Assembly (NCBI GenBank): GCA_963662515.1
Contig: OY759675.1
Coordinates: 1,733,473-1,797,472, forward strand
Direction: 5' to 3'
Length of the DNA stretch: 64,000 bases
DNA from: Sedimentisphaerales bacterium
Lineage (GTDB): Bacteria; Planctomycetota; Phycisphaerae; Sedimentisphaerales; SM23-30
Part shown: one piece after another, positions 1 through 64,000 of the stretch
Layout: each line of letters starts with the position of its first letter
How positions within the stretch are numbered: the stretch's first letter is position 1
Made by a program: the position numbers and the translations under genes
The notes under the pieces: model-generated
Told to the model about the DNA's origin: nothing
The model's database searches: none
The model's input: only the letters and a program-made list of their open reading frames with translations

Positions 1-657
1 CTGATTGCATTTTTTGAAAAGTGCAGCGCCGACAGAAATGTCTCCTGAACCACCCACTATTGCGTTATTGGGATAAACGCCAAAAGGAGGAAAGAAAGCG
101 TGCATCGAGCCGCCCATGCCCTTATTAAAGCCGTTTTCCCGGCCGAATATTTCAGCTAGTGTACCATAGAGCAAAAAGTCGATTGCGAGATCTTTTACAC
201 CGCCTTTCGCATCTTTTTCAACGACTCTGAGACAAGTGCCGCCAAAGTAGTTCTCCATAATGCTCATAAGTGTCTTATCATCGAGCTTTTGGATAGCCGA
301 CAGGCTTTTGGCTAATATTTCACTGTGGCTGCGATGGCTGCCATATATATGGTCTTCAACGCTCAGGTGGTATGCCTGGCCGACCGCGGCGGATTCCTGT
401 CCGATAGACAAGTGTGCCGGTCCTTTATGATTGTATTCAATTCCCTTGAATGCTCCTCTGAGTTTGATTTCATTCAGCATGTTCTCAAAAGTGCGGCAAT
501 AGGTCATGTCGCGTTGGATTCTGACCATGTCGTCAGGGCTGTAGCGTTTAAGTTCTTGTTTGACGGTTTTATTGTACTGATTTACAGCAATGGGCGTGAA
601 TTCCAGTGTGGAACTCATTCTGGCCTGATTAGGGCAGATATTGATTGATTTTGGCAT
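1..657 (-). CDS. TPP-dependent 2-oxoacid (pyruvate/acetoin-type) dehydrogenase E1 alpha subunit; first 219 codons, continues past the left edge
   Basis: This ORF is absent from the ORF track because it runs off the window. My reverse-complement translation from the ATG at 657-655 is open for all 219 codons: [118 protein letters not shown]...[13 protein letters not shown]...[16 protein letters not shown]. The HLSxGQE, GSHRxH and GxGGSMH blocks are E1-alpha signatures. ORF 325..648(+) is its antisense shadow. Confidence 0.85.
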
Positions 658-690
658 GACCTCTATCTCTCCTGTGGGTTATCCTGTTAG

Positions 691-1488
691 TTATTTGCTA
701 TCAGCCGGGATTTGTTGCGGTGTGAAATTGCCCGGATGAATTACGGTGACATTGTTATCTCTAAAGAATTTGCACCATTCTTCAGAGGGTGCTTTATCGG
801 TAATTATGGTGGAAATGGTGTTAAACCCTGCGATCTTGTAAAGTGAAGGTTGGTCGAATTTGCTGCTGTCAGCTATCAGAACACAATCCTTGGCGTTCCG
901 GGCAACTATGCTCAGCAAGTGAGCACTTTCAATGTCAACTGATGTTAGACCAAAATCCATACTGATGCCATCACTGCCCAGAAAGGCACGATAGCCGCGT
1001 AGGCGTTCCAGTGACTCAAAGGCCATGGGCCCAACTGTGTCCATGCGGTCAGGCCGATATTGTCCGCCCAGTATTAAGACATTAAGGCCGGGTGTTCGCA
1101 GCTCCTGGGCTGTCCGTACCGAATTTAATATGATAGTAACGCTTCGTTTGGCACGCAGGTGGCCAGTCATTTGAAAGCAGGTAGTGCCCGAATCCAGAAA
1201 TATCTGGTCGCCATCATTGATCATATCGGCGGCCATCATAGCTATAGTGTTTTTGGCATCAACATTTCGCAGCGACTTTGATATGAATGAATAGTCTGAA
1301 TTGAATATAACCCTGGCACCGCCGTGAGTAAGCTCAATATGGCCATCAGCGGCCAGACCTTGCAGGTCCCGTCGGATAGTTGCTTCTGATACGCCAATTG
1401 CCTCAGCCAGAGTTTTTACCAGGACATGTCCGTTACGATATGCAATTGTCAGTATTTCTTCGCGTCTTTTCTGAATCGTCTGGATCAT
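691..1488 (-). CDS. DeoR/GlpR-family transcriptional regulator
   Basis: It has an N-terminal DeoR HTH (ILTIAYRNGHVLVKTLAEAIGVSEATIRRDLQGL) and a C-terminal DeoR sugar-phosphate-binding domain (FLDSGTT, LGSDGIS). The stop lies 34 nt upstream of the E1-alpha ATG, and the gene is divergent from the E2 gene. Confidence 0.9.
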   Translation of the reverse strand: MIQTIQKRREEILTIAYRNGHVLVKTLAEAIGVSEATIRRDLQGLAADGHIELTHGGARVIFNSDYSFISKSLRNVDAKNTIAMMAADMINDGDQIFLDSGTTCFQMTGHLRAKRSVTIILNSVRTAQELRTPGLNVLILGGQYRPDRMDTVGPMAFESLERLRGYRAFLGSDGISMDFGLTSVDIESAHLLSIVARNAKDCVLIADSSKFDQPSLYKIAGFNTISTIITDKAPSEEWCKFFRDNNVTVIHPGNFTPQQIPADSK

Positions 1489-1650
1489 AATACAATATTC
1501 CTTCCTTCATGTTTCATGTTTTACAATTGAATCATATCTAAAAATGATCGTCAATGCAATAATAAATTGCAATAATTTGCTTGAATTATGATTGATTATG
1601 TAATATTATTGTTGATGTGATAAAGAACAAATAGGAAGACAGGATTGGAA

Positions 1651-3156
1651 ATGTATAATATATTAGTACCGAAGTCAAAGGTTAAAGCGACTCAAGTGAT
1701 TGTAAATTCATGGCTTAAGTCTTCAGGGGTAGTAACTGCCAATGAAGTTGTCTGTCAGGTGCAAGTTGGTCAGGAAGTGTTTGAAATTCAATCACCGATA
1801 GATGGGATAATTGAAAGTGTATTGGTTCCGGCTGGTTTTGTTGCTGGAATTGATGAGCCGCTGGCGGTTATTTCTCCGAATGTAGCCGAAGCGGAAGTTG
1901 GTCAAGAAGACGAAGATTCAAAGCGAGCAGGGGGTAAGCAGATGGGTAGTGGCAAAAATGCTGAGATGTCTGAATCTGGCGATGTAACGGTTATTATCAT
2001 GCCCCAAGCCGGGCAGTCAATGGAAGAAGGCACTGTGGTTGCCTGGAAAGTGGCTGTGGGCGATCGTATTGAAGTTGGTCAGGTGATATTTGAAATAGAG
2101 ACAGATAAAGCTGTGATGGAGGTTGAAGCGGTCAATGCCGGTCGGATAGCTAAAATCGTGGCACAGGTTGGTGATATTGTTGAAGTTAAAAAGCCAGTTG
2201 CCTATCTGGCCGAGGAAGGCGTTGATGTTGATGCTTTTATTGCCGCCCAGAATGACGATCCGGCACAAAAGTCGCCCGTTTCAGAAATGACAACAATAAT
2301 GCCATCTGCCAGTCAGTCAGCGGTAAAAGCACCTTCTGCTGTCAGTGATTCAGGTCGGGTAAAGGCCTCGCCTGCTGCACGCAAAGCGGCAAATGATAAG
2401 GGTATTGATCTGTCATCGCTTGGCTGTGGTTCCGGACCGGGGGGGCGTATCCTTTCTACTGATGTTGAAAGTGCCCAGTTTACCACAAAAGAGCCAAGGA
2501 CTTATCCCACAACAAAAATGCGCCGGGCTATTGCCAAAAATCTGCAATATTCCAAACAGACGGTTCCGCATTTTTATGTCCGAGCTACTATTGATGCCCA
2601 AAACCTGTTCAATACCTATAAGGCCACTAAAGAGCAGTTTAAGTGTAGCGTTAATGATTTCATTGTTCTGGCAGTTGCCCGTTCGATTAAGCAATACCCG
2701 GCATTCCGCAGTCAATATCGCGATACTGAAATAATGGAAATGCCCAATGCTAACATTGGCATAGCTGTTGGTACTGACGATGGATTGACTGTTCCTGTTG
2801 TGCTGGCTGCTGAAACTATGTCTCTTGAGCAGCTGGCTCGGCGTACCCGCGAAGTGGTCGATTCTGCCCGAACAGGCAAACTTGAAGGTGTGGGTCAGGG
2901 TGTATTTACTATTACTAATCTGGGAATGTTTGGCACGGAAGAATTTTCTGCTATAATTAACCCTTCAGAATCTGGTATTCTGGCTGTTGGAGCAATTCGA
3001 GAGGGGGTTAAGGCTGAAAACGGAGCTATAAAGGCAACCAGGCTTATGACTATGACCCTTAGTGCTGACCATCGTGTTGTTGATGGTGTGGTCGCTGCTC
3101 AGTTTATGCAGACTTTGGGTAAAATGCTCGAAAATCCGCAGGAGTTAATTGGCTAG
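1651..3156 (+). CDS. Dihydrolipoamide acyltransferase (E2) of a 2-oxoacid/acetoin dehydrogenase complex
   Basis: It has two lipoyl-type domains; the second carries the canonical EIETDKAVMEVEA. It also has a peripheral-subunit-binding domain (RVKASPAARKAANDKGIDLSSL) and a catalytic domain with SADHRVVDG. I prefer the ATG at 1651 over the TTG at 1645 used by the ORF track. Confidence 0.9.
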   Translation: MYNILVPKSKVKATQVIVNSWLKSSGVVTANEVVCQVQVGQEVFEIQSPIDGIIESVLVPAGFVAGIDEPLAVISPNVAEAEVGQEDEDSKRAGGKQMGSGKNAEMSESGDVTVIIMPQAGQSMEEGTVVAWKVAVGDRIEVGQVIFEIETDKAVMEVEAVNAGRIAKIVAQVGDIVEVKKPVAYLAEEGVDVDAFIAAQNDDPAQKSPVSEMTTIMPSASQSAVKAPSAVSDSGRVKASPAARKAANDKGIDLSSLGCGSGPGGRILSTDVESAQFTTKEPRTYPTTKMRRAIAKNLQYSKQTVPHFYVRATIDAQNLFNTYKATKEQFKCSVNDFIVLAVARSIKQYPAFRSQYRDTEIMEMPNANIGIAVGTDDGLTVPVVLAAETMSLEQLARRTREVVDSARTGKLEGVGQGVFTITNLGMFGTEEFSAIINPSESGILAVGAIREGVKAENGAIKATRLMTMTLSADHRVVDGVVAAQFMQTLGKMLENPQELIG

Positions 3157-3221
3157 AAATTTGGATTTAGTATTTGGAATTTGATTATCAAACATCCGGG
3201 TACATTTATTAAGGAAAGATC

Positions 3222-4649
3222 ATGTCAGAACAATTTGATATTGCAGTGCTTGGTGCCGGGCCGGGCGGCTATGTTGCCGCTCTGAAGGCTGCTTCTATGG
3301 GGGCAAGGGTTGCACTGGTAGAAAAGGGGCATTTTGGCGGAACATGCCTGAATTATGGCTGCATTCCATCTAAGGCTTTACTTGCCTCTGCCGAACTGCT
3401 GCATAAGATACATGATGCCGCTGAGTTGGGTATTACCATTAGTGGTGAAGTAAATTTCGATTGGACAAAGATCCAGAAACGCAAGGATAAGGTGTTAGCC
3501 AAACTTCGCGGCGGAATTAAGGGACTGCTCAAGGCCAGAGAAGTGAAGGTTTATGCCGGGCGGGCAAAACTTGATGGCCCGGGCAAGGTTATTGTTTCTG
3601 ATGACAAGGGCAATGTTGAATCATTTACTGCCAGTAAGATAATAATTGCTACAGGTTCAGTCCCTTCAGTAATTTCGGGCTGGCCAACAGATACGAACTA
3701 TGTCTGCACTTCCGACCAGGCTCTGCATTGGGATAAATTACCGCAAAGTCTGCTGATCGTTGGTGGTGGTGTTATCGGTTGTGAATTTGCCTGCATGATG
3801 CATGAATATGGAGTGAAAGTTACAGTTGTCGAGCTGTTGGATAATCTGATCCCGGAAATGGAAACAGCCTTAGGCGAGGCCCTGGCAGGTGCTTTTGTTA
3901 AACGGGGCATTACCATTCGTACCGGAGTGAAAGTTGATAGTATGGCAGTGAATGATGGTGGTGTGGAAGCCATTATAAATGGTGAAGCTGCCAGATTTGA
4001 TAAAGTGCTGGTTTCTACTGGACGCAGGCCAAATACTGCTGATCTGGGGCTCGAGACTGTTGGGCTGAATACTGACCGTGGTTTTATTCGTGTGAATGAT
4101 AATATGGAAACCTCGGTACCTGGCTATTATTGCATTGGTGATGCAAATGGCCGCTGTTTGCTGGCCCACGCCGCGAGCAGTCATGCTGTGACGGCGGTTG
4201 AAAACGCTCTGGGACATAACAATACCAGCGTATTGCCTATACCATCGGCTGTCTATACATTCCCAGAAGTAGCTTCTGTTGGTCTGACCAGTAAGCAGGC
4301 AGGCAGGCAGGGGATACCTGTCGTAATAGGAGAATTTCCAATTGGAGCTTTGGGCAAGGCTATGGCTGTGGGTGAAGATTTTGGCTTTGTGCGGGTTATA
4401 AGCCACAAAGAAACCGGGTTATTGCTAGGTGTTCACATTATTGGCCATAATGCCACAGAAATAATCGAAAGTGCCGCAGCTATGCTGACGCTTAAGGCTG
4501 ATACTGGCAGGCTTGCTGAGATGATCTTTGCTCATCCAACTATTTCTGAGGCAGTGAAAGAGGCTGCCGAAGATGTATTTGGCCACGCTCTGCATTTACC
4601 GCCGAAAAAGATTACTAAGATAGTTGCTGAAATAGAAGAGAAGAAATGA
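3222..4649 (+). CDS. lpdA: Dihydrolipoyl dehydrogenase (E3)
   Basis: Motifs seen are FAD-binding GAGPGGYVAA, the redox-active disulfide GGTCLNYGCIPSK, NAD-binding VGGGVIGCEFA and the C-terminal interface motif AHPTISEA. Confidence 0.93.
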   Translation: MSEQFDIAVLGAGPGGYVAALKAASMGARVALVEKGHFGGTCLNYGCIPSKALLASAELLHKIHDAAELGITISGEVNFDWTKIQKRKDKVLAKLRGGIKGLLKAREVKVYAGRAKLDGPGKVIVSDDKGNVESFTASKIIIATGSVPSVISGWPTDTNYVCTSDQALHWDKLPQSLLIVGGGVIGCEFACMMHEYGVKVTVVELLDNLIPEMETALGEALAGAFVKRGITIRTGVKVDSMAVNDGGVEAIINGEAARFDKVLVSTGRRPNTADLGLETVGLNTDRGFIRVNDNMETSVPGYYCIGDANGRCLLAHAASSHAVTAVENALGHNNTSVLPIPSAVYTFPEVASVGLTSKQAGRQGIPVVIGEFPIGALGKAMAVGEDFGFVRVISHKETGLLLGVHIIGHNATEIIESAAAMLTLKADTGRLAEMIFAHPTISEAVKEAAEDVFGHALHLPPKKITKIVAEIEEKK

Positions 4650-4650
4650 A

Positions 4651-5697
4651 ATGGTAAGTGAAAATATAAAATATAACAGTCATATACATCTGCCGCCAAA
4701 CTTTTCGGCTTTTAGTAATGTTGCCCAGGCCGTTGAAATGGCCGCAGCTGAGGGTATTAAAGCTCTTGGAGCTGGTAATTATTATGATTTCAGCGTATAT
4801 GATGAGTTTGCGGTATTATGTCAGAAGCGGGGTATTACCCCGATCTTTGGCACCGAGATAATTGCCCTGGAACCGGAAATGCAAAAAGCGGGTATTCGGG
4901 TGAACGACCCGGCTAATCCCGGGAAATATTATATCTGCGGCAAGGCTCTGACCCGATATAAAGATCTTACACCAAGAGCCAGAGAGCTGTCTGATCAGAT
5001 CCGTAATAATGACACAATTCGTATGCGGGAGATGACTGCAAAACTCGCTGAAGTGTTTAAAAAAGCTGGTATTGATACCGCACTGGATGATAACGCGATA
5101 ATTTCCAGAATATGCGACCGGCATAACTGCCCGGCGGCCAGTGTTACCCTGCAGGAAAGACATCTTGCACAGGCCTTTCAAGAGGTGTTATTTGAGCTGG
5201 TTTCGCCCGATCTGCGAGCAGCTGCCCTGAAGGCAATTTTTGGCTGTGAATCCAAGGCGGTCGATAACCCGGTGGGCTTGCAAAATGAGATCCGTTCTTA
5301 TCTGATGAAGGTGGGTAAGAGCTGTTATGTACCCGAGTCATTTGTCAATCTGGCACAGGCCAAAGAGCTGATCAGGGAACTTGGTGGAATAGCCTGTTAT
5401 CCGGTATTGGCCGATGGTGCATCATCGTTTTGTGAATATGAAACACCATTAGAAAGGTTTATAGATACTCTGAAGGCTGAAGAATATGAAATGGTAGAAT
5501 TTATACCTTTACGAAACAGCCCTGAAGTACTTACCGAGTATGTAACTGCCATAGATAAGGCCGGGATCGCTGTGGTTGCCGGTACAGAGCATAATACGCT
5601 CGATCTGGTGCAGCTGGTGCCGACCTGTGCTAAAGGCCAGCCTGTTCCGGATAAAGTGGCGGACATATTTCAGCAGGGGTTGAAAATGCTTATGTAG
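4651..5697 (+). CDS. PHP-like (polymerase/histidinol-phosphatase fold) metal-dependent hydrolase-like protein, function unknown
   Basis: An N-terminal NSHIHLPPNFSAF and a C-terminal AGTEHNT resemble the first and last metal-ligand motifs of PHP/amidohydrolase-like folds. The ATG lies 1 nt after the E3 stop (TGAAATG), which suggests translational coupling. Confidence 0.4.
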   Translation: MVSENIKYNSHIHLPPNFSAFSNVAQAVEMAAAEGIKALGAGNYYDFSVYDEFAVLCQKRGITPIFGTEIIALEPEMQKAGIRVNDPANPGKYYICGKALTRYKDLTPRARELSDQIRNNDTIRMREMTAKLAEVFKKAGIDTALDDNAIISRICDRHNCPAASVTLQERHLAQAFQEVLFELVSPDLRAAALKAIFGCESKAVDNPVGLQNEIRSYLMKVGKSCYVPESFVNLAQAKELIRELGGIACYPVLADGASSFCEYETPLERFIDTLKAEEYEMVEFIPLRNSPEVLTEYVTAIDKAGIAVVAGTEHNTLDLVQLVPTCAKGQPVPDKVADIFQQGLKMLM

Positions 5698-5789
5698 CTC
5701 GACTGTCTCTGCGGAGATCGATAAGACCGGGTAATAGTAAGTTGGAATGCGTAGTTGTCGCAAGTGAAATTAAAAAGTTGGAATGAATT

Positions 5790-5829
5790 GAATCTCAAGC
5801 CCCGATAGATCGGGACTGATTGAGCTACC
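5790..5829 (-). repeat. Solo copy of the hairpin core of repeat module R1
   Basis: GAATCTCAAG-CCCGATAGATCGGG-ACTGAT-TGAGCTACC has the same frame (GAATCTCAAG ... TTGAGCTACC around a CCCGA..TCGGG hairpin) as 21115-21175. Confidence 0.55.
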
Positions 5830-5842
5830 TTAGGAATTAGAT

Positions 5843-6913
5843 ATGATAAACAGAATAGCCCCGGTCTTGCGGATGTTGGCCGGTATTAATAATCGATATC
5901 CGCTGATATGTTATCGCCAGAGTGAGATAAAAAACTCGGTAGTTGTCGATCTCTCATCTGAGATGACTGATGCACAGATAATGGCGGCTTGTGCGGCTGT
6001 TATTAAATCATGTGATGCTACTATTAAGGCTGTTAATGTGCCGGGTATTGGCTGTTTTGAAATAGTGCCCTGCCCGACAGAACAAACCGGGCGGGTTGCC
6101 GGCAAAATAGCAGTAGTTACCGGTGCAGCTCAGGGTTTTGGCCTGGAAATAGCTCATGATCTTGCCGCACAGGGAGCTTTCGTTGCACTTGCAGATGTTA
6201 ATGAATCTGCTGCAATTGCGGCTGCTACTGGAATTTGTGCTGAATATGGCCCCAATCGTGCTATGGCTCTGGCGATGAATGTTACCAGTCTGGCATCGAT
6301 AAAATCAGCTCTTGATAAAGTGGTTTGCGTTTACGGCGGTCTGGATATTTTTATATCTAATGCCGGAGTACTCAAGGCTGAGAGTGTAAAGACTCAGTCG
6401 GAAAAGGACTTCGACTTTGTTACCGCTGTTAATTACAAAGGATACTTCCTTTGCGTACAGGCAGTGGCCGGTCTGCTGGCTTTGCAGCATCAGGCATCCC
6501 CGGCTTATACCAGTGATATTATCCAGATAAATTCCAAATCCGGGCTGGTCGGCTCTAATAAGAATGCCGCCTATGCCGGCAGTAAATTTGGCGGAATTGG
6601 CCTTACCCAATCGTTTGCTCTGGAACTCATAACTGATGGCATAAAAGTTAATTCCATCTGTCCTGGTAATTTCTTTGATGGGCCGCTCTGGTCGAACCCG
6701 GAAAATGGTCTCTTTGTGCAGTATCTGCGTACCGGTAAGATACCCGGCGCCAAAACCATAGATGATGTAAAGAAAGCCTACGAAGCCAAGGTGCCTATGG
6801 GACGCGGCTGTACTACCGCCGATGTCATGAAAGCGATTTATTATCTCGTTGACCAGCAATATGAAACCGGTCAGGCATTGCCAGTTACCGGTGGTCAGGA
6901 AATGTTGCATTAA
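5843..6913 (+). CDS. Short-chain dehydrogenase/reductase (sorbitol-6-P-dehydrogenase-like / RhaEW C-terminal-like)
   Basis: It has the Rossmann motif GKIAVVTGAAQGFG and the catalytic YAGSKFGG (Tyr-x3-Lys). About 95 residues precede the Rossmann motif, so the true start is uncertain; an alternative ATG is at 5963. Confidence 0.8.
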   Translation: MINRIAPVLRMLAGINNRYPLICYRQSEIKNSVVVDLSSEMTDAQIMAACAAVIKSCDATIKAVNVPGIGCFEIVPCPTEQTGRVAGKIAVVTGAAQGFGLEIAHDLAAQGAFVALADVNESAAIAAATGICAEYGPNRAMALAMNVTSLASIKSALDKVVCVYGGLDIFISNAGVLKAESVKTQSEKDFDFVTAVNYKGYFLCVQAVAGLLALQHQASPAYTSDIIQINSKSGLVGSNKNAAYAGSKFGGIGLTQSFALELITDGIKVNSICPGNFFDGPLWSNPENGLFVQYLRTGKIPGAKTIDDVKKAYEAKVPMGRGCTTADVMKAIYYLVDQQYETGQALPVTGGQEMLH

Positions 6914-6988
6914 GAATAACTCTCCCCGCCTGTCAGTAAGAAAGTGTAAGATTTCGAGCTGTAATAGAGAACTTAAAAGGATAGATAA

Positions 6989-8665
6989 ATGAATAAGAAT
7001 ATACCAAGTAGCCAAACCGCTGTGCAGCTTACCGGGCCTGATACCCTTGAGCTTAATACTGCAAAGGCTGTAATCAGCCCTGGCCCTCATCAGATATTAC
7101 TCAATATAAAGGCAGTAGGTTTGTGCTTTTCGGATCTGAAACTGCTCAAACAGTTTAATTCGCACCCGCGCAAAGGGCCTGTCCTTTCCGGAATCGACAG
7201 CAATGCTCTACGAGAGATACCCAGCTATCAACCCGGCCTTAAACCGACAGTTCCGGGCCATGAGGCCTTTGGCGAGATAATTGCGGTGGGAGATAAGGTC
7301 ACTCACCACAAGGTTGGCGAAAAGGTGCTGGTACAGGCCGATTATCGCTGGCTGCCGACTGATGGTTCTAATGCTGCTTTTGGCTATAATATCGAAGGCG
7401 GCCTGCAGAGTTATGTCATACTTGATGAAAGGGTGATAATCGACCCAGTGAGCGGCGAAAGCTGTCTTATTCCGGTTGATAATGACAAGTTGAGCTATTC
7501 ATCTGTCGCCCTGGTAGAGCCATGGGCTTGTGTGGAAAGTTCGTTTTTAACTGTCGAACGACAGCATGTCAGGTGCGGCGGCCGTCTGCTGATAGTTGTT
7601 GCTGATGACCGGGAAATAAAGGGCATTGAAGAATCCTTTGCCCCGGAAGGCAGCCCGGCGGAAACTGTTGTTGTCTGTTCTGGTAGCGATATTGTGCATT
7701 CTGACCTGAGCTATGCCCTCAAGGTTGAAAAGGTCGAAGCCCTCGCTGATGAGTCTTTTGATGATATAATATATTTCGGTCATGATGCTGCCGCGATCAA
7801 TATACTCAATGATAAACTGGCTCCGGGCGGTATTATCAATATTGTTCTCAATGGTTCAACTATTGGCAGGGATATATCAGTTGGTGTAGGGCGGGTGCAT
7901 TATGGTATGACTCGCTGGATCGGTACTGTAAGCGATAATGCCGCCGATAGTTATAAAAATATTCCGGTAAGCGGCGAGATTCGGCCGGGAGATAATGCAT
8001 TGATTATTGGTGCAGCCGGGCCGATGGGGCAGATGCATACTATTCGCCTGCTAAGCTGCGGTGTGCCGGGTATATCTGTTACCGGTACTGATTTTGATGA
8101 TGAGCGTCTGGCCTCACTGGCGGCCAAGGCCAATGAACTCTCGGAGCGGCGTGGAGTTAAATTTGAACTGGTCAATCCCGAAACCAAGCCGCTTACAGGT
8201 GCTCAGTTTTCTTATATCGATATTATGGCACCGGTGGGAGCGGTGGTGGCACAGGCTGTTAAAGATGCAGCTCCCGGGGCGATCATTAATATCTTTGCCG
8301 GCATACCAGCAACGGTCAGGCAGGATATTAATATGGACATATATATCCGAAATCGCTGTTTTATGTTTGGTACCAGCGGCTCGCGGGTTTCAGATATGAT
8401 GATCGTACTGGGTAAGGTGCTGACCGGTCAGCTTGATACTGATAGTTCAGTTGATGCGGTTTCTGGTATGTCCGGAGCAATAGATGGAATTCGAGCAGTT
8501 GAAAATCGTATTCTTTCTGGTAAAATAATAGTGTATCCACAGTTACACGATATGCCTTTGACAACTTTGGCTCAGCTAAAAGAAAAACACCCCAGTGTTT
8601 ATGCCAGACTTGACAAGGGCATCTGGACCAAAGCCGCCGAGGCGGAATTACTCAAGGAGATATAA
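6989..8665 (+). CDS. Zinc-type medium-chain dehydrogenase/reductase (MDR) superfamily protein, atypically long (558 aa)
   Basis: The GroES-like N-domain has zinc-ligand contexts GLCFSD and PGHEAFGEIIAVG. A clear dinucleotide motif (IIGAAGPMGQMH) appears only after about 340 residues. A good RBS (AAAGGA) precedes the ATG. Confidence 0.75.
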   Translation: MNKNIPSSQTAVQLTGPDTLELNTAKAVISPGPHQILLNIKAVGLCFSDLKLLKQFNSHPRKGPVLSGIDSNALREIPSYQPGLKPTVPGHEAFGEIIAVGDKVTHHKVGEKVLVQADYRWLPTDGSNAAFGYNIEGGLQSYVILDERVIIDPVSGESCLIPVDNDKLSYSSVALVEPWACVESSFLTVERQHVRCGGRLLIVVADDREIKGIEESFAPEGSPAETVVVCSGSDIVHSDLSYALKVEKVEALADESFDDIIYFGHDAAAINILNDKLAPGGIINIVLNGSTIGRDISVGVGRVHYGMTRWIGTVSDNAADSYKNIPVSGEIRPGDNALIIGAAGPMGQMHTIRLLSCGVPGISVTGTDFDDERLASLAAKANELSERRGVKFELVNPETKPLTGAQFSYIDIMAPVGAVVAQAVKDAAPGAIINIFAGIPATVRQDINMDIYIRNRCFMFGTSGSRVSDMMIVLGKVLTGQLDTDSSVDAVSGMSGAIDGIRAVENRILSGKIIVYPQLHDMPLTTLAQLKEKHPSVYARLDKGIWTKAAEAELLKEI

Positions 8666-9394
8666 TTGACTGATCTGTTGCAGGATAATGTTGCTCTGGT
8701 TACCGGAGCAGGGCGTGGTATAGGCCGTGAAATAGCTCTGGCATTGGCTGGTGAAGGTGCTACTGTTATTCTTACAGCTCGCACTCAGACTGATCTTGAG
8801 GAAACCGCTGTTATGGTCCAGGCAGCAGGTGGTAAAGCACTTTCTCTTATAATAGATGCAGCCAGACTCGATTCGCTGCAAACCCTGATAGATTATGTAA
8901 ATACAAAAGTAGGAAGATTGGATATTCTGGTGAATAATGCGGGCAGTATATGTATAGCACCGTTAAAAGAAACTGATAATGAAAGCTATCAGCGGGTGAT
9001 GGATGTTAATGCTCGTGCTCCTTATATTTTATGCCGGGATTTATTGCCATTATTAGAAAAATCACCCGGTGGCTATATTATCAATATAGCATCTGTGCTT
9101 GCTGTCAAAGGCTACGCAATGCAAAGTGCTTATACTGCCAGCAAACACGCTTTGCGTGGCATGTCTATGGCTTTGGCTGAAGAATTGCGTGATACTGACA
9201 TACGCGTCCATGTTATCTGTCCCGGAGCTACTGCCACTGAGATGGTACTTAACGCTCGACCTGATATCCCTGTTGAAGACCTTATTGCGCCAGCTGAAAT
9301 AGCTGAACTGATCCATTATCTGGTAACCCATAAAGGTAATGCCATGATGGATGAGTTGCATATAAGAAGAAAATCGTCAGCTCCGTGGTATTAG
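8666..9394 (+). CDS. Short-chain dehydrogenase/reductase (classical SDR, FabG-like)
   Basis: Motifs are TGAGRGIGREIA, NNAG and YTASKHALRG. The TTG start directly abuts the TAA stop of the MDR gene. Confidence 0.85.
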   Translation: MTDLLQDNVALVTGAGRGIGREIALALAGEGATVILTARTQTDLEETAVMVQAAGGKALSLIIDAARLDSLQTLIDYVNTKVGRLDILVNNAGSICIAPLKETDNESYQRVMDVNARAPYILCRDLLPLLEKSPGGYIINIASVLAVKGYAMQSAYTASKHALRGMSMALAEELRDTDIRVHVICPGATATEMVLNARPDIPVEDLIAPAEIAELIHYLVTHKGNAMMDELHIRRKSSAPWY

Positions 9395-9529
9395 GCCTTA
9401 CTTTCTTAAACAGGTTCAGGACAGGCCGGGCGGAAATGGAATGATTGATCTTATAAATATAACCGATTTGTTTGTGATGCTTATTAAACAAGATAAATAC
9501 AAAACTTGTAATTAATACGAGAAAAAATA

Positions 9530-10603
9530 ATGACAAAAAATGAACTCTTAAACACTATAACAAAACTATCTCATGAATTCGGCTCTTGTGATTATGTTCT
9601 GGGCGGTGGAGGCAATACCTCTGCAAAAAATGAACAGACTTTATGGATTAAGCCCTCTGGCACTACTCTGGCGGGGCTGAAGCCTGAGCTTTTTGTTGCC
9701 CTGGACCGCACCAGACTCAGTGAACTTTATGCTTTTACCCCGCCTGCTGTGCCAGCCGAGCGGGAAGAGCTTATAAAAAATGCAATGGCTGCGGCTGTCA
9801 GTCCTGAAACCCCGGGCCGGGCATCGGTTGAAGCTCCTCTTCATGATTCTCTTAGTGCAACCTTTGTGGTTCATACTCACCCGGCGATAGTTAACGGTAT
9901 GACCTGCTCTCTTGCCGGGAAAAAAGCCTGTGTTGAGCTGTTCCCCGATGCACTCTGGCTTGATTATATTGATCCGGGCTATACCCTTTGTATGAAGGTC
10001 AGGCAGGAAATTAAAAGCTATAAAGATTGCAATGGTAAAGAACCAGCTTTGATCTTTCTGAAAAATCATGGTCTTTTTGTTGCTGCAGATACTGCTGATG
10101 AGATTCGTCAGCTTTATTCTCGAGTGGTCAATACTCTCTTGCCATTCTATAAGAAAGCTGGCATTAAAACTACCCTGAAAGTTGGTTCTGACCCTACAAC
10201 CAGAGAGATAGATGAAAAAATGCGGAGAATTACAGCTGCTTATAAAAATGATGATCTGGGTATTGCTGTTTCCGGAATGTTCGCTTATCCGCAAGGGCCA
10301 ATTACACCTGACCACATCGTCTATGCCAAAAGCTTTCCGTTCATTGGCGAGCCGGACCAGGAAGCTATAAAGGCTTTTAGTGCAAAGCATGGCTATAACC
10401 CGGCGATTATTGCAACCAAAACTGCTGTTTATGGGGTGGCTGATACCGAAAAGAAAGCTGCTCTGGCTCTCTTGCTTGCTCAGGACGGTGCCCTGGTTAT
10501 TCAACTGGCTAATGCCTTTGGCGGTATAGACTATATGACCGATGATGCTCGCATTTTTATTGAAAACTGGGAAGTAGAGTCATATCGCAGCAAACAGATG
10601 TAG
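9530..10603 (+). CDS. Class II aldolase/adducin-domain protein resembling the N-terminal half of bifunctional rhamnulose-1-phosphate aldolase/SDR (RhaEW/YuxG type)
   Basis: It has a GGGGNTSAK motif near the N-terminus, a metal-ligand context VVHTHP, and a long C-terminal extension after the aldolase core. Confidence 0.7.
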   Translation: MTKNELLNTITKLSHEFGSCDYVLGGGGNTSAKNEQTLWIKPSGTTLAGLKPELFVALDRTRLSELYAFTPPAVPAEREELIKNAMAAAVSPETPGRASVEAPLHDSLSATFVVHTHPAIVNGMTCSLAGKKACVELFPDALWLDYIDPGYTLCMKVRQEIKSYKDCNGKEPALIFLKNHGLFVAADTADEIRQLYSRVVNTLLPFYKKAGIKTTLKVGSDPTTREIDEKMRRITAAYKNDDLGIAVSGMFAYPQGPITPDHIVYAKSFPFIGEPDQEAIKAFSAKHGYNPAIIATKTAVYGVADTEKKAALALLLAQDGALVIQLANAFGGIDYMTDDARIFIENWEVESYRSKQM

Positions 10604-10685
10604 TCGTTTCCTGATTGCAGAACAATTGCCAACAGGTATAATTTGCTTTCTCTAAGCAACAGACTTATCAGCAGACTAAAATATA

Positions 10686-10729
10686 ACTCAGGTTGTTTAC
10701 TGTAATGAAACGGCCTGAGTCTTTTTATT
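10686..10729 (+). terminator. Possible terminator of the + strand operon (weak)
   Basis: ACTCAGG (10686-10692) pairs with CCTGAGT (10714-10720) across a 21-nt loop, followed by CTTTTTATT. It overlaps the 3' end of the convergent GGQ gene. Confidence 0.3.
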
Positions 10730-11195
10730 GTTCATTTGCTCCTGTTGCTGTAGCTGGACAGACATTTTTACCTCGTCGTTTGCGTCTTTGCTTTTGTTTG
10801 CGTATTTTATCTGACAGGCTTTGCTCTGGTGTCTTTATACCTTGCTCAATTTCCAGCAGTTCACACATTTTTCTACGGGCGAAAAACCTGTTCAGGGCCA
10901 GAGATCTTTCTTGTTGCATTTTGATGATCTTTCCGGAGGGTATGTGTCTGAGCTGGACGCAAGATGAGGTTTTATTGACCTTCTGGCCGCCAGGGCCGGA
11001 GCCTTTTATAAAAGACTCCTCCAGGTCGCCTTCTTTTAGCTGGCAATTTTTCATTCGGTCTTGCAGTTCAGCTGTTTTTTTCTCGCTGACACCAAAATTT
11101 ATTTTACTGCTCATATCGCTATTGTATCTTATTTGGCAACAGGTGCAATTATTCTTACCTGGTATTTTTGCCATTAATATATGCCAGCCAGACAA
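10725..11195 (-). CDS. Stand-alone class I release-factor (GGQ) domain protein, ArfB/YaeJ-like peptidyl-tRNA hydrolase
   Basis: It has GSGPGGQKVNKTSSCVQLRHIPSG (the GGQ loop) and a strongly basic C-terminal tail (KIRKQKQRRKRRGKN). The real start is probably the internal ATG at 11114 (MSSKINFG...). ORF 10693..11202(+) is an antisense shadow. Confidence 0.8.
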   Translation of the reverse strand: MSGWHILMAKIPGKNNCTCCQIRYNSDMSSKINFGVSEKKTAELQDRMKNCQLKEGDLEESFIKGSGPGGQKVNKTSSCVQLRHIPSGKIIKMQQERSLALNRFFARRKMCELLEIEQGIKTPEQSLSDKIRKQKQRRKRRGKNVCPATATGANEQ

Positions 11196-11436
11196 TGGTT
11201 AAGCCTGATCTGGTCCTATAATTAGCAAGACTCTGAATTATTATTTGTCTATGTTTTTTTAATATCATGCTTATCTGTCGATTTTTCAAGCACTTACGAG
11301 AGTATATTACCTATTTTATCAGCTTTTTTGCAAATCCTCCTTTTATATTTTACGATAAGAGTGTTGCAGGGAAGTGAAGTGTCCCGGCCTATGGAGAAAA
11401 AGAATAAAATTGTACGATTTTTAGGAGATAGATCAG

Positions 11437-11937
11437 ATGGTTGATCATGGTTCAAGTGCGACAAGTCTGGAAAACCGCAATGCCAGAGCTAAAGCTGGTT
11501 TATATTTAACCTTTGCCTTAGGTCAGGAAGAATTCGGTCTGGAAATACTCAAAGTTAAAGAAATAATTGGCTATCAGGATATAACCAGCGTACCTCAGAC
11601 ACCGATCGAGGTTAAAGGTGTAATAAACCTGCGTGGTCAGGTAATTCCTATTATTGACTTGCGGGTCAGGTTCGGCATGGAAGAAAAGGAAGTTACCGAG
11701 CAGACCTGTATCATCGTAGTTGAAGTCGAACTCGAAGGTAATAATACCCAGGTAGGTATTATTGTTGATAATGTTTCCGAAGTGCTTGATATTCAGGAAG
11801 CACAGATCGAACCGTCGCCAGAGTTTGGTAATCAGGTCAATACCGATTTTATTCTTGGTATGGGTAAGATTGGTGAAAATGTTAAGATTTTACTGGATAT
11901 CGATCAGGTTCTCGCCGGTACTCAATTCCTGAGATAG
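11437..11937 (+). CDS. cheW: Chemotaxis coupling protein CheW
   Basis: A CheW-like domain spans the whole length (FALGQEEFGLEILKVKEIIGYQDITSVPQTP..VKGVINLRGQVIPIIDLRVRFG). Confidence 0.88.
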   Translation: MVDHGSSATSLENRNARAKAGLYLTFALGQEEFGLEILKVKEIIGYQDITSVPQTPIEVKGVINLRGQVIPIIDLRVRFGMEEKEVTEQTCIIVVEVELEGNNTQVGIIVDNVSEVLDIQEAQIEPSPEFGNQVNTDFILGMGKIGENVKILLDIDQVLAGTQFLR

Positions 11938-11980
11938 TACGATTGTTTATACAATTTTGTATAAGATATAGTTTTATTCA

Positions 11981-12009
11981 AGGCAGGTCTTTTTGGCCTG
12001 CCTTTTTTC
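11981..12009 (+). terminator. Rho-independent terminator after cheW
   Basis: A GC-rich hairpin AGGCAGG-N-CCTGCCT is followed by TTTTTT. Confidence 0.7.
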
Positions 12010-12141
12010 TTAGCTCTATATCGATGGGCGGTCCATATCTCCGGCTTTACTACTATAATATACACTTATCGCAACCAAATATAAGTTGACAGTCTGTATC
12101 ATATTCATACAATTCAACCTTAATTATAGTTTATTAGACAG

Positions 12142-13827
12142 ATGAGTCTGCGATTGGAGTTTTTTATGTCTTGCAAACCGGAATTAAGCGATAATGGGCT
12201 TATTTCTCCTTTATGTATAACGCCAGAGCTTGACCGTGTCGGCGTATTGGCCCGTATGGAAAATTGGCTTTTGTTTTTCTTTCTATTGGGTATAGCTGCC
12301 CGCTGTATTCGTTATTTTCTGGCATTCCCTCTGTGGGAAGATGAATGCTTTGTTGCTGTTAGCGTATATAAGTGCAGTTATATGGAGCTGTTACAACCCC
12401 TTATCTATCATCAGGTAGCACCTGTTTTCTTTTTATGGCTGGGAAAGGCCTGTAGTGACATTTTAGGTTTTTCTGAGCTTTCATTGCGATTGCCGGCGTT
12501 TATTACCTCAATTGTCTCAATGTTCATTTTCTGGCGTATTTCCAGAAAGGTGCTTTCCGGCTCGGCAAGACTATTTGCGGTGGCACTTTTTTCAGTGTCC
12601 TATTCTAATATCCGCTATGCGGCAGAATATAAGCCTTACGGCATGGATATGTTCGTTTCGTTATTGCTTGTCTGGTTTCTTCTGGAATGGTTATTAGCTC
12701 CTCATAGAAGATGCTGGCTTATCGGTTTGATCTTATGGGTACCTCTGGCGATTGGCTTTTCATTCCCGGCAGTGTTTACCGCTGCTGCGGTTAGTCTGAT
12801 AGTTTTCTGCTCTCTGCTTAGCCAAAAGGGGCAAACCAGAGACTGGCAGCTCTGGTTGCTTTATAGCGTGATTTTCTCAGTTTCTTTCCTTGTTGCCTAT
12901 TTTTATTCTATAAAGCCGCAAATGGCCGCTGAACTTGGTTTTATGTCTGATTGCTGGGATGATACCTTTCCGCCCCATAACCCAATCAAAATGATATGGT
13001 GGATCATCACAACTCATACCGGCGAGAGTTTTTCCCATCCGGTTGGTGGCGAGAGATTTGGCAGTACCCTTACCGCTATTTTGATGTTTACTGGAATTGT
13101 TGCCCTGTTCAAAAACGCCAGAGGTAAGATAGCCTGGCTTTTACTTTTGCCTCTTCTTATAAATTTCGCCGCCGCTCTTGTGCAAAAATACCCTTATGGC
13201 GGTCATGTTAAGTTCTTCATGTATGCAGCCCCTATGATATATATCGTTAGTGGGCTTGGGGCGGCCACACTGCTTAACGGCCATGCCAGGCGGGCTTCGG
13301 CGGGTAATACCAGAAATACGGTTATTATTGTAATGTCACTTATTGCAACTATTGCTATTGCCTGTTCCGCTATTGATGTAGTCAAACCATATAAAAACAA
13401 GGCTGATCAGAGGATCAGGGCCTTTTCCCAGTGGTTCTGGTATAATGCTTCATTTGCTTCTGAGGCTTATTGTCTGAAAGAAGATATGGATGTAAGATTT
13501 TCTCAGGCTACCTGGACACAGCTTAGTTGGTCAGCCAGCTATCTTTGCAATCAGTATATCTACAGGCCAAAAAAGGTTGTTCGCGAGCCTTTCCCTGATA
13601 ATTTGTCACCTGAAGCTCTGAATAATGTTTATTTTGTCCACTATCATATGCCCGATTGTCCGGATTTTGACAATCAGAAATATGAACAGTGGATTAAAGA
13701 GACATCGGAAAAAATGGACTTTATTTCCAAAGACACTTTTCCGCTCGTAAGAAATGATAAACGAGAGAGGAGAGTTATCTGTGCCGATCAGATAGAAATA
13801 TTCAAATTCAGGAAGAAAGTTCAGTAA
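12142..13827 (+). CDS. Polytopic membrane protein, GT-C fold glycosyltransferase-like (GT39/ArnT-like)
   Basis: About 11 hydrophobic helices are predicted. An acidic motif sits after the first helix (PLWEDE), where GT-C enzymes carry their DE/DD motif, and there is a soluble tail of about 130 aa. The call rests on architecture only. Confidence 0.45.
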   Translation: MSLRLEFFMSCKPELSDNGLISPLCITPELDRVGVLARMENWLLFFFLLGIAARCIRYFLAFPLWEDECFVAVSVYKCSYMELLQPLIYHQVAPVFFLWLGKACSDILGFSELSLRLPAFITSIVSMFIFWRISRKVLSGSARLFAVALFSVSYSNIRYAAEYKPYGMDMFVSLLLVWFLLEWLLAPHRRCWLIGLILWVPLAIGFSFPAVFTAAAVSLIVFCSLLSQKGQTRDWQLWLLYSVIFSVSFLVAYFYSIKPQMAAELGFMSDCWDDTFPPHNPIKMIWWIITTHTGESFSHPVGGERFGSTLTAILMFTGIVALFKNARGKIAWLLLLPLLINFAAALVQKYPYGGHVKFFMYAAPMIYIVSGLGAATLLNGHARRASAGNTRNTVIIVMSLIATIAIACSAIDVVKPYKNKADQRIRAFSQWFWYNASFASEAYCLKEDMDVRFSQATWTQLSWSASYLCNQYIYRPKKVVREPFPDNLSPEALNNVYFVHYHMPDCPDFDNQKYEQWIKETSEKMDFISKDTFPLVRNDKRERRVICADQIEIFKFRKKVQ

Positions 13828-13882
13828 GAGCGAGCTTGTTGTTGCTTCCGAGCGAAGTGTCAGCTGGTTTGAGGTATGTAGC

Positions 13883-14455
13883 ATGGATAAAAAAAGGCTC
13901 AGAAAGACAATGAATAATGTCCTGGCCAGCTGTTCTGACAGACAGGTTGTTCAGTGGAGTGAGGCTGTTACCACGAATATTGTTTCTCTGAATTTTTATC
14001 GCTCTGCCAGGGTTATAATGACATTCCTTAGTATGGCAGGGGAGTATGATACCAGCCTTCTTATTGCTCAGGCATTAGCCGATGGTAAAACGGTAGTAGT
14101 TCCGCGAGTTAATTTTACTGATAAATCCATGGCTGCAGTAAAACTAAGCTCCCTCAAACAGGAAATGGTTATTGATCGCTATGGCCTGCGAAATCCTGCA
14201 GATAATATTGAAGTTGATCTCAGTGAGATAGACCTGATAATTGTGCCTGGGTTGGCGTTTGATACCAATGGGCACAGACTGGGGCGAGGCGGTGGTTTTT
14301 ATGATCGCTTTCTGAGCCGGGAACAAGTAAGTAATGCCGTTCGCTGTGCTGTGGCCTTTGAATTGCAGATAGTTGATAATATTCCCACTGATGAACATGA
14401 TGTGTTAATACCATTACTGGTGACCGAAAAAAGGGTAATAGAGTTTTCCCGCTGA
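13883..14455 (+). CDS. 5-formyltetrahydrofolate cyclo-ligase
   Basis: The family signature is present: VPGLAFDTNGHRLGRGGGFYDRFL. The 190-aa size is typical. Confidence 0.88.
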   Translation: MDKKRLRKTMNNVLASCSDRQVVQWSEAVTTNIVSLNFYRSARVIMTFLSMAGEYDTSLLIAQALADGKTVVVPRVNFTDKSMAAVKLSSLKQEMVIDRYGLRNPADNIEVDLSEIDLIIVPGLAFDTNGHRLGRGGGFYDRFLSREQVSNAVRCAVAFELQIVDNIPTDEHDVLIPLLVTEKRVIEFSR

Positions 14456-14463
14456 CTAATACG

Positions 14464-17055
14464 GTGAATCAGATGAAAATATCTCAACATGCAGATAAAA
14501 CTGAAAAGCTTTTTGGAATCCGGGCTGAAGATATTCATAAGTGGATCGATGGTTTTTTTGACCTGCAGAGTTTTGATGAGTTCATTGCCTCCGGTACAAC
14601 TGATGGTTATGACCCATATAGTCACCGCAAGTTTCGTCATTGCAAAGAAACGCTGGCAGACGCCATTGCTGAATTTGAAGGTAAATATACTCACGAGCAG
14701 ATAAAGTCGGTTTTTGAATGTCACTTGCAAGATGATTATAATGGTTATCTTCCCTGTCGCGAAGATTTCAAAAATGGTACTTTTACTGAAAGGTATCATG
14801 AAGCTGAAGAGCAGCTTGAAAATGAGAGGATACTCAGTGAACACGAGCTCAGTGAATACTTTAAAGGTAAATATTATGCTGGTAAAAAACAGCAGGCTCA
14901 AAGCTACTGGCTTTCTGGCTTTCATCTGAAAATTGCCCTGCCTATTCTGCTTAGTACAGCTCTGTTTATTATTGCCATTTTTGTGATCGTTATACCTCTT
15001 TCCCGTCAGAATCTGATGGAGTCTCGCAAAGTAATGTTAAAGGAGATGGTCAATACAGCACAGAGCCTTATAATGCATCAGATAGCCAGAGCTCAGGCTG
15101 GTGAGATATCTGAGCAGCAGGCCAGAGAGATTGCTGCCGCTGACATTAAGGCCTTGCACTATGGCACTGCCGGTAAAGATTATTTCTGGATAACTGATAC
15201 TCACCCGCGTATGATAATGCATCCTTATCTCCCCGAGCTTAACGGTCATGATCTCACTGATTATGTAGATAGTAAGGATAAAAGCCGCAAAAAACTCTTT
15301 GTCGAATTTGTCAAGCTCACTCAGAACAATCAGGGTGAAGGATACATGGAATATCTTTGGCAGTGGCAGGATAATCCAGACCTGCATGTGCCCAAATTAT
15401 CTTTTGTTCGCCTGATCCCCCAGTGGGGCTGGATTATCGGCACAGGTATGTATATTCACGATGTGGAACAGCAGATAAGTGCTATGACTATCAATCTCAT
15501 GTGGACTTTTCTGGTAATATCTGTTTTTCTCTTTGTTGTCGTACTTTATACCATTAGTCAGAGCCGTCGCATAGAAAATGAGAGATTGCAGGCTCAGACG
15601 GGGCTTATTGAGGCCAAAGAACGATATCGAGCTCTGGTCGAAGCCTCCAGTGAGGGCTATATTCTTATGCTCGAGGGTAAGAATATATTTTCCAACCTGG
15701 CTTTGCAAAGGATGCTCGGATATAGCGAAAAGGAGCTGGCCTGCGATGATATCTGGCAGAAATTACTGCCGGAAAACAAGGTTAATCTAGCCGCGGTCGA
15801 ACATCTGGCCGAGCTTAATGATGGCAGACGCTCAAGTTCTGAATTTGAGGCCCGGTTACAGAGTAAAAGCGGACTGCTTATCGATGTGATCATTAAAGCA
15901 GCCCGTATCTTCCTCTCTGAAAAAGATGGCCATGTTCTGACTATTCGCCGTATTACAGCTGAGAATCTTGCCAGTCAGATATCTGGTTTTGATATTATCA
16001 GCAATTATGATCAGTTGCCCGCCGGGATAATTGAAGCTATAGAATCTGCTCAGAGCCAGGGCCATATTATACATAGTGTCAGCCAGGTACCTGCTATGGT
16101 TCGTTCCATGACAGTTAACGGCGTAAAATCGCCAGCTATCCGGCAGGCGATCTGTCGCATTTTTGATGCGGTTATGGTCAAATTCATTATTCTGGCCCTG
16201 CAAGAGATGCAAACTCAGGATGTCGATTTTGCCTTTGTCACTCTGGGTAGTAATGCCCGACAGGAAATGACCATGTTTTCCGATCAGGATAATGCTATTA
16301 TCTTTGACAATGTTGACAGCCGGAACCTCGAGCAGGTCAGAGGTATTTTCCTCCGCCTGGCTGATAAGGTATGCACTATGCTCGATAAAGCCGGGTATCC
16401 TTATTGCCCCGGCGGTATTATGGCGATCAATCCGCACTGGTGCCTGACTCTCGATGAATGGAAGGCTCGCTTTACTTCTGAGACTATAATGAACTTTGAA
16501 AAGTCAACCCTGGAGATCAATACCATATTTGATATCAGGTGTATTTATGGCAGCCAGTCTCTCACTGATGCCGCCCAGGCACACATGATGGCGGTTATTG
16601 ATGATAACCCGGAATTCTTTATTTATCTGACTCGCAATGCCCTGAATTATGATCTGCCTTTGAGTCTGCTCGGGCAGCTTCGTACCGAAACGATCGATGG
16701 CGAAGAATCGCTCAACATTAAAGACCCTATTGTGGCAATTGTGAATATTGCCAGAGTGTATGCCCTTAAAAACCGCATTAAAACGCCTGGTACTATCTCA
16801 AGACTGTCAGCTCTGCTGGAATTGGGGCAGATGAGCCAGGAACAATATGATGAGACAGTACAGGTTTTTAATCACCTCTGGTATCTGCGTTTCTATAATC
16901 AGATCATCTGTCATAGTAATCTCCGCCGGGTAAATGATGAACTCATAATCAGTAATCTCTCGGAAGCTCAGCAAGAGAATCTCAAAGAATCGCTGACCAG
17001 GATAAGCCTTCTCCAGACCAGATTAAGTTATGATATTCTGGGTATGGCTAATTGA
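14464..17055 (+). CDS. Membrane sensor protein: N-terminal cytoplasmic domain - TM - single Cache domain - TM - PAS - DUF294-type nucleotidyltransferase plus DUF294 C-terminal substrate-binding domain
   Basis: Cache signature: DYFWITDTHPRMIMHPYLPELNGHDL...GEGYMEYLWQW...WGWIIGTGMYIHDV, flanked by two hydrophobic helices. A PAS-like block follows (YRALVEASSEGYILML). The nucleotidyltransferase motif is FVTLGSNARQEMTMFSDQDNAIIF. Confidence 0.75.
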   Translation: MNQMKISQHADKTEKLFGIRAEDIHKWIDGFFDLQSFDEFIASGTTDGYDPYSHRKFRHCKETLADAIAEFEGKYTHEQIKSVFECHLQDDYNGYLPCREDFKNGTFTERYHEAEEQLENERILSEHELSEYFKGKYYAGKKQQAQSYWLSGFHLKIALPILLSTALFIIAIFVIVIPLSRQNLMESRKVMLKEMVNTAQSLIMHQIARAQAGEISEQQAREIAAADIKALHYGTAGKDYFWITDTHPRMIMHPYLPELNGHDLTDYVDSKDKSRKKLFVEFVKLTQNNQGEGYMEYLWQWQDNPDLHVPKLSFVRLIPQWGWIIGTGMYIHDVEQQISAMTINLMWTFLVISVFLFVVVLYTISQSRRIENERLQAQTGLIEAKERYRALVEASSEGYILMLEGKNIFSNLALQRMLGYSEKELACDDIWQKLLPENKVNLAAVEHLAELNDGRRSSSEFEARLQSKSGLLIDVIIKAARIFLSEKDGHVLTIRRITAENLASQISGFDIISNYDQLPAGIIEAIESAQSQGHIIHSVSQVPAMVRSMTVNGVKSPAIRQAICRIFDAVMVKFIILALQEMQTQDVDFAFVTLGSNARQEMTMFSDQDNAIIFDNVDSRNLEQVRGIFLRLADKVCTMLDKAGYPYCPGGIMAINPHWCLTLDEWKARFTSETIMNFEKSTLEINTIFDIRCIYGSQSLTDAAQAHMMAVIDDNPEFFIYLTRNALNYDLPLSLLGQLRTETIDGEESLNIKDPIVAIVNIARVYALKNRIKTPGTISRLSALLELGQMSQEQYDETVQVFNHLWYLRFYNQIICHSNLRRVNDELIISNLSEAQQENLKESLTRISLLQTRLSYDILGMAN

Positions 17056-17068
17056 TCATTCAGACATT

Positions 17069-17305
17069 TGTAACCGTTCACGGTACTTGCTTGGATTGCA
17101 AAGTCAACTGTGAGCTTAATTGCTTAGTAATAAGTAATAAGAAATACGAAATAAGAAATAAGCTCATGATTCTCGCTCCGCTCGAAGCTGTCTGATTTTT
17201 ATTGCAGACAAAGCCAGCTTAAATAAGCCTCGCCGAAGGCGAAACCTGAGATTATCAACTTATTCTTATATCTTATTACTTTTTATAACTGTGTGAACGC
17301 TTACA
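17069..17305. repeat. MITE-like foldback element (about 237 bp)
   Basis: The terminal inverted repeats are TGTAACCGTTCAC (17069-17081) and GTGAACGCTTACA (17293-17305), which match 12/13 as an inverted repeat. Inner inverted AT-rich repeats are AGTAATAAGA..ATAAGAA.TAAG (17133-17162) and CTTATTCTTATATCTTATTACT (17259-17280). Confidence 0.35.
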
Positions 17306-17518
17306 GGCATTTCAGTATTGTATTTGGGTAATTACCTGCCAGCTTTGTCCTGTCAGGACACATCTGTCATACTTTTTGTCAGTATAATTCTAATGAAATG
17401 GATTTTATCTGTTTTCAACTCGGAAAACCCCTTGCGTTAAGCAGAGACTGAATTTAATATAGCTCTAACTCAGGCCTGACACGCTATAAATATTGAAAAA
17501 AGTGATAGATTAGATTTA

Positions 17519-19666
17519 ATGGAGAATACTGCTATGCAGCGTTGTTTATCTGCAATTATAACAGCCGTTTTATTATGCTCTGCCTTTGCCGGGGCACAGG
17601 TTACCCGGTTCGTTGATGTCTTTGTCGGAACTCAGGGAGATCACGGCCAGTTACATCCGGGAGCTACAGTTCCTTTTGGTCTGGTGGTGCTTGGCCCTGA
17701 TACTGATGGCGGCTTACACACCGGCTATGATTATGCCAATGATAATATAAAGGGTTTTTCCCATACCAGAGTGCCTGGTGTCGGCTGCAGTGGGGCGGGC
17801 GAGACTTTGCGGGTTACTCCTTCGCTGGGTAAAAACCTTCGTGATACGATGGATAAGAAAACCGAGGCAGGCTGCCCCGGCTATTATACCGTTACGCTTG
17901 CCAGCGGCATTAAGGCCCGGCTAACCGCCTCGACCAGAGCCGGGTTCCACAGCTATTCGTTCCCGATATCAGATCAGGATATCAATATTCATTTCGATCC
18001 CAGTAAGAGTCTTTCGGGTATTAAAGAATATAACTGGCGGGTAGTTGATAATACTCTTATTACCGGTCTGGTAAAAGCCGGCAATGTCTGCGGACATGGT
18101 TACACTGTGCTGTATTATGCAGTAAGGCTCGAAACTCCGCTGCTGAGCTGGGAAGCTGCCGAGAAAGGACTGTGGTGTAATTTCGGCCGGGCAGATAAGC
18201 CGCGGATCATACAGCTAAAGGTCGGTCTCTCTCCGATCAGTGTCGAACAGGCCATTATTGAAGCTGATAATGATATGCCCGGCTGGGATTTCGAGGCAGC
18301 CTGCCGAAAGGCTGATGCGGCCTGGGAAACCGTGCTGGGTAAGGTTGATCTGGGAGTTGTTCCGGCTGAAATGGAAGAGTTCCGCAACCTTTTCTATACC
18401 TGCCTCTATCGCAGCTATCAGTATCCTAATAATGTTACTGCCAGTAACGGCCAGTATCGCATGGCCGGTGATGAAAACACTATTCGCCAGACGGCAGATA
18501 CCGCACCCGATTATGTTAACTATTCCGGCTGGAGCTCCTGGGATGATTTCCGCAAGTTCAGCCTTATAACTCTGCTCGAGCCGCAGATCGGCCATAATAT
18601 CGCCCGCTCGATCGTAGAATGGTTCGCCGGTGATTCATTTCCTCAATGGGGCAGCGGCTACTGGCCCTCAGCTACGGTTCGTCATGAATTCATCGGTGCT
18701 ATCGTCGTTGATGCCTTCTTTAAGGGGCTCAATGATTATGATCCGGAGATCGCCTATAAAGGTGTGAAGAACACTATAATGGGCAATGACCAGCTTGAGA
18801 AACCCTATCAGTATTATCTGGTAATGAAAATGGCCCGGGCTCTGGCCAAAGACAGCGAGGCAGCCGAATATGAACAAAAGGCGCAGGGTTACAAACAATA
18901 CTGGTGTGCTGAGCAGGTTGATGGCGAAGGTAATGTTCGCGGCTTTTTCACGAGCGATGGTCACAGCGTGCCCCGCGAAAAGGTAAATGAAACTAATGCT
19001 GTCTTTTATCAGGGCAATCTCTGGCATTATCGTTATTGGGTGCCGCACGATATAGATGGTCTGGCCAGATTGCGGGGCAGTAAAACGCTGCTGGCCGATG
19101 ATCTGGAATATTACTTTGCCAATTATCAGCATATACCCCATAATCAGCCGCCGCTGACCTGGCCGTATCTTTTCAATTATCTCGACCGCCCCTGGCGCAC
19201 GCAATACTGGAGCAGACATTTCCTCACTGAGCCCGTTACGGTCATTCACGAAAGCCGCGGTAAGTTTCGCACGCCTCTGTTTGAGCGGGTGATTAAAAAG
19301 TCGCCTGATGGCTATATGCTTACTATGGATGATGATGCCGGGTCCATGGCCAGTAACTTTGTATTCAGTGCGATGGGCCTTTATCCTGCCTGTATGGGTG
19401 AACCCTCTTTCGTCATCGGTTCGCCCTTATTCCCGCAAATGACTCTGACATTGACCGATGGTAAACAATTCAATATTATCGCACGCAACAGTACGCTGGC
19501 CAATAAGTACATCCAGAGTGCCACACTCAATGGTGAACCTTATGATCAATGCTGGATAAACTATAGCGATATTATCAAAGGCGGAACCCTGCAATTCGAG
19601 ATGGGACCAGTCCCCAATTTCGACTGGTCCTTACGCCGCCCCTTGCGCCGGGGGGGCGAGTCTTGA
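17519..19666 (+). CDS. Glycoside hydrolase family 92 (alpha-mannosidase-type), secreted
   Basis: It has a signal peptide (MQRCLSAIITAVLLCSAFAGAQ). GH92 N-terminal blocks are present (FVGTQGDHGQLHPGATVPFG, GFSHTRVPGVGCSG), as is the C-terminal block DDAGSMASNFVFSAMGLYPACMGEPSFVIGSPLF. The last 13 codons overlap a repeat module (see findings). Confidence 0.85.
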   Translation: MENTAMQRCLSAIITAVLLCSAFAGAQVTRFVDVFVGTQGDHGQLHPGATVPFGLVVLGPDTDGGLHTGYDYANDNIKGFSHTRVPGVGCSGAGETLRVTPSLGKNLRDTMDKKTEAGCPGYYTVTLASGIKARLTASTRAGFHSYSFPISDQDINIHFDPSKSLSGIKEYNWRVVDNTLITGLVKAGNVCGHGYTVLYYAVRLETPLLSWEAAEKGLWCNFGRADKPRIIQLKVGLSPISVEQAIIEADNDMPGWDFEAACRKADAAWETVLGKVDLGVVPAEMEEFRNLFYTCLYRSYQYPNNVTASNGQYRMAGDENTIRQTADTAPDYVNYSGWSSWDDFRKFSLITLLEPQIGHNIARSIVEWFAGDSFPQWGSGYWPSATVRHEFIGAIVVDAFFKGLNDYDPEIAYKGVKNTIMGNDQLEKPYQYYLVMKMARALAKDSEAAEYEQKAQGYKQYWCAEQVDGEGNVRGFFTSDGHSVPREKVNETNAVFYQGNLWHYRYWVPHDIDGLARLRGSKTLLADDLEYYFANYQHIPHNQPPLTWPYLFNYLDRPWRTQYWSRHFLTEPVTVIHESRGKFRTPLFERVIKKSPDGYMLTMDDDAGSMASNFVFSAMGLYPACMGEPSFVIGSPLFPQMTLTLTDGKQFNIIARNSTLANKYIQSATLNGEPYDQCWINYSDIIKGGTLQFEMGPVPNFDWSLRRPLRRGGES

Positions 19667-19689
19667 TCACTCTTGCCCTTCGTTGAGCG

Positions 19690-19733
19690 TTAAGTGCTGC
19701 TTGGGTTTTATGTTTCACACGGTACTATCTAAA
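19690..19733 (+). repeat. Repeat module C, copy 1 (44 bp)
   Basis: TTAAGTGCTGCTTGGGTTTTATGTTTCACACGGTACTATCTAAA is near-identical to 19914-19957. Confidence 0.85.
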
Positions 19734-19751
19734 CAGTAGCCACGGCAAGTT

Positions 19752-19883
19752 TCGCCCGTGCGGCGTAAGCACCGCCGGGGGGGCGAGACCAGGTAGCTCA
19801 AGCATCCTTGCTTGAGATTCTTTCCGGTTGTCGGTCTGCTCTGACAATAGCAGCCAGTGGCGGTCCTTACGCCGGACGGGCGA
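19752..19883 (+). repeat. Repeat module R1, forward copy
   Basis: ...CGCCCGTGCGGCGTAAGCAC...AGGTAGCTCAAGCATCCTTGCTTGAGATTCTTTCCGGTTGTCGGTCTGCTCTGACAATAGCAGCCAGTGGCGGTCCTTACGCCGGACGGGCGA is the reverse complement, with a few mismatches, of 21203-21298. Confidence 0.85.
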
Positions 19884-19913
19884 ATCATTATCACTCGCGC
19901 CCTCCGCGGGGTA

Positions 19914-19957
19914 TTAAGTGCTATTTGGGTTTTCTGTTTCACACGGTACTATCTAAA
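19914..19957 (+). repeat. Repeat module C, copy 2 (44 bp)
   Basis: TTAAGTGCTATTTGGGTTTTCTGTTTCACACGGTACTATCTAAA. Confidence 0.85.
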
Positions 19958-20170
19958 GACTTGCCGTGGCGACAGTTGAGATCAGGCTGGTTTTCTGTCT
20001 TAAAAATAATAGGTCTCATAGGTCCCATCGGTCCCATTCTTCCCGGCATCGAGATTGAACAATGCGACCTATGAGACAGATGCGACCTATGGGACCTATG
20101 TTTTCTTTTCCCTGCACCGAGATTGACCTAAGGGACCAATGTTGAAAAAAATAATTTTCGTGTGTTTCGT
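19958..20170 (+). repeat. Repeat module D, forward copy 1 (internally a hairpin of phased 9-mers; carries a roughly 40-bp extra insert)
   Basis: GACTTGCCGTGGCGACAGTTGAGATCAGGCTGGTTTTCTGTC...ATAGGTCTCATAGGTCCCATCGGTCCC...GACCTATGAGACAGATGCGACCTATGGGACC...AATAATTTTCGTGTGTTTCGTG. Confidence 0.85.
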
Positions 20171-20192
20171 GGTCCTTACGCCGGACGGGCGA

Positions 20193-20375
20193 GACTTGCC
20201 AGTGGCGACAGTTGAGATCAGGCTGGTTTTCTGTCTTTTAAAAAATAGGTCCCATAGGTCTCATCGGTCCCATTGGTCCCATTCTTCCCGGCATCGAGAT
20301 TGAACAATGCGACCTATGAGACACATGCGACCTATGGGACCAATGTTGAAAAAAATAATTTTCGTGTGTTTCGTG
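20193..20375 (+). repeat. Repeat module D, forward copy 2
   Basis: It is near-identical to 19958-20170 minus the insert. It is separated from copy 1 by the 22-bp tail motif GGTCCTTACGCCGGACGGGCGA (20171-20192). Confidence 0.85.
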
Positions 20376-20519
20376 TGATTCGTGGTTGAAAATCTTTCTT
20401 TCGATTTATGGTCCAATAAGTTTATTTTGGGGCGGATTAAATTTGAAATGTTTCGGGGCAAAGTGGTTTGGCGGTTTTCTTTTTGGGAATCTTATTTTTC
20501 CAGTTTGATTTGCCGTAAA

Positions 20520-20800
20520 GTGAATTTGAAAAACGATTTTGTAAATTGGAAAAACCGTTTTTCAAATTGGGAAAATCATTTTGTAAGTTTGAAAAATCAT
20601 TTTGTAAATTGGGAATGTCATTTTTCAAATTTGAAAAATGGTTTTGTAAATTTGATTTGTCGTTTTGTAAATTTGAAAAACGATTTTGTAAATTTGAAAA
20701 GTCATTTTGTAAATTTGAAAAATGATTTTGTAAATTTGAAAAATGGTTTTGTAAATTTGAAAAATGGTTTTGTAAATTTGAAAAATGGTTTTGTAAATTG
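20520..20800 (+). repeat. Tandem array: 13 complete copies plus 1 partial copy of a 21-bp AT-rich unit (consensus GTAAATTTGAAAAATGGTTTT)
   Basis: I counted unit boundaries every 21 nt from 20520. The copies at 20730, 20751 and 20772 are identical, and copies become progressively more diverged toward the left. One or two degenerate copies are likely at 20478-20519. Confidence 0.95.
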
Positions 20801-20863
20801 CAGTTATCGGAATTTGGATTTATTTTGCGGCGTTTTCAGTATTGAAAACGGCTGGAGCTACCA

Positions 20864-20887
20864 AAAACAGCCCTTTGGGGCTGTTTT
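20864..20887. terminator. Symmetric terminator-like hairpin in the unique core of the foldback
   Basis: AAAACAGCCC-TTTG-GGGCTGTTTT forms a 10-bp stem whose A-run/T-run ends make it symmetric and bidirectional. Confidence 0.45.
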
Positions 20888-20936
20888 AGAGCCGGTGAGC
20901 ATTGGAGCAGGGGAACAGGAGAGAGGAAAGAGCAAA

Positions 20937-21084
20937 ACATAGGTCCCATAGGTCACATGCGTCTCATAGGTCCCATTCTTCAATGCCGGTGCCGGGATTA
21001 TGGGACCGATGGGACCAATGGGACCAATGGGACCTATTCTTTAAAAGCCAGAAAACCAGCCTGCTCTCGATTGTCGCCACTGGC
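20937..21084 (-). repeat. Repeat module D, inverted copy
   Basis: The reverse complement reads GCCAGTGGCGACAATCGAGAGCAGGCTGGTTTTCTGGCTTTTAAAGAATAGGTCCCATTGGTCCCATTGGTCCCATCGGTCCCATAATCCCGGCACCGGCATTGAAGAATGGGACCTATGAGACGCATGTGACCTATGGGACCTATGTT, which is colinear with 20197-20345. Confidence 0.85.
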
Positions 21085-21201
21085 TGCATTTGTCAGAGCA
21101 GACTGACAATCGGGAAGAATCTCAAGTCCCGAAGCGAGTTCGGGATTTCGGAGTACCTCAACCGCTTGAGCTACCTTGTTCCGCCCGTCCGGCGTAAGGA
21201 C
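21076..21201 (-). repeat. Repeat module R1, inverted copy 1 (long variable hairpin)
   Basis: GCCACTGGCTGCATTTGTCAGAGCAGACTGACAATCGGGAAGAATCTCAAG-[TCCCGAAGCGAGTTCGGGATTTCGGAGTACCTCAACCG]-CTTGAGCTACCTTGTTCCGCCCGTCCGGCGTAAGGAC. Confidence 0.85.
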
Positions 21202-21202
21202 C

Positions 21203-21298
21203 GCCACTGGCTGCAATTGTCAGAGCAGACTGACAATCGGGAAGAATCTCAAGCAAGGATGCTTGAGCTACCTGGTTCCGCCCGTGCGGCGTAAGCAC
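21203..21298 (-). repeat. Repeat module R1, inverted copy 2 (short hairpin)
   Basis: GCCACTGGCTGCAATTGTCAGAGCAGACTGACAATCGGGAAGAATCTCAAGCAAGGATGCTTGAGCTACCTGGTTCCGCCCGTGCGGCGTAAGCAC. It ends 31 nt before the stop of the convergent gene. Confidence 0.85.
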
Positions 21299-21328
21299 AG
21301 GATTTGATAAACTTTATTTTTTGAGTTT

Positions 21329-23986
21329 TTATTCCGGCATGGGCACGATAAGATTCTCGGGTAATCTCAGTGGTCTGGGTGAATAAAAATATTCCAGTAC
21401 GGAAATGCCATCGCTTATGCCTTTGCATGACAGCGATGTAACTGTATAGCTCATAATTACGCTGTTGGTCAGGCATACTCCAGAGTTTTTAATTGTAAGA
21501 GCCAGAGAATAATTCTCTTCAAAGTCATTTTCCGACCCGGTGGGGTAATTGATTTCATCTTTTACCCCGATCAGCAGATTGGCATCAGACAGAGCCCCGG
21601 CCATTATTTTTTTTGCGTGACCGGCTATTCGCCAGGTACAGTTTTGTATCTCTCCACTTACAGAGGCGCTGGTCAGTGCTATCTGACCGGCAGCATTTTC
21701 CCCATCGAGGTTAATATCTGCTTCAAAATCGCTTTTACAGCTAAGGGTCTTGAGCCATTGGGCGTTGATCTGTGATGATCCGCCGGAGGTCAGCCAGCTG
21801 TTAACTTTTATACTGCTTATCGGCAGAGCCGGGCAAAGCAGGGCGGTATTGTTTATATTCGCTGCGGTGAGGCTGATGGCTGTTTTGGGGTTATCGCTGT
21901 TGCCGGCAATTGATATAACGGCATCTGATATGTTACCGATCATTAGTTTTGTCATTATGCCGCTCACTGTTATGTCGCCGGCCAGGTCGCACTTTTTGGC
22001 ATTAAGGTTGAACGATCCTTCGCAGTTGATATCTCCCAGAATGGTTGTCGCACCCCTGGTTTTGGTCGCTACGGTCAGGGTAGTTGCCGACGAGTTGCCG
22101 ATCAGGTTTATAGTGCTGCGATCCTGAGCTATTTCTCCCTGACCATCTTTCAGGCTGTACTGATTCAGAATACCATTATTATCTATGAGTGTCAGCCTGG
22201 CATTGTTGCGGCCGTTAAAGTTTCCAAATTTCCAGTTTATCTCCTGAACTCCGGCATTAAGCACATTGCTGTTGCTGCTTTCATCTGTCTCATCGATTGT
22301 ATTCTCATAGTCAAGCTGTGCCAGCAGATAGTAGCTACCCGCTTCTATATCTGAAGGAACAGTGTAAGAATACGAGTAGCGGCGGGCGGTTTTATTGTCA
22401 GCCGCCGGGAACTTTAATCGCAGAGCTCGCGGCGTCGTATAGAGCAGGGTATCATCCTGGCTAATATAAGCATCTGCTGAATAATATAACTTTATTCCCA
22501 TTTCGCCAGTCAGTGCCATATCACCATCATTCCTAAGCGTTATAGTGACTTTGCCTTTATCGCCCGGCAGTATCGCTTCCGGGAATTTTATTGCGGCCGC
22601 TGCTTCTCCGGCAATATCTATACCAGAAGGTATCTCAGACACTTCATAACAGCCGATATCAACGAACTTATAGATTATCCGTTCATTGCCGGCGAGGTCA
22701 TAGTTCAGTCCGGCACTAAGGCTGGTTTTGCCTGTATTAAAGCATTGTGAATCTGCGTTTATCTGATAGCTGCCGGACTGGTATAATTCTCCCTGCCATA
22801 TACCTGTTTGTTCAAACTGCGGATCAGTGTCCATATTGCCGCCCCGATTCCGGGCCAGTGAACCTGTTTGCAGATATACATATTCGTTATTAAAGCTTGG
22901 CTCCAGGCCTCCCTGAATAATATTGTGGACATATAACAATAATGAATTCTCGCCGGTTATAGCCATCTCACTATATTGGCCCTCATAACCGTACTGGTCC
23001 TGGCCGACCACATTATTATATATTATGCTGTTTGCCAGCAGCAGTTCGCTATTGGACAGCTTCGCTCCGCCCCCCTGGCTGTTAGTGCGATTTTCAGTTA
23101 TCGTACAATTGATTATCGTATTGTTTTCGGTGCCGCTGCTGAAGGGGCTATTGCCCAGATAAACACCTCCGCCATGACTGTCGGCATAATTTCCTGCTAT
23201 CAGGCTGCTGCTTAGTGTCAGGCCGCTCAGGGTGTCGCCATATAATGCCCCGCCAAAATTACCGGCATAATTACCGATAAAACTGCACCTGTCAATATAT
23301 ACGCCCATAGTATTATCTTCAAACGACAAAGCACCGCCATCGCCTCCCAGGTCATTATCTGAGCTTATATTGTCTGTGAAGCTGCATCCACTTATATTTA
23401 CGGCTATGTTGCCTGTTACCGATATTGCACCACCTGAGACCTCTGCCTGATTAAGATCGAAATCGCAATTGCTTATTAGTACTGCTGAACTGGAACCGCT
23501 TACAGCGACCGCTCCGCCGGTACTGACCGAATAACAACTCGAAAAGCTGCTCTCCTGTATATCAACCGCTGAGTTATTCACCAGAATTGCCCCGCCAATG
23601 GTGTTATAGCCGTTTTTGATAATTATCCGCTTCAGGGTTAACGATGCATTATTTGTGAGATTAAATGCCCGCATATATGACTGTGAGCTTCCTGTACAAT
23701 CTATTGTGACCGGGGCTGCATCATCCGGGCCTTCCGGCCGGATGGTTATAGCCAGACCGCTTATTTCTATATTTACATTACCCGCCGAAGAATAGCCGCC
23801 AGTTCGGGCTGCCAGCACGATCTCATCGCCATTTGTCGCTGCTTCTACCGCATCAGCTATGGTCGGGTAAGCCCCCGGCACATGCAATTCGGCTGCCCGG
23901 GAATAACCGACAGGTATTATAGATATTAAACATATAATCGCTAATAATTGCACAAATCCGACATAAGTTTTTTTTGTTTTTTCCAT
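21329..23986 (-). CDS. Secreted right-handed parallel beta-helix protein with PMP-like (GGA[ILV]) repeats and a CARDB-like domain
   Basis: It has a signal peptide (LLAIICLISIIPVGYSRA). Repeated GGAILV / GGAVAV / SGGAISV / GGALSF / GGALYG / HGGGVYL / GGGAKL motifs occur at roughly 25-30 aa spacing, with FxxN-type partners. A CARDB-like block is present (GKVTITLRNDGDMALTG). Confidence 0.7.
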   Translation of the reverse strand: MEKTKKTYVGFVQLLAIICLISIIPVGYSRAAELHVPGAYPTIADAVEAATNGDEIVLAARTGGYSSAGNVNIEISGLAITIRPEGPDDAAPVTIDCTGSSQSYMRAFNLTNNASLTLKRIIIKNGYNTIGGAILVNNSAVDIQESSFSSCYSVSTGGAVAVSGSSSAVLISNCDFDLNQAEVSGGAISVTGNIAVNISGCSFTDNISSDNDLGGDGGALSFEDNTMGVYIDRCSFIGNYAGNFGGALYGDTLSGLTLSSSLIAGNYADSHGGGVYLGNSPFSSGTENNTIINCTITENRTNSQGGGAKLSNSELLLANSIIYNNVVGQDQYGYEGQYSEMAITGENSLLLYVHNIIQGGLEPSFNNEYVYLQTGSLARNRGGNMDTDPQFEQTGIWQGELYQSGSYQINADSQCFNTGKTSLSAGLNYDLAGNERIIYKFVDIGCYEVSEIPSGIDIAGEAAAAIKFPEAILPGDKGKVTITLRNDGDMALTGEMGIKLYYSADAYISQDDTLLYTTPRALRLKFPAADNKTARRYSYSYTVPSDIEAGSYYLLAQLDYENTIDETDESSNSNVLNAGVQEINWKFGNFNGRNNARLTLIDNNGILNQYSLKDGQGEIAQDRSTINLIGNSSATTLTVATKTRGATTILGDINCEGSFNLNAKKCDLAGDITVSGIMTKLMIGNISDAVISIAGNSDNPKTAISLTAANINNTALLCPALPISSIKVNSWLTSGGSSQINAQWLKTLSCKSDFEADINLDGENAAGQIALTSASVSGEIQNCTWRIAGHAKKIMAGALSDANLLIGVKDEINYPTGSENDFEENYSLALTIKNSGVCLTNSVIMSYTVTSLSCKGISDGISVLEYFYSPRPLRLPENLIVPMPE

Positions 23987-24412
23987 CTGACTGCTCTTTC
24001 GTTTTGCTATTATTATCTCAAGTTATGAGAATAAAAGTCTTTATGGCTTTTAGCACTCTCTCTTTTAATCTTAGACCTTATCGGCCCGTTATTCAAGTCT
24101 TTTTTGAATCCTGTTTACTGTTCAGAGCACGCTTCTGCAGTTAGCTCCATAATTTTCTGCGATAGTTTTTACCGTTGTTAGTGAAGAAATCCGTACGAAC
24201 GGTAACCATAATTATGTTGATGAATAAATAATGCAAATAAGCGATTTTGTCTTGAATTGAACCATTAATCCGATTATTATCCTTATTGTTCTTGGTATAT
24301 TATTATAAAGCCCTTAATTCATAACTGTGTGTTCCATATCTGGTCTTTTTTTTGATCATTTATTGGTTTATGGCTGTTTTGTTAATTATATTTTTTTTAT
24401 AAGGATTATATT

Positions 24413-24835
24413 ATGGGAGATTATAGCTCTGGGCCTGCAACTTCTGTTTTTCTTACGGTTGGTTTGATCTTAATTCTGGTTATTCTGGTTAAGATCTTTT
24501 ATCTTATGGCTTTATCCCGGGCTTTACACTGCTGTTCGGCCCAGAATCGTAAGATATCGCCCGGCATGGTCTGGCTCGAAATTATTCCAGTTATTGGCTT
24601 TATCTGGGCTTTTGTTAATGTTATTCAGGTCTCTGGTTCTTTGGGGGCTGAATTTCGCAGTAGAGGGATCGAGCAGCAGGATAATCCTTCTATGGTACTG
24701 GGGATTGTTGCCTGTGCCCTTAATGTTGGCTCATCGGTCTTACCTTTTGCCGGTATTGCCGGGTTGATCTGCTGGATCATTTACTGGGTTAAAATTAACT
24801 CTTATGCTAATAGTTTACTCACTCAGGGTGAATGA
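24413..24835 (+). CDS. Small integral membrane protein (about 4 TM helices), unknown function
   Basis: The ORF has four hydrophobic segments. Its stop overlaps the annotated start of the next ORF. Confidence 0.5.
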   Translation: MGDYSSGPATSVFLTVGLILILVILVKIFYLMALSRALHCCSAQNRKISPGMVWLEIIPVIGFIWAFVNVIQVSGSLGAEFRSRGIEQQDNPSMVLGIVACALNVGSSVLPFAGIAGLICWIIYWVKINSYANSLLTQGE

Positions 24836-24960
24836 TAATTCCATATATTTATTACGCATTAGACCGTTTTTCGCTTACTAGCTTTCTTTTTTATGATTTT
24901 TCCTATCTTGTAAGCGCGAACGCATACCTGTTCCTTAATTTTCAGAAAGTGAGTGTTACG

Positions 24961-25704
24961 ATGGCAATTGAGCAAGAGTCTTATTCTCCTGTTTACAACC
25001 AGAGCGAGGTACTTTTCAGAGCTCGCAGTGCCATTACCGGCAGATACTGGTCTGTGGTTGGTTATATTTTGCTGGTCAACCTTATTATGGGTGTGTTAAG
25101 CAATATACCAGCTTGGGGATGGATTGCTTACTATTTATTGCAGGGTGCTTTTGAATTTGGTATCTCTCTGATCTTTCTTGCTCTTATTCGCTCGCAGAAT
25201 TCTGATTGTTCTATGCTTTTTTCTGGATTTAAAATTTTTGGTACTACTCTGGCCGCGTTTCTGCTCCGACTTATTTTTACGCTGCTCTGGATGCTCTTAT
25301 TGATAATCCCCGGCATAATCGCCTACTATCGTTATTCGCAGACCTTCTTTATTCTGGCTTCTGGCAGGCAGTCCGATCCAATGGAAGCGATAAATCATAG
25401 CATCAAAATGATGGATGGATATAAATGGTCTCTTTTTATGCTTGACCTGCATTTTACATTTCTTTCATTTCTCTTTCTGGTGCCAATAATAATATTGGCA
25501 TTTCTTGTGCCGCAGGGCCATTCTTCTTCAGTTGCCTTTTATGTTTTGATCACGCTTATGGTTTCATATTTCGTCTTTATCTTTTTCTGGCTCCAGCCTT
25601 ACTGGTTTGCGGCACATGCTGCCTTTTTTGACATGATTGCGGGGGGAGAACCGGTTTCAGATGATAATTCTTACCTTGAAACCTGTCAGGGCAATGATGT
25701 TTGA
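24961..25704 (+). CDS. DUF975-family integral membrane protein
   Basis: The block RARSAITGRYWSVVGYILLVNLIMG...LLQGAFEFGISLIFLALIR...FSGF matches the DUF975 layout. I prefer the internal ATG at 24961 (MAIEQESYSP) over the ORF-track start at 24832. Confidence 0.6.
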   Translation: MAIEQESYSPVYNQSEVLFRARSAITGRYWSVVGYILLVNLIMGVLSNIPAWGWIAYYLLQGAFEFGISLIFLALIRSQNSDCSMLFSGFKIFGTTLAAFLLRLIFTLLWMLLLIIPGIIAYYRYSQTFFILASGRQSDPMEAINHSIKMMDGYKWSLFMLDLHFTFLSFLFLVPIIILAFLVPQGHSSSVAFYVLITLMVSYFVFIFFWLQPYWFAAHAAFFDMIAGGEPVSDDNSYLETCQGNDV

Positions 25705-25992
25705 TGCTGACTGCTCCTGCCTGTTCTGCTTTTTTAAACCATCTGTTCTGTATAGCTTAATGTCAAGTTCAGAGCTTTTACTCAAATGATTTTCTGTGAG
25801 TTATTATTATTTTCATAGACACAGGCAGGGCGGAACTATATAATTTATAACTCTTTGTGTTTGTCGTTAATCTGGCGATACAAGAGAGCTGGTTTCCTGT
25901 TGGGTGTTTGGCTCTGCTGTTTTCAACTGAGCCCCGGCAGGATGATATGTTTTATAACTAATTGTATTTTAATAATTTAAGCAAGGGCAGGC

Positions 25993-27702
25993 ATGACCAT
26001 GAGCCAGACTCCGGAAAACAATTCCAACAGCATGGAAAACACTTCTGATGCTAGCGTTAATCCCGTTACTCCCGTTACTCCCGACCATGTTAAAGTGATC
26101 GCCAGTGATGAGCACCCGGCATTTAATACTGCCAGTAAGAAAACTGAGTTTGGTAAGCCCATCGCCCCAGAAGATATCGATTCTGCTTCTGTTGAAAGAG
26201 AGATCGCTGATGCTCTGGGTGATATGTCCTTGTTAGATATGGATACTATTCTGGCGGCTCCATCAAAGGCCAGGGCAGCGGCTCCGGTTAGTGCTGAAGA
26301 TAAGCCAATTCCAGGTATTTTGCGAGGTCAGGTATTCAGAATTGCCAAAGACGGTTTATTTATTACCGGGCTGGGCGGTAAGAGCGAGGGTTTCCTGCCG
26401 ATTGCAGAGGTTGATGACTGCCCGGATATCAAAGAGGGTGATGCTATTGATGTTTGTATCGTTGGTCGTGACCCCAAAGATGGCATGATCATGCTTTCGC
26501 GTAATGCCGCGGCCCAGCAGATAATGCTCAAGAACCTCAAGGCTGGCGACCATGTCGAAGTTACGGTTACCAGCAGTAATAAAGGTGGATTGGAAGTTAA
26601 GATCAAAGGCGGCGTGAAGGCCTTTATGCCCATTTCACAGATCGATTTGCATCGGGTAGAAGATGAGGACAAGGATAAATACATTAACCGCAAGTTCATT
26701 TGCGAAGTTACTCAGGCAGGTCATGGTGATAAGAACATAGTTGTTAGTCGTCGCCGTATCTTGCAGGCTGAGCAGGAGGCTAATGCCGGTCAGCTCTGGA
26801 CAGAGCTGGAAGTCGGTCAGATCCGTCGCGGCGTGGTTCGCAGCGTCATGGATTATGGTGCCTTTGTTGATCTGGGCGGCGTAGAGGGGCTGGTGCATGT
26901 CAGCGAGCTGAGCTGGGCTCATATTGATAAGCCTTCAGAGATGGTAGTTGCCGGTCAGGAAGTTGAAGTCTTTATTAAAGAAGTTAATCAGGATAAAAAA
27001 CGCCTTTCACTCAGTCTTAAGATGGTTAACGGTAACCCATGGGCTACAGTTGAAGAGAAATATCCAGTTGGCTCCAGAGTGCAGGCCAAGGTTGTTCGTC
27101 TGATGAATTTCGGGGCTTTTGCCGAGCTGGAACCGGGAATTGATGGCCTGATTCCAGTCAGCGAGATGAGCTGGCTGGGCAGGGTGCATCATCCTCAGGA
27201 TGTTCTCAAGATTGGTGATGTCGTTGAGACTGAAATATTGAAATGTTCTAAAGACAGCAAGCAGATATCTATGAGCATTAAGGCTCTGCAGGGTAATCCG
27301 TGGAATAATATCGAGCAGAAATATGTGGTAGGACAGGACTATGAAGGTCAGGTCGTGCGACTGAGCGATTTCGGGGCCTTTGTGCAGCTTGAGCCCGGTG
27401 TTGATGGACTGATACATGTTTCTGAGCTATCTGATAAACATGTTAAACGCCCGGCTGATGCAGTAAAAGAAGGCGAGACGGTTAAGGCCAGAGTGCTGGA
27501 AGTTGACCAGAATCGCAAACGCATTGCCCTGAGCCTTAAAGCTCTGATCGTGCCGGAAATCAGCCAGGAAGAGATCAATCTGGTTAATGCTCCTGAACAG
27601 ACTGCTCCGGTAAGTGAAACCGCCAAACCTAAACGCAAAAAGGACCTAAAAGGCGGCCTGTCTTGTATGAGTAATGATAATCCTTTTGGCCTGAAGCTTT
27701 GA
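25993..27702 (+). CDS. rpsA: 30S ribosomal protein S1
   Basis: It contains six S1 (OB-fold) repeats, e.g. GVVRSVMDYGAFVDLGGVEGLVHVSELSW, AKVVRLMNFGAFAELEPGIDGLIPVSEMSW and GQVVRLSDFGAFVQLEPGVDGLIHVSELSD. There is a low-complexity N-terminal extension of about 100 aa. Confidence 0.92.
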   Translation: MTMSQTPENNSNSMENTSDASVNPVTPVTPDHVKVIASDEHPAFNTASKKTEFGKPIAPEDIDSASVEREIADALGDMSLLDMDTILAAPSKARAAAPVSAEDKPIPGILRGQVFRIAKDGLFITGLGGKSEGFLPIAEVDDCPDIKEGDAIDVCIVGRDPKDGMIMLSRNAAAQQIMLKNLKAGDHVEVTVTSSNKGGLEVKIKGGVKAFMPISQIDLHRVEDEDKDKYINRKFICEVTQAGHGDKNIVVSRRRILQAEQEANAGQLWTELEVGQIRRGVVRSVMDYGAFVDLGGVEGLVHVSELSWAHIDKPSEMVVAGQEVEVFIKEVNQDKKRLSLSLKMVNGNPWATVEEKYPVGSRVQAKVVRLMNFGAFAELEPGIDGLIPVSEMSWLGRVHHPQDVLKIGDVVETEILKCSKDSKQISMSIKALQGNPWNNIEQKYVVGQDYEGQVVRLSDFGAFVQLEPGVDGLIHVSELSDKHVKRPADAVKEGETVKARVLEVDQNRKRIALSLKALIVPEISQEEINLVNAPEQTAPVSETAKPKRKKDLKGGLSCMSNDNPFGLKL

Positions 27703-27792
27703 ATAACGAAGTAGTCTGGTAATAACAGGTTTCTGCTGACAGACCAGTTCGGTTTGATGCAGTAGTCTGTTTGGTAACATGGAGGTTCGCTC

Positions 27793-28995
27793 ATGACTGT
27801 TCGATCAGGATGTATAGGCATATTGACAGCCGGGGGCGATTGTCCCGGGCTTAATGCCGCCATTCGCGCTTTGACTTTGGCGGCAGCCAGGCGTGGCATG
27901 GATGTTATCGGCATTTGTGATGGGTTCAGCGGCCTGATCAGCAATCAAACTATTGTGCTTTCTGCCGATAATGTCAGCGAAATACTCCGAGTTGGTGGTA
28001 CTATGCTTGGTACCAGTCGGCTTAAGCTCAGAAAAGTGCGTATTCGCAGCGAGAAAGTCAATCTGGAAGATGTTGCTCTGCAGAATATAATGGCAAACCG
28101 CATTGATACTCTGGTGTGTCTGGGGGGCGGGGGAACGCAGAAAAATGCCTGTAAGTTAATGAAGCGAGGATTGGATGTGATTACTCTGCCCAAGACCATC
28201 GATAATGATGTTTGGGGTACTGATCTTTGTTTTGGTTATGATTCAGCCGTGCAGATAGCGGCAAATGCCCTCGAGCAGCTCATCAGTACTGCCAGAAGCC
28301 ATCATCGGATAATGGTTTGCGAGCTTATGGGGCATAAGGCCGGCTGGCTGGCCCTATCGGCCGGGATTGCTGCCGGGGCTGATGTTATCCTTATACCTGA
28401 AATACCCTATGAGCTGGAAGTGATTGCCCGGCATATTGCCGCCAGAAAACAGGCTGGCTTCGACCATACTATTATTGCCGTTGCTGAAGGGGCTGTGAGC
28501 AGAGAAATGGCCTCTGTGAAAGACAAATGTTCTGCCAGCAATTCCTCCTCAGTAGATCAGGATAAACAGCGAGCTGATGTGGTTTATGATTCGCTGCAGC
28601 AGGCAGCCAGAGCTGCTGACCTGCGAGATGATCCGGTAAAGCCAAAGCAGCTCGATAATCCCCCGATCTTATATCATATGGTGCATGAACCTTTGGCATG
28701 CCAGATAGCACGCAAATTACAGGAAATGACTGGCTCTGAGGCTCGGGCTACTATCTTAGGACATGTCCAGCGGGGGGGCTGTCCTTCCGTTGCTGACAGG
28801 CAACTGGCAACTATGCTGGGTGTTCATGCTATTGATTCTATTGAATGCGGCAGTGTAAATAATATGATCGCCTGGATTAATAATGCCCCAGCTGTCGTTC
28901 CGCTGGAGCAAGTAGCTGGCAAACGCAAGGTAGTTCCCCCTGAAAGCCCATTGCTTCAGGCCGCCAGAATGACCGGTTGTTGTCTGGGCGATTAA
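27793..28995 (+). CDS. pfk: 6-phosphofructokinase family protein (phosphoryl donor unresolved)
   Basis: Motifs are GILTAGGDCPGLNAAIRA, LPKTIDNDV, MGHKAGWLAL and TILGHVQRGG. The GGDGS motif is replaced by GGGGT, and there is an insert of about 55 aa (see findings). Confidence 0.85.
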   Translation: MTVRSGCIGILTAGGDCPGLNAAIRALTLAAARRGMDVIGICDGFSGLISNQTIVLSADNVSEILRVGGTMLGTSRLKLRKVRIRSEKVNLEDVALQNIMANRIDTLVCLGGGGTQKNACKLMKRGLDVITLPKTIDNDVWGTDLCFGYDSAVQIAANALEQLISTARSHHRIMVCELMGHKAGWLALSAGIAAGADVILIPEIPYELEVIARHIAARKQAGFDHTIIAVAEGAVSREMASVKDKCSASNSSSVDQDKQRADVVYDSLQQAARAADLRDDPVKPKQLDNPPILYHMVHEPLACQIARKLQEMTGSEARATILGHVQRGGCPSVADRQLATMLGVHAIDSIECGSVNNMIAWINNAPAVVPLEQVAGKRKVVPPESPLLQAARMTGCCLGD

Positions 28996-29126
28996 CACAA
29001 GCTCAACTTCCCGATAATGTTGGATAGGCTTATTAGGCAGTAGCTGCAATATCAGGTTATGTCTGTTTCTGGTTTTGGCATGACTTTATTAAATCAAATT
29101 AACATTTAAAATAATACGAAATTTCA

Positions 29127-30272
29127 ATGATATACTTAATTCTGGAACACTATCTCAAAGATTTTATGTTTAACACACTGGGCTTTTATTCCTGGGAAGA
29201 AGTGTTATTACGCTCGCTTTTGTCTATGCTCACCAGTTTACTGCTTTGTCTGTGGTTGGGGCCCAAGGTGATTCGCTGGCTCAAGAAAAAGAAGATCGGT
29301 GATATTCCTAATTTCGACCATGAATTATTAAATCAGAAGAACAGTCATAAAGACAGTACGCCTACGATGGGCGGCATTCTTATACTTATCAGTATTATTG
29401 TCAGTACGCTGCTCTGGGCTGACCTTACTAATCAGTTCGTGATTAAAGGACTTTTTGTTATGGTCTGGCTGGGACTTCTGGGCGGAGTTGACGATTGGCT
29501 CAAACTGACAAAGTCGTCTCAGGTGCGTAACCGCCATGGTCTGCTGAGCTGGGAAAAAATGATGTATCAGATCGGTCTGGGGGCTCTGGTTGGTGCATTT
29601 CTTTATCTGGTCGATTTTAAAAATATTGAAGATGGCCAGAAACTCTGGCTGCCTTTTTGTAAGGCTGGGTTTGATATAAAGTTCATCGGCTTTCTGATCA
29701 TGTCGATATTGGTAATTACCGCAACAAGTAATGCTGTTAATCTTACTGATGGCATGGACGGCCTGGCTTCGGGTTGTATAGGTATTGTTGCTTTGGTGTT
29801 GGCAGTATTGTGTTATCTTGCCAGTGAGCCTTTGAGCCTCACAACTAATCAGACCTGGGCCAGTTATCTGCGATTGCCGCAGATTCCCGGAGCTGGCGAG
29901 TTATCTATTGTCTGTATGGCAATGCTCGGAGCCTGTCTGGGCTTTCTCTGGTTCAACTGCTACCCGGCGGAGGTATTTATGGGCGACACCGGCAGTCTGC
30001 CCTTAGGTGGGCTTATTGGTTATGCCGCTATTGTTACCCGCCATGAACTTTTACTGGTTATTCTAGGCGGTGTGTTTGTTATAGAGGTACTGAGTGTTAT
30101 GATACAGGTATCTTATTTCAAACGAACCGGCGGCAAAAGAATTTTCAAATGCACTCCTATTCATCATCATTTCCACTTGAGCGGATGGAATGAGCCCAAA
30201 GTAGTTGTCCGCTTCTGGCTGCTTGGTATTGCCTTTGCTGCCTTAGCACTGGCAACTCTAAAACTAAGATAA
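29127..30272 (+). CDS. mraY: Phospho-N-acetylmuramoyl-pentapeptide transferase
   Basis: Motifs are NAVNLTDGMDGLASG, MGDTGSLPLGG and PIHHHFH, in a polytopic membrane profile. Confidence 0.93.
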   Translation: MIYLILEHYLKDFMFNTLGFYSWEEVLLRSLLSMLTSLLLCLWLGPKVIRWLKKKKIGDIPNFDHELLNQKNSHKDSTPTMGGILILISIIVSTLLWADLTNQFVIKGLFVMVWLGLLGGVDDWLKLTKSSQVRNRHGLLSWEKMMYQIGLGALVGAFLYLVDFKNIEDGQKLWLPFCKAGFDIKFIGFLIMSILVITATSNAVNLTDGMDGLASGCIGIVALVLAVLCYLASEPLSLTTNQTWASYLRLPQIPGAGELSIVCMAMLGACLGFLWFNCYPAEVFMGDTGSLPLGGLIGYAAIVTRHELLLVILGGVFVIEVLSVMIQVSYFKRTGGKRIFKCTPIHHHFHLSGWNEPKVVVRFWLLGIAFAALALATLKLR

Positions 30273-30958
30273 TCTCAATTGATTGGTTAATTCAGCAGCT
30301 TTCTGACCTCAGGATAAACAGAGGACGCACCTGATCTTGTTGGATGCTGTCTTGATCTCGCCTTGCATGGCTCTGTTTGTAAATGTTTCTGATATAAAGA
30401 CTTAATGGGATGTATTTTAAGCATTACAGGGCTGTAATCATTCTTGTTTTTTTCCTGAGCTATGTGCCAAAATTCTTTGTTTGAAATTGTTGGTGTATGC
30501 CAATATCTATTATTATCTTATTGCAAGACAGCCAGTTTTCCACAGCAGGTGGCTTTCTGTCTCTAACAGCTGTTCTTCCTTGCCCCCAATAATCCCCGTA
30601 ATCGAGACCGTTTACTCATTATTATGTTATGTGAGATATTCTATTAGCAGATAAATATCTATGGGGCAGTATGCCGGTGAATTATTTATAGGATTTATCG
30701 CTGTCAGGAGAATTGTGTTTTTAGCAAACATATATTTCAAAAATACTTAAGGTCTTGTTTTCCAGGGTATTAGGTTGATATGTTTTGGGTTTTTCATGGC
30801 AGTTTGACTGCAAATACTAATATAACTGTCAAAAATAGCGGAATAATTGTTTTGTTGAGTCATAGATATATGGAGTAGTTAAATGCATCTATTTTATCAG
30901 TGTTATCAGTTTAAATCATTTAGTTATCTGACCTTTAGTATTTGAGACAGGAAATATC

Positions 30959-31501
30959 GTGCAGGGTAAAAAAGAAGATATGGATTACCGCGAATATATG
31001 TCGCTATTATCTTTGAATTATCAGAGTATATATAGTTATATATTAATGTTGGTGGCTAATCATAATAATGCTGACGATATTATGCAGGAAACTACAATAC
31101 TGATGTATGAGAAGTTTAATGTATTTGAGAAGGGTACAGATTTTTTATCCTGGGCCCGCAAAATAGCCAAATACAAGACTATGGAGTATTATCGCAAGCA
31201 GAAGCGGGAGAAGTTGGTATTTGATCAGGATCTGGTAGAGTTGATCGATCAGGAGTGCAAGACCTTTAAAGAAAATGAAGATGACTGGCTTGATACTCTG
31301 GGTAAATGTGTTTCAGACCTGGAAAGGTCAGACCGGGAATTATTGCATATAAGATACCATGAAAATGCCAGCGTGCTGGAGATATCCCGCCGGTTTGGCT
31401 GTTCATTTCAGAAAGTATATCGTGCGATGGCGAGAATTAATGGTTTATTGCATCGTTGTATGCGTCGCAAGTTAGGTATGGAGCAGATATATGATGCATA
31501 A
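30959..31501 (+). CDS. ECF-type RNA polymerase sigma factor (locus 1)
   Basis: Sigma-70 region 2 (DADDIMQETTILMYEKF...FLSWARKIAKYKTMEYYRKQKRE) and region 4 HTH (ASVLEISRRFGCSFQKVYRAMARI) are both present. The GTG start is preceded by AGGAAA. Confidence 0.88.
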   Translation: MQGKKEDMDYREYMSLLSLNYQSIYSYILMLVANHNNADDIMQETTILMYEKFNVFEKGTDFLSWARKIAKYKTMEYYRKQKREKLVFDQDLVELIDQECKTFKENEDDWLDTLGKCVSDLERSDRELLHIRYHENASVLEISRRFGCSFQKVYRAMARINGLLHRCMRRKLGMEQIYDA

Positions 31502-33176
31502 CGAAAATAGCAAAAAATGGCATCGTATGGGCCTGATCCTCCAGAGATCGCTTGAAGGTGATCTGACTCAGCCTGAGAGGTTATGGCTTATATCTGTTTT
31601 GCATTCTGATGCTCAAGCCAGGGAATTTTATATAGGTTTTATGAAAGTGCATTCCGGTTTGCGAATGATATCTGCTGAGATATTACCAGAGACGGCAAGT
31701 AAGAATAATGTAAGTCTCAATGATCTGTTGCAGGGATTGTCAGAATATGAGCAGGAGGCTCCAGAGGCAGTAATTCCCGCGGATACCGAGCCGGTATCGA
31801 CAATAGAGGTATCAGATTTTGGGAGCCGGATTCGCAAAAAGAGTAAGTTGGAAAATCTGCTGCTGTTGGGTTCAATAGCAGCGGTTTTATTGATTGCGGT
31901 GGCCGGAATAATGTTTCCACCTGCTATGGGGCGTGAGGTGGCAACAATTACAGATATGCTCTCAGCTCGTTGGCAGAATAATGGGGTTAAGTATGAACCG
32001 GGTACTAGAATATTCAAACGAGAACGGATGCAATTAGAGGATGGATTAGCCGAGCTGGCATTTGATAATGGAGTTCGTGTAACAATAGAGTCGCCTGCAT
32101 CATTTAAGGTGCGGTCCGATATGCAGATAGATCTGGAATATGGCAAACTGTTTGCTACCGTTCCAGGCGGTGCGTCTGGCTTTACTGTTAAGACTCGGGT
32201 GGCGAAGGTAGTTGATATCGGCACACGCTTTGGTGTAGAAGTTGATAAGGCTGGGGCCGTTTCATTGCATGTAATTAAAGGGCAAACCAAACTGGGTTTG
32301 AACCGCTTCTGGAATAGTGAAAGTGTAGATGTTAATGGTGGTGCTGCCCGCAAGGTATCAGTCAGTGAAGAAATAACAGAAATAAACTGTAACAACAGGC
32401 TTTTTGCTCAGGAGATAAGCTCCCGGAGTAATACGGTCTGGCGAGGAGAAGAGCAGTTAGATCTTGCCGATGTGGTATGTGGTGGGAATGGTTTTAATAC
32501 CGGCAATGCCGAGATGGTTATTGACCCATTAACTGGTGAACTTCAACCATACATGGAGAGAGGGTCGATAACAAGGCGTGCGCAGGCAATATTTTTGCCC
32601 ACAGAGTCTTTAGCTTATGTTGATGGTGTTTTTGTTCCAGATGGTGGCGATGGAGCAATAGAGATAACATCTACAGGCATCAGGTATAGCGATTGCCCAG
32701 ACACATCAGGAGCGACGCGTAAAGATATTACAGTGTTGAATAAGGTATATGATAATGAGGGTGGAGATCTCATTCTGGGAGATTATAAATATGGTTATCC
32801 GTATCGCCCTGCGATATGCATGCAGGCCAATAAAGGAATTACTTTTGATCTTAACGCGATCAGGGCTGATCTGGAAAATGTGGAAATAGAGTATTTTGAA
32901 GCTTTATGTGCTATGGCTTCGCTAGGTACTGCAATGAATACAGGTATGGGGCCTGCTGGTAAGGCAGATTTCAGAATACTGCTAGATGGTGTGGAGCAAA
33001 AGGTTATCAGCGATGTACGCACTGATTTCAGTGAGAAGGTTCGTGTTGATATTGAGCCGGAACACCGGTTTCTTACTATAATGACTACCGATCATCAACT
33101 TAAGGGCGAATCAGATCCGATCGGCTGGGACAGATGTTTTCTGGGTGAGCCGGTATTGGGTTTAAAAAGTAGATAA
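31491..33176 (+). CDS. FecR-family anti-sigma factor with a long C-terminal extension (locus 1)
   Basis: It overlaps the sigma gene by 11 nt. It has an N-terminal anti-sigma helix region, one TM helix (LLLLGSIAAVLLIAVAGIMF), a FecR domain (DIGTRFGVEVDKAGAVSLHVIKGQTKL) and an extra C-terminal domain of about 245 aa. Confidence 0.85.
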   Translation: MMHNENSKKWHRMGLILQRSLEGDLTQPERLWLISVLHSDAQAREFYIGFMKVHSGLRMISAEILPETASKNNVSLNDLLQGLSEYEQEAPEAVIPADTEPVSTIEVSDFGSRIRKKSKLENLLLLGSIAAVLLIAVAGIMFPPAMGREVATITDMLSARWQNNGVKYEPGTRIFKRERMQLEDGLAELAFDNGVRVTIESPASFKVRSDMQIDLEYGKLFATVPGGASGFTVKTRVAKVVDIGTRFGVEVDKAGAVSLHVIKGQTKLGLNRFWNSESVDVNGGAARKVSVSEEITEINCNNRLFAQEISSRSNTVWRGEEQLDLADVVCGGNGFNTGNAEMVIDPLTGELQPYMERGSITRRAQAIFLPTESLAYVDGVFVPDGGDGAIEITSTGIRYSDCPDTSGATRKDITVLNKVYDNEGGDLILGDYKYGYPYRPAICMQANKGITFDLNAIRADLENVEIEYFEALCAMASLGTAMNTGMGPAGKADFRILLDGVEQKVISDVRTDFSEKVRVDIEPEHRFLTIMTTDHQLKGESDPIGWDRCFLGEPVLGLKSR

Positions 33177-33344
33177 TGTTCCTAATGATTAATGTATAAA
33201 TACTGTGGTCATAAGTCTGATCGCGGCAGTTATAGTTTTCTATTTGCGGTTTATTATGCGAGGCAGTTCAGACTGTCAGTGCATTTTGTATTATTAGAAC
33301 TATCTTATTTTGTAATTGCATTTCTGGTTGAATTATTGGCCGGA

Positions 33345-35399
33345 ATGGAGCAGAGGAAGAGAATTTTGAGAAAACTTATAATATTATTTGTATTATTTAT
33401 GGCTTCTTTGAGTTTTGGCGATGCAGTTGTTGTCAATCCAGGATTTGAATCAGTCAGTAACGGTTGGGCGACGAACTGGTCTAAATATCCTGATATTGAG
33501 ACTGATAGTATTTACTATGCCTTAAAGAGTGATAATAAGCATTCAGGTAGTTATTCAGCCAAGATAGCTGCTCGTAATGGATACGGCATGATCTATCAAG
33601 AGGTTAGCAGTGGTTTTAATGTCGGACAGAAGTATTTATTTAGTTTTTACGGATTAGGCGATACCAGTAGCTCCTGGATAATTGATGAGCCGCAAGATCG
33701 AATTGAGGTATATGTAAAATTTGTGAGTTCATCAGGAGCTACAATATCAGAACCATATTCGGTAGTATTTGATGGAAATGATCAGACTGATATACCAACA
33801 CTCAGCAGTAGTCAATGGAAGAAATCGCAGGGTTTTGAGTTCACCATTCCCAATGGGACAGTATCATTTCTCCTGAAGATAGTGGCGGTTGATGGTTCTC
33901 CTGATGGCACTGCTACTGATGGAACCTCTGTGTTGATAGATGATGTGGAACTGTCATTAGTAACTGAATCGGCTACGGACCCTGTTCCAGCAGATGGCAG
34001 TATAAATATAAGTGCGGGAGAAGTGCATTTGAGTTATACGGCAGGTACAGATCCGGCAGGTGGGGGTGGAGTTAATCCTGAGATTACAGGTTATTATATA
34101 TATCATGTTACTTATGATCTTAATGCAGACCCGGGCGTTCCTGTCTTTAGTGCGTATGAATTTAATGCAGGGACAGTATATCCAGAAGGTGGCACTGGGC
34201 TTGTATTTGGTACAAATAAGGCAGTTTACTGGCGTGTTGATGCCAGTATAAATAATTCGGCGGCGGGTTCAGCAGAGACTATTACTGGTCCGATCTGGAA
34301 GTTTACAACAGCGAATTCGAGTATAAATATACTTGGTCCTGACAGTCAGAGTGTATTTGAGGGTGAGTCAGCTGTGTTTTCAGTACAGGCTCAGAGTGAT
34401 ACTGAGATTGTCTGGTATAAGTGGTATGGCCAGTCAGGTACTCTATTATTTGAAGGTGCAACTGCTGCCACATTGACTATTGATGATGCCAGAGTAAATG
34501 ATATTGGCAGCTACTATTGCATAGTAAGAGACCTGAATGGGCAGGAAAAAGCCAGTAGTCCGGCAGACCTCTGGGTATCAGGTATAATGCTACAGTATAG
34601 TTTTGAAGATGGGTTGCTTGATGCTGCAGGCAATTGTTATGGTACATTGCGAAATGCAGTATCAGGTCAGGTTATCTCTGAGAATTATTGTGCGGGAGTT
34701 GACGGCGATGGTATTGTTCTTGATGGAGAGTCATATATCGATCCAGGTGATAGTCTGGTACCAGACAGTGAGATGGGGATTTATGCCGGGACATTTTGCT
34801 GTTGGCTGCGGAGTACTGGTTCTGGTACAGGAGTTTTAGCAGGCTGTTATAATAGTGCAGATCTGAGCTGTTTTAATGTTTCATTGCAATCAGCAGATCA
34901 GGTTTATTTTCATCTTCGTTCCAATGATAATTCTCTGGTACAGCTTCAATTGCCGGTTAATACGGTTAGCGATGGTCAATGGCATTTCCTTGCTGTCAGT
35001 TGGCAGTTAAATGCCTCAGTATTGGTATTATATGATGGTGAAATTATTTGCCAGACGCCCTGGCTGAGTAAAAGAGCTGTTTTTTCTCCCTGGCAGCAGG
35101 TTATGACATTAGGAGCGTTGAACAGAGCTGGGGATAAAGAACACTGTTTCAGCGGTGAATTAGATGAACTTGAATTTTATAATTATGCTCTTAATGGATA
35201 TGAGTTAATTGGATTGTATAATCGCTGGGCCGTTGACCCTGTGAGTATTTGCCTGGATAATTATGCCAGTTGTGCCGATCTGGCCGGTCCGGACGGAATT
35301 GGTGAATCGTATGCAGATTGCCAGGTCGATCTGTACGATTTTGCTGCTCTGGCAGTCAACTGGTTAGAATGTGGATTGTATCCGGTAATTTTAGAGTAG
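33345..35399 (+). CDS. Secreted modular protein P1: CBM4/9-like - WRVD Fn3-like module - Ig (I-set)-like - LamG - dockerin-like tail
   Basis: The start was moved to 33345 to give a signal peptide (MEQRKRILRKLIILFVLFMASLSFGDA). VVNPGFES...NGW opens the CBM-like domain. Other markers are YWRVD...GPIWKFTT, WYKWYG...GSYYCIV, a LamG block (GQWHFLAVSW...LDELEFYNYAL) and the tail DCQVDLYDFAALAVNWLECG. Confidence 0.75.
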   Translation: MEQRKRILRKLIILFVLFMASLSFGDAVVVNPGFESVSNGWATNWSKYPDIETDSIYYALKSDNKHSGSYSAKIAARNGYGMIYQEVSSGFNVGQKYLFSFYGLGDTSSSWIIDEPQDRIEVYVKFVSSSGATISEPYSVVFDGNDQTDIPTLSSSQWKKSQGFEFTIPNGTVSFLLKIVAVDGSPDGTATDGTSVLIDDVELSLVTESATDPVPADGSINISAGEVHLSYTAGTDPAGGGGVNPEITGYYIYHVTYDLNADPGVPVFSAYEFNAGTVYPEGGTGLVFGTNKAVYWRVDASINNSAAGSAETITGPIWKFTTANSSINILGPDSQSVFEGESAVFSVQAQSDTEIVWYKWYGQSGTLLFEGATAATLTIDDARVNDIGSYYCIVRDLNGQEKASSPADLWVSGIMLQYSFEDGLLDAAGNCYGTLRNAVSGQVISENYCAGVDGDGIVLDGESYIDPGDSLVPDSEMGIYAGTFCCWLRSTGSGTGVLAGCYNSADLSCFNVSLQSADQVYFHLRSNDNSLVQLQLPVNTVSDGQWHFLAVSWQLNASVLVLYDGEIICQTPWLSKRAVFSPWQQVMTLGALNRAGDKEHCFSGELDELEFYNYALNGYELIGLYNRWAVDPVSICLDNYASCADLAGPDGIGESYADCQVDLYDFAALAVNWLECGLYPVILE

Positions 35400-35507
35400 T
35401 GGTCGCAAATGCGGTCACAGAAAACATAATGGCAGTGCACGGTTATTATGTATATGGTAAATAAAGACTGAGTTCTTTTTGTTATTTTTTTAGGAAGGAA
35501 TAAGACT

Positions 35508-37469
35508 ATGAAAAAGATGGTGTTCTGGTGTTTGGCTATGCTTGCAGGTTCGGCGGCACAGGCCAATATGGTATTAAACCCTGGTTTTGAGTCCAATATG
35601 GATAACTGGACAACCTATCTTTCGCCGGTAGGTGTGACTAGTGTTTACTTTGCGGTAAAAAACGAAGCTGTTTATGATGGAGCCTGGGCAATGAAAATAG
35701 CGGCCAGAAATGGTTACGGCCTTATCCATCAGACAATTAGTGTTCCTGCCGGTGCTAAATTGAATCTGTCATTATGGGCATTAGCAGTAACTGGTAACTG
35801 GATGATGAATGAAGCTGGTGATATAGTTGATGTTCATTTTAAGTTTATGGATGCTAACGGTGTGGAAATATCACAGCCTGGCTTTGTCGCCTTTGATGGT
35901 GATCCATCAACAGATGCTCCGATTTTGACAAATCCTGATTGGCAGGAGTATTCTGTTGAAGTAGATGTGCCAGCCAATGCGGTTTCAGTAATGCTGAAGA
36001 TTCGCGCACTTGACGGTTCTATTGATGGAGGAACCATAGATGGTACAGGTGTGTATATTGATAATGTATTACTGACAAGCAGCCCGGTACCGATGCTGCC
36101 AGTACTTGAGCAGACCGCTGATCTGGTCAATAATAAGGTAGATGCTACTCTTACATGGCAGGCTGCTAATGAAGCGGGCGTAGCTCTGGCTGATATTGTT
36201 GACCAATATGTTTTTATGAGTTCGGCAACAGACCCGAACCTGTATTATATCGGTGCTACTGGTGACCCAGGCAGTGACCCTGCATCAAGTTTTGGTTCAT
36301 TGACCCTTGAATTTGATTCTACCTATAAATGTCAGGTAGTTGATGTGCTTTCCGGTCAGGAAAAGCCTATGGTGGAAAATGTGACTCAGCCGTCAAGTCT
36401 TGATCCTAACAGCATATACAGTGCAGTTTGGACCTTTGATTCGATAGCTTCTATTCCGGTTGTAATTACCAATCCGGCTGGTGGTCTAATTAGTGTTGGT
36501 GATGATTTTATAATGGAGGCAGAATTCCAGAGTCCAACAGCTATGACATATAAGTGGTATTATTCAGCTGACAACATTTATGGTGATGATGTTGAGCTTG
36601 ACTCTACTGATGACAGTATAACTCTTAATGAGGTAGCTGCCAGTTCTCAGGGTTATTATTATTGTGCGGCAGTTAATGCCAGCACTACTACAGTTAATTC
36701 GGCAATGGCTTATCTTGAGGTTGGCCAGTTGGTACTGTCATATCCAATGGAGAATTCTTTGGATGATGTAGTTGGTATTAACCACGCTACACCTTCTAGT
36801 ACAGAGCCTTTAGTTTATGTGACGGGTGTAGTGGGTGATTATGCGGTTTCCTTTAACGGTACAACGCAGTTTGCCGTTATGCCATGGGTGGTTTATAATA
36901 GCTTTACTATTGAGTACTGGGTTAAAACTACTTCTGTAGGAGGCACCGGCCAGTGGTTTAATGGTATTGGCCTAATAGATGGTGAAATGAGTGGTACGGT
37001 GAATGATTTTGGTACTACCGTATTAAGTGGTAAGCTGGCCTTTGGTGTAGGTAATCCTGATACCACCATTGTTTCTACAGCTTCTATTAATGATGATCAA
37101 TGGCATCATTGTGTAGCAACTCGTGACCATGTTACCGGAGAAATGGCTATCTATGTTGATGGTGAAATGGAAAACTATCTGGCTAATGGTCCTGCTGGCA
37201 CCAGAAAGGCTGCAAATGATCTCAGAATAGGTAAAAAGAGATTTGGCACAGGTTATCTTAATGGTGCTATTGATGCTGTCAGAATGTATAATTTCCCAAT
37301 GAGTGAAATTGAAGTGGCAGATCTGTACTATGAATATACTGGTAAGAAGGTATGTATCCAGTCAGATAAGCCTGAAAATGATCTGAATGATGACTGTGTA
37401 ATAAATATAGCAGACTTTGCGGTGATAGCAGAAGCCTGGCTCGAAAGTGGTTTGTATCAGGGACAATGA
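35508..37469 (+). CDS. Secreted modular protein P2: CBM4/9-like - Fn3-like - Ig-like - LamG - dockerin-like tail
   Basis: It has a signal peptide (MKKMVFWCLAMLAGSAAQA) followed by MVLNPGFES. Other markers are YKWYYS...GYYYCAAV, a LamG block (DQWHHCVATRD...IDAVRMYNFPM) and the tail DLNDDCVINIADFAVIAEAWLESG. Confidence 0.78.
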   Translation: MKKMVFWCLAMLAGSAAQANMVLNPGFESNMDNWTTYLSPVGVTSVYFAVKNEAVYDGAWAMKIAARNGYGLIHQTISVPAGAKLNLSLWALAVTGNWMMNEAGDIVDVHFKFMDANGVEISQPGFVAFDGDPSTDAPILTNPDWQEYSVEVDVPANAVSVMLKIRALDGSIDGGTIDGTGVYIDNVLLTSSPVPMLPVLEQTADLVNNKVDATLTWQAANEAGVALADIVDQYVFMSSATDPNLYYIGATGDPGSDPASSFGSLTLEFDSTYKCQVVDVLSGQEKPMVENVTQPSSLDPNSIYSAVWTFDSIASIPVVITNPAGGLISVGDDFIMEAEFQSPTAMTYKWYYSADNIYGDDVELDSTDDSITLNEVAASSQGYYYCAAVNASTTTVNSAMAYLEVGQLVLSYPMENSLDDVVGINHATPSSTEPLVYVTGVVGDYAVSFNGTTQFAVMPWVVYNSFTIEYWVKTTSVGGTGQWFNGIGLIDGEMSGTVNDFGTTVLSGKLAFGVGNPDTTIVSTASINDDQWHHCVATRDHVTGEMAIYVDGEMENYLANGPAGTRKAANDLRIGKKRFGTGYLNGAIDAVRMYNFPMSEIEVADLYYEYTGKKVCIQSDKPENDLNDDCVINIADFAVIAEAWLESGLYQGQ

Positions 37470-37482
37470 TCTCCTTTTCTAA

Positions 37483-37515
37483 AGCTGGTGGCCAGTGTGC
37501 CACCAGCTTATATAA
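37483..37515 (+). terminator. Terminator-like hairpin after P2
   Basis: A perfect 10-bp stem pairs AGCTGGTGGC (37483-37492) with GCCACCAGCT (37499-37508), followed by TTATATA, which is a weak U-tract. Confidence 0.45.
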
Positions 37516-37605
37516 CATACAAAAGAGAATAAAAGAGAGAAAGCAGATAGGGTTTAACTGTAGTTTATTACTGATTTTTTAACCCCTATTTTAAGGAATG
37601 ATATT

Positions 37606-38286
37606 ATGAAGAAGTTATTTGTAAGTTCGCTGTTGTTTTTGGCCGCAGGTGCTCAGGCTAATCTGATCGTGAATCCTGGTTTTGAGTCTGTTACTGGTGC
37701 AGGCACTTCTGCTTCGCCTTATATGCCTACAGACTGGACAACCTATTATAAGTCTGCCTCTTATTCCGCTGTATTTTTTGCAGCAAAGAATACACCTGTT
37801 TATGACGGTGATTATAGTATGAAGATAGCCGCCAGAAATAGTTATGGCATGATCCACCAGACTGTATCAGTCGTTGCCGGTTCCGAACTTAATCTTTCAT
37901 TTCAGGCATTGGGTGACACCAATGGAGATTGGGTAATGGATGAACCTGGTGATATAGTTGATGTGTATCTGAAGTTCATGGATGCTCAGGGCGCGGAGAT
38001 ATCGCAGCCTTCTTTTGTCGCATTTGATGGCGATGAGAATACTGAAGCTCCGATCCTTTCATCTGCAACCTGGCAGTTATTCAGTAAGGATTTTGTTGTC
38101 CCTGAAAACGCCCAGAGTCTTATGGTAAAGATCAGGGCAGTTGATGGCAGTCAGGGTATTAACGATAAAGATGGTACATCGGTATATCTTGATGCCGTTT
38201 CTTTAACCGTAGTTCCTGAGCCGGTTACTCTGGTTTCACTGGCATTAGGCGCTGTTGGTGTTATGCGTCGTAGAAATATCCGGTAA
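37606..38286 (+). CDS. Secreted CBM4/9-like domain protein with a PEP-CTERM sorting signal (P3)
   Basis: It has a signal peptide (MKKLFVSSLLFLAAGAQA) and a domain highly similar to the N-domain of P2. The C-terminus VPEPVTLVSLALGAVGVMRRRNIR shows a PEP motif, a TM helix and a basic cluster. Confidence 0.85.
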   Translation: MKKLFVSSLLFLAAGAQANLIVNPGFESVTGAGTSASPYMPTDWTTYYKSASYSAVFFAAKNTPVYDGDYSMKIAARNSYGMIHQTVSVVAGSELNLSFQALGDTNGDWVMDEPGDIVDVYLKFMDAQGAEISQPSFVAFDGDENTEAPILSSATWQLFSKDFVVPENAQSLMVKIRAVDGSQGINDKDGTSVYLDAVSLTVVPEPVTLVSLALGAVGVMRRRNIR

Positions 38287-38407
38287 ATAATTGTTAATAT
38301 GTAGCAGTTATATTATTATGTATTTCTGAATTTAAATGTTAAATGTAACAGGTATTTGCCTGATGATCGTTGTTCAGGAATATTACTGAACGGTTACGCT
38401 AATTTTG

Positions 38408-38442
38408 GCGGGCGTACAATAAATGTATGCCCGCTATTTTCT
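38408..38442 (+). terminator. Terminator/attenuator-like hairpin between P3 and P4
   Basis: GCGGGCGTACA-ATAAA-TGTATGCCCGC forms an 11-bp stem with one G-U pair, followed by TATTTTCT. It lies 22 nt upstream of the preferred GTG start of P4. Confidence 0.5.
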
Positions 38443-38463
38443 GAAAATCAGCAGAGGTTATTT

Positions 38464-41400
38464 GTGAAGATAAGTAGATTTTCTATTATAGTATTATCGA
38501 TATTGATGTCTGTAATTGGTATGCCAGCTATTTCGGAAGCTGCAGGTCAGGTATATGACATAGTGGTTTACGGCGGCAGTTGCTCTGGTGTTACTGCCGC
38601 AATACAGGCTAAAAGAATGGGCCGGTCAGTAGTGCTTTTATGTCCGGAAGAACATATTGGCGGGCTGACTATCAGCGGTCTGGGATGGACTGACACCAAG
38701 GATGTAAATGCTATAGGTGGTTTAGCTCGTGAATTCTATCATCGTATTTGGCAATATTATACCGATCCGGCAAAATGGGTATATCTGCAGCGAAGCAGTT
38801 ATACCAGCTATGTCTCACAGTCAGGCCTTTGCATTCAGGATGATAATCAGACAATGTGGACTTTTGAACCTCATGTAGCTGAGCTGATCTATCAGCAGTG
38901 GCTTGAGCAGGAGGGTGTTACTGTAATTACTAATTGCTGGTTGGATCGTAGCCCAGGAGGTGTGGTCAGATCCGGCGATCGTATAACTGCTATAAAAACT
39001 CTTACTTATAATACAGAAAATGGCTTTGTTCCTGCGGATACCTTCGTTGGTAAAATGTTTATTGATACCTCTTATGAGGGTGATCTGATGGCTGCTGCCG
39101 GAGCGGCTTATCGTAGAGGTCGTGATTCTAACAGTGAATATAATGAAACACTTAACGGTGTATATTTTAAGTCAACAGACCTTAGTCCCAGTAAGTCGCC
39201 GTATTATGGAATAGATCCTTATGTGGATCCGGGAAACCCTGAAAGCGGCTTTATTGATGGTGTAGAAGCTGAATTTGATGATTTTAATTCAATAGGAAAA
39301 GGTGATAACAGATTACAGGCTTTTAATTTGCGTATGTGTCTGACCGATGTTGCCTCTAATAAGTTAACTATCAGTAAACCAGTGGGTTACGATGAGGCTC
39401 AATATGAACTCTTATTGCGTTTGTTTGAAGCCGGCCAGAAGCCCGGTTTTACTTCACAAAGAATGCCAAATCTGAAAACAGATTCTAATAATAGCGGGCT
39501 TATGTCTCTTGACTGGCCGGGTGGTAATTTTATTGCTGCTCATAATTGGGTTTATTCTGAGGCATCATATACCGAAAGAATGAACTTTAACAAACGGCAG
39601 CAGGACTATGTGCATGGGTTACTCTGGACAATGCAGAATCACCCAAGAGTGCCCCAGTCGATCCGTACTGAAAGAAGTAAGTGGGGACTGGCTAAAGATG
39701 AATTTACCGATAATGATCATTGGCCCTATTTCGTCTATGTTCGCGAAGCCAGAAGGCTTGAAGGCGAAATGGTTATGACCGAACATCATGTCAAGATGGC
39801 AGATGGGTATGTGGTTAGTGATTCTATTGGCCAGGGGTCATATTCGCTTGATTCGCATGTTGTTCGCCGCGTTGTTATAGATGGTACGATCTGGGATGAA
39901 GGTGGTTTTTATCTCTGGTGGAGTACCAGTTATCCGATAAGCTATCGGTCAATTGTGCCTCGTCGTGGTCAGTTAAGTAACTTGCTGGTTCCAGTATGTC
40001 TTTCAGCCAGTCATGCGGCATTTGGCAGTATCAGAATGGAGCCAACCTATATGATCCTGGGTCAGTCAGCAGCTACTGCTGCATCTCTGGCTATAGAATA
40101 TGACCAGGATGTGCAGGATGTCTCTTATGACATACTTCGTACCAGACTGCTTCAGGATGGACAGAGGCTTAAAGAGTCGTTTTCTTCAAGATACCCGGCA
40201 ATATTACTTAACTTTGGAGCTACAGTAAATAACGACAGTAACAGTCCGGCCCATGCCATTGGCAAGGTTATTGGTAATAGCTGGAATCTGGTCACAGGTG
40301 ATGTTGCCAGCGGTTTGGTTGCCTCTGATAGCAGTCCGACAAATATTAGTGTAGATCTGGGTAAAACTCAGCCGCAGACTAAAGTTATTGACTGGGACAG
40401 ACATGGTTTTATAAATAGTTCACTTGGGTCAGCGGTCAATTCAGGTATTTATAGCGGCAATGCCCGCAGTGCCACATATGTAGATGATCCGGCTGGTTCA
40501 GGTGTTGCACTTGGCGTTCGTATTTCCGGGCTGGCACCTGCTGTATATAGTCTTTATTCAACCACTATCAATACTAATACTTCCAGTTCTGATTCATATG
40601 CTATATATGCTTTTGCTGCCCAGGCAGGAACGGTTGATACAGACTTTAGTGGATATTCCCCGACAGTAATGGCAAATACCAGAACTACAGGTTCATGGCT
40701 GTTCGACAAAAACTTCAAACTTTGTACTATATCAGTTAATCAGGGTTCGGATCTCATTCTGGTAGTCGAGGGTTTGTCAGATGCTGGTTATCGTGGCTTT
40801 ATCAATACCTTAGAGGTAGTGAGAGTTTCAGACTCTCCTTTGTCGCCAGTTATTATTGATGAACCACAAAATACAGGGGTATATTATTCTGATGATCCGG
40901 ATTTTGTCGGTCCTGGTATGCTGTCATGCAGGTTTCGCAGTGCATTAGAGCCGGCTGTGCAATGGTACAAGTATGTCGATGGTATAAATGACCTGATTCA
41001 AAACCCTTCTTCAATTTCGGGGCCTGATTACGATGAGGGAAGTGGTTGTTATTTAACCACTCTTGCCTTTGTTGATGTATCAGATAGTGTTCAAGGTGAT
41101 TATTATTGCAAGGTTAGTAATGATGAAAGTAGTATTGTAAGTGACACAGCCAGGGTTCGCATAAATAAGACACTGGCACACTGGACGCTGGATAGTGACG
41201 ACATGGTTGGTGGTTTATACCAGGATATGAGCGGTAATGATCATAATGCTACTATTTCGGGTACTCCTGATTTTATCGCAGGTGTAAACGGGTTGCCATC
41301 AACCGGTATAGTATTGAATTCAGTTAATGGCTCTGCAGTAGCAGGTAACTGGGACCCATCTGCCGATAGTAACAGTTTTAGTCTGGCGGTTTGGGTTAAG

Positions 41401-41958
41401 TGGCTCAGTGGTGGTACTCAAACCAGTATAATTGCCGATAAGGGCCTTGGTTGGTCATCAGAGCTTATGCGTTGGACATTGGCTATCAATCCATCAACCA
41501 ACAAGATCAACTTTGTTTCGGCTGCTGATAGCAGTTTTCAGACATCTATCAGTCAGACTGAATTTGAGGCAGGGCAATGGCATCATATTCTGGTGACTCA
41601 TGATGGTAGTGGCAACCAGGCCAGATTATATATAGATGCAGAACTGGCTAATAGCGGTTCTTTGGTATTGGGCAATAAAACAGACAGTCCATTATATCTT
41701 GGAAGTGATAGTAGCGGCCGATATTTTAACGGGTCACTTGATGATATCAGGATTTATAACCGGGTTCTCACACAAAAAGAGATATTAAATGTATATAATG
41801 TTCTGGCTCTTGAGAAAAAGCAGGTATGTGCGTTCGATTCAGGGGCAGGACAATTTGATATATCAGGTCCTGATGGACAAAGTGATTGTGTGGTTGATGT
41901 GTATGATTTGATGCTACTGTCAGCGCATTGGCTTGAAAGCGGCAAGGTCCAGCCCTGA
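38464..41958 (+). CDS. Secreted FAD-dependent oxidoreductase-like domain fused to an unknown beta-rich domain - Ig-like - LamG - dockerin-like tail (P4)
   Basis: I prefer the GTG at 38464 (RBS AGAGG upstream), which gives the signal peptide VKISRFSIIVLSILMSVIGMPAISEA. The FAD dinucleotide motif is YDIVVYGGSCSGVTAAIQAKRMGRSVVLL...GGLTISG. Other markers are VQWYKY...GDYYCKV, a LamG block (GQWHHILVTHD...LDDIRIYNRVL) and the tail DCVVDVYDLMLLSAHWLESG. Confidence 0.75.
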   Translation: MKISRFSIIVLSILMSVIGMPAISEAAGQVYDIVVYGGSCSGVTAAIQAKRMGRSVVLLCPEEHIGGLTISGLGWTDTKDVNAIGGLAREFYHRIWQYYTDPAKWVYLQRSSYTSYVSQSGLCIQDDNQTMWTFEPHVAELIYQQWLEQEGVTVITNCWLDRSPGGVVRSGDRITAIKTLTYNTENGFVPADTFVGKMFIDTSYEGDLMAAAGAAYRRGRDSNSEYNETLNGVYFKSTDLSPSKSPYYGIDPYVDPGNPESGFIDGVEAEFDDFNSIGKGDNRLQAFNLRMCLTDVASNKLTISKPVGYDEAQYELLLRLFEAGQKPGFTSQRMPNLKTDSNNSGLMSLDWPGGNFIAAHNWVYSEASYTERMNFNKRQQDYVHGLLWTMQNHPRVPQSIRTERSKWGLAKDEFTDNDHWPYFVYVREARRLEGEMVMTEHHVKMADGYVVSDSIGQGSYSLDSHVVRRVVIDGTIWDEGGFYLWWSTSYPISYRSIVPRRGQLSNLLVPVCLSASHAAFGSIRMEPTYMILGQSAATAASLAIEYDQDVQDVSYDILRTRLLQDGQRLKESFSSRYPAILLNFGATVNNDSNSPAHAIGKVIGNSWNLVTGDVASGLVASDSSPTNISVDLGKTQPQTKVIDWDRHGFINSSLGSAVNSGIYSGNARSATYVDDPAGSGVALGVRISGLAPAVYSLYSTTINTNTSSSDSYAIYAFAAQAGTVDTDFSGYSPTVMANTRTTGSWLFDKNFKLCTISVNQGSDLILVVEGLSDAGYRGFINTLEVVRVSDSPLSPVIIDEPQNTGVYYSDDPDFVGPGMLSCRFRSALEPAVQWYKYVDGINDLIQNPSSISGPDYDEGSGCYLTTLAFVDVSDSVQGDYYCKVSNDESSIVSDTARVRINKTLAHWTLDSDDMVGGLYQDMSGNDHNATISGTPDFIAGVNGLPSTGIVLNSVNGSAVAGNWDPSADSNSFSLAVWVKWLSGGTQTSIIADKGLGWSSELMRWTLAINPSTNKINFVSAADSSFQTSISQTEFEAGQWHHILVTHDGSGNQARLYIDAELANSGSLVLGNKTDSPLYLGSDSSGRYFNGSLDDIRIYNRVLTQKEILNVYNVLALEKKQVCAFDSGAGQFDISGPDGQSDCVVDVYDLMLLSAHWLESGKVQP

Positions 41959-42000
41959 GGGCGTTTTCAGGTTAATATCATAGTTCGAATCTCTTCTTGC

Positions 42001-42025
42001 AGCCTGGGTAAAAACCAGGCTTTTT
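42001..42025 (+). terminator. Rho-independent terminator ending locus 1
   Basis: AGCCTGG-GTAAAAA-CCAGGCT is followed by TTTTT. Confidence 0.75.
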
Positions 42026-42380
42026 AAATATATTTTCCGATTCCTCCGTTATTCTGTCTAAATCTCAAAGGGTGGATTTCAGACCTATAACTCAGAAATT
42101 CATAGTATGAGAGTGATATTTTTATTATGTTTTATAACTATATTATTGGACTTAAATGATTTGGTGTGGCTTGGGTACGGCATGTCGTAATATCTTGCGT
42201 AAGTATTGTTGGGTAAAGGCATTATGTGTTGTTGTGGTGATAGTGTGCTTTTCAGATCCAGTCTGGTGAATTCTAAATGTTAAAAAAAAGTGCGTTTTAG
42301 TAAACATTTTCAATTTTTATGTTAAAAAAAAGGGTCACAGGGTAATTGCTATAGTGGAAAAGTACGATTGATAGACTATT

Positions 42381-42932
42381 GTGAACAAGGCTGATATGGA
42401 AAAAGACAAAGACATAACAGAATCAAAAGCATTTCTGAGCCTGCTGGTACCAAATCAGCGGCGGATCCAGGCTTTTATACTTATGCTGGAGCCAAATGTG
42501 ACAGATGCGGAAGATATCTATCAGGAAACTTTGTCTGAAATGTGGAATAAATTTGACACCTTTGCTATAGGTACTGACTTTGTTGCCTGGGGAATTACTA
42601 TTGCTAAGTACAAAGTACTGACTCATCGTAAGAAAAAATACAATTCGAAGATGATGTTTAGTAGTGAGGTATTAGATATACTTGAGCAGGAAGCATTACC
42701 CAGAATCAGTTCAATGCAAAATCATATTGATGTGTTGAAAGACTGCCTGGGAAAACTTCCAGAAAAAGATGTAGATCTTTTAAAGCTGCGTTATGAAAAT
42801 GATATGACCCTCCAAAAAATATCTATGAGTATGGGTAAGAGTACACCTTCGATCCATAGATTAATGGCTGCAATACACTCCAAACTTGCTTTGTGTATTC
42901 GCCGGACTCTGAGATTGGAGGAAATGGCATGA
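42381..42932 (+). CDS. ECF-type RNA polymerase sigma factor (locus 2)
   Basis: Region 2 (DAEDIYQETLSEMWNKF...FVAWGITIAKYKVLTHRKK) and region 4 (MTLQKISMSMGKSTPSIHRLMAAI) are present. The start is either the GTG at 42381 or the ATG at 42396. Confidence 0.88.
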   Translation: MNKADMEKDKDITESKAFLSLLVPNQRRIQAFILMLEPNVTDAEDIYQETLSEMWNKFDTFAIGTDFVAWGITIAKYKVLTHRKKKYNSKMMFSSEVLDILEQEALPRISSMQNHIDVLKDCLGKLPEKDVDLLKLRYENDMTLQKISMSMGKSTPSIHRLMAAIHSKLALCIRRTLRLEEMA

Positions 42933-44614
42933 TGAAAGACCAGGAATTGATGTTGAAGGTTGCTGATCTTACCTTGCATGCCATGAACGGTACGCTCAGT
43001 CCTGAGCAGTTTGAGCAATTTCAGGAACTATTATCCCATAGTCAGGCGGCACGAGATTGCTATGCTGAGATACTCTGGACTCATATTGGACTGAATTCTA
43101 TGGAGGGAATATCTGGCTTACAGAGATTTGACCAGGGACTCTTGAATGCTATGCTTGAAGACGAGAGTCAGGCTCCTGCAATAGAGCTGAATACTGAAAA
43201 AGCCACTGAGGTGAAAGTCGCAACACAAAATCCGACAGTAAAGTCTGAGCCGGAGTTTTTACGACGGATCAGGCTTGTTATCGTTGCGGCTCTGGCTGCC
43301 GTTCTCATGATCGCCTTGTCGCCTCTTTATATGCCCGGCATGGCCGAAAAGGAAGTGGCCACTCTTACCGATAGTATCGATAGCTACTGGGCCAATATGA
43401 ACGGTGCTATTGCCAAAGGCACCAGGTTTACTGATGGCAGGGGTGTATGGAAGCTGGAGCGAGGTATGGCTCAGATACAGTTTGACTCTGATGTTCAATT
43501 GGTAGTTGAAGCACCAGCAGAGTTTCAGATCCTGGATAGTGACCGGATAAGTCTTGATCGTGGTAAAATCTATGCCGTGGTTGCTCCTAAAGGAATCGGA
43601 TTTACCGTTTTCACTGATAATGCCAGAATAACAGACCTTGGAACTGAATTTGGTGTTGAAGTCAGTGAAAAGCGAGACACTTTGCTGCATGTTATTAAAG
43701 GGCGGACGGTTCTGAAAACTGACAATAGTGCAGAAATTGAAGTAAATAAGGAATCAGCTAAGAAAATAGATAGTAATACCGGTAAGGTGTTTGATATTGT
43801 CTGCCAGGATGATCTTTTTGTCCGCGGTATAGACTCTGAACGGGACATTATCTGGCGTCAGCAGCCGGGGCTTGCTCTGGCAGATATTGTAGCTGGTGGA
43901 GATGGTTTAGGGCAAGTTGGTAAGGCCAGGGTTCTCAATCCGATCGATGCTAAATATCGCGATGCTGCTGATCTGGGGCTTCGCAAACCTAAAGGCATCT
44001 ATAATCTGATGTCAGATTCTCAGTTTGTTGATGGTGTGTTTGTTGTTGATCCCCACAACAGCGAGACAGTGGTAACTTCCAGTGGTATTAAGATAGACAC
44101 ACCTGATCTCGAGGGTGGTATAACTCATGGTATAGTTGCCTTTCGCGGGAAGATACAGGAAAAATTCCCGACTGTTCCCAATGTTGTGATCAATGGCAAA
44201 AGTTATGACAAAAATAATGTGATTATGATCCATAGTAATTGCGGTATAACTTTTGATCTTGAGACAATTCGGAATAATTACCCCGAATATGAGCTTGCCG
44301 GGTTCAGGTCACTGGCCTGTATATCAGAAACACTGGCTTCTCTTACTAAAAGGAAGGCTTTTGTTGACTTTTTCCTTCTGGTTGATGGTGAAGTCAGATA
44401 TCAGGTTATTGGCTTAAATGCTGTCTCTGAGGCTTTGAATGTTGAAGTTGAATTAAACCAAAATAACCGTTTCCTGACTATTATTGTGACAGATTGCCCG
44501 TCACTTTCAGATAGCAATTTCCCACACAACTGCGTCGATAATGATTTCTTTAATCTGATAGATCCTGAATTAGTGATCAAGAATAAATCAAATATTGTCG
44601 AGTACAGCAAGTAA
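42929..44614 (+). CDS. FecR-family anti-sigma factor with a long C-terminal extension (locus 2)
   Basis: An ATGA start/stop overlap with the sigma gene makes 42929 preferred over the ORF-track start at 42893. It has a TM helix (LVIVAALAAVLMIALSPLYM), a FecR domain (DLGTEFGVEVSEKRDTLLHVIKGRTVL) and a C-terminal extension colinear with that of 31491..33176. Confidence 0.85.
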   Translation: MMKDQELMLKVADLTLHAMNGTLSPEQFEQFQELLSHSQAARDCYAEILWTHIGLNSMEGISGLQRFDQGLLNAMLEDESQAPAIELNTEKATEVKVATQNPTVKSEPEFLRRIRLVIVAALAAVLMIALSPLYMPGMAEKEVATLTDSIDSYWANMNGAIAKGTRFTDGRGVWKLERGMAQIQFDSDVQLVVEAPAEFQILDSDRISLDRGKIYAVVAPKGIGFTVFTDNARITDLGTEFGVEVSEKRDTLLHVIKGRTVLKTDNSAEIEVNKESAKKIDSNTGKVFDIVCQDDLFVRGIDSERDIIWRQQPGLALADIVAGGDGLGQVGKARVLNPIDAKYRDAADLGLRKPKGIYNLMSDSQFVDGVFVVDPHNSETVVTSSGIKIDTPDLEGGITHGIVAFRGKIQEKFPTVPNVVINGKSYDKNNVIMIHSNCGITFDLETIRNNYPEYELAGFRSLACISETLASLTKRKAFVDFFLLVDGEVRYQVIGLNAVSEALNVEVELNQNNRFLTIIVTDCPSLSDSNFPHNCVDNDFFNLIDPELVIKNKSNIVEYSK

Positions 44615-44672
44615 GCATGGTATTGTATTTGTGGGTTCTTTTTTTCCAGGGCGTACTTTCTTGAGGACTAAG

Positions 44673-47600
44673 ATGAGAAGAGTAAGTTGGATTTTTCTTT
44701 TATCGTTGTTTTTATCAGACTATTGTCTGGCATTTCTAGCTGCTGATTCACTGGTTATGCATTATGATGCAGCTTCGCTTGCCGATAGCTATGTTAGCGG
44801 CAATAAGGTATCAGTATGGAAAGACAGTTCAGGTCATGGCAATAATGCACTTCAGGACAATGTGTCGGCTCAGCCGGTATATATTGGATCAGACCCGGCT
44901 TTTGATGATCTCCCCGTTCTTCGTTTTGATGGTGATAGCGATTGGCTAAAACTGTCATCAACAGCCATTAATGTCAGTTCTTATACAATGTTTGCGGTTG
45001 CCAGGCATGCCCGGATCGATCAGGAACAGTATATAATTGCTGGTCAGAATGGCGGCGGCGACAATCGCGCCAGAATGGGTATTGACCATGAGGGTAAGTT
45101 TGTCTGGCGTGCCGGCAGTTCAGATGTTGTTACTTCTGAAGCTGATACCAGGGTGCATATTTTTGCTGCTACCTCCGAGTTAGAGGCCTATCTTGATGGG
45201 AGACCAGTTGCCAGCAATGCCAACAGCTCTCGTCAATATCCGGCATCATTCAATCTGGGTTCATACAATCGAGGAGAAAAGGCATTCTTTTTAGGTGATA
45301 TCGCTGAAGTTATAGTTTTTAACCGTATTCTTACAGGCAAAGAGCTTAATGAGATCGGCTCATATCTGGAGGCGAAATATGGTCTTGATACTATTTACCG
45401 CCAAAAAGACAAGCATGTTATCGGTGTTTCACCATCTGACCAGACTTTCAATGTAGCTTTGGATAAGGTGCTTAGCTGGGAGGCTCCAGTTGGTGTGGTA
45501 AATCCTGCCTATAATGTTTATTTTGGGACAAATAAGGCCAAACTTGAGCTGGTTGCCGAAATGCAAAGTCAGACGGTTCTGGACCCATTTGGTCAGGCAC
45601 TGCTGGAACCTGGTCAAAGATATTACTGGAGAGTTGATATTGAAGGGATTGCTGATAAGGGTAATTTATATTCGTTTGTTACCAGAGAATCAGAGTCTGG
45701 ACAGTCAGCAAGACAGCTTCCTCCAGATATGTCCGATCTGTCTGGGAATAAAGACTCTGTCGGCGGTAATACTATTGTATCCAATAAGCCAGTTGAAGAT
45801 GGTTTTGCTATTGTGGCCGGAGGTCAGGTTTGTAATATATATGTTGATGAAAATGACTACGAGGTTTGTCGTCTGGCTGCTGATTTGTTGGCAGGTGATA
45901 TTGAGAGTGTTTGTGGTATAAGGCCGCAGGTTGTTAATGATCTGAAGTTGGCTAAATCTGATAATGTTATAATTATTGGTACATATAAACGCAGTAAGGT
46001 CGTAGATCAACTGGTGGAAAATGCCAGGATCAGTATTAAAGATATTGCAGGGCAATGGGAAACCTTTGCTCTGGAAACTGTTAATTTTCCACTTGATAAT
46101 GTTAAAAATGCATTGGTGATTTATGGTAGTGACAGACGCGGTACGGCTTATGGTGTTGTTGAACTCTCAGAAAAGATAGGTGTTTCACCCTGGAATTGGT
46201 TCTCAGATGTTCCGGTAAAATATCAGCCTGAATTATTTGTTCGTAGCGGCAGATTTAAACAGGGACCACCTTCGGTTAAATATCGTGGATTCTTTATCAA
46301 TGATGAAGACTGGGGACTGCATCCCTGGGCCAGATATACTTATTCACCCGAAGAAGGTAATATTGGCCCTGAGGCTCATAAAAGAATCTTTGAAATGATG
46401 TTAAGGCTTAAGGCCAATTATCTCTGGCCGGGAATGCACAGATGTACTAAGGCCTTCCATGCCTTTGCTGAAAATAAAGTGGTTGCCGATCAGTATGCGA
46501 TAGTTATGGGGTCTTCTCACTGTGAGCAGATGTCCAGAGATAATGAATGGGAATGGTATCGCTGGAGTCCTAAAGATGGCTCTGACAGAGGTGCATGGGA
46601 TTGGTGTACTAATTCCAATACTCTTATTGAGTATTGGCGTGATGCTGTCGCAGCAAATGGTCAATATGAGAATGTTTATACGACCGGTATGCGTGGCATA
46701 CATGATAGTGGTATGCCTTGTTCTGGTGCTACCAATGCACAGAAAGTACTTGCTATGCAGAATGAAGTATTCCCGGCACAGAGGAAAATGATCTCTGAGC
46801 TGGTGAATCCTGACCCAAGCAAAGTACCTCAGATATTCTGTCCTTATAAGGAAGTGCTTGGTTTGTATGATCTGGGCATGGATGTGCCGGATGATATTAC
46901 CCTGGTATGGCCAGACGATAATTATGGCTATATTCGCAGATTGTCTAATACGAAAGAACAAAGCAGATCTGGTAGTGCCGGAGTTTATTATCACTTCTCA
47001 TATCTGGGCCCACCAGAGGATTATCTCTGGCTCTACTCTACTCCTCTTGGTCTTATCTGGGAAGAGATGGTTAAGGCATATCAGTATGGAGCAGACAGAG
47101 TCTGGGTGTTTAATGCCGGAGATATTAAGCCGGCAGAGCTGGGACTGGACTATGCTATGCGTCTGGCCTGGAACATAGATAATTTTTCTCATGACAATAT
47201 CAGAGAATATCTCGAATTGTGGGCCTGGCAGCAGTTTGGCGTTGAACAGAGAAAAGAAATTGCTGATATATTGATCGAATATTTCCGATTGGCGCAAAAT
47301 CGTAAGCCAGAGCACATGTCATCTGGTGGATTTACATTTTCTATGACAGAATATGGAGATGAAGCCCAGAAGAGATTGCAGCAGTACGCCAATATTACTG
47401 ACAGAGCCAATAGTGTTTATGATAAACTGCCTGCAACCTGTCGTGATGCATTTTATCAACTGGTATTGTATCAGGTTCGCTGTGCTGATCTTATGAACCA
47501 GAAGATAATCAATGCCCACAGGAATATATATTACGCATCGCAGGGGCGTGTTTCTGCCAATTATTATGCGCAACTGGCACATAAGGCCTACGAGCAGATA

Positions 47601-49205
47601 ATTGCCGAGACCGATCATTATAATAATGTTATGTCAGATGGTAAATGGAAGTATGTAATGAGTTGGCAGCCTCGCCATATAGCTCCTTACTACAGGCCGG
47701 CAACTATTACTGTTGCACCAGATGGTCCTGCCAGTATGGGTGTAATTCTGGAAGGTCAGAGTAAGGCAATTACTGATACTCCTGTTGTTGGTGTTCCATA
47801 TTCTGATAATTTTGCTGATGGCTCAGCAGCCAACTGGCAGCCCTATAACCCAGGTCGCTGGACAGTCAGAAACAATGGCGGCATTAGTGAATTTGCGATT
47901 CAAGATGGTGATTATGATAATCGTTCAGGTGGGCGTCTGGGCGAGATTGCATTATTGCGAGATAAGATGTATGATTATTTTAACTTCAAGACAAAAGTAC
48001 GCCTTTGTGACAGAATGGAAGGTAACAGTTCAGCTGATGCCGCTGTAGTCTTTGGTTATCTTAATGAGATGAATTATTATTATTTTATTCTCAGCAGTAA
48101 AGATGTAACTAAAAACTCTTACGGTAGTGATACTGTTCTATTCCGGGTAGTAAATGGTGTCAGAGCTCATGTCCGTAGTTTCAGTCTGGCTGTCAGAGAT
48201 AATGATTATCATGACCTTGAGTTAGTAAATGATAAAGATGGACTGACAATCATTGTTGATGGTACAAATCTTGAGCACATTGCTCAGCGGTTCCCAGCTG
48301 GTCAGATCGGTATTGGTTCATATAATGATACCGCTGCATTCGCAGATGTTAAGATCGAACCAATCGTTGCTGATGATGTACTTGATATTCTTCCGGTATT
48401 TGATGTTTATACAAAAAACAGCCATTTTATTGATATTTACAATAAGGGCAAAGGGACATGTGACTGGTCTGCAACTGCTTCTGAACCATGGGTTAAACTG
48501 GACAGTACCTCTGGTAAGGTTGATTCTCAGCAGCGTGTCTGGGTTAGTCTTGATTGGTCTGCTGTGCCAGTTGGTACAAGCACCTCAGTTATTACTATAG
48601 CTGGACCAGATGGTAATGTTAGTGTAAGGCTTAATGCATTTAAGCCGGCTTCACCTGAGCCTGACCAACTTGATTGTGTAGTTGAATCTAATGGTTATGT
48701 AAGTCTGGAAGCAGAAAATTATACCAGGAAAACTGATCGCAATGGTGCTGCCTGGCAGGTTATTGATTCCTTTGGCAGTACCGGTGACACACTTACGGTT
48801 TTACCGTTTGATACCGCCAGTTGCAGCGATAGCACTAAGCTGTTGTCCCAAAGTCCTTCAGTGGAATATGATATGTATCTCTGGAGTTCTGGTCAAAAAG
48901 ATATCACTATCAGGGCAATACCTACTCATCCAATCAATTCAGAAATGAAGTTGAGATATGCTATAGCCTTTGACGACCAGCAACCGGTAATTGTTGATTA
49001 CGGTACACGGGAATGGTCACCTAAATGGTATCTTAATGTTTTGCAGGGTATTACTTTATCAACTGCCAAACTTAATATCGATCAGGCGGGTAAACATACC
49101 CTCAAAATCTGGATGGTAGATCCTGGTGTTGTACTTGACAAAATCATTGTTGGTAAGGCTCCTGTGAGCCATATGGGTCCTCCGCAAACAAATGTAATCA
49201 GATAG
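44673..49205 (+). CDS. Secreted LamG - WRVD module - glycoside hydrolase family 115 (alpha-glucuronidase type) with an inserted concanavalin-like (DUF1080-like) domain (P5)
   Basis: The start was moved to 44673 (MRRVSWIFLLSLFLSDYCLAFLAA). GH115 blocks are ALVIYGSDRRGTAYGVVELSEKIGVSPWNWFSDVPV, SVKYRGFFINDEDWGLHPWA, LRLKANYLWPGMH and VMGSSHCEQM. The N-terminal LamG is paralogous to that of P6. Confidence 0.85.
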   Translation: MRRVSWIFLLSLFLSDYCLAFLAADSLVMHYDAASLADSYVSGNKVSVWKDSSGHGNNALQDNVSAQPVYIGSDPAFDDLPVLRFDGDSDWLKLSSTAINVSSYTMFAVARHARIDQEQYIIAGQNGGGDNRARMGIDHEGKFVWRAGSSDVVTSEADTRVHIFAATSELEAYLDGRPVASNANSSRQYPASFNLGSYNRGEKAFFLGDIAEVIVFNRILTGKELNEIGSYLEAKYGLDTIYRQKDKHVIGVSPSDQTFNVALDKVLSWEAPVGVVNPAYNVYFGTNKAKLELVAEMQSQTVLDPFGQALLEPGQRYYWRVDIEGIADKGNLYSFVTRESESGQSARQLPPDMSDLSGNKDSVGGNTIVSNKPVEDGFAIVAGGQVCNIYVDENDYEVCRLAADLLAGDIESVCGIRPQVVNDLKLAKSDNVIIIGTYKRSKVVDQLVENARISIKDIAGQWETFALETVNFPLDNVKNALVIYGSDRRGTAYGVVELSEKIGVSPWNWFSDVPVKYQPELFVRSGRFKQGPPSVKYRGFFINDEDWGLHPWARYTYSPEEGNIGPEAHKRIFEMMLRLKANYLWPGMHRCTKAFHAFAENKVVADQYAIVMGSSHCEQMSRDNEWEWYRWSPKDGSDRGAWDWCTNSNTLIEYWRDAVAANGQYENVYTTGMRGIHDSGMPCSGATNAQKVLAMQNEVFPAQRKMISELVNPDPSKVPQIFCPYKEVLGLYDLGMDVPDDITLVWPDDNYGYIRRLSNTKEQSRSGSAGVYYHFSYLGPPEDYLWLYSTPLGLIWEEMVKAYQYGADRVWVFNAGDIKPAELGLDYAMRLAWNIDNFSHDNIREYLELWAWQQFGVEQRKEIADILIEYFRLAQNRKPEHMSSGGFTFSMTEYGDEAQKRLQQYANITDRANSVYDKLPATCRDAFYQLVLYQVRCADLMNQKIINAHRNIYYASQGRVSANYYAQLAHKAYEQIIAETDHYNNVMSDGKWKYVMSWQPRHIAPYYRPATITVAPDGPASMGVILEGQSKAITDTPVVGVPYSDNFADGSAANWQPYNPGRWTVRNNGGISEFAIQDGDYDNRSGGRLGEIALLRDKMYDYFNFKTKVRLCDRMEGNSSADAAVVFGYLNEMNYYYFILSSKDVTKNSYGSDTVLFRVVNGVRAHVRSFSLAVRDNDYHDLELVNDKDGLTIIVDGTNLEHIAQRFPAGQIGIGSYNDTAAFADVKIEPIVADDVLDILPVFDVYTKNSHFIDIYNKGKGTCDWSATASEPWVKLDSTSGKVDSQQRVWVSLDWSAVPVGTSTSVITIAGPDGNVSVRLNAFKPASPEPDQLDCVVESNGYVSLEAENYTRKTDRNGAAWQVIDSFGSTGDTLTVLPFDTASCSDSTKLLSQSPSVEYDMYLWSSGQKDITIRAIPTHPINSEMKLRYAIAFDDQQPVIVDYGTREWSPKWYLNVLQGITLSTAKLNIDQAGKHTLKIWMVDPGVVLDKIIVGKAPVSHMGPPQTNVIR

Positions 49206-49473
49206 TATCTGTTTTATATGAAGAGGATTGTTGTTCAATGTAAGTTGCAAGAGATATAGCTGGCAAGGTTGTAAGATATAGTGTGATACTGTCAGGTCAT
49301 TGAGTATATTATGCTCAAATTGGTCTTGGTTTTGGTCTGGCATGGTCTGACATTATATCTTACGGCCTGCATTCTCTTGATTTGTATCATATTAACTCTT
49401 AGTTGAAAGAAAGTTTTATCGTGTATTGTGTGTTTTAGTTTTAATCTTTAATTCAGAAAAAGGAAGGTTTGGA

Positions 49474-51648
49474 ATGAAGAAAGTAATTTCAATGTTGTTT
49501 GCGGTATTAGGAAGTGCCAGTTCGTTATTGGCGTTACCTGTGACCGACGGGCTGGTGATGAACCTGGATGCCGATGCGATCCCGAGTTCAGCGGTGGCTG
49601 TTGACGGTACGATCAGTACCTGGCTAGATATGTCAGGACAGGGTAATAGTGCTACCCAGACAGATGCTCTAAGGCGTCCGGTATTTATCAGTAATAATAT
49701 TGATATGAAAAATCGGGCCTGTGTTCGGTTCGATGGTGTTGATGACTGGATGCTGCTTAATGAGAATATGGTCAATGTTGGTTCATGTACAATGTTTGCT
49801 GTGGCAAAGGCCATTCGTACCACCGGCGAGCAGTATATTGTCGCAGGCCAGAGTCTTGTAGATGGTGTTGCACAGAACAATCGTTTGCGGTTTGCAACCA
49901 ATACTAATGCTTTTGAGTTTCGTGTTGGTAGTTCTGGTTCGTATAAAACTCCTGCTAATTCAGCTAATACAGATGTTCATGTATTTGGTCTTAACTCTGA
50001 CGCAAAGTTTTATATAGATGGCGTAAACTTTGCCAATGGTAGTAATATTTCAGTTATGAATCCAGCGAGTTTTAATATTGGTTCATATAATCGTGGTGCG
50101 AGAAACTTTTTCCAGGGTGATATAGCTGCGGTTGTGGTATTCAATCGCGTCTTGTCCGATACTGAGGTAGCCCTGATGAATGACTATTTCATTAATAAGT
50201 ATGTATTAGGTGCAAATTCACCTGATCCAGCTAATGGAGCTACTTCTGTTGGTACTCCGAGCGGTCCAGGTAATGTCTCATTTTCTCTTCAGTGGAATTC
50301 TGCTATTAGCGATGCCGATATAACAAAGGTTGATCCGCTGGTGAAGAAGCACATGGTATATCTGGGCGAAGGTGCAAGCGATGCCAATATGGTGCTTATT
50401 GCTGAGATCAATGTAACTGATTATAATACTGTAGCTAATTCTTATGGTCCACTAATTAAGCCTTATGACAAAACCTATACCTGGCGTGTTGATGAGATAC
50501 TCGCTGATGGTCAGGGTGGAGTGCGTCCGGTTGATGACCCTAATAATTATAAAGGTAAAAACTGGACTTTCGGTACTCTGCTGAGTGTTCCTGATATTAC
50601 TTCAGGCCCGACTTCAGCTCGATTCGATCTTAATGGAACAGCCCAGCTCAGTATCGCATACACAAGTATAAGTCCGGCTACAGCAATGTGGTATAAAGAT
50701 GGCCAGCCGGTTACTATTGGTGGCAGAATATCTGCGTCATTAGTAAATGGTGTTGCGACATTGAATCTGACTAATATGGTTATGGCCGATGAAGGCGATT
50801 ATTATTGTGTGCTTACCAGTTCAGGTGGTGTTACCACATCAGATTCTGCAACACTTATGACCAACAGGTTGCTGGCAAGCTATGCTTTTGAACAGAATCT
50901 CAATGATGGTACAGGTACAAATCATGGTTCACCAATGGAAAATCCATCATTTGTTGAAGGTATTTCCGGCAGCTATGCTGTTGCTTCGTCTGATGGTCTT
51001 GGTTATGTGCTTCTTTCTACTGATGCTTACCCCAAGGCAGGCTTTGCTAATGGACTTGAGCAGTTTACCTATTCTTTCTGGGTAAATCCTTCAGCTTCTT
51101 ATACTGGAGATGGCCGTATTATGGGTAACTTCAATGATGGCAGTAATACCGGTGTGCAGTTTGGTGTAAGTGGTGATGGTACTATCAAGACTTATTTAAG
51201 AGAGCAGAATAACAGAACCGTTGATGTATCTTCACCTGCTGGTACTGTTCCTGATGAACAGTGGTCACATGTTGCCATTACTTATACTGGCTCAGTATTC
51301 AGATATTTTCTTAATGGTACTATGATCCTTGAAAGAAATGTTACTACTCTTACAAACTTTGTTGACTGGCAGTATCCTCACTTTATTATGGCCAAGAACC
51401 TCAGAGGTACTGGGGTTACTGAGAAGTATCGCGGAAGTCTTGATGATCTCAGGATCTATAACTATGCGATGGATGAGTACCAGATAGCTGATCTGGTAAT
51501 TGACATTACAGGTGAGCCGGTGTGTATAGCTTCGGAGAGACCTGATGTGCTTGTCGATCTCAATAATGACTGTTCTATCGATCTTTCTGATCTGGCTTTA
51601 TTTGCCGGTGAATGGTTGAAAACAGGTATATACCAAAGTGGAAATTGA
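49474..51648 (+). CDS. Secreted modular protein P6: LamG - WRVD Fn3-like - Ig-like - LamG - dockerin-like tail
   Basis: The start was moved to 49474 (RBS AAAGGAAGG), giving the signal peptide MKKVISMLFAVLGSASSLLA. Other markers are YTWRVDE...GKNWTFGT, AMWYKDG...GDYYCVL, a LamG block (EQWSHVAITY...LDDLRIYNYAM) and the tail DLNNDCSIDLSDLALFAGEWLKTG. Confidence 0.78.
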   Translation: MKKVISMLFAVLGSASSLLALPVTDGLVMNLDADAIPSSAVAVDGTISTWLDMSGQGNSATQTDALRRPVFISNNIDMKNRACVRFDGVDDWMLLNENMVNVGSCTMFAVAKAIRTTGEQYIVAGQSLVDGVAQNNRLRFATNTNAFEFRVGSSGSYKTPANSANTDVHVFGLNSDAKFYIDGVNFANGSNISVMNPASFNIGSYNRGARNFFQGDIAAVVVFNRVLSDTEVALMNDYFINKYVLGANSPDPANGATSVGTPSGPGNVSFSLQWNSAISDADITKVDPLVKKHMVYLGEGASDANMVLIAEINVTDYNTVANSYGPLIKPYDKTYTWRVDEILADGQGGVRPVDDPNNYKGKNWTFGTLLSVPDITSGPTSARFDLNGTAQLSIAYTSISPATAMWYKDGQPVTIGGRISASLVNGVATLNLTNMVMADEGDYYCVLTSSGGVTTSDSATLMTNRLLASYAFEQNLNDGTGTNHGSPMENPSFVEGISGSYAVASSDGLGYVLLSTDAYPKAGFANGLEQFTYSFWVNPSASYTGDGRIMGNFNDGSNTGVQFGVSGDGTIKTYLREQNNRTVDVSSPAGTVPDEQWSHVAITYTGSVFRYFLNGTMILERNVTTLTNFVDWQYPHFIMAKNLRGTGVTEKYRGSLDDLRIYNYAMDEYQIADLVIDITGEPVCIASERPDVLVDLNNDCSIDLSDLALFAGEWLKTGIYQSGN

Positions 51649-51721
51649 CCATTTCTGATTTGGTATCCGCAATCGGAATGGTTGTGGATTGTAATAAAAC
51701 CTAATCCCCTTTTTTAATTAT

Positions 51722-51762
51722 AAACCCGACTGAGTGATTGAACTCAGTCGGGTTTATTTTTT
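51722..51762. terminator. Bidirectional rho-independent terminator between convergent genes
   Basis: AAACCCGACTGAGT-GATTGAA-CTCAGTCGGGTTT is followed by ATTTTTT and preceded by an A/T-rich run. Confidence 0.8.
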
Positions 51763-51765
51763 ATA

Positions 51766-53067
51766 TTATACCTGGGTATTGGGTGTATAGTTGGCAATAA
51801 TTGTTGTTATGCAGTCTTTAAGATAGAGCAGGCGAAGGCCGGCAGAGCCGCTGTTTAATGCAGTGCCATAGCCATTATTACTGTCGGCCAGTATAAGAGC
51901 GGTTTCTATGTCTTGATATTCGAGAGTGTTCCTGCGAGCTGCAGCGGCATTAATTCTGGCCAGCCAGCAGATAGCACTTATCGTCAGAGTCAGACAGTGC
52001 AAGCCATCTGCCATGCTATAGCCATAGTAGTTCAGTCCACAGTAGTTCATGCCAGTCAGCCGAGCCAGAATATATCTTTCTAATAAATTTGCGGCAGCAG
52101 ATGGCATAGGACCAAAATCCTGTTCTATATCTGACAGGTCAAGGTTTGACCAATTGCAATGTAGTTCAGGCAGGGGGCCAGACCTTTTGCCCATTATTCT
52201 TAATTCAGCCGAGTTTTTGAGTCTTGCTTTGAGCTTGTGCCAGAAACCAATTTTGTCACCCAGAGTAATAACTTCCGGTGAATGTCCCAGCAAATATAGT
52301 ATCTGACCGAATAATACTCTGGCCCGGTTTGATAGGGGCTTATCTGGTGCATTGTATTTTTCTGCCTCTCGTGCTGTTCCTTCCGTAAGAAGACTCATCA
52401 GTCCTGGAAAATCATCTGAGGTTACTTTCTGAAACTTTACTTTTTCCAGATGGCTGGCAAAAATAGTAAGCCAGTAAATTTTATTTTTGAATTGTGGGCC
52501 AACTTTGACAAAGGTTTCAATTATGGCATCATTAATCTTTTCAAAGCTGTCTGCATCTGTATGATTTCTTTTACTGATCGGAGGCAGGGCGGATGTGAAT
52601 TGTTCAGCTTTAATGCCATCAGGATAAAGCAATCTGGCCAGTCTGTTTAACTCCGGCAGGTTATCGCTGAGCTTAGCTCCTCTGCCACTACAGACGCCTG
52701 GACAATCAAACCGCAGGCCAACCATTAACTTGCCGTTAAATGGTGTCAGGACAAATGGGAACAGTTGACAGGCTATGGGTTTGGCTGAAAGAGAGTATTT
52801 GCGATGGATCATACATAGATTGTCGCTGTCGAGAAATACGCAGCAACGATCCGACCTTTTGGCAATAGCCCCTTGCTCAAATCCGGCTAAGGGCAAATCT
52901 ATAAAAAGGGTATCTGACCCTGTTTGAGCCTGCCAGTTGCATTGAGAGGATATCTTTTCTCGTTCTTTATGGCTTACCGGAACCATAAAGCTCCGACAGC
53001 CATGACCGCAGTTAAGGCAGGAATAACCCTGAATAAGGCTTAATCGATTGTCTATCTCAATATTCAT
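51766..53067 (-). CDS. YkgJ/FliB-superfamily (CxxCxxCC-type zinc/Fe-S) domain protein, function unknown
   Basis: The N-terminus has a cysteine cluster (YSCLNCGHGCRSF) and a second block (CVFLDSDNLCMIHRKYSLSAKPIACQLFPF), as in UPF0153/YkgJ and flagellin lysine-methylase-like proteins. The remaining 300 aa or so are unrecognised. Confidence 0.45.
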   Translation of the reverse strand: MNIEIDNRLSLIQGYSCLNCGHGCRSFMVPVSHKEREKISSQCNWQAQTGSDTLFIDLPLAGFEQGAIAKRSDRCCVFLDSDNLCMIHRKYSLSAKPIACQLFPFVLTPFNGKLMVGLRFDCPGVCSGRGAKLSDNLPELNRLARLLYPDGIKAEQFTSALPPISKRNHTDADSFEKINDAIIETFVKVGPQFKNKIYWLTIFASHLEKVKFQKVTSDDFPGLMSLLTEGTAREAEKYNAPDKPLSNRARVLFGQILYLLGHSPEVITLGDKIGFWHKLKARLKNSAELRIMGKRSGPLPELHCNWSNLDLSDIEQDFGPMPSAAANLLERYILARLTGMNYCGLNYYGYSMADGLHCLTLTISAICWLARINAAAARRNTLEYQDIETALILADSNNGYGTALNSGSAGLRLLYLKDCITTIIANYTPNTQV

Positions 53068-53137
53068 AGGGAATATGAACTACAATACGCCCGGCGTGAT
53101 GGGCAATTAAGCCTGTGGCTGATATGATTTAACTGCT

Positions 53138-53163
53138 AAAAGCCGGAATATAGCCGGCTTTTA
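53138..53163 (-). terminator. Terminator hairpin immediately after the 75-aa ORF
   Basis: AAGCCGG-AATATAG-CCGGCTT is flanked by A and T runs. Confidence 0.5.
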
Positions 53164-53388
53164 GTCCAGATGTGTTCTTTTACTGTTCTTGATGCCTACT
53201 ACGATGCCGCCAACAGATAGAATTATACCCATAAACCAGGCACCTGCGACCGAAGGAAGTTTTTCTTCAGGAATCGGAGATACTTCATTACTGCCTGGGG
53301 CTGCCTGACATGTATTAATGCATAAAGTTCCAGATATGGCCCATACAGCCAAGGCCATTATTGCTAACTTTGTAAATCTTCTATTCAT
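53161..53388 (-). CDS. Small exported/membrane-anchored protein (75 aa), unknown function
   Basis: It has a signal peptide (LAIMALAVWAISGTLCINTCQA) and a C-terminal TM helix (AWFMGIILSVGGIVVGI) followed by a basic end. Confidence 0.45.
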   Translation of the reverse strand: MNRRFTKLAIMALAVWAISGTLCINTCQAAPGSNEVSPIPEEKLPSVAGAWFMGIILSVGGIVVGIKNSKRTHLD

Positions 53389-53611
53389 AACCTATTATCT
53401 CGTAAGTAATTAAATTCAGTATTAATCATCTTGCTTTTATAAGACTGCTCTTAATGTTAAAATTATAACTCATTATGATTGGCTTGCAAAGACATTTTAT
53501 TTTGCAGAATAGTGCTTGTGTTGTCTGTTATTGTTTCTCAACCTAATTGTGCATATATCTGTAATTTAATATGGGGCAAATCTATAGTGTTACTAAACAA
53601 ATCGTTTATTT

Positions 53612-53649
53612 AAATAAAAAATGACCGGGGTTTCGTTCGGACCCCGGTC
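53612..53649 (-). terminator. Rho-independent terminator after the HDOD gene
   Basis: On the minus strand, GACCGGGGTCCGAACGAAACCCCGGTC is followed by ATTTTTTATTT. Confidence 0.75.
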
Positions 53650-53755
53650 GCCAATATCCCACAAAGAGGTTGACCCTTTTTGCTTCGATCGTTGAGCATT
53701 TTCAGATGTTTGCGTACAAATAATACTGAAAGTGCGTAATGTTTTATTGTCTTTA

Positions 53756-54691
53756 TTACTCTGCCAGGCTAAGCAGAATTTCAGAATTAGATGCCTCTAT
53801 CTCGACAATATCCATTATTTCGGCTATTTTATCGGGGGTAAGGTCGAATTCTTCTCTTACGCTGCTTTCGTAAATAGGTGCGTAGTTTCCGCTATCACCA
53901 ATATTCTGATTATGGCAGATATAATTGGCAAGATGGACAAGTTTAACCAGCGGCAGATGTTTTTCGTCTGGACAGCACAGTGGGTTGTGGTGATATTCTA
54001 TTACAGACTTAAGCTCATCACCCAAACGCCATTTATCTGCAAGCCAGGCGCCTGCCTCATTGTGATTCATGCCAATAAAACGACCTTCTTCCTTTTCCAG
54101 GGGCAGTTCCAGCTCTCTGCCGCTTTTAACTGCCTGATGGAATTGCTTATTGGCGTATTTTTCAAACATGATCTTACCCATATCGTGCACAATACCAGCC
54201 AGATGAGCTTTATCTCGAGTAATTCTCTGATTGATATGATTAGCGCAAAAATCATACAGTGTGGCGGTAATGATACCAACTGTGATCGAATGTTTCCAAA
54301 ATTCGCGACGGTCAAAAACTGGCAACTGGCTCTTACTGAATGCTTGAAATACGCTGGTACTCAGGGCAATATTAGTTATCGTAATAAAACCTAAACGAGC
54401 TATCGCCGGTGATAACTGGGTTATTTCTTCACCATGTGAAGGGCGATAAAATACTGAGTTAACCATCCTCAATACTTTGGTTGATATAGCCGGGTCGTCT
54501 TCGATTATTTGTGCTACATCCCGGGCGTCACTATAGGGGTCATCGACGACCTGTTGCAGCTTGAGGGCTACTTCCGGCAGGGTGGGCAGGTCTTCTGCAG
54601 ACTCAAATATCTTGATGAGCTTACTTGGCTCCATGGGTGTTGCGACGGAAGAATCTAAATTCTGTTCTGTCAGTTGATCATAATCGCTCAT
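53756..54691 (-). CDS. HDOD domain signalling protein
   Basis: HDOD blocks are LPTLPEVALKLQQVVDDPYSDARDVAQIIEDDPAISTKVLRMVNSVFY, HDMGKIMF and HNEAGAWLADKW. ORF 53732..54394(+) is its shadow. Confidence 0.85.
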   Translation of the reverse strand: MSDYDQLTEQNLDSSVATPMEPSKLIKIFESAEDLPTLPEVALKLQQVVDDPYSDARDVAQIIEDDPAISTKVLRMVNSVFYRPSHGEEITQLSPAIARLGFITITNIALSTSVFQAFSKSQLPVFDRREFWKHSITVGIITATLYDFCANHINQRITRDKAHLAGIVHDMGKIMFEKYANKQFHQAVKSGRELELPLEKEEGRFIGMNHNEAGAWLADKWRLGDELKSVIEYHHNPLCCPDEKHLPLVKLVHLANYICHNQNIGDSGNYAPIYESSVREEFDLTPDKIAEIMDIVEIEASNSEILLSLAE

Positions 54692-54992
54692 TTTTCTGTC
54701 CTCAAATCTTTCGAGTTAGTAATGTTATAAAACATCCTGTCACGATAATTCTCGACCATTAATGCTCACGAAATTAGTAAACATGAAAGAAACTTAAAGA
54801 AAATTCAGCTTAAATTGTTTTATCGACACTTTCTCTGCGGTTATAGGACTTTATGCCGTAAAGCCAAACAGAAATGGTGGGCCCATTGACGGTTTTGGAC
54901 TATGGAGCCAGATTGCAGGTGGTTATTATTATCTTACTAATTATATGATGTGGCGACGAAAGGTAGGTGTTGAGGGAGGGTGAAACAAGAGG

Positions 54993-55862
54993 CTATATTG
55001 CAGCTTGAGGCAGGGTAAACTTGAAGGTTGTGCCCACTCCCGGCTGACTTTCTACAGTAATGCTGCCATGGTGATTTTCAATTATTTGTTTGCAGATCAT
55101 TAGTCCCAGGCCGGTACCTTGTTTTTCGAGACTGGTATTGTTCTTTTTTGTGGTAAAAAAGGCATCAAATATCTTGCTTTGATTTTCCTGGGCAATACCA
55201 CAGCCTGTGTCGCTTACTGCAACCTCTATCATGCCAGATTCCAGTTCTGTAGCTATGACAGAGAGAGAGCCTTGTTTTTTTTCCAGCATAGCCTGACGGG
55301 CGTTTATAATCAGGTTGAGCACAACTTGTTGTAATTGACCGGCAATAGCATAGACATATAATGTTTCCGGAACAGAAATTCGAACTTTTATTCCATCTTT
55401 GGAAAAATCGCGTGCAAGGCAGCGGAAAGAATCGTTAACTACAGCCAAAAGATGTACTTTGCCAAATTCCTGACTCTGGGCGCGGGTCATTCCTAATATA
55501 CTTTCTATAATACTCCCGGCTTGCAAGCCCTGTTTTATGGTTTTTTCCAGAGTCTTTTTGACTAGTTTTTCATCATCGGAATGTTTTAGGGCCAATTCGC
55601 TATAGTTAACTATTGGCATGAGCAGATTGTTGAATTCATGAGCAACCAGACAGCTCATTGTTCCCATGGTTGCCAATTTCTGGGCAAAAATAAGCTGGTC
55701 TTCCAGTTGTTTTATCTTCTGTTGACTTTCTTCCAGCATGCGATAAAGGTTTTTTCGCTGGCCAAGTAATTCATTTTTTTCTTCTGTCTGTTTCAATTTC
55801 TCTATTGCAGCTCTGCCAAATGCCGTTAAAATGATATTATCACCTGCAATGAATGGGTTCAC
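54993..55862 (-). CDS. Cytoplasmic sensor histidine kinase (coiled coil - HisKA - HATPase_c), no cognate response regulator in the window
   Basis: It has an H-box (CLVAHEFNNLLMPIVNYSELAL), an N-box (LNLIINARQAM), G1 (DTGCGI) and G2 (GTGLGLMIC). No TM segment is present. Confidence 0.88.
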   Translation of the reverse strand: MNPFIAGDNIILTAFGRAAIEKLKQTEEKNELLGQRKNLYRMLEESQQKIKQLEDQLIFAQKLATMGTMSCLVAHEFNNLLMPIVNYSELALKHSDDEKLVKKTLEKTIKQGLQAGSIIESILGMTRAQSQEFGKVHLLAVVNDSFRCLARDFSKDGIKVRISVPETLYVYAIAGQLQQVVLNLIINARQAMLEKKQGSLSVIATELESGMIEVAVSDTGCGIAQENQSKIFDAFFTTKKNNTSLEKQGTGLGLMICKQIIENHHGSITVESQPGVGTTFKFTLPQAAI

Positions 55863-56146
55863 GCGGGTGTTCTTTATAATCGGATATAAATGGGTTTTTT
55901 CTTGAGACTATCCAGAATTATAGCAGGATAATGGTAAATAATTTATTAATGCTTTTCTGGTAAGGAGTTATAGCTGCTTGCGATAATGATTGTTTTTTTG
56001 ATCCAACAATCGGTCTAATGGGGCGGGCAGCAATTTACCAGCCAGTTCAACAATGGCAGTAATTTAAGTAAAAATGTATCAGTGGGTATAGAACTCTTAT
56101 CTCTGAAAATATTTTAATCAAGTCTTATCCAGGGGGAAGGCCTGTT

Positions 56147-56398
56147 ATGACTCAGGAACAGTTATTAGAAAATATGTTCGCGACCGCTCAGGAGTTGGGC
56201 ATAGAGCTGCGTCTGACTCGTATGGATGGCACATCACCCGGGGGGGTGTGTAAATTGCATGATCGGTGGATATTGATCGTAGATGTGAATGCCCCGCTGG
56301 CAGATCGCCTTGACCTGCTGGCTTCTTGTTTGAGACAAAGGCCAGAGATCGAGACGATTTACCTGCGTCCGCAAGTGCGCGACCTGATCGAGCAATAG
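56147..56398 (+). CDS. Hypothetical protein (83 aa), GC-richer than its surroundings
   Basis: The ORF has a plausible RBS (GGGGGAAGG) 6 nt upstream. I recognise no motif. Confidence 0.4.
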   Translation: MTQEQLLENMFATAQELGIELRLTRMDGTSPGGVCKLHDRWILIVDVNAPLADRLDLLASCLRQRPEIETIYLRPQVRDLIEQ

Positions 56399-56426
56399 CT
56401 ATCTGGGTTGTTTATCCAGATTCGGC

Positions 56427-57991
56427 GGTTCTGTACAATTTGCTGTGTAAATGGTTGTTGATATGTTACTGTATTATTATAAAGGACTTATTATGACTAA
56501 AAAGACACGGCAGGATGAGTTATTGGATGAATTATTGGCGGAATATAGCGGCCCGGAGTCGTTCTGGGGGGAGACCGGGCTGTTTGCCACGCTTAAAAAG
56601 CGGATTGTGGAGCGGACTCTGGAGGCGGAGATGGATCACCATCTGGGTTATACCAAGCACGACCCCAAGGGTAATAATTCCGGCAACAGTCGCAATGGCC
56701 GGGGCAAAAAGACCGTCATGCTCGGCGATGATCAGGTAGAGCTTGACCCGCCCCGGGATCGCAATGGTTCTTTCGAGCCGCAGATCATTCCCAAAGGCCA
56801 GAAGTATTTCAAAGGTTTCGATGACCGGATCATCGCCATGTACGGCCGGGGCATGAGCGTGCGGGATATCCAGGGCCACCTCTTAGAGATGTATCAGGTG
56901 GATGTTTCCGAGGGTCTCATCAGTCAGGCAACTAACAGCGTCATGGAAGAAGTAAGGCTCTGGCAGAGTCGGCCGCTGGAGAAGGTTTATCCGATCGTTT
57001 TCCTCGATTGTCTGATGATCAAAGGCCGGCCTAATGGCCCGGTAGAGAACCGCTGTGTTTATCTGGCACTGGGGATAAACATCGAAGGTAAGAAGGAATT
57101 ACTGGGTATCTGGATAGCAAAGAATGAAGGAGCCAAGTTCTGGCTGGGTGTGCTCAATGAGCTGCGTAACCGCGGCGTGGAAGATATATTCATCGCCTGC
57201 ATTGATGGCTTAAAAGGCTTCCCTGAGGCTATTGAAGCGGTTTATCCGCAAACTACCGTACAGCTTTGCATTGTGCACATGATCCGTAATTCGCTGCGGT
57301 TTGTGAGTTACAAAAATCGCAAGGACATCTGCGCTGATCTCAAACAGATCTATAATGCCGCCAGTGAAGCACTGGCTCTGGAGGCTCTTGATCGCTTCGC
57401 AGCCAAGTGGGACAAAACCTATCCGACGATCAGCAAGAGCTGGCGGGATAACTGGGTTAACATTGTACCTTTTCTGGATTATCCACCGGAGATCAGAAAG
57501 ATCATCTATACCACCAATGCTATTGAAAGCCTCAATCGCTCGATCCGTAAAGTGACCAAAACCAAGGGCGTTTTCCCGACCGATGATTCGATCGTGAAGA
57601 TATTGTTTTTAGCTCTGCGGAACATTGCCAAAAAATGGACCAGCGTGCAGCCCGGCTGGAAGGCGGCAATGAACCAGTTCGCCATCCGCTACGGCGACCG
57701 GCTCAAGCTCAACTAGCCAACTAACCCTTTCTAATAGCACATTAAAGGCAGGCCAACCGTGGTCGTTCTGCTCACCGGGCCACCGGGAAAGCCAGAACTA
57801 AAGGGAGATTCCCCCGGAATTATTGCGAAGGAATAACACCAAATTGAACATTTACCACTTGCCCAACAATCAGCCTTGTGCTATAGTCAACCCAGCAACT
57901 GAAATATCAGCAAAAAAACAGAAAACTGAATATTATTGCTGCCAAAAAAATATATGTGTAAAACCATTTACACAGCAAATTGTACAGACTC
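56427..57991 (+). mobile_element. Intact IS256-family insertion sequence (1565 bp)
   Basis: The terminal inverted repeats are GGTTCTGTACAATTTGCTGTGTAAATGGTT (56427-56456) and AACCATTTACACAGCAAATTGTACAGACTC (57962-57991), matching 28/30. They are flanked by a direct 8-bp duplication GATTCGGC (56419-56426 and 57992-57999). The element encodes a single mutator-type transposase. Confidence 0.9.
56493..57716 (+). CDS. IS256-family (mutator-type) transposase
   Basis: The layout is typical: LLDELLAEY..PESFWGETGLF..LKKRIVERTLEAEMDHHLGY...NSRNGRGKKTV...RDRNGSFEPQIIPK...YPIVFLDCLMIKGR...ACIDGLKGFPEAIEAVYP.T.VQLCIVHMIRNS...YTTNAIESLN. I prefer the ATG at 56493 over 56451, which lies inside the left terminal repeat. 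Confidence 0.92.
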   Translation: MTKKTRQDELLDELLAEYSGPESFWGETGLFATLKKRIVERTLEAEMDHHLGYTKHDPKGNNSGNSRNGRGKKTVMLGDDQVELDPPRDRNGSFEPQIIPKGQKYFKGFDDRIIAMYGRGMSVRDIQGHLLEMYQVDVSEGLISQATNSVMEEVRLWQSRPLEKVYPIVFLDCLMIKGRPNGPVENRCVYLALGINIEGKKELLGIWIAKNEGAKFWLGVLNELRNRGVEDIFIACIDGLKGFPEAIEAVYPQTTVQLCIVHMIRNSLRFVSYKNRKDICADLKQIYNAASEALALEALDRFAAKWDKTYPTISKSWRDNWVNIVPFLDYPPEIRKIIYTTNAIESLNRSIRKVTKTKGVFPTDDSIVKILFLALRNIAKKWTSVQPGWKAAMNQFAIRYGDRLKLN

Positions 57992-58025
57992 GATTCGGCT
58001 GCCAGATGCCATTTAATTTATGTGG

Positions 58026-59762
58026 TTACAGGCCGATTTCTTCTTTAACTAATTGTATTAGCGGTTCAAATGTTGTCAGATCCATCCCGAATTTAAGACC
58101 GGCAGCTTTGAACAGTTCTGCCAGTGTCCTACTACCACCTAATGAAAGTGCGTTTTTATAGTTATTCATGGCGGTTTTGGGGTTATTTCTGGCCTGTAGC
58201 CAAATACCTAATGAACCAAGCTGGGCTATGCCATATTCCATATAATAAAGAGGGTAAAGGAATATGTGTAACTGACGATGCCATTGATATTTCTGTTCAT
58301 TTTCTAGGCCATCATAATCCATTATATCTCCGGCATCAAAACGGCTGCGTACCTCTTGCCAGAGTGTATGGCGGCCCTCAATGTCCAGTTGTGGGTTTTC
58401 ATACAGCTCATGCTGAAAGCAGTCAACCGTGGCTATCCAGCCCAGCAGGTCAATTATTCTTTCGAGATGTTCATTTTTGGCCCGTTTAACATCTTCTTCG
58501 CTATAAAATTCACTAAGAAAAGGATAGGCCAGTAATTCCATTGACATGGAGGCGACTTCGCAGAATTCCATTGGAGCGTGGCGGTAGCTTATGGGGTCAA
58601 GATGCCGGCAGGCGAAAGTGTGAAAAGCATGGCCGCCTTCGTGGAGCAGGGTAACAAGGTCATTGTGTGTGCCGACTGCGTTCATGAAAATAAAAGGTTT
58701 GCGGGCTTCGCTTATGGTTGCCTGGTAGCCGCCAGGAGCCTTACCCTTGCGACTGGCAAGGTCGAGCAGACCATCGTTTTTCATTTGAGTGAACTGCTGA
58801 CCAAGTTCGTTGTCAAGTTGATTAAATATGCGTTCGCAGCCGTTAATGAGTTCATCAACATGCTCAAATGGTTTAAGTGGGGTTCGCCCCAGTGGATCGC
58901 ATGTTGTGTCCCAGGGGCGAAGTTTTTGCAGTCCCATTTGGTCGGCTCTTCTTTGATAGATCTTCTTATTGAGAGGCACAACCAATTCTTCAACTGCTTT
59001 ATGAAAAGCTCTGCAATCAGCTGGCTTGTAGTCGGTTCGGTACCATTGCTTAAAACGAAGGTCGCGGAAGTTGTTATACCCGCAATTTTGGGCGAATTTC
59101 TGGCGAAGCTGGAACAGTTTATCGAAATTATTGTCGAGAGGATCGGCATCTTTCAACCTGCGTTTCGAAATTGCACGCCAGGCTTTTTCGCGTATTAATC
59201 TATCATTTTCCAACAGGTATTTTCCCATTTGCGGCAGAGTTTTTTCCTGTCCATCAAATTCAACTGTCTGGGCTCCGGTTATTTTCTGAAATTCCTGGCA
59301 CAGAAGCGATTCTTGGGTACTCAGGTCTATATTTTCGGTGCGGAATAATTCTATGTCTGTGGCCAGATGTTCATCATGTAATTTGTAATGACCATAGGTG
59401 TCTGGAAAAAGTTTGCGGGCTGCCAGATATTTGCGATCTAACTCATCTTCAAGTGGTTTTAAAACAGGTTCAACATTTTCGACAAAGTCCTGATAGGCTT
59501 TACAGCGATTGGTGTCATCAGTTTTACAGGTCATCAAAATATGGAGGAGGGAGCTTACCTGGCCAATAGCGGCAGAGAGTTCAGAACGATTTAACAGGAA
59601 CCGTTCCAGATCCTGGGCGGTTTTGATCTCTTTGTCGAGTAAACGCCGGTACAGTTCTTTTATTGTGATCGGATTAGTCAGGTCACAGCAGCCTGGAACG
59701 AATTGGCGGGGGGAGAATGGCGTTAAATTATCAATATTTGGCCCATATATTTCAGAACTCAT
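58026..59762 (-). CDS. pepF: Oligoendopeptidase F family (M3B) metallopeptidase
   Basis: It has the HEXXH zinc site TLLHEGGHAFH, and its size and C-terminal blocks are typical of M3B peptidases. Confidence 0.85.
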   Translation of the reverse strand: MSSEIYGPNIDNLTPFSPRQFVPGCCDLTNPITIKELYRRLLDKEIKTAQDLERFLLNRSELSAAIGQVSSLLHILMTCKTDDTNRCKAYQDFVENVEPVLKPLEDELDRKYLAARKLFPDTYGHYKLHDEHLATDIELFRTENIDLSTQESLLCQEFQKITGAQTVEFDGQEKTLPQMGKYLLENDRLIREKAWRAISKRRLKDADPLDNNFDKLFQLRQKFAQNCGYNNFRDLRFKQWYRTDYKPADCRAFHKAVEELVVPLNKKIYQRRADQMGLQKLRPWDTTCDPLGRTPLKPFEHVDELINGCERIFNQLDNELGQQFTQMKNDGLLDLASRKGKAPGGYQATISEARKPFIFMNAVGTHNDLVTLLHEGGHAFHTFACRHLDPISYRHAPMEFCEVASMSMELLAYPFLSEFYSEEDVKRAKNEHLERIIDLLGWIATVDCFQHELYENPQLDIEGRHTLWQEVRSRFDAGDIMDYDGLENEQKYQWHRQLHIFLYPLYYMEYGIAQLGSLGIWLQARNNPKTAMNNYKNALSLGGSRTLAELFKAAGLKFGMDLTTFEPLIQLVKEEIGL

Positions 59763-60116
59763 TTAGACGGATTCCTTTTTCAAATTCTTTATTATTCAAA
59801 GTTTAAGATGTTAGGGGTGGAAATTAGCATTAATAGTACTTTTTGTCAACCAGTTTTATAATAGGTAAGGGCTATTTTCCGGTTGTTGTTGTCTGTCCTG
59901 AATATATCTGAGTGTAAGCCATATTGTGCTTGATGAAAGTATTGCTCTCTGATAGAATTGCATGATGTTTGATATCAGGTAGTTATAATCGTGCAGGTAA
60001 TTATTGCTCCGGGCTTGGCTATGCTGATAGATTAACTATAGTATTTATATAACTAATTATTTTACAGTACTTTATTGATAGTTTCGGGCTTTTTGGCCGG
60101 GCTGAAAGACGGATAT

Positions 60117-61103
60117 ATGACAGTACAGAACATAGTAGAAGTCAGGGAGCTCAGGACTCATTTTCCTGTCCGGAAAAGTATGCTGGGTAAACCACTGGCC
60201 TGGCTCAAGGCTGTTGACGGTGTGAGCTTCAATATTGGCAAAGGTCAGACCCTTGGTCTGGTAGGTGAAAGCGGCTGTGGTAAAACTACAGTTGGCCGCA
60301 GTTTGCTCAGGCTGATACCAGCGACATCCGGCAGTGTTAAGTTTGAGAATAAAGAGGTTTTTTCGCTTACTGGCGAATACATGCGTCAGCTCAGGCGAGA
60401 TATGCAGATAATTTTTCAGGATCCGTTTGGCTCGCTTAATCCTCGTATGACCGTTGGCACGATAATCGGTGAGGCTATGAGTGTTCATGGTCTGGCTAAG
60501 GGTAGGGAAAGGCAAGAGCGGGTTAATGAATTACTGGAAAAAGTGGGCTTGCAAAAATCATATGCTAATCGTTATCCGCATGAATTTTCTGGCGGTCAAC
60601 GGCAGCGTATAGGTATAGCCAGATCTTTGGCATTGAATCCAAAGTTCATTGTTTGTGATGAGCCTGTGAGTGCTCTTGATGTGTCGATCCAGTCGCAGAT
60701 AATCAATTTACTGCAGGATCTGCAAGAGGAATACGGCCTTACCTATTTGTTTATAGCACATGATCTGGCTGTTGTGGAGCATATAAGCGATTATGTGGCA
60801 GTGATGTATCTGGGGCGTATTGTTGAATATGCCCCGGCTGATAAACTTTATGCCAATCCGAGGCATCCATATACCAGGGCTTTGCTCTCAGCTATTCCTT
60901 TGCCAGATCCAGACAGGAAGTATGAGCGGATCAAACTGCAGGGTGAGGTGCCCAGTCCGGTGAACCCGCCTTCAGGGTGCCGGTTCCATCCGCGGTGCAG
61001 CTATTGTATAGATAAGTGTAAAAATGAATGCCCGCCATTGGAAACTGTTGATGGTAGTTCTGAGCATACTGTTGCCTGCTGGGTAACAAAGGGTGAAAAA
61101 TAA
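60117..61103 (+). CDS. Oligopeptide/dipeptide ABC transporter ATP-binding protein (OppF/DppF type)
   Basis: It has Walker A (GESGCGKTT), the signature [15 protein letters not shown], Walker B ([12 protein letters not shown]) and the OppF-type C-terminal domain ([22 protein letters not shown]). I prefer the ATG at 60117 over 60075. Confidence 0.88.
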
Positions 61104-61221
61104 TCAAGGTTGTATTAAGCTGGCTACATATTATAATAATATTGAGATATTCTCATGCTGGCCCGTAAGTCAGAATGAGATAATAATAAAGACAAAAAGA
61201 CAAGCGGAAATGAATTGCTAA

Positions 61222-62538
61222 ATGGAAAAGAAAGTTAAAATTGCTATTGTCGGCTGTGGTATAGTTGGAACCGGAGTCGCTAAGATATTACTGGAACAAA
61301 AAGAAAGCATAAAAAAGCGTACAGGCATTGAGCTTGTATTGACTGATATTGTTGATAAGGATCTGGATCGAGAGCGTCCAGTGTCAATTCCGGCTGGTAT
61401 GCTCCATAGTGATCTTGATAAGGTGCTGAAAGATTCTGAGATAGAGACAGTGGTGGTGGTGGTTGGCGGTACTACGATCGAGGCTGAGATCCAGAAGAAA
61501 GTTCTGGCCAGTGGTAAGAATGTGGTTACTGCTAACAAGGCATTATTGGCTGAACGAGGTAAAGAGATATTTGCAGTTGCCCGTGAAAATGGTAAGTGTG
61601 TGGCATTTGAAGCAAGCTGTGGGGGCGGTATTCCTTTGATCTCGACAATAAACACAGGTCTGGCTGCCAATAACATTCAGTTTATTATTGGTATTCTTAA
61701 TGGAACCTGTAATTACATACTCAGCAGTATGACCGAGCAGGCAAAGTCTTATGCTACTGCCTTGAAAGAGGCTCAGGTTGCCGGATTTGCTGAGGCTGAT
61801 CCAACTTTGGATGTTACTGGTGCTGACAGTGCCCATAAGATAGCTATATTAGCTATGCTGGCTTTTGGTTGCGATATAAAGTATGAGAATGTGTCATACA
61901 GTGGCATAGATACTGTAGATCTGGTTGATATAAACTATGGCCTGAAAATGGGCTATGTAATGAAGCTGCTGGCAATGGCATGGCGTACCGATAAAGGTAT
62001 TTCTATTCAGGTGAGAATGGCTTTTATTTCAAATGATGAACCATTATCTCGTGTTTCAGGTCCATTTAATGCTGTCAGTATTTTTGGCGATGCGGTCGGC
62101 CATACCCTTTATTTGGGGCGTGGTGCAGGTATGTTGCCAACCGCCAGTGCGGTTGTTGCTGATGTTATCGAGGTAAGTCGTGGTAATGCCGGTCGGATAT
62201 TTGATAATACTGCTGGCTTGGGTAAGATTGCAGAGCCTGCGGTTTTGTGTCCGGCACAAGAGAGTATGAGCCGGTTTTATCTCAGGGTTAATGCTGCTGA
62301 TAAGCCAGGGGTATTTGCCAGTCTCAGTACAATTCTTGGTAACCATGACATTAGTATTATGTCATGTCTGCAACAGGAGGTTCATGATCCAGGTTCAGAA
62401 TTTGTACCTGTAATTATAATGACGCATCTTGCCAGACAGGGAGATATGGACAACGCCCTGGATGAGATCGCCAAGTTGCCGACTATTAAAGATAAGCCAA
62501 TTTGTATTCCGGTGGTCACTCCACCCTCTGATGAATAA
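61222..62538 (+). CDS. hom: Homoserine dehydrogenase with a C-terminal ACT domain
   Basis: Motifs are KIAIVGCGIVGTGVAKIL, TANKALLA and EASCGGGIPLI. An ACT-like tail is present (RFYLRVNAADKPGVFASLSTILGNHDISI). Confidence 0.9.
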   Translation: MEKKVKIAIVGCGIVGTGVAKILLEQKESIKKRTGIELVLTDIVDKDLDRERPVSIPAGMLHSDLDKVLKDSEIETVVVVVGGTTIEAEIQKKVLASGKNVVTANKALLAERGKEIFAVARENGKCVAFEASCGGGIPLISTINTGLAANNIQFIIGILNGTCNYILSSMTEQAKSYATALKEAQVAGFAEADPTLDVTGADSAHKIAILAMLAFGCDIKYENVSYSGIDTVDLVDINYGLKMGYVMKLLAMAWRTDKGISIQVRMAFISNDEPLSRVSGPFNAVSIFGDAVGHTLYLGRGAGMLPTASAVVADVIEVSRGNAGRIFDNTAGLGKIAEPAVLCPAQESMSRFYLRVNAADKPGVFASLSTILGNHDISIMSCLQQEVHDPGSEFVPVIIMTHLARQGDMDNALDEIAKLPTIKDKPICIPVVTPPSDE

Positions 62539-62557
62539 AATGAATATTTTTTAATGG

Positions 62558-62596
62558 CCTATAAGCAGCCGATATTGGTTGCTTATAGGTTTTTTT
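62558..62596 (+). terminator. Rho-independent terminator after hom
   Basis: CCTATAAGCA-GCCGATATTGGT-TGCTTATAGG is followed by TTTTTTT. Confidence 0.8.
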
Positions 62597-62604
62597 GCTT
62601 TGTG

Positions 62605-62647
62605 GTTGATAAATAAAAGCCATGCCAGTATTAAACTGACATGGCTT
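62605..62647 (-). terminator. Terminator after fba
   Basis: The hairpin pairs AAGCCATG (62617-62624) with CATGGCTT (62640-62647). On the minus strand it is followed by TTTTATTTATC. Confidence 0.6.
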
Positions 62648-62680
62648 CTGATTTTTTCTAAGACTTATATCTGCTATCGC

Positions 62681-63631
62681 TTAGCGACACAGGTCTGCCT
62701 TGCCGGCACAACCAAGTACATGGAGCTTGTGCTTAACCATCTGCTTGATAGCATCACGGCCAGGGCCGAGATACTTGCGAGGATCGAATTCGCCAGGCTT
62801 GGTAGCGAATACTTCACGAATCTTAGCGGTAAGGGCCAGACGCAGGTCAGTATCGATGTTGATCTTACATACAGCGCCTTTAGCAGCCTGAGCAATAGCT
62901 TCCTCAGGTACGCCCATAGAACCAGGCATGTTACCGCCATACTTGTTGATCAGTTCGATGAATTCCTGTGGAACAGAGCTTGAACCGTGCATTACCAGTG
63001 GGAAGCCGGGCAGACGACGAGCGATCTCATCGATAACATCAAATGCCAGCTTGGGAGCGCTCTTGAACTTGAAGGCACCATGACTGGTACCGCATGCAAC
63101 AGCGAGAGAATCACAGCCGGTCTGCTTAACAAATTCTTCAGCTTCAGCAGGGTCAGTAAGGTGATTCATTACATCATCTTCACTTACGCCAACAACTTCT
63201 TCTTCAATACCGCCGAGCTGACCGATCTCAGCTTCAACAGTCACATTGTGCTTGTGAGCGTAGTCAACAACCTTCTTGGTCTCTGCAACATTAGTTGCGA
63301 AGTCTTCATGGCTCTTGTCGATCATAACAGAGGTGAAGCCATCTTTAACGCACTGTTCGCAGAGCTCATAACTGTCGCCGTGGTCAAGGTGCATAGATAT
63401 TGGCAGATCGCCGCTGTCTTCGATTGCACAGTCGATCAGTGCACGCAAATACTTAACATTGGCATATTCACGAGCACCCTTAGAGATCTGAAGAATAAGC
63501 GGAGCGTTTTCTTCTTTACAGGCATCAACGATAGCCTGCATTATCTCCATATTGTTTACATTGAATGCGCCGATAGCAAAACCGCCATCATAGGCCTGCT
63601 TGAACATTTTTTTGGTACTTACCAGTGGCAT
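62681..63631 (-). CDS. fba: Class II fructose-1,6-bisphosphate aldolase
   Basis: Motifs are GAFNVNNMEIMQAIVDACKEENAPLILQISKGAREYA, HLDHGDS and MHGSSSVPQE. ORF 62987..63655(+) is its shadow. Confidence 0.92.
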   Translation of the reverse strand: MPLVSTKKMFKQAYDGGFAIGAFNVNNMEIMQAIVDACKEENAPLILQISKGAREYANVKYLRALIDCAIEDSGDLPISMHLDHGDSYELCEQCVKDGFTSVMIDKSHEDFATNVAETKKVVDYAHKHNVTVEAEIGQLGGIEEEVVGVSEDDVMNHLTDPAEAEEFVKQTGCDSLAVACGTSHGAFKFKSAPKLAFDVIDEIARRLPGFPLVMHGSSSVPQEFIELINKYGGNMPGSMGVPEEAIAQAAKGAVCKINIDTDLRLALTAKIREVFATKPGEFDPRKYLGPGRDAIKQMVKHKLHVLGCAGKADLCR

Positions 63632-64000
63632 AGTATCTCTCCATATTTGGGTTAGAGTTTATCCGGGTTAACCAGTTTTCTGTTTGTTATCTTACGGCCA
63701 AAGCAATAGTTCCGGCTTTAACCGCAGTCCCCAGTATAACTGATTGTCAAGACCAGTTACGGGGTGCGATTGTACCGGTAATACAAAACTCATGCAAGAA
63801 AATTATTGGCACTTGCAATATCAATACCCCACCAATTAAATGGAAGGGCCAGTTGAATTGCCGGTATGATAATTCTTTATATAACTACTTTATCAGCAGG
63901 TGTTTAGTAGCTATTTTTATTTGTATCTGATTAAAAGGTCAATCAGAATTAACATGATCAGCTTTGATTGGAATGTCCTATAACATAGTTGCTCGATTGA

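Follow-up and report, generated by a model that had tools for sequence, protein, structure and literature searches.

A block of repeats between two convergent genes of a Sedimentisphaerales bacterium (Planctomycetota) most likely consists of small dispersed repeats of a REP/MITE-like kind, non-autonomous and hairpin-forming, that are nested in one another; it sits at a synteny breakpoint and would lack a site-specific function. The block lies in a 64,000-nt stretch of DNA (the window), part of a 4.24-Mb (4,243,401-bp) chromosome whose proteins are matched exactly by those of the window. The stop codon of a GH92 gene (19666) and that of a minus-strand gene encoding 885 aa (21329) are 1662 bp apart, while the remaining three convergent gaps in the window measure 121, 117 and 142 bp, in line with the disparity noted in a first-pass annotation of this DNA.

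Architecture of the repeat block

The first-pass annotation described nested repeat modules arranged as a giant imperfect palindrome, and repeat searches, TRF and folding bear this out. Positions 19626–21298 consist almost entirely of repeat modules forming one large imperfect palindrome, far above chance, with 13 direct-repeat families and 38 inverted pairs within 2.2 kb. The main inverted pairs are R1(+) at 19773–19887 with R1(-) at 21177–21291 (115 nt, 90%) and D(+) at 20198–20282 with D(-) at 21000–21084 (85 nt, 89%); TRF reported a 21-bp array (20523–20799, 13.2 copies) as well as arrays of phased 9-mers. The window contains three copies of the R1 hairpin core, four of the tail, 12 of the D 9-mers and ten of the 21-mer, all within the locus, where shuffles lead one to expect 0.00–0.07. 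The window's remaining 62 kb are devoid of module copies, so the families would be clustered or modestly abundant, unlike high-copy REPs distributed evenly. Single-stranded DNA folding was significant for the R1 copies (z = -2.4 to -3.5), the D hairpins (z = -4.6 and -7.9) and the two-hairpin trailer (z = -4.0). The block is composed as follows, with L019 denoting a second Sedimentisphaerales genome, L047 a further locus and P0122 a paralogue on the same chromosome.

19626–19660, minus strand: tail hairpin variant, GGTCCTTACGCCG plus a 13-nt insertion plus GGGGGCGA (repeat pairs); left edge of the block, encoding the last 13 codons of GH92
19641–19772, plus strand: module C copy 1, with inverted tails at both bounds (direct and inverted repeat pairs); right end CGCCCGTGCGGCGTAAGCAC at 19753–19772; folds as a panhandle via its ends
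19773–19862, minus strand: R1 copy in inverted orientation (115-nt inverted pair, 90%; folding); two clear hairpins, CTCAAG..CTTGAG and a terminal GC-rich one, the first hairpin of the copy being weakened by a substitution (TGTCAGAGCAGACCGACA)
19862–19883, minus strand: tail GGTCCTTACGCCGGACGGGCGA (motif search)
19865–19970, plus strand: second copy of module C, sharing 79% identity with the first (direct repeat), with the GCC..GGC segment at its right end inverted
19966–20170, plus strand: D(+) copy 1, a foldback with a right extension (direct repeats, TRF, motif count); arms of phased 9-mers (TAGGTCCCA / TGGGACCTA)
20171–20192, minus strand: tail with GCCAGTGGC (motif search, comparison with relatives), together an approximately 40-nt minimal unit, CTGTCGCCACTGGCAAGTCTCGCCCGTCCGGCGTAAGGACC, on the minus strand
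20198–20375, plus strand: D(+) copy 2 (direct and inverted repeats; fold z = -4.6), a tandem duplicate of copy 1 at a spacing of 204–236 bp and left arm of the 85-nt inverted repeat surrounding the central unit
20360–20386, plus strand: three phased 9-mers, TTTCGTGTG, ending in GTGGTT, half a foldback arm (TRF); counterparts are TTCATGGCC/TGCATGTTC/TTCATGGTG in L019 and TTCGTGTGG in L047
20387–20522, plus strand: leader of the central unit (aligned to L019; included in P0122)
20523–20799, plus strand: 21-bp tandem array of 13 units (TRF, motif count), each a quasi-palindrome TTTGAAAAAT-G-ATTTTGTAAA; units 2 and 5 inverted
20800–20933, plus strand: trailer (fold z = -4.0; L019 alignment) with hairpin CGTTTTCAG-TA-TTGAAAACG at 20831–20850 and a bidirectional terminator-like hairpin AAAAACAGCCC-TTTG-GGGCTGTTTT at 20863–20887
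20934–21084, minus strand: D(-), inverted D copy (inverted pairs; fold z = -7.9), right arm of the inverted repeat surrounding the central unit
21075–21201, plus strand: R1(-)a (direct repeats, folding, nested-unit search), which has CGCCACTGGC in common with the end of D(-); a 38-nt unit at 21128–21165 is nested in the loop of its second hairpin
21202–21298, plus strand: R1(-)b, directly abutting R1(-)a (direct repeats; fold z = -3.5), the shortest complete R1 copy

The modules are nested in one another. R1 corresponds to the approximately 40-nt minimal unit (GTCGCCACTGGC ... CGCCCGTSCGGCGTAAGSAC) with an inserted body of approximately 85 nt, D and the tail are tandemly duplicated within the locus, and the 38-nt unit also sits in the loops of other, unrelated foldbacks elsewhere. 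Two details of the initial description need revision. The tail, listed there as a module of its own, is the 3' terminus common to R1, C and D, and the repeats extend on their left side into the final 13 codons of GH92 (19626–19666).

Dispersed families and the orthologous site

Searches of related genomes, which the first-pass annotation had proposed, showed that R1, module C, the tail hairpin and the 38-nt unit each recur on many contigs. In the relative JAFGDI01, 11 contigs carry the 20-mer of the tail, with 15 exact copies in total and tandem runs of up to three copies 115–118 bp apart, and OY763926.1 has three exact copies; several of the tail-bearing contigs also match R1, module C and the 38-nt insert, and module C has homologues at L034 and L040. 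The tail stem covaries, reading GTCC..GGAC or GTGC..GCAC in every element-like copy; mixed combinations appear only in matches that seem to fall within coding regions, several being located in conserved flanks. Every module type is shown to be a family with further copies, in relatives or in the same chromosome.

A relative at approximately 85% identity provides the orthologous site. Its contig JAFGUW010000286.1 aligns to window positions 8003–19630 (83–87% identity), and the alignment ends at the first tail (19630). There, GH92 is followed 60 bp on by a convergent UvrD-like gene with no repeats between, and the convergent partner of GH92 differs from that in the window. The GH92 C-terminus reads AAGSESQPPSLSGLILNR in the relative and SLRRPLRRGGES in the window, where repeats overwrite the last approximately 18 codons. 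To the right of the locus, synteny picks up again only at 25791. The reverse case also exists: positions 1400–1800 of the relative's contig contain tail-like hairpins, an R1 hairpin and a 7-mer foldback, and the matching gap in the window is approximately 80 bp long and free of repeats. The alignments show that the block is absent at the orthologous position and overwrote the 3' end of GH92; by the same comparison, the locus sits at a synteny breakpoint and is lineage-specific, not a conserved chromosomal site.

Of the interpretations offered initially, a cluster of nested MITEs fits best with these data, given the dispersed families, the nesting of the 38-nt unit in the R1(-)a loop and in other foldbacks, the inverted tails bounding module C and the reciprocal presence and absence between window and relative. 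A cis-acting chromosomal site, also proposed, is contradicted by the absence of the arrangement at the orthologous site, by the multiple copies of the central unit in the same chromosome and by the lack of a GC-skew inflection at the locus. Rfam searches at permissive thresholds, tRNA scans and plasmid and phage records yielded no match to the locus, and a locus-specific cis site, an Rfam RNA, a plasmid or phage origin and a conserved ORF all lack support.

The elements probably spread as single-stranded hairpins, possibly through a trans-acting enzyme encoded elsewhere, comparable to the RAYT/TIRYT-type tyrosine transposases acting on REPs; an alternative route would be hairpin-associated template switching or recombination. 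New copies may prefer earlier copies or their surroundings, such as loops and ends; such preferential landing, combined with tandem and inverted duplication, would give rise to the palindromic layout. Convergent 3' ends would tolerate such insertions, and local effects, such as transcription termination or mRNA 3'-end protection, would be incidental. Counting against this model, we found neither a transposase nor a target-site duplication, nor any clean empty/filled-site pair at single-element resolution; we therefore infer mobility from the distribution only.

The central unit and alternative readings

Leader, array and trailer occur in at least two further copies on the same chromosome, P0122 (95% identity over the 186 aa of the ORF spanning the array) and P0123, the third copy. 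The window's own array ORF is absent from the protein collection that yielded both, and P0122 might conceivably represent this very locus from another assembly version, but substitutions in its leader and trailer argue for a paralogue. L019 bears a homologue inside a 1.4-kb gene-free gap. In both genomes inverted arrays of phased 9-mers border the unit, and leader, array and hairpin trailer are kept, their GH92 proteins being only 65% identical; in both, the TTTTCAG of the first trailer hairpin begins 45 nt past the GAAAAATG array core. Arrays with the same 21-bp palindromic core, GAAAAAT-N-ATTTTTC, are widespread in metagenomes, many of them unrelated. This conservation and recurrence could reflect function rather than selfish spread.

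The flanks might be selfish and the central unit functional, with the array cooperatively binding a dimeric DNA-binding protein (iteron, centromere-like or regulatory), 13 phased quasi-palindromes lying two helical turns apart and the foldback arms only marking the borders. We consider this unlikely. The 7-1-7 palindrome with its strict 21-bp phasing, the concentration of variation at the palindrome center within the window array and the conserved leader, array and hairpin offset in L019 speak for it, whereas conservation within arrays, compared for 14 of them, hardly varies along the 21 positions. Among 91 metagenome loci retrieved by a two-unit core pattern, approximately 38 are real 21/42/63-bp arrays of 5–20 units, in at least 12 unit families on AT-rich and GC-rich contigs, but the core conservation among them is imposed by the search pattern. 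Moreover, neither the window copy nor that of L019 has a rep, par or regulator gene beside it, the unit occurs several times per genome, its gene context comes in every orientation, copies that encode one and the same protein differ in unit number (1.5 against at least 6) and the search of plasmid and phage records gave no relative.

The array might instead be protein-coding, which we regard as very improbable. The initial statement that the gap lacks a credible ORF was inexact in that a 186-aa ORF (20382–20942) exists, formally a heptad-repeat protein (FVNLKNG)n, and apt in that the homologous unit of L019 has no ORF of at least 80 aa. The frame is open, the array period (21) is divisible by three, and P0122 and P0123 are called as genes. 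The model for this reading comes from Bacteroidota-like contigs, where small ORFs traverse 21-bp arrays located upstream of fn3-like genes of 208 aa: the ORFs of L304, L305 and L307 (98–180 aa) begin with a similar MK..F peptide and cross 21/42-bp arrays 18–35 nt upstream of the 208-aa gene, and an L.PAI motif is common to L305, L307 and family-1 copies. However, the open frame in the window is KNGF rather than the KIIF frame of these ORFs, and the latter has no ATG leader in the window and is interrupted by TGA codons in both inverted units; one family-1 copy has an in-frame TAG, some GC-rich arrays have frame-shifting units of 20–22 bp, and the window ORF has no Pfam match and, as sole homologues, the two paralogues in the same genome.

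Equally far-fetched is the proposal of structured non-coding RNAs, namely a three-hairpin R1 RNA and a repeat RNA ended by a terminator-like hairpin, modeled on type III toxin-antitoxin antitoxin arrays: the hairpins are stable, the bidirectional terminator-like hairpin (20863–20887) follows the array, and relatives keep the R1 hairpins with G-U or loop changes, but Rfam gave no match, seven aligned R1 copies show a compensatory change in 0 of 19 predicted pairs, a downstream toxin-like gene is absent, copies lie in both orientations relative to neighboring genes, and sigma-70-type promoter-like matches in the block are only 9/12 hits, with each 21-bp unit creating one by itself (TTGAAA-18-AAAAAT) and a further one lying at 20123, and not one of them is conserved or placed upstream of the array.

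Comparison with known systems

Plasmid iterons and tandem-repeat partition centromeres likewise contain direct repeats with internal dyad symmetry, each spanning approximately 21 bp (two helical turns), that follow one another in long tandem arrays; here, in contrast, the unit is chromosomal and multi-copy, with no adjacent rep or par gene, no similarity to plasmid or phage records and no GC-skew inflection. Eukaryotic Foldback (FB) transposons resemble the locus in having a central non-coding loop between long inverted arms that are built from short tandem subrepeats, but this is an analogy only, without shared sequence or enzyme, and the present elements are prokaryotic and far smaller.

Elhai et al. 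(a study cited in PMC3116915) reportedly described, in Genome Research in 2008, how small dispersed repeats (SDRs) of Nostoc/Anabaena are nested in hairpin elements. Such units of tens of nucleotides in the loops of other repeats parallel the 38-nt unit in the loops of R1(-)a and of unrelated foldbacks, and hairpin-forming short tandem repeats lie nearby here too, a parallel to the cyanobacterial STRR heptamers. Phylum and sequences differ, and here tandem k-mers build both foldback arms.

MITEs are non-coding units of approximately 100–900 bp with terminal inverted repeats, comparable to module C with its inverted tails and to the 85-nt arms of the D-central-D unit; dispersed copies, insertion polymorphism and insertion into each other are further shared traits. 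In contrast to MITEs, neither a target-site duplication nor a parent IS whose ends match could be identified here, and the arms of the largest unit are phased 9-mers, not IS-type ends.

REP/BIME clusters and REPIN doublets of Proteobacteria are mobilized by RAYT tyrosine transposases (PMC3733652, PMC3116915). The tail hairpin differs from REPs in its 4-bp stem and 7-nt loop with neither a GTAG nor a CGTC tag, and the locus is not a member of tagged REP families; copy number seems modest and clustered, a RAYT or TIRYT gene did not turn up in the DNA examined here, and the mosaic adds k-mer-armed foldbacks and a minisatellite, both lacking in BIMEs. Shared with REP/BIME clusters are short GC-rich, extragenic stem-loops favoring gene 3' ends and convergent gaps, inverted dimers and mosaics with other motifs, differently occupied orthologous gaps in related genomes and occasional intrusion into gene ends. 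The first-pass view that the structure matches no described element class was thus too strong, as the locus behaves like REP/BIME and MITE clusters.

The locus and its nested repeat modules

The stops of the GH92 gene and of the convergent gene for an 885-aa CARDB/PMP-repeat beta-helix protein lie 1662 bp apart, compared with 117-142 bp in the other three convergent gaps of the window. The locus between them consists almost entirely of repeats, for which a repeat search returned 13 direct families and 38 inverted pairs; tandem repeats within it comprise several phased 9-mer arrays and one array in which a 21-bp unit is repeated 13 times.

19626-21298, gene-free palindromic repeat block (the locus)
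19666, stop of the GH92 gene
19773-19887, R1(+), a three-hairpin repeat
20523-20799, 21-bp array of the central unit (leader, array, hairpin trailer)
21177-21291, R1(-)
21329, minus strand, stop of the 885-aa gene

Both the unusually long, repeat-filled gap and the giant palindromic layout described in the first-pass annotation are real: R1(+) pairs with R1(-), and the arms of D, a foldback of phased 9-mers, pair as D(+) and D(-) to enclose the central unit (85 nt, 89% identity). The R1 hairpin core is present in three copies, the tail, a short hairpin, in four to six, the D 9-mers in 12 and the 21-mer in 10, while shuffles predict 0.00-0.07 copies of each. All of these copies are confined to the locus, and the remaining 62 kb of the window contain no tail copy. 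Modelled as single strands of DNA, R1 (z = -2.4 to -3.5), D (z = -4.6 and -7.9) and the trailer (z = -4.0) fold far more stably than shuffled controls.

The tail, CGCCCGTSCGGCGTAAGSAC, forms the shared 3' terminus of the modules and folds as GTSC(GGCGTAA)GSAC, with a 4-bp stem and a 7-nt loop. A minimal unit of about 40 nt with two small hairpins, CTGTCGCCACTGGCAAGTCTCGCCCGTCCGGCGTAAGGACC, follows D(+) on the minus strand and is found again in relatives. R1 corresponds to this minimal unit with a body of about 85 nt inserted between GCCACTGGC and CGCCCGT. In one R1(-) copy, R1a, the CTCAAG/CTTGAG hairpin has an extra 38-nt unit in its loop; on three contigs of one relative, this 38-mer is again found in foldback loops, the foldbacks themselves being unrelated. 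Inverted tails border module C, which folds into a panhandle, and D plus tail is duplicated in tandem. The modules are therefore nested, as had been proposed, with inserts inside units, a further unit inside an R1 loop and a duplicated D-tail pair.

When the tail 20-mer was scanned against 185,579 species genomes, the fragmented assembly of the relative JAFGDI01 yielded 15 exact copies on 11 contigs, up to three of them in tandem at a spacing of 115-118 bp, and the complete, 4.6-Mb OY763926.1, another Sedimentisphaerales genome, yielded three. Whole-block BLAST against the tail-bearing loci of relatives recovered R1, module C and the 38-mer from several contigs, and the modules are thus dispersed families. 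Many of the related copies lie at contig ends.

Seven R1 copies can be aligned end to end. Element-like tail copies all read GTCC..GGAC or GTGC..GCAC, with the two S positions covarying; mixed stem combinations occur only in matches that appear to be coding sequence, several of which have flanks conserved across genomes. Beyond this tail-stem pair, no compensatory change was found among the seven aligned R1 copies, and no Rfam family was matched, so that the earlier suggestion of a locus for structured RNAs is not supported. Recent copies of a DNA element fit the pattern better than a selected RNA. With Rfam 15, the D hairpins gave only sub-threshold chance matches to miRNA models, and a tRNA/tmRNA scan was negative.

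An exact 20-mer, CGCCCGTCCGGCGTAAGGAC, terminates hairpin or inverted-repeat elements in several phyla, and this 20-nt hairpin is common to elements of Planctomycetota, Acidobacteriota, Bacteroidota and Bacillota; none of the cross-phylum elements has an Rfam match. In Acidobacteriota it closes REPIN-like doublets of about 110 nt (CCACTTCGTGGGGTG...CACCCCACGAAGTGG plus the 20-mer), and a second hairpin comes after it in gut Bacteroidota (in Rikenella, CGCYGCCCGCGTAGGGCAG) and in a Clostridiaceae genome (CGCTCGCCGCGTAGGCGCG).

Loci in other genomes with the 20-mer CGCCCGTCCGGCGTAAGGAC
Acidobacteriota (Granulicella and others): L004, L005, L023, L026, L041, L045, L049
Lichenicola: L052
Rikenella/Rikenellaceae: L008, L021, L035, L051
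Clostridiaceae: L002
Bacteroidia: L013

Further loci in Sedimentisphaerales carry phased short tandem repeats beside their tails.

Phased short tandem repeats beside tails
L016:~780-860
L022:~3500-3560
L047:380-480 and 1240-1310

Their repeat units vary (CACCTGCTC x4 with AATTGTTCA x4; GTGCAAAG; CGCAAAG; TTCGTGTGG). Foldback arms end in GTGGTT/AACCAC in L047, in L019 (the OY763926.1 locus) and in the lake-metagenome contig L256. Arm sequence changes from copy to copy, whereas all copies retain the periodicity, and the complete foldbacks (L047, L019) also retain the complementarity of their arms.

A break in synteny at the repeat block

A relative of about 85% nucleotide identity (L313, JAFGUW010000286.1) has the gene order SDR, aldolase, RF-1, CheW, PMT_2, 5-FTHF cyclo-ligase, Cache-DUF294 and GH92 in common with the window, with 83-87% identity over these genes. 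The alignment breaks off at 19630, where the repeat block begins. Here the GH92 C-terminus of L313 reads AAGSESQPPSLSGLILNR, while that of the window is the repeat-encoded SLRRPLRRGGES; in L313, GH92 is followed after 60 bp by a convergent UvrD-like gene that the window lacks. On the right, synteny with a different relative, L314, begins only at 25791, upstream of the S1 gene. The interval 19630-25790 is therefore lineage-specific, with no counterpart in the two relatives that are syntenic on either side. Its roughly 6 kb begin on the left with the repeat block and also hold the beta-helix gene, a DUF975 gene and an ORF of 140 aa. A GH92 homologue of 69% identity (L001) was dropped as a reference, being non-syntenic.

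Within this part of the window, GC content falls to 0.37-0.41 at 24-26 kb, compared with about 0.44 elsewhere. At a threshold of 90% identity, the protein collection contains no relative of the 140-aa ORF or of the DUF975 protein, and the sole cluster partner of the 885-aa protein is a 54-aa fragment from a short metagenome contig.

The reverse case is found between SDR and aldolase, where L313 (L313:1400-1800) holds a repeat cluster of about 330 bp, comprising tail-like hairpins, an R1 hairpin, a 7-mer (AACCTTT) foldback and the hairpin CGTAATCGTGTGAACGATTACG, whereas the orthologous gap of the window (9400-9482) holds about 80 bp of unrelated sequence. Repeats are thus reciprocally present and absent at two orthologous gaps. 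Upstream of GH92, a 463-bp gap (17056-17518) contains a 7-mer array (AATAAGA x 4.9, 17129-17162); BLAST against L313 left about 260 bp unaligned there in the window and about 17 bp in L313.

Of the readings offered previously, a cluster of nested MITEs is supported and a functional chromosomal site is not, because the modules are dispersed, the locus is a pile-up and its arrangement is not conserved in the relative. An origin or terminus of replication was likewise rejected, since cumulative GC skew climbs steadily through the locus, with no inflection. We suggest that the locus is probably a nest of non-autonomous REP/MITE-like elements at a synteny breakpoint: a repeat graveyard on the edge of a 6-kb lineage-specific segment, where the end of GH92 has been rewritten. 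For the window, this removes a tempting false lead, the giant palindrome being neither an origin nor a centromere nor a conserved RNA locus.

Searches of a paper library by sequence and keyword found no description of the repeat biology of this uncultured planctomycetotal order, and literature searches with sequence strings of the 21-mer core and the tail returned nothing relevant. Documented here are the two-hairpin minimal unit of about 40 nt that hosts larger inserts, the 38-nt unit inserting into hairpin loops, foldbacks with arms of phased 7-9-mers whose sequence is copy-specific, and a minisatellite-bearing unit. Such clusters break short-read assemblies and mark points of rearrangement. 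They are also liable to be taken for functional sites or genes, and public gene calls already contain two paralogous arrays misread in this way.

The central unit and 21-bp arrays elsewhere

The 9-mers, leader, array and trailer of the central unit (20360-20933) align with L019:950-1560 of OY763926.1. Among the matched elements are three phased 9-mers, the array and a hairpin whose TTTTCAG begins 45 nt past a GAAAAATG array core in both genomes. The L019 copy lies in a 1.4-kb gene-free gap, flanked by inverted phased 9-mer arrays of differing sequence (47 nt, 81%). Two further, paralogous copies in the chromosome of the window were called as genes (proteins P0122 and P0123), since several frames through the array are open; the protein collection lacks the ORF of the window itself. 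Look-ups for exact protein matches, with the GH92 and beta-helix proteins of the window, P0122 and P0123 among the queries, gave no hit. P0122 is 95% identical across all 186 aa, leader and trailer included, while P0123 has seven units and different flanks.

Adjacent core pairs (GAAAAATGRTTTT-N8-GAAAAATG) were sought in metagenomes, a pattern that itself imposes the conservation of the core among the arrays. About 38 of the 91 loci retrieved are true 21-, 42- or 63-bp arrays of 5-20 units, representing at least 12 unit families on AT-rich as well as GC-rich contigs. In metagenomes, 21-bp arrays sharing a single palindromic core are common. One lake-metagenome family, with a conserved leader of about 110 nt and a trailer of about 95 nt, is a dispersed unit too: its genomic contexts number at least three, and most of them are at the ends of contigs. 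Neighbouring genes are diverse (Hachiman HamA/HamB, PIN, kinase, KduI, SurA-like). In OY763926.1, the genes for HamA and a DEAD-box helicase, a Hachiman defence pair (L019:2013-5057), have the array unit immediately upstream, and in L288 an array adjoins a PIN-domain gene; 21-bp arrays may favour variable or defence regions.

On Bacteroidota-like contigs, arrays often lie inside a small called ORF (98-180 aa, spanning the 21/42-bp array) just upstream of a gene for a 208-aa fn3-like protein, often with a cNMP-binding regulator gene further upstream. The 208-aa family is small and uncharacterised, with an fn3-like C-terminus and no Pfam, NCBIfam or PHROG family.

Members of the 208-aa protein family
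L256:1245-1871
L237:334-957
L227:2-511
L232:1104-1598
L304-L312

Most members lie on very short contigs. Identical 208-aa proteins accompany arrays of different size (1.5 units in L305, at least six in L306). A fixed gene partner is ruled out by the diverse neighbours and by the window and L019 copies, which lack the 208-aa gene. At L256:45-130 and 387-492, a tRNA gene, recognised by eye, is followed by a phased 9-mer foldback (CACAGAGNN/CTCTGTGGTT) of the same k-mer type as in L019, and then by a 21-bp array and the 208-aa gene. Foldbacks of phased k-mers and 21-bp arrays therefore co-occur outside Planctomycetota.

The function that the 21-bp array unit may have of its own is the main uncertainty that remains. 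One tentative reading, to which we would give little weight, makes the central unit (leader, 21-bp quasi-palindromes with the core GAAAAAT-N-ATTTTTC, hairpin trailer) an undescribed class of multi-copy cis-element in Planctomycetota and Bacteroidota-like contigs, possibly also in other phyla. It would act via its phased palindromes, for example as a cooperative protein-binding array, or, in the Bacteroidota-like contigs, as a hypervariable heptad-repeat micro-gene coupled to the 208-aa protein; the phased-k-mer foldbacks of two Sedimentisphaerales genomes and one Bacteroidota-like contig would belong to the same system. That the central array binds protein seems improbable, its palindromic cores set beside a within-array conservation profile that is nearly flat, biased by how the arrays were found, and discarded as a test of binding-site selection. 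We consider a heptad-repeat micro-gene very improbable: the reading frame, kept in P0122, is not conserved in L019 and matches no Pfam family. Equally remote is an RNA, despite the hairpin trailer: no Rfam match reached gathering score in the whole window. A Bacteroidetes promoter array (the 21-mer contains TAAATTTG and TTTG) was dropped, the host being a member of Sedimentisphaerales.

Comparison with described repeat systems

In CRISPR arrays, repeats of 23-47 nt alternate with unique spacers of about the same length; here the period is 21 bp and the units run head to tail with no unique spacers, which rules out this class. Iteron origins and tandem-repeat centromeres, whether on a replicon or on an integrated element, adjoin their own rep or par gene. 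The neighbours here are GH92 and the beta-helix gene, BLAST found no plasmid or phage match and there is no skew inflection, which excludes both. A viral origin was also rejected: the D 9-mer pair and the 21-mer, used as queries, retrieved no comparable arrays and only unrelated single matches, some in giant-virus contigs and probably reflecting chance or coding repeats. In type III toxin-antitoxin loci, tandem repeats (ToxI-like RNA) and a terminator precede a same-strand toxin gene; here the terminator-like hairpin is followed by D(-), two R1 copies and the 3' end of a convergent gene, ruling out such a system.

REP sequences are imperfect palindromes of 20-40 nt that form a stem-loop, carry an unpaired terminal GTAG or CGTC tag, with stems of 8-9 bp in CGTC families, occur at high copy number across extragenic space and flank a cognate RAYT gene (REPtron; PMC3733652). 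The tail likewise is a short imperfect palindrome with a stem-loop. However, its 4-bp stem and 7-nt loop differ from the CGTC families, it lacks GTAG, and CGTC occurs only in its C variant, where it overlaps the stem (the G variant has CGTG). Without these tags, the tail is not assigned to the described REP superfamilies. A tblastn search of the window and the collected genome loci with an IS200 TnpA query, a weak test, found no Y1 transposase.

MITEs are short non-coding units bounded by terminal inverted repeats, with target-site duplications and dispersed, polymorphic copies. No target-site duplication is visible at the D, L019 and GH92 borders, whose flanks are repeats or too diverged to read. 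Module C lies between inverted tails, the central unit is bounded by inverted arms both here (85 nt, 89%) and in L019 (47 nt, 81%), and dispersal with polymorphism is seen in the reciprocal presence and absence between the window and L313 and in the paralogous central units behind P0122 and P0123. By analogy with REP/RAYT and TIR/TIRYT systems (PMC3733652), the REP/MITE-like elements of this nest might have spread as single-stranded hairpins via a tyrosine transposase acting in trans.

Follow-up and report, generated by a model that had tools for sequence, protein, structure and literature searches.

The window, a 64,000-nucleotide stretch of contig OY759675.1 from a Sedimentisphaerales bacterium, carries two gene pairs, in each of which an ECF sigma factor gene precedes one for a FecR-type anti-sigma factor (Table 1). 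The stop codon of sigma factor 1 is overlapped by the start of anti-sigma factor 1 (11 nt), while sigma factor 2 and anti-sigma factor 2 share an ATGA overlap. Pairwise alignment showed the two anti-sigma factors to be colinear and 31% identical across 527 aa (E 3e-64). A protein identical to anti-sigma factor 1 is present in public data (P0170), and the closest locus to it in the species-representative genomes, in the Anaerohalosphaeraceae MAG OY775912, showed 60% identity over the C-terminal module. A 561-aa ORF at 12142-13827 was considered as a member of a third pair and rejected, being a PMT_2 glycosyltransferase with CheW before it.

Table 1. The two sigma/anti-sigma pairs, the parts of their anti-sigma factors and the adjacent genes (window positions; aa, residues of the protein).
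Feature	Position	Strand	Details
ECF sigma factor 1, 180 aa	30959..31501	+	Pfam Sigma70_r2 1.2e-9, Sigma70_ECF 1.6e-4
FecR-type anti-sigma factor 1, 561 aa	31491..33176	+	cytoplasmic N-terminus, transmembrane helix, FecR, CBM51-like module
Single transmembrane helix, anti-sigma factor 1, aa 123-141	31857..31913	+	Kyte-Doolittle maximum 2.75; basic RIRKKSK before
FecR domain (PF04773), anti-sigma factor 1, aa 185-265	32043..32285	+	32.4 bits, cut-off 24
DIGTRFGVEV, anti-sigma factor 1, G-T at the FecR/FoxR self-cleavage position	32214..32243	+	family conservation
C-terminal module 1, aa 317-561	32439..33173	+	CBM51/NPCBM-like beta-sandwich with a family-specific elaboration of ~100 aa
Secreted Ig + LamG protein with Cys-rich dockerin-like tail, directly 3' of anti-sigma factor 1	33192..35399	+	LamG_3 6.8e-11, Ig_3 6.8e-7
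Second Ig-LamG protein, 653 aa	35508..37469	+	LamG_3 1.4e-21
Secreted 226-aa protein, CBM4_9-like (NPGFE) domain, PEP-CTERM anchor	37606..38286	+	
FAD_oxidored (PF12831) + Ig + LamG protein, 1200 aa, final gene before sigma factor 2	38356..41958	+	Pfam
ECF sigma factor 2, 183 aa	42381..42932	+	Sigma70_r2 1e-8, Sigma70_r4 3.6e-6
FecR-type anti-sigma factor 2, 561 aa	42929..44614	+	FecR 29.1 bits; NPCBM 13.6 bits
Single transmembrane helix, anti-sigma factor 2, aa 116-134	43274..43330	+	LRRIR before; hydropathy
FecR domain, anti-sigma factor 2, aa 182-259	43472..43705	+	29.1 bits, cut-off 24; includes DLGTEFGVEV, 43634-43663
C-terminal module 2, aa 307-561	43847..44611	+	CBM51-like
GH115 (alpha-glucuronidase family), 1536 aa, N-terminal LamG, directly 3' of anti-sigma factor 2	44595..49205	+	
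Third Ig-LamG protein, 740 aa	49426..51648	+	LamG_3 3e-32

The gene directly downstream of anti-sigma factor 1 probably has its true start at an internal Met near 33345, and the N-terminal domain of its product opens with NPGFE. The protein encoded directly 3' of anti-sigma factor 2 matched Glyco_hydro_115 (8e-125) and GH115_C (8e-44) in Pfam, and just 3' of the FAD-oxidoreductase gene a terminator-like hairpin precedes a T-run (~42001-42036). A CGGAATAA-N14-GTCAT box was found 5' of sigma factor 1 and a similar box in another locus (L001); as a shared promoter box it is not repeated before the downstream genes, and its frequency in the window is not above chance.

Membrane topology and the periplasmic FecR domain

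The transmembrane helix is a constant feature of the family, occurring near residue 125 in 181 of 182 relatives, and both anti-sigma factors are oriented with the N-terminus inside and the C-terminal module outside the cytoplasmic membrane. Dependence on the Tat pathway, as in E. coli FecR, was rejected as a family trait: an RR pair precedes the helix in only 41 of 181 relatives, so that the Fec pathway need not hold here in every detail. Within the FecR domain, the D, G, T, F and G of the motif D(I/L)GT(R/E)FGVEV are each at least 90% conserved across 182 full-length relatives, and the conserved G-T pair, at G244-T245 in anti-sigma factor 1 and G238-T239 in anti-sigma factor 2, marks a candidate cleavage site. 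In E. coli FecR, self-cleavage takes place between Gly181 and Thr182 (PMC12036975).

The first-pass annotation had named the STN-interacting C-terminal domain of FecR proteins as the other identity that the extensions might have, and this was not borne out. The STN-docking FecR C-terminal family had no Pfam match in either anti-sigma factor, where only FecR and a sub-threshold NPCBM were returned (E up to 0.1). In the Foldseek search the periplasmic model of anti-sigma factor 2 aligned with 4m0n (BDI_1681) at an rmsd of 2.7 over 130 columns, and 6ovk (PupR) was also matched; the alignments with these anti-sigma structures extend over no more than about 130 model columns, a stretch taken as the FecR part because the Pfam FecR match falls at residues 182-259 of this protein. 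The absence of a transducer noted at first pass was confirmed, since none of the scanned window ORFs contained TonB_dep_Rec, Plug or STN (Pfam). In related loci, the 25 Pfam families listed most often for the first and for the second gene 3' of the anti-sigma factor gene likewise include no TonB-dependent receptor, Plug or STN.

The C-terminal module and its family

As Pfam FecR and the transmembrane helix account for the N-terminal parts only, some 245 C-terminal residues are left that have no Pfam match above the cut-off. ORFs, Pfam and alignment agree with the first-pass annotation that both anti-sigma factors run about 245 aa past FecR in colinear extensions; the start that it gave for the first, 32440, was correct as to place and one base out of frame (in-frame start 32439). 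Its quoted sequence blocks were all recovered (LADVVCGGNG, 32463-32492; VDGVFV, 32619-32636; GITFDL, 32835-32852; ILLDG, 32976-32990; RFLTI, 33066-33080), and the counterparts in protein 2 lie where it had placed them. The blocks, which coincide with alignment columns that hardly vary across a large family, are therefore not a product of chance.

Direct searches with the two window proteins gave little: Pfam NPCBM (PF08305) was not matched by anti-sigma factor 1, module 2 reached 13.6 bits (E 0.071, aa 420-525), which is sub-threshold against a gathering score of 23.9 bits, and an NCBIfam scan of both proteins returned nothing useful. With direct scans weak on both proteins, a family alignment was needed first. 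Pfam NPCBM/NEW2 was matched by 19 of the 25 aligned family members (E up to 0.01; best 1.5e-14), relatives scored 25-41 bits with PF08305, and 31-41 bits, above the gathering score, alongside FecR, and precomputed PF04773 and PF08305 matches occur together in about 35 of 119 full-length relatives. Some relatives are already automatically annotated as ‘NPCBM/NEW2 domain-containing’. The conserved module is larger than the Pfam NPCBM model, which spans its back half only, and most members are consequently named only ‘FecR domain-containing protein’.

Comparison of the family profile with the PDB identified the CBM51 modules of ZmpB (7js4, E 4.5e-14) and GH95 (2vmh/2vmg, E 5e-5). In this alignment GITFDL of the family pairs with (V/I)Y(D/S)L of CBM51, F..vG with F..VG, vlvDG with VLVDG, RFLTLv.tD with LKL(V/I)V.D, and D...f.dP.L with DH..FGDAKL, reproducing the NPCBM-type motif order that had been proposed from the two window proteins. 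The proposed NPCBM identity is thus upheld by family and structure, the module not being a plain NPCBM: it exceeds CBM51 by about 100 highly conserved residues, which bear the most invariant motifs (LDLADVVGGGNG, FVDGVFVPDG), LDLADVVGGGNGxGTG and FVDGVFVPDG being specific to the family.

The AF2 models were of high confidence for both module 1 (pLDDT 86, pTM 0.88) and residues 140-561 of anti-sigma factor 2 (pLDDT 92.9, pTM 0.88). In Foldseek, module 1 was matched best by 2vmi, 2vmg and 2vmh (TMt 0.64 at an E of about 3e-7) and module 2 by 2vmg, 2vmh and 2vmi (TMt 0.65-0.67), the leading CBM51 matches of both spanning E 3e-7 to 1e-6. Taking both proteins together, the top matches were 2vmi, 2vmg, 2vmh, 7jrl, 2ygm and 2vng (E 3e-7 to 1e-5), with the single-module chains 2vmi, 2vmg, 2vmh, 2vng and 2vnr at a target-normalised TM (TMt) of 0.58-0.67, whereas CBM folds other than CBM51 scored about 1,000-fold worse. 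A beta-sandwich CBM fold, whose absence the first-pass proposal had named as its refutation, was thus found by profile search and by AlphaFold with Foldseek. The module has the fold of CBM51 and is homologous to it, and it almost certainly stands in the place of the STN-docking domain.

In a set clustered at 50% identity, 1,391 cluster representatives matched the 287-position family profile (E<1e-30). The family occupies more than 551 loci in species-representative genomes, almost all of them from Phycisphaerae. Almost without exception an ECF sigma factor gene comes first and the anti-sigma factor gene second, with genes for secreted Ig-LamG or PEP-CTERM proteins or CAZymes following. The FecR N-terminal part was present in all 86 hosts of the module, of which 79 had a sigma factor gene immediately 5'; five of the seven exceptions begin at most about 300 nt from a contig end. 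First downstream genes encoded LamG_3 (38 of 66), Ig_3 (22 of 66), N_methyl (14) and PEP-CTERM (8), together with GH115, GH31 and RGL11; among second downstream genes LamG_3 was again frequent (22 of 51), alongside FAD_oxidored (7), Golvesin_C (7), GH94, GH97, GH106 and arabinofuranosidase.

A standalone architecture, in which a signal peptide, the module and PEP-CTERM occur without FecR, keeps all of the invariant motifs (P0006, P0012), which indicates that these motifs are a property of the module itself and not of an interface with FecR. No catalytic domain was attached to the module among the matches inspected, its partner being instead an anti-sigma factor or a PEP-CTERM anchor, and a search with the front half only revealed no fusion to an enzyme, all matches being short proteins. 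One short front-half match, P0285 (L081), proved to be a frameshifted anti-sigma fragment of an ENA assembly, and the other short matches are probably alike.

Among the paralogues of the family, pairwise identity was about 37% in the module, 35% in the FecR scaffold and 21% in the N-terminal sigma-binding part. A module more divergent than its scaffold, which would be a sign of ligand diversification, was not seen (identity 0.37 vs 0.35). The uniformity of the module and its invariant family-specific residues accord no less well with one ligand or partner shared by all than with a variety of glycans. The entropy of the module loops is only slightly above that of the rest.

Proposed direct glycan sensing and competing readings

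The pairs resemble the FecR/PupR/FoxR systems of E. coli (Fec) and Pseudomonas in the translationally coupled ECF sigma factor gene, the single-pass anti-sigma factor with a cytoplasmic N-terminus, the periplasmic PF04773 domain that fits 6ovk and 4m0n, and the G-T at the self-cleavage position. They differ from these in having a CBM51-like module for the STN-docking subdomain, no nearby gene for a TonB-dependent transducer, a twin-arginine motif that is mostly absent, and neighbouring genes related to glycans and not to iron. RsgI of Clostridium thermocellum, with C-terminal CBM3, PA14 or GH10-like domains, is likewise a membrane anti-sigma factor with an extracytoplasmic carbohydrate-binding C-terminus, present in many paralogues per genome that each control glycan-degrading genes, and it undergoes autoproteolysis followed by RseP cleavage (PMC10328401, PMC6852018). 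However, RsgI partners SigI and carries a SEAL-type domain with an Asn-Pro cleavage site, where the present proteins have an ECF sigma factor and FecR with G-T; its hosts are Gram-positive, and its paralogues bear different sensor folds in place of one CBM51-like module throughout. The resemblance to RsgI is accordingly one of functional analogy only.

The CBM51/NPCBM-NEW2 modules of Clostridium perfringens GH95, GH98 and ZmpB and of Streptococcus pneumoniae GH98 share the beta-sandwich and the motif series from (V/I)Y(D/S)L to D...F.D...L with the present module, which differs in its ~100 extra residues and in being carried by a regulator or a PEP-CTERM anchor and not by a glycoside hydrolase or peptidase; the CAZy working definition of a CBM is a module appended to a carbohydrate-active enzyme. 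The Bacteroidota PUL systems of ECF sigma factor, anti-sigma factor and SusC-like protein (4m0n, BDI_1681) also place a FecR anti-sigma factor over glycan-utilisation genes, and their FecR domain fits structurally. In those systems the signal passes through the STN of a SusC-like TonB-dependent transporter and the FecR C-terminal docking domain is present, whereas both the STN-bearing transporter and the docking domain are missing here.

Because a sugar-binding-type fold takes the place of the receptor-docking domain, both regulators probably sense glycans directly. Direct glycan sensing is the best-supported mechanism, and we infer, with the balance tipping modestly in its favour, an ECF sigma/FecR anti-sigma switch with a built-in CBM51-type glycan receptor. 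According to this model, the CBM51/NPCBM-type beta-sandwich of ~245 aa that replaces the STN-docking subdomain would capture an oligo- or polysaccharide reaching the periplasm. Glycan binding may then release or destabilise the self-cleaved C-terminal fragment, exposing the membrane-proximal stump to site-1 and site-2 (RseP-type) proteolysis, and the freed sigma factor would transcribe the neighbouring Ig-LamG, PEP-CTERM, FAD-oxidoreductase and GH115 genes. The part played in the Fec system by the TonB/FecA pull would here fall to ligand capture by the anti-sigma factor's own CBM. Mechanistic precedents are provided by the FecR cleavage cascade (PMC12036975) and by the autoproteolysis and polysaccharide sensing of RsgI (PMC10328401; PMC6852018).

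The CBM51-like module might alternatively be a protein-docking domain, with an Ig-LamG, PEP-CTERM or pilin-like neighbour binding the glycan and relaying the signal as a non-TonB counterpart of FecA. We consider this unlikely, though it has support from gene order, which mirrors fecI-fecR-fecA: of 68 evaluable loci, 35 have an Ig-LamG gene directly 3' of the anti-sigma factor gene and 48 have one no more than three genes downstream. In these Ig-LamG proteins a variable N-terminal domain is joined to a constant Ig-LamG-tail part, which could correspond to a sensor that varies and a docking surface that does not, and the uniform conservation of the anti-sigma module among paralogues points the same way. 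On the other hand, about 30% of the evaluable loci have no nearby Ig-LamG gene, the module also occurs in standalone PEP-CTERM proteins that lack FecR, and the nearest relatives of the fold are all sugar binders; the signal peptide and dockerin-like tail of the Ig-LamG proteins would, moreover, suggest an extracellular site beyond the reach of a periplasmic domain.

Less probable still is a ligand from among the glycans of the cell's own envelope (peptidoglycan, LPS or exopolysaccharide), with the module acting as an anchor or reporting on the state of the envelope and not on nutrients. Such a ligand would account for the presence of the same module in all paralogues and accords with its uniform conservation, with the invariant motifs in hundreds of paralogues and with the PEP-CTERM surface anchoring of the standalone versions, but dozens of paralogues per genome, each beside different glycan-degrading or lectin-like genes, are ill-suited to one shared signal. 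The N-terminal sigma-binding part also diverges fastest, which is expected of many insulated, differently triggered switches. That the NPCBM resemblance is fortuitous and the extension an unrelated or disordered tail, as the lack of Pfam NPCBM in protein 1 and the mere 13.6 bits in protein 2 could suggest, is refuted to the point of being negligible by the agreement of the family Pfam matches, the profile-to-PDB matches and two confident AF2 models, each closest to CBM51, and by the fit of all of the above cluster representatives to the family profile.

If direct glycan sensing by the module is adopted, a wider proposal can be put forward tentatively, at rather less than even confidence: that the main polysaccharide-sensing logic of anaerobic Phycisphaerae may consist of dozens of such pairs per genome which, without TonB or an outer-membrane transducer, would respond when their periplasmic CBM51-like receptor captures an imported glycan, an event that would pull the G-T-cleaved anti-sigma factor apart and set off intramembrane proteolysis. 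If true, this would give the Planctomycetota an equivalent of the SusC-coupled ECF systems of Bacteroidota, one closely convergent with clostridial RsgI. We know of essentially no account of glycan sensing and the induction of glycan-degrading genes in Planctomycetota, especially the anaerobic Sedimentisphaerales and Anaerohalosphaeraceae with their specialisation on polysaccharides, and the family ties a recognisable sugar-binding fold straight to a sigma-factor switch. The soluble 245-aa module offers a testable sensor, the more than 551 loci, each adjoining its putative target genes, allow the regulon to be predicted, and the family constitutes a natural experiment in FecR-type signalling without TonB and FecA.

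In the literature, including that on Planctomycetes, Phycisphaerae and Kiritimatiella, no description of an architecture joining NPCBM or another CBM to a FecR anti-sigma factor was found. The genome papers on Sedimentisphaera and Kiritimatiella are said to have noted many ECF/FecR pairs near glycan-degrading genes.

Domain layout and fold of the two anti-sigma factors

The anti-sigma factors of the two sigma/anti-sigma pairs (proteins 1 and 2; coordinates are collected in the table) are both 561 aa long and are colinear over 527 residues (31% identity, E 3e-64 in pairwise alignment). Each has a single strongly hydrophobic helix with basic residues ahead of it (aa 123–141 in protein 1, aa 116–134 in protein 2) and a FecR domain that passes the Pfam threshold (aa 185–265 and aa 182–259, respectively); the Pfam scan assigned no above-cut-off family to the final ~245 residues of either. 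The first-pass annotation had described colinear extensions beyond the FecR domain, which the alignment bears out, and the five motif blocks that it quoted lie where it placed them; the first extension is present as described but starts in frame at 32439, not 32440. In protein 2 the helix is preceded by LRRIR, although the twin-arginine motif of E. coli FecR is mostly absent from relatives; Tat export of the E. coli type was rejected as a family trait, the RR motif occurring in only 41 of 181 relatives.

Searched alone, both proteins score below the Pfam NPCBM threshold, protein 2 giving a sub-threshold match (13.6 bits, E 0.071, aa 420–525) and protein 1 no NPCBM match. A search with the protein 1 extension recovered 23 relatives, many with precomputed PF08305. 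When these were aligned with the two window sequences (A1, n=25), 19 members matched Pfam NPCBM/NEW2 (PF08305) at E≤0.01 (lowest 1.5e-14); five also had FecR and four PEP-CTERM. Against all PDB sequences, the A1 profile matched C. perfringens ZmpB (CBM51 modules; 7js4) at E 4.5e-14 and a GH95 CBM51 (2vmh/2vmg) at E 5e-5. These alignments pair HAnkGITFDL with h.(s/n)(s/a)e(i/y)vY(s/d)L, F..vvGv with F(E/e)..VGVD, dfwvlvDGe with (i/s)F(k/e)V(l/y)(v/l)D(G/n)E, RFLTLvttDggd with (e/t)LKL(i/v)V(n/k)D(a/g)GD, and lDqiifgdPrL with sDH(a/g)sFGDAKL, a correspondence that reproduces the NPCBM motif order proposed at first pass.

The AlphaFold2 model of protein 1 (aa 305–561; pLDDT 86, pTM 0.88) had CBM51-containing chains as its best twelve PDB matches in Foldseek (eleven titled CBM51, plus 8pvs_A); 2vmi, 2vmg and 2vmh matched at E about 3e-7 with a target-normalised TM of 0.64 over ~140 of 146 residues, and CBM4, CBM6 and CBM61 sandwiches scored about three orders of magnitude worse. 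For protein 2 the entire periplasmic portion (aa 140–561) was modelled with AlphaFold2 from a 104-sequence alignment (pLDDT 92.9, pTM 0.88). This model matched the same three CBM51 structures (TMt 0.65–0.67) and also the periplasmic anti-sigma structures 4m0n (BDI_1681) and 6ovk (PupR), both of these over ~130 columns only, which we take to be the FecR part because Pfam places FecR at aa 182–259. Both modules thus have the predicted CBM-like β-sandwich, with CBM51 as the best match, and were not assigned to the STN-interacting domain of FecR proteins. From the CBM51 fold and the limited reach of the anti-sigma matches, we consider it very probable that a CBM51-like module replaces the STN-docking domain.

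Extent, variants and distribution of the module

The module is homologous to CBM51/NPCBM but is extended and has no attached enzyme. Pfam and PDB sequence matches begin at profile position about 132–142, covering only its back half; the family's most invariant columns (LDLADVVGGGNGxGTG, FVDGVFVPDG, cP.T) lie in the front ~125 residues. The modules were modelled as single compact units (pTM 0.88), and since nearly the whole 146-residue CBM51 is covered in Foldseek, about 100 residues are a family-specific elaboration. All invariant motifs are kept in genuine standalone proteins such as P0006 and P0012 (signal peptide, module, PEP-CTERM), so they belong to the module rather than to a FecR interface. 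One short "standalone" match, P0285, whose locus (L081) was inspected, turned out to be an anti-sigma gene fragment with a frameshift, from an ENA assembly; other short matches may be of this kind too. Four relatives of 786–859 aa (P0057, P0058, P0068, P0112) have a ~230-aa insertion, without a Pfam match, between the front and back halves.

Searched exhaustively with the profile, 1.84 billion cluster representatives yielded 2,782 matches at E<1e-3, of which 1,391 had E<1e-30; the best 150 are mostly 550–650 aa long and end in the module. Scanning a single genome for each GTDB species located more than 551 loci that encode it. Among the 80 loci listed, hosts are almost all Phycisphaerae (Sedimentisphaerales, Anaerohalosphaeraceae) or Pirellulales- or Planctomycetota-labelled bins, several paralogues occur per genome, and the best locus has 60% identity over the C-terminal module. 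The exact sequence of protein 1 is already in public data (P0170), and its relatives carry the name "FecR domain-containing protein" or, in a few cases, "NPCBM/NEW2 domain-containing protein", so annotation pipelines have already met the architecture. Our literature search found no paper describing a FecR anti-sigma with an NPCBM/CBM51-like module; these proteins are a large, unstudied family.

Gene neighbourhood and a model for signalling

In the 80 related loci and the window, all 86 module-bearing ORFs have the FecR/N-terminal part. An ECF sigma gene directly precedes 79 of them; of the seven without one, five start no more than ~300 nt from a contig end. First downstream genes (n=66) encode LamG_3 (38), Ig_3 (22), N_methyl (14; the prepilin-type N-terminal methylation motif) and PEP-CTERM (8), with occasional GH115, GH31, RGL11 and CBM96; second downstream genes (n=51) encode LamG_3 (22), Ig_3 (17), PEP-CTERM (8), FAD_oxidored (7) and Golvesin_C (7), and also GH94, GH97, GH106 and arabinofuranosidase. 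In 48 of the 68 loci that could be evaluated, a gene at most three places downstream encodes an Ig-LamG protein (median 707 aa) that combines a variable N-terminal domain with a dockerin-like, Cys-rich tail. Neither the window ORFs scanned nor the listed downstream families included a TonB-dependent receptor, Plug or STN family. The window proteins are members of the FecR-domain anti-sigma family that lack two hallmarks of cell-surface signalling: a domain for docking STN and, among the ORFs scanned, a TonB-dependent transducer.

E. coli FecR and Pseudomonas FoxR undergo self-cleavage at a Gly-Thr bond, and in the Fec system the C-terminal fragment remains bound and blocks further proteolysis until removed by FecA and TonB, after which RseP liberates the sigma-activating fragment (PMC12036975). 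In the FecR domain, D(I/L)GT(R/E)FGVEV, with conservation of 90% or more across 182 full-length relatives, stands at the position of that bond. In clostridial RsgI, autoproteolysis and C-terminal carbohydrate-binding modules relay polysaccharide signals (PMC10328401; PMC6852018). The module-bearing anti-sigmas would resemble a FecR-type switch on the cytoplasmic side and an RsgI-type CBM sensor outside. Most economically, the CBM51-like module would be the signal input: a glycan bound in the periplasm would destabilise the C-terminal fragment or strip it off and set off the same proteolytic cascade as in Fec, releasing the sigma factor for transcription of the adjacent genes. On balance we lean towards the module being a direct glycan receptor that drives proteolytic sigma release.

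Mean pairwise identity across paralogues is 37% in the module, 35% in the FecR scaffold and 21% in the sigma-binding N-terminus; the module is as conserved as the scaffold and its family-specific motifs are invariant, a pattern that fits a common ligand or partner as well as it does many specificities. That the module instead binds a protein transducer, for which the conserved Ig-LamG gene occupying the "fecA position" makes a credible candidate, seems to us unlikely; self-glycan anchoring or envelope sensing is more doubtful still.

Genes and elements of the window

Features of the window
Feature	Position	Strand	Remark
Cache-PAS-DUF294 nucleotidyltransferase-type sensor protein	14464-17055		
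GH92 alpha-mannosidase-family enzyme	17519-19666		
CARDB / PMP-repeat surface protein	21329-23986	-	885 aa
Candidate ECF-type promoter CGGAATAA-N14-GTCAT	30839-30863		~100 nt upstream of sigma 1
ECF sigma, pair 1	30959-31501		
Anti-sigma, pair 1 (protein 1)	31491-33176		start overlaps sigma stop
D(I/L)GT(R/E)FGVEV motif, protein 1	32214-32243		FecR domain
Secreted Ig-LamG protein	33192-35399		~700-aa family
Secreted Ig-LamG protein	35508-37469		~700-aa family
Signal peptide, CBM4_9-like NPGFE domain, PEP-CTERM sorting signal	37606-38286		226 aa
FAD-dependent oxidoreductase (PF12831, E 6e-94) + Ig + LamG fusion	38356-41958		1200 aa
ECF sigma, pair 2	42381-42932		
Anti-sigma, pair 2 (protein 2)	42929-44614		start overlaps sigma stop
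D(I/L)GT(R/E)FGVEV motif, protein 2	43634-43663		FecR domain
GH115 (alpha-glucuronidase family), N-terminal LamG	44595-49205		1536 aa
Secreted Ig-LamG protein	49426-51648		~700-aa family
IS256/Mutator-family transposase (PF00872, E 1.6e-117)	56451-57716		

Unit 1 runs sigma, anti-sigma, Ig-LamG, Ig-LamG, PEP-CTERM/CBM4_9-like and FAD-oxidoreductase-Ig-LamG, and unit 2 sigma, anti-sigma, GH115 and Ig-LamG; terminator-like hairpins follow 37469 and 41958. The Ig-LamG proteins consist of an N-terminal domain that varies (in the window it is NPGFE / CBM4_9-like), Ig, LamG_3 and the Cys-rich dockerin-like tail (…CxVDLxDFAxLAxxWL), and the family could be the main product of the regulon or a signalling partner. 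The domain of the 226-aa protein and the N-terminal domains of all three Ig-LamG proteins are paralogues (local HMM, E 3e-61). The recurrence of FAD_oxidored as second downstream gene (7 of 51 loci) suggests a redox step in these glycan loci. With its listed TTG start, the GH115 gene shares 20 nt with the end of the protein 2 gene, so it may in fact begin further downstream. The candidate promoter box is absent before the downstream genes and its frequency in the window is not above chance; the best related locus (L001) has a box like it, and other related loci have GTGAAAA-N16-GTCTT boxes. The sensor protein, the GH92 enzyme and the CARDB / PMP-repeat protein are further glycan or surface functions beyond the two regulated units.
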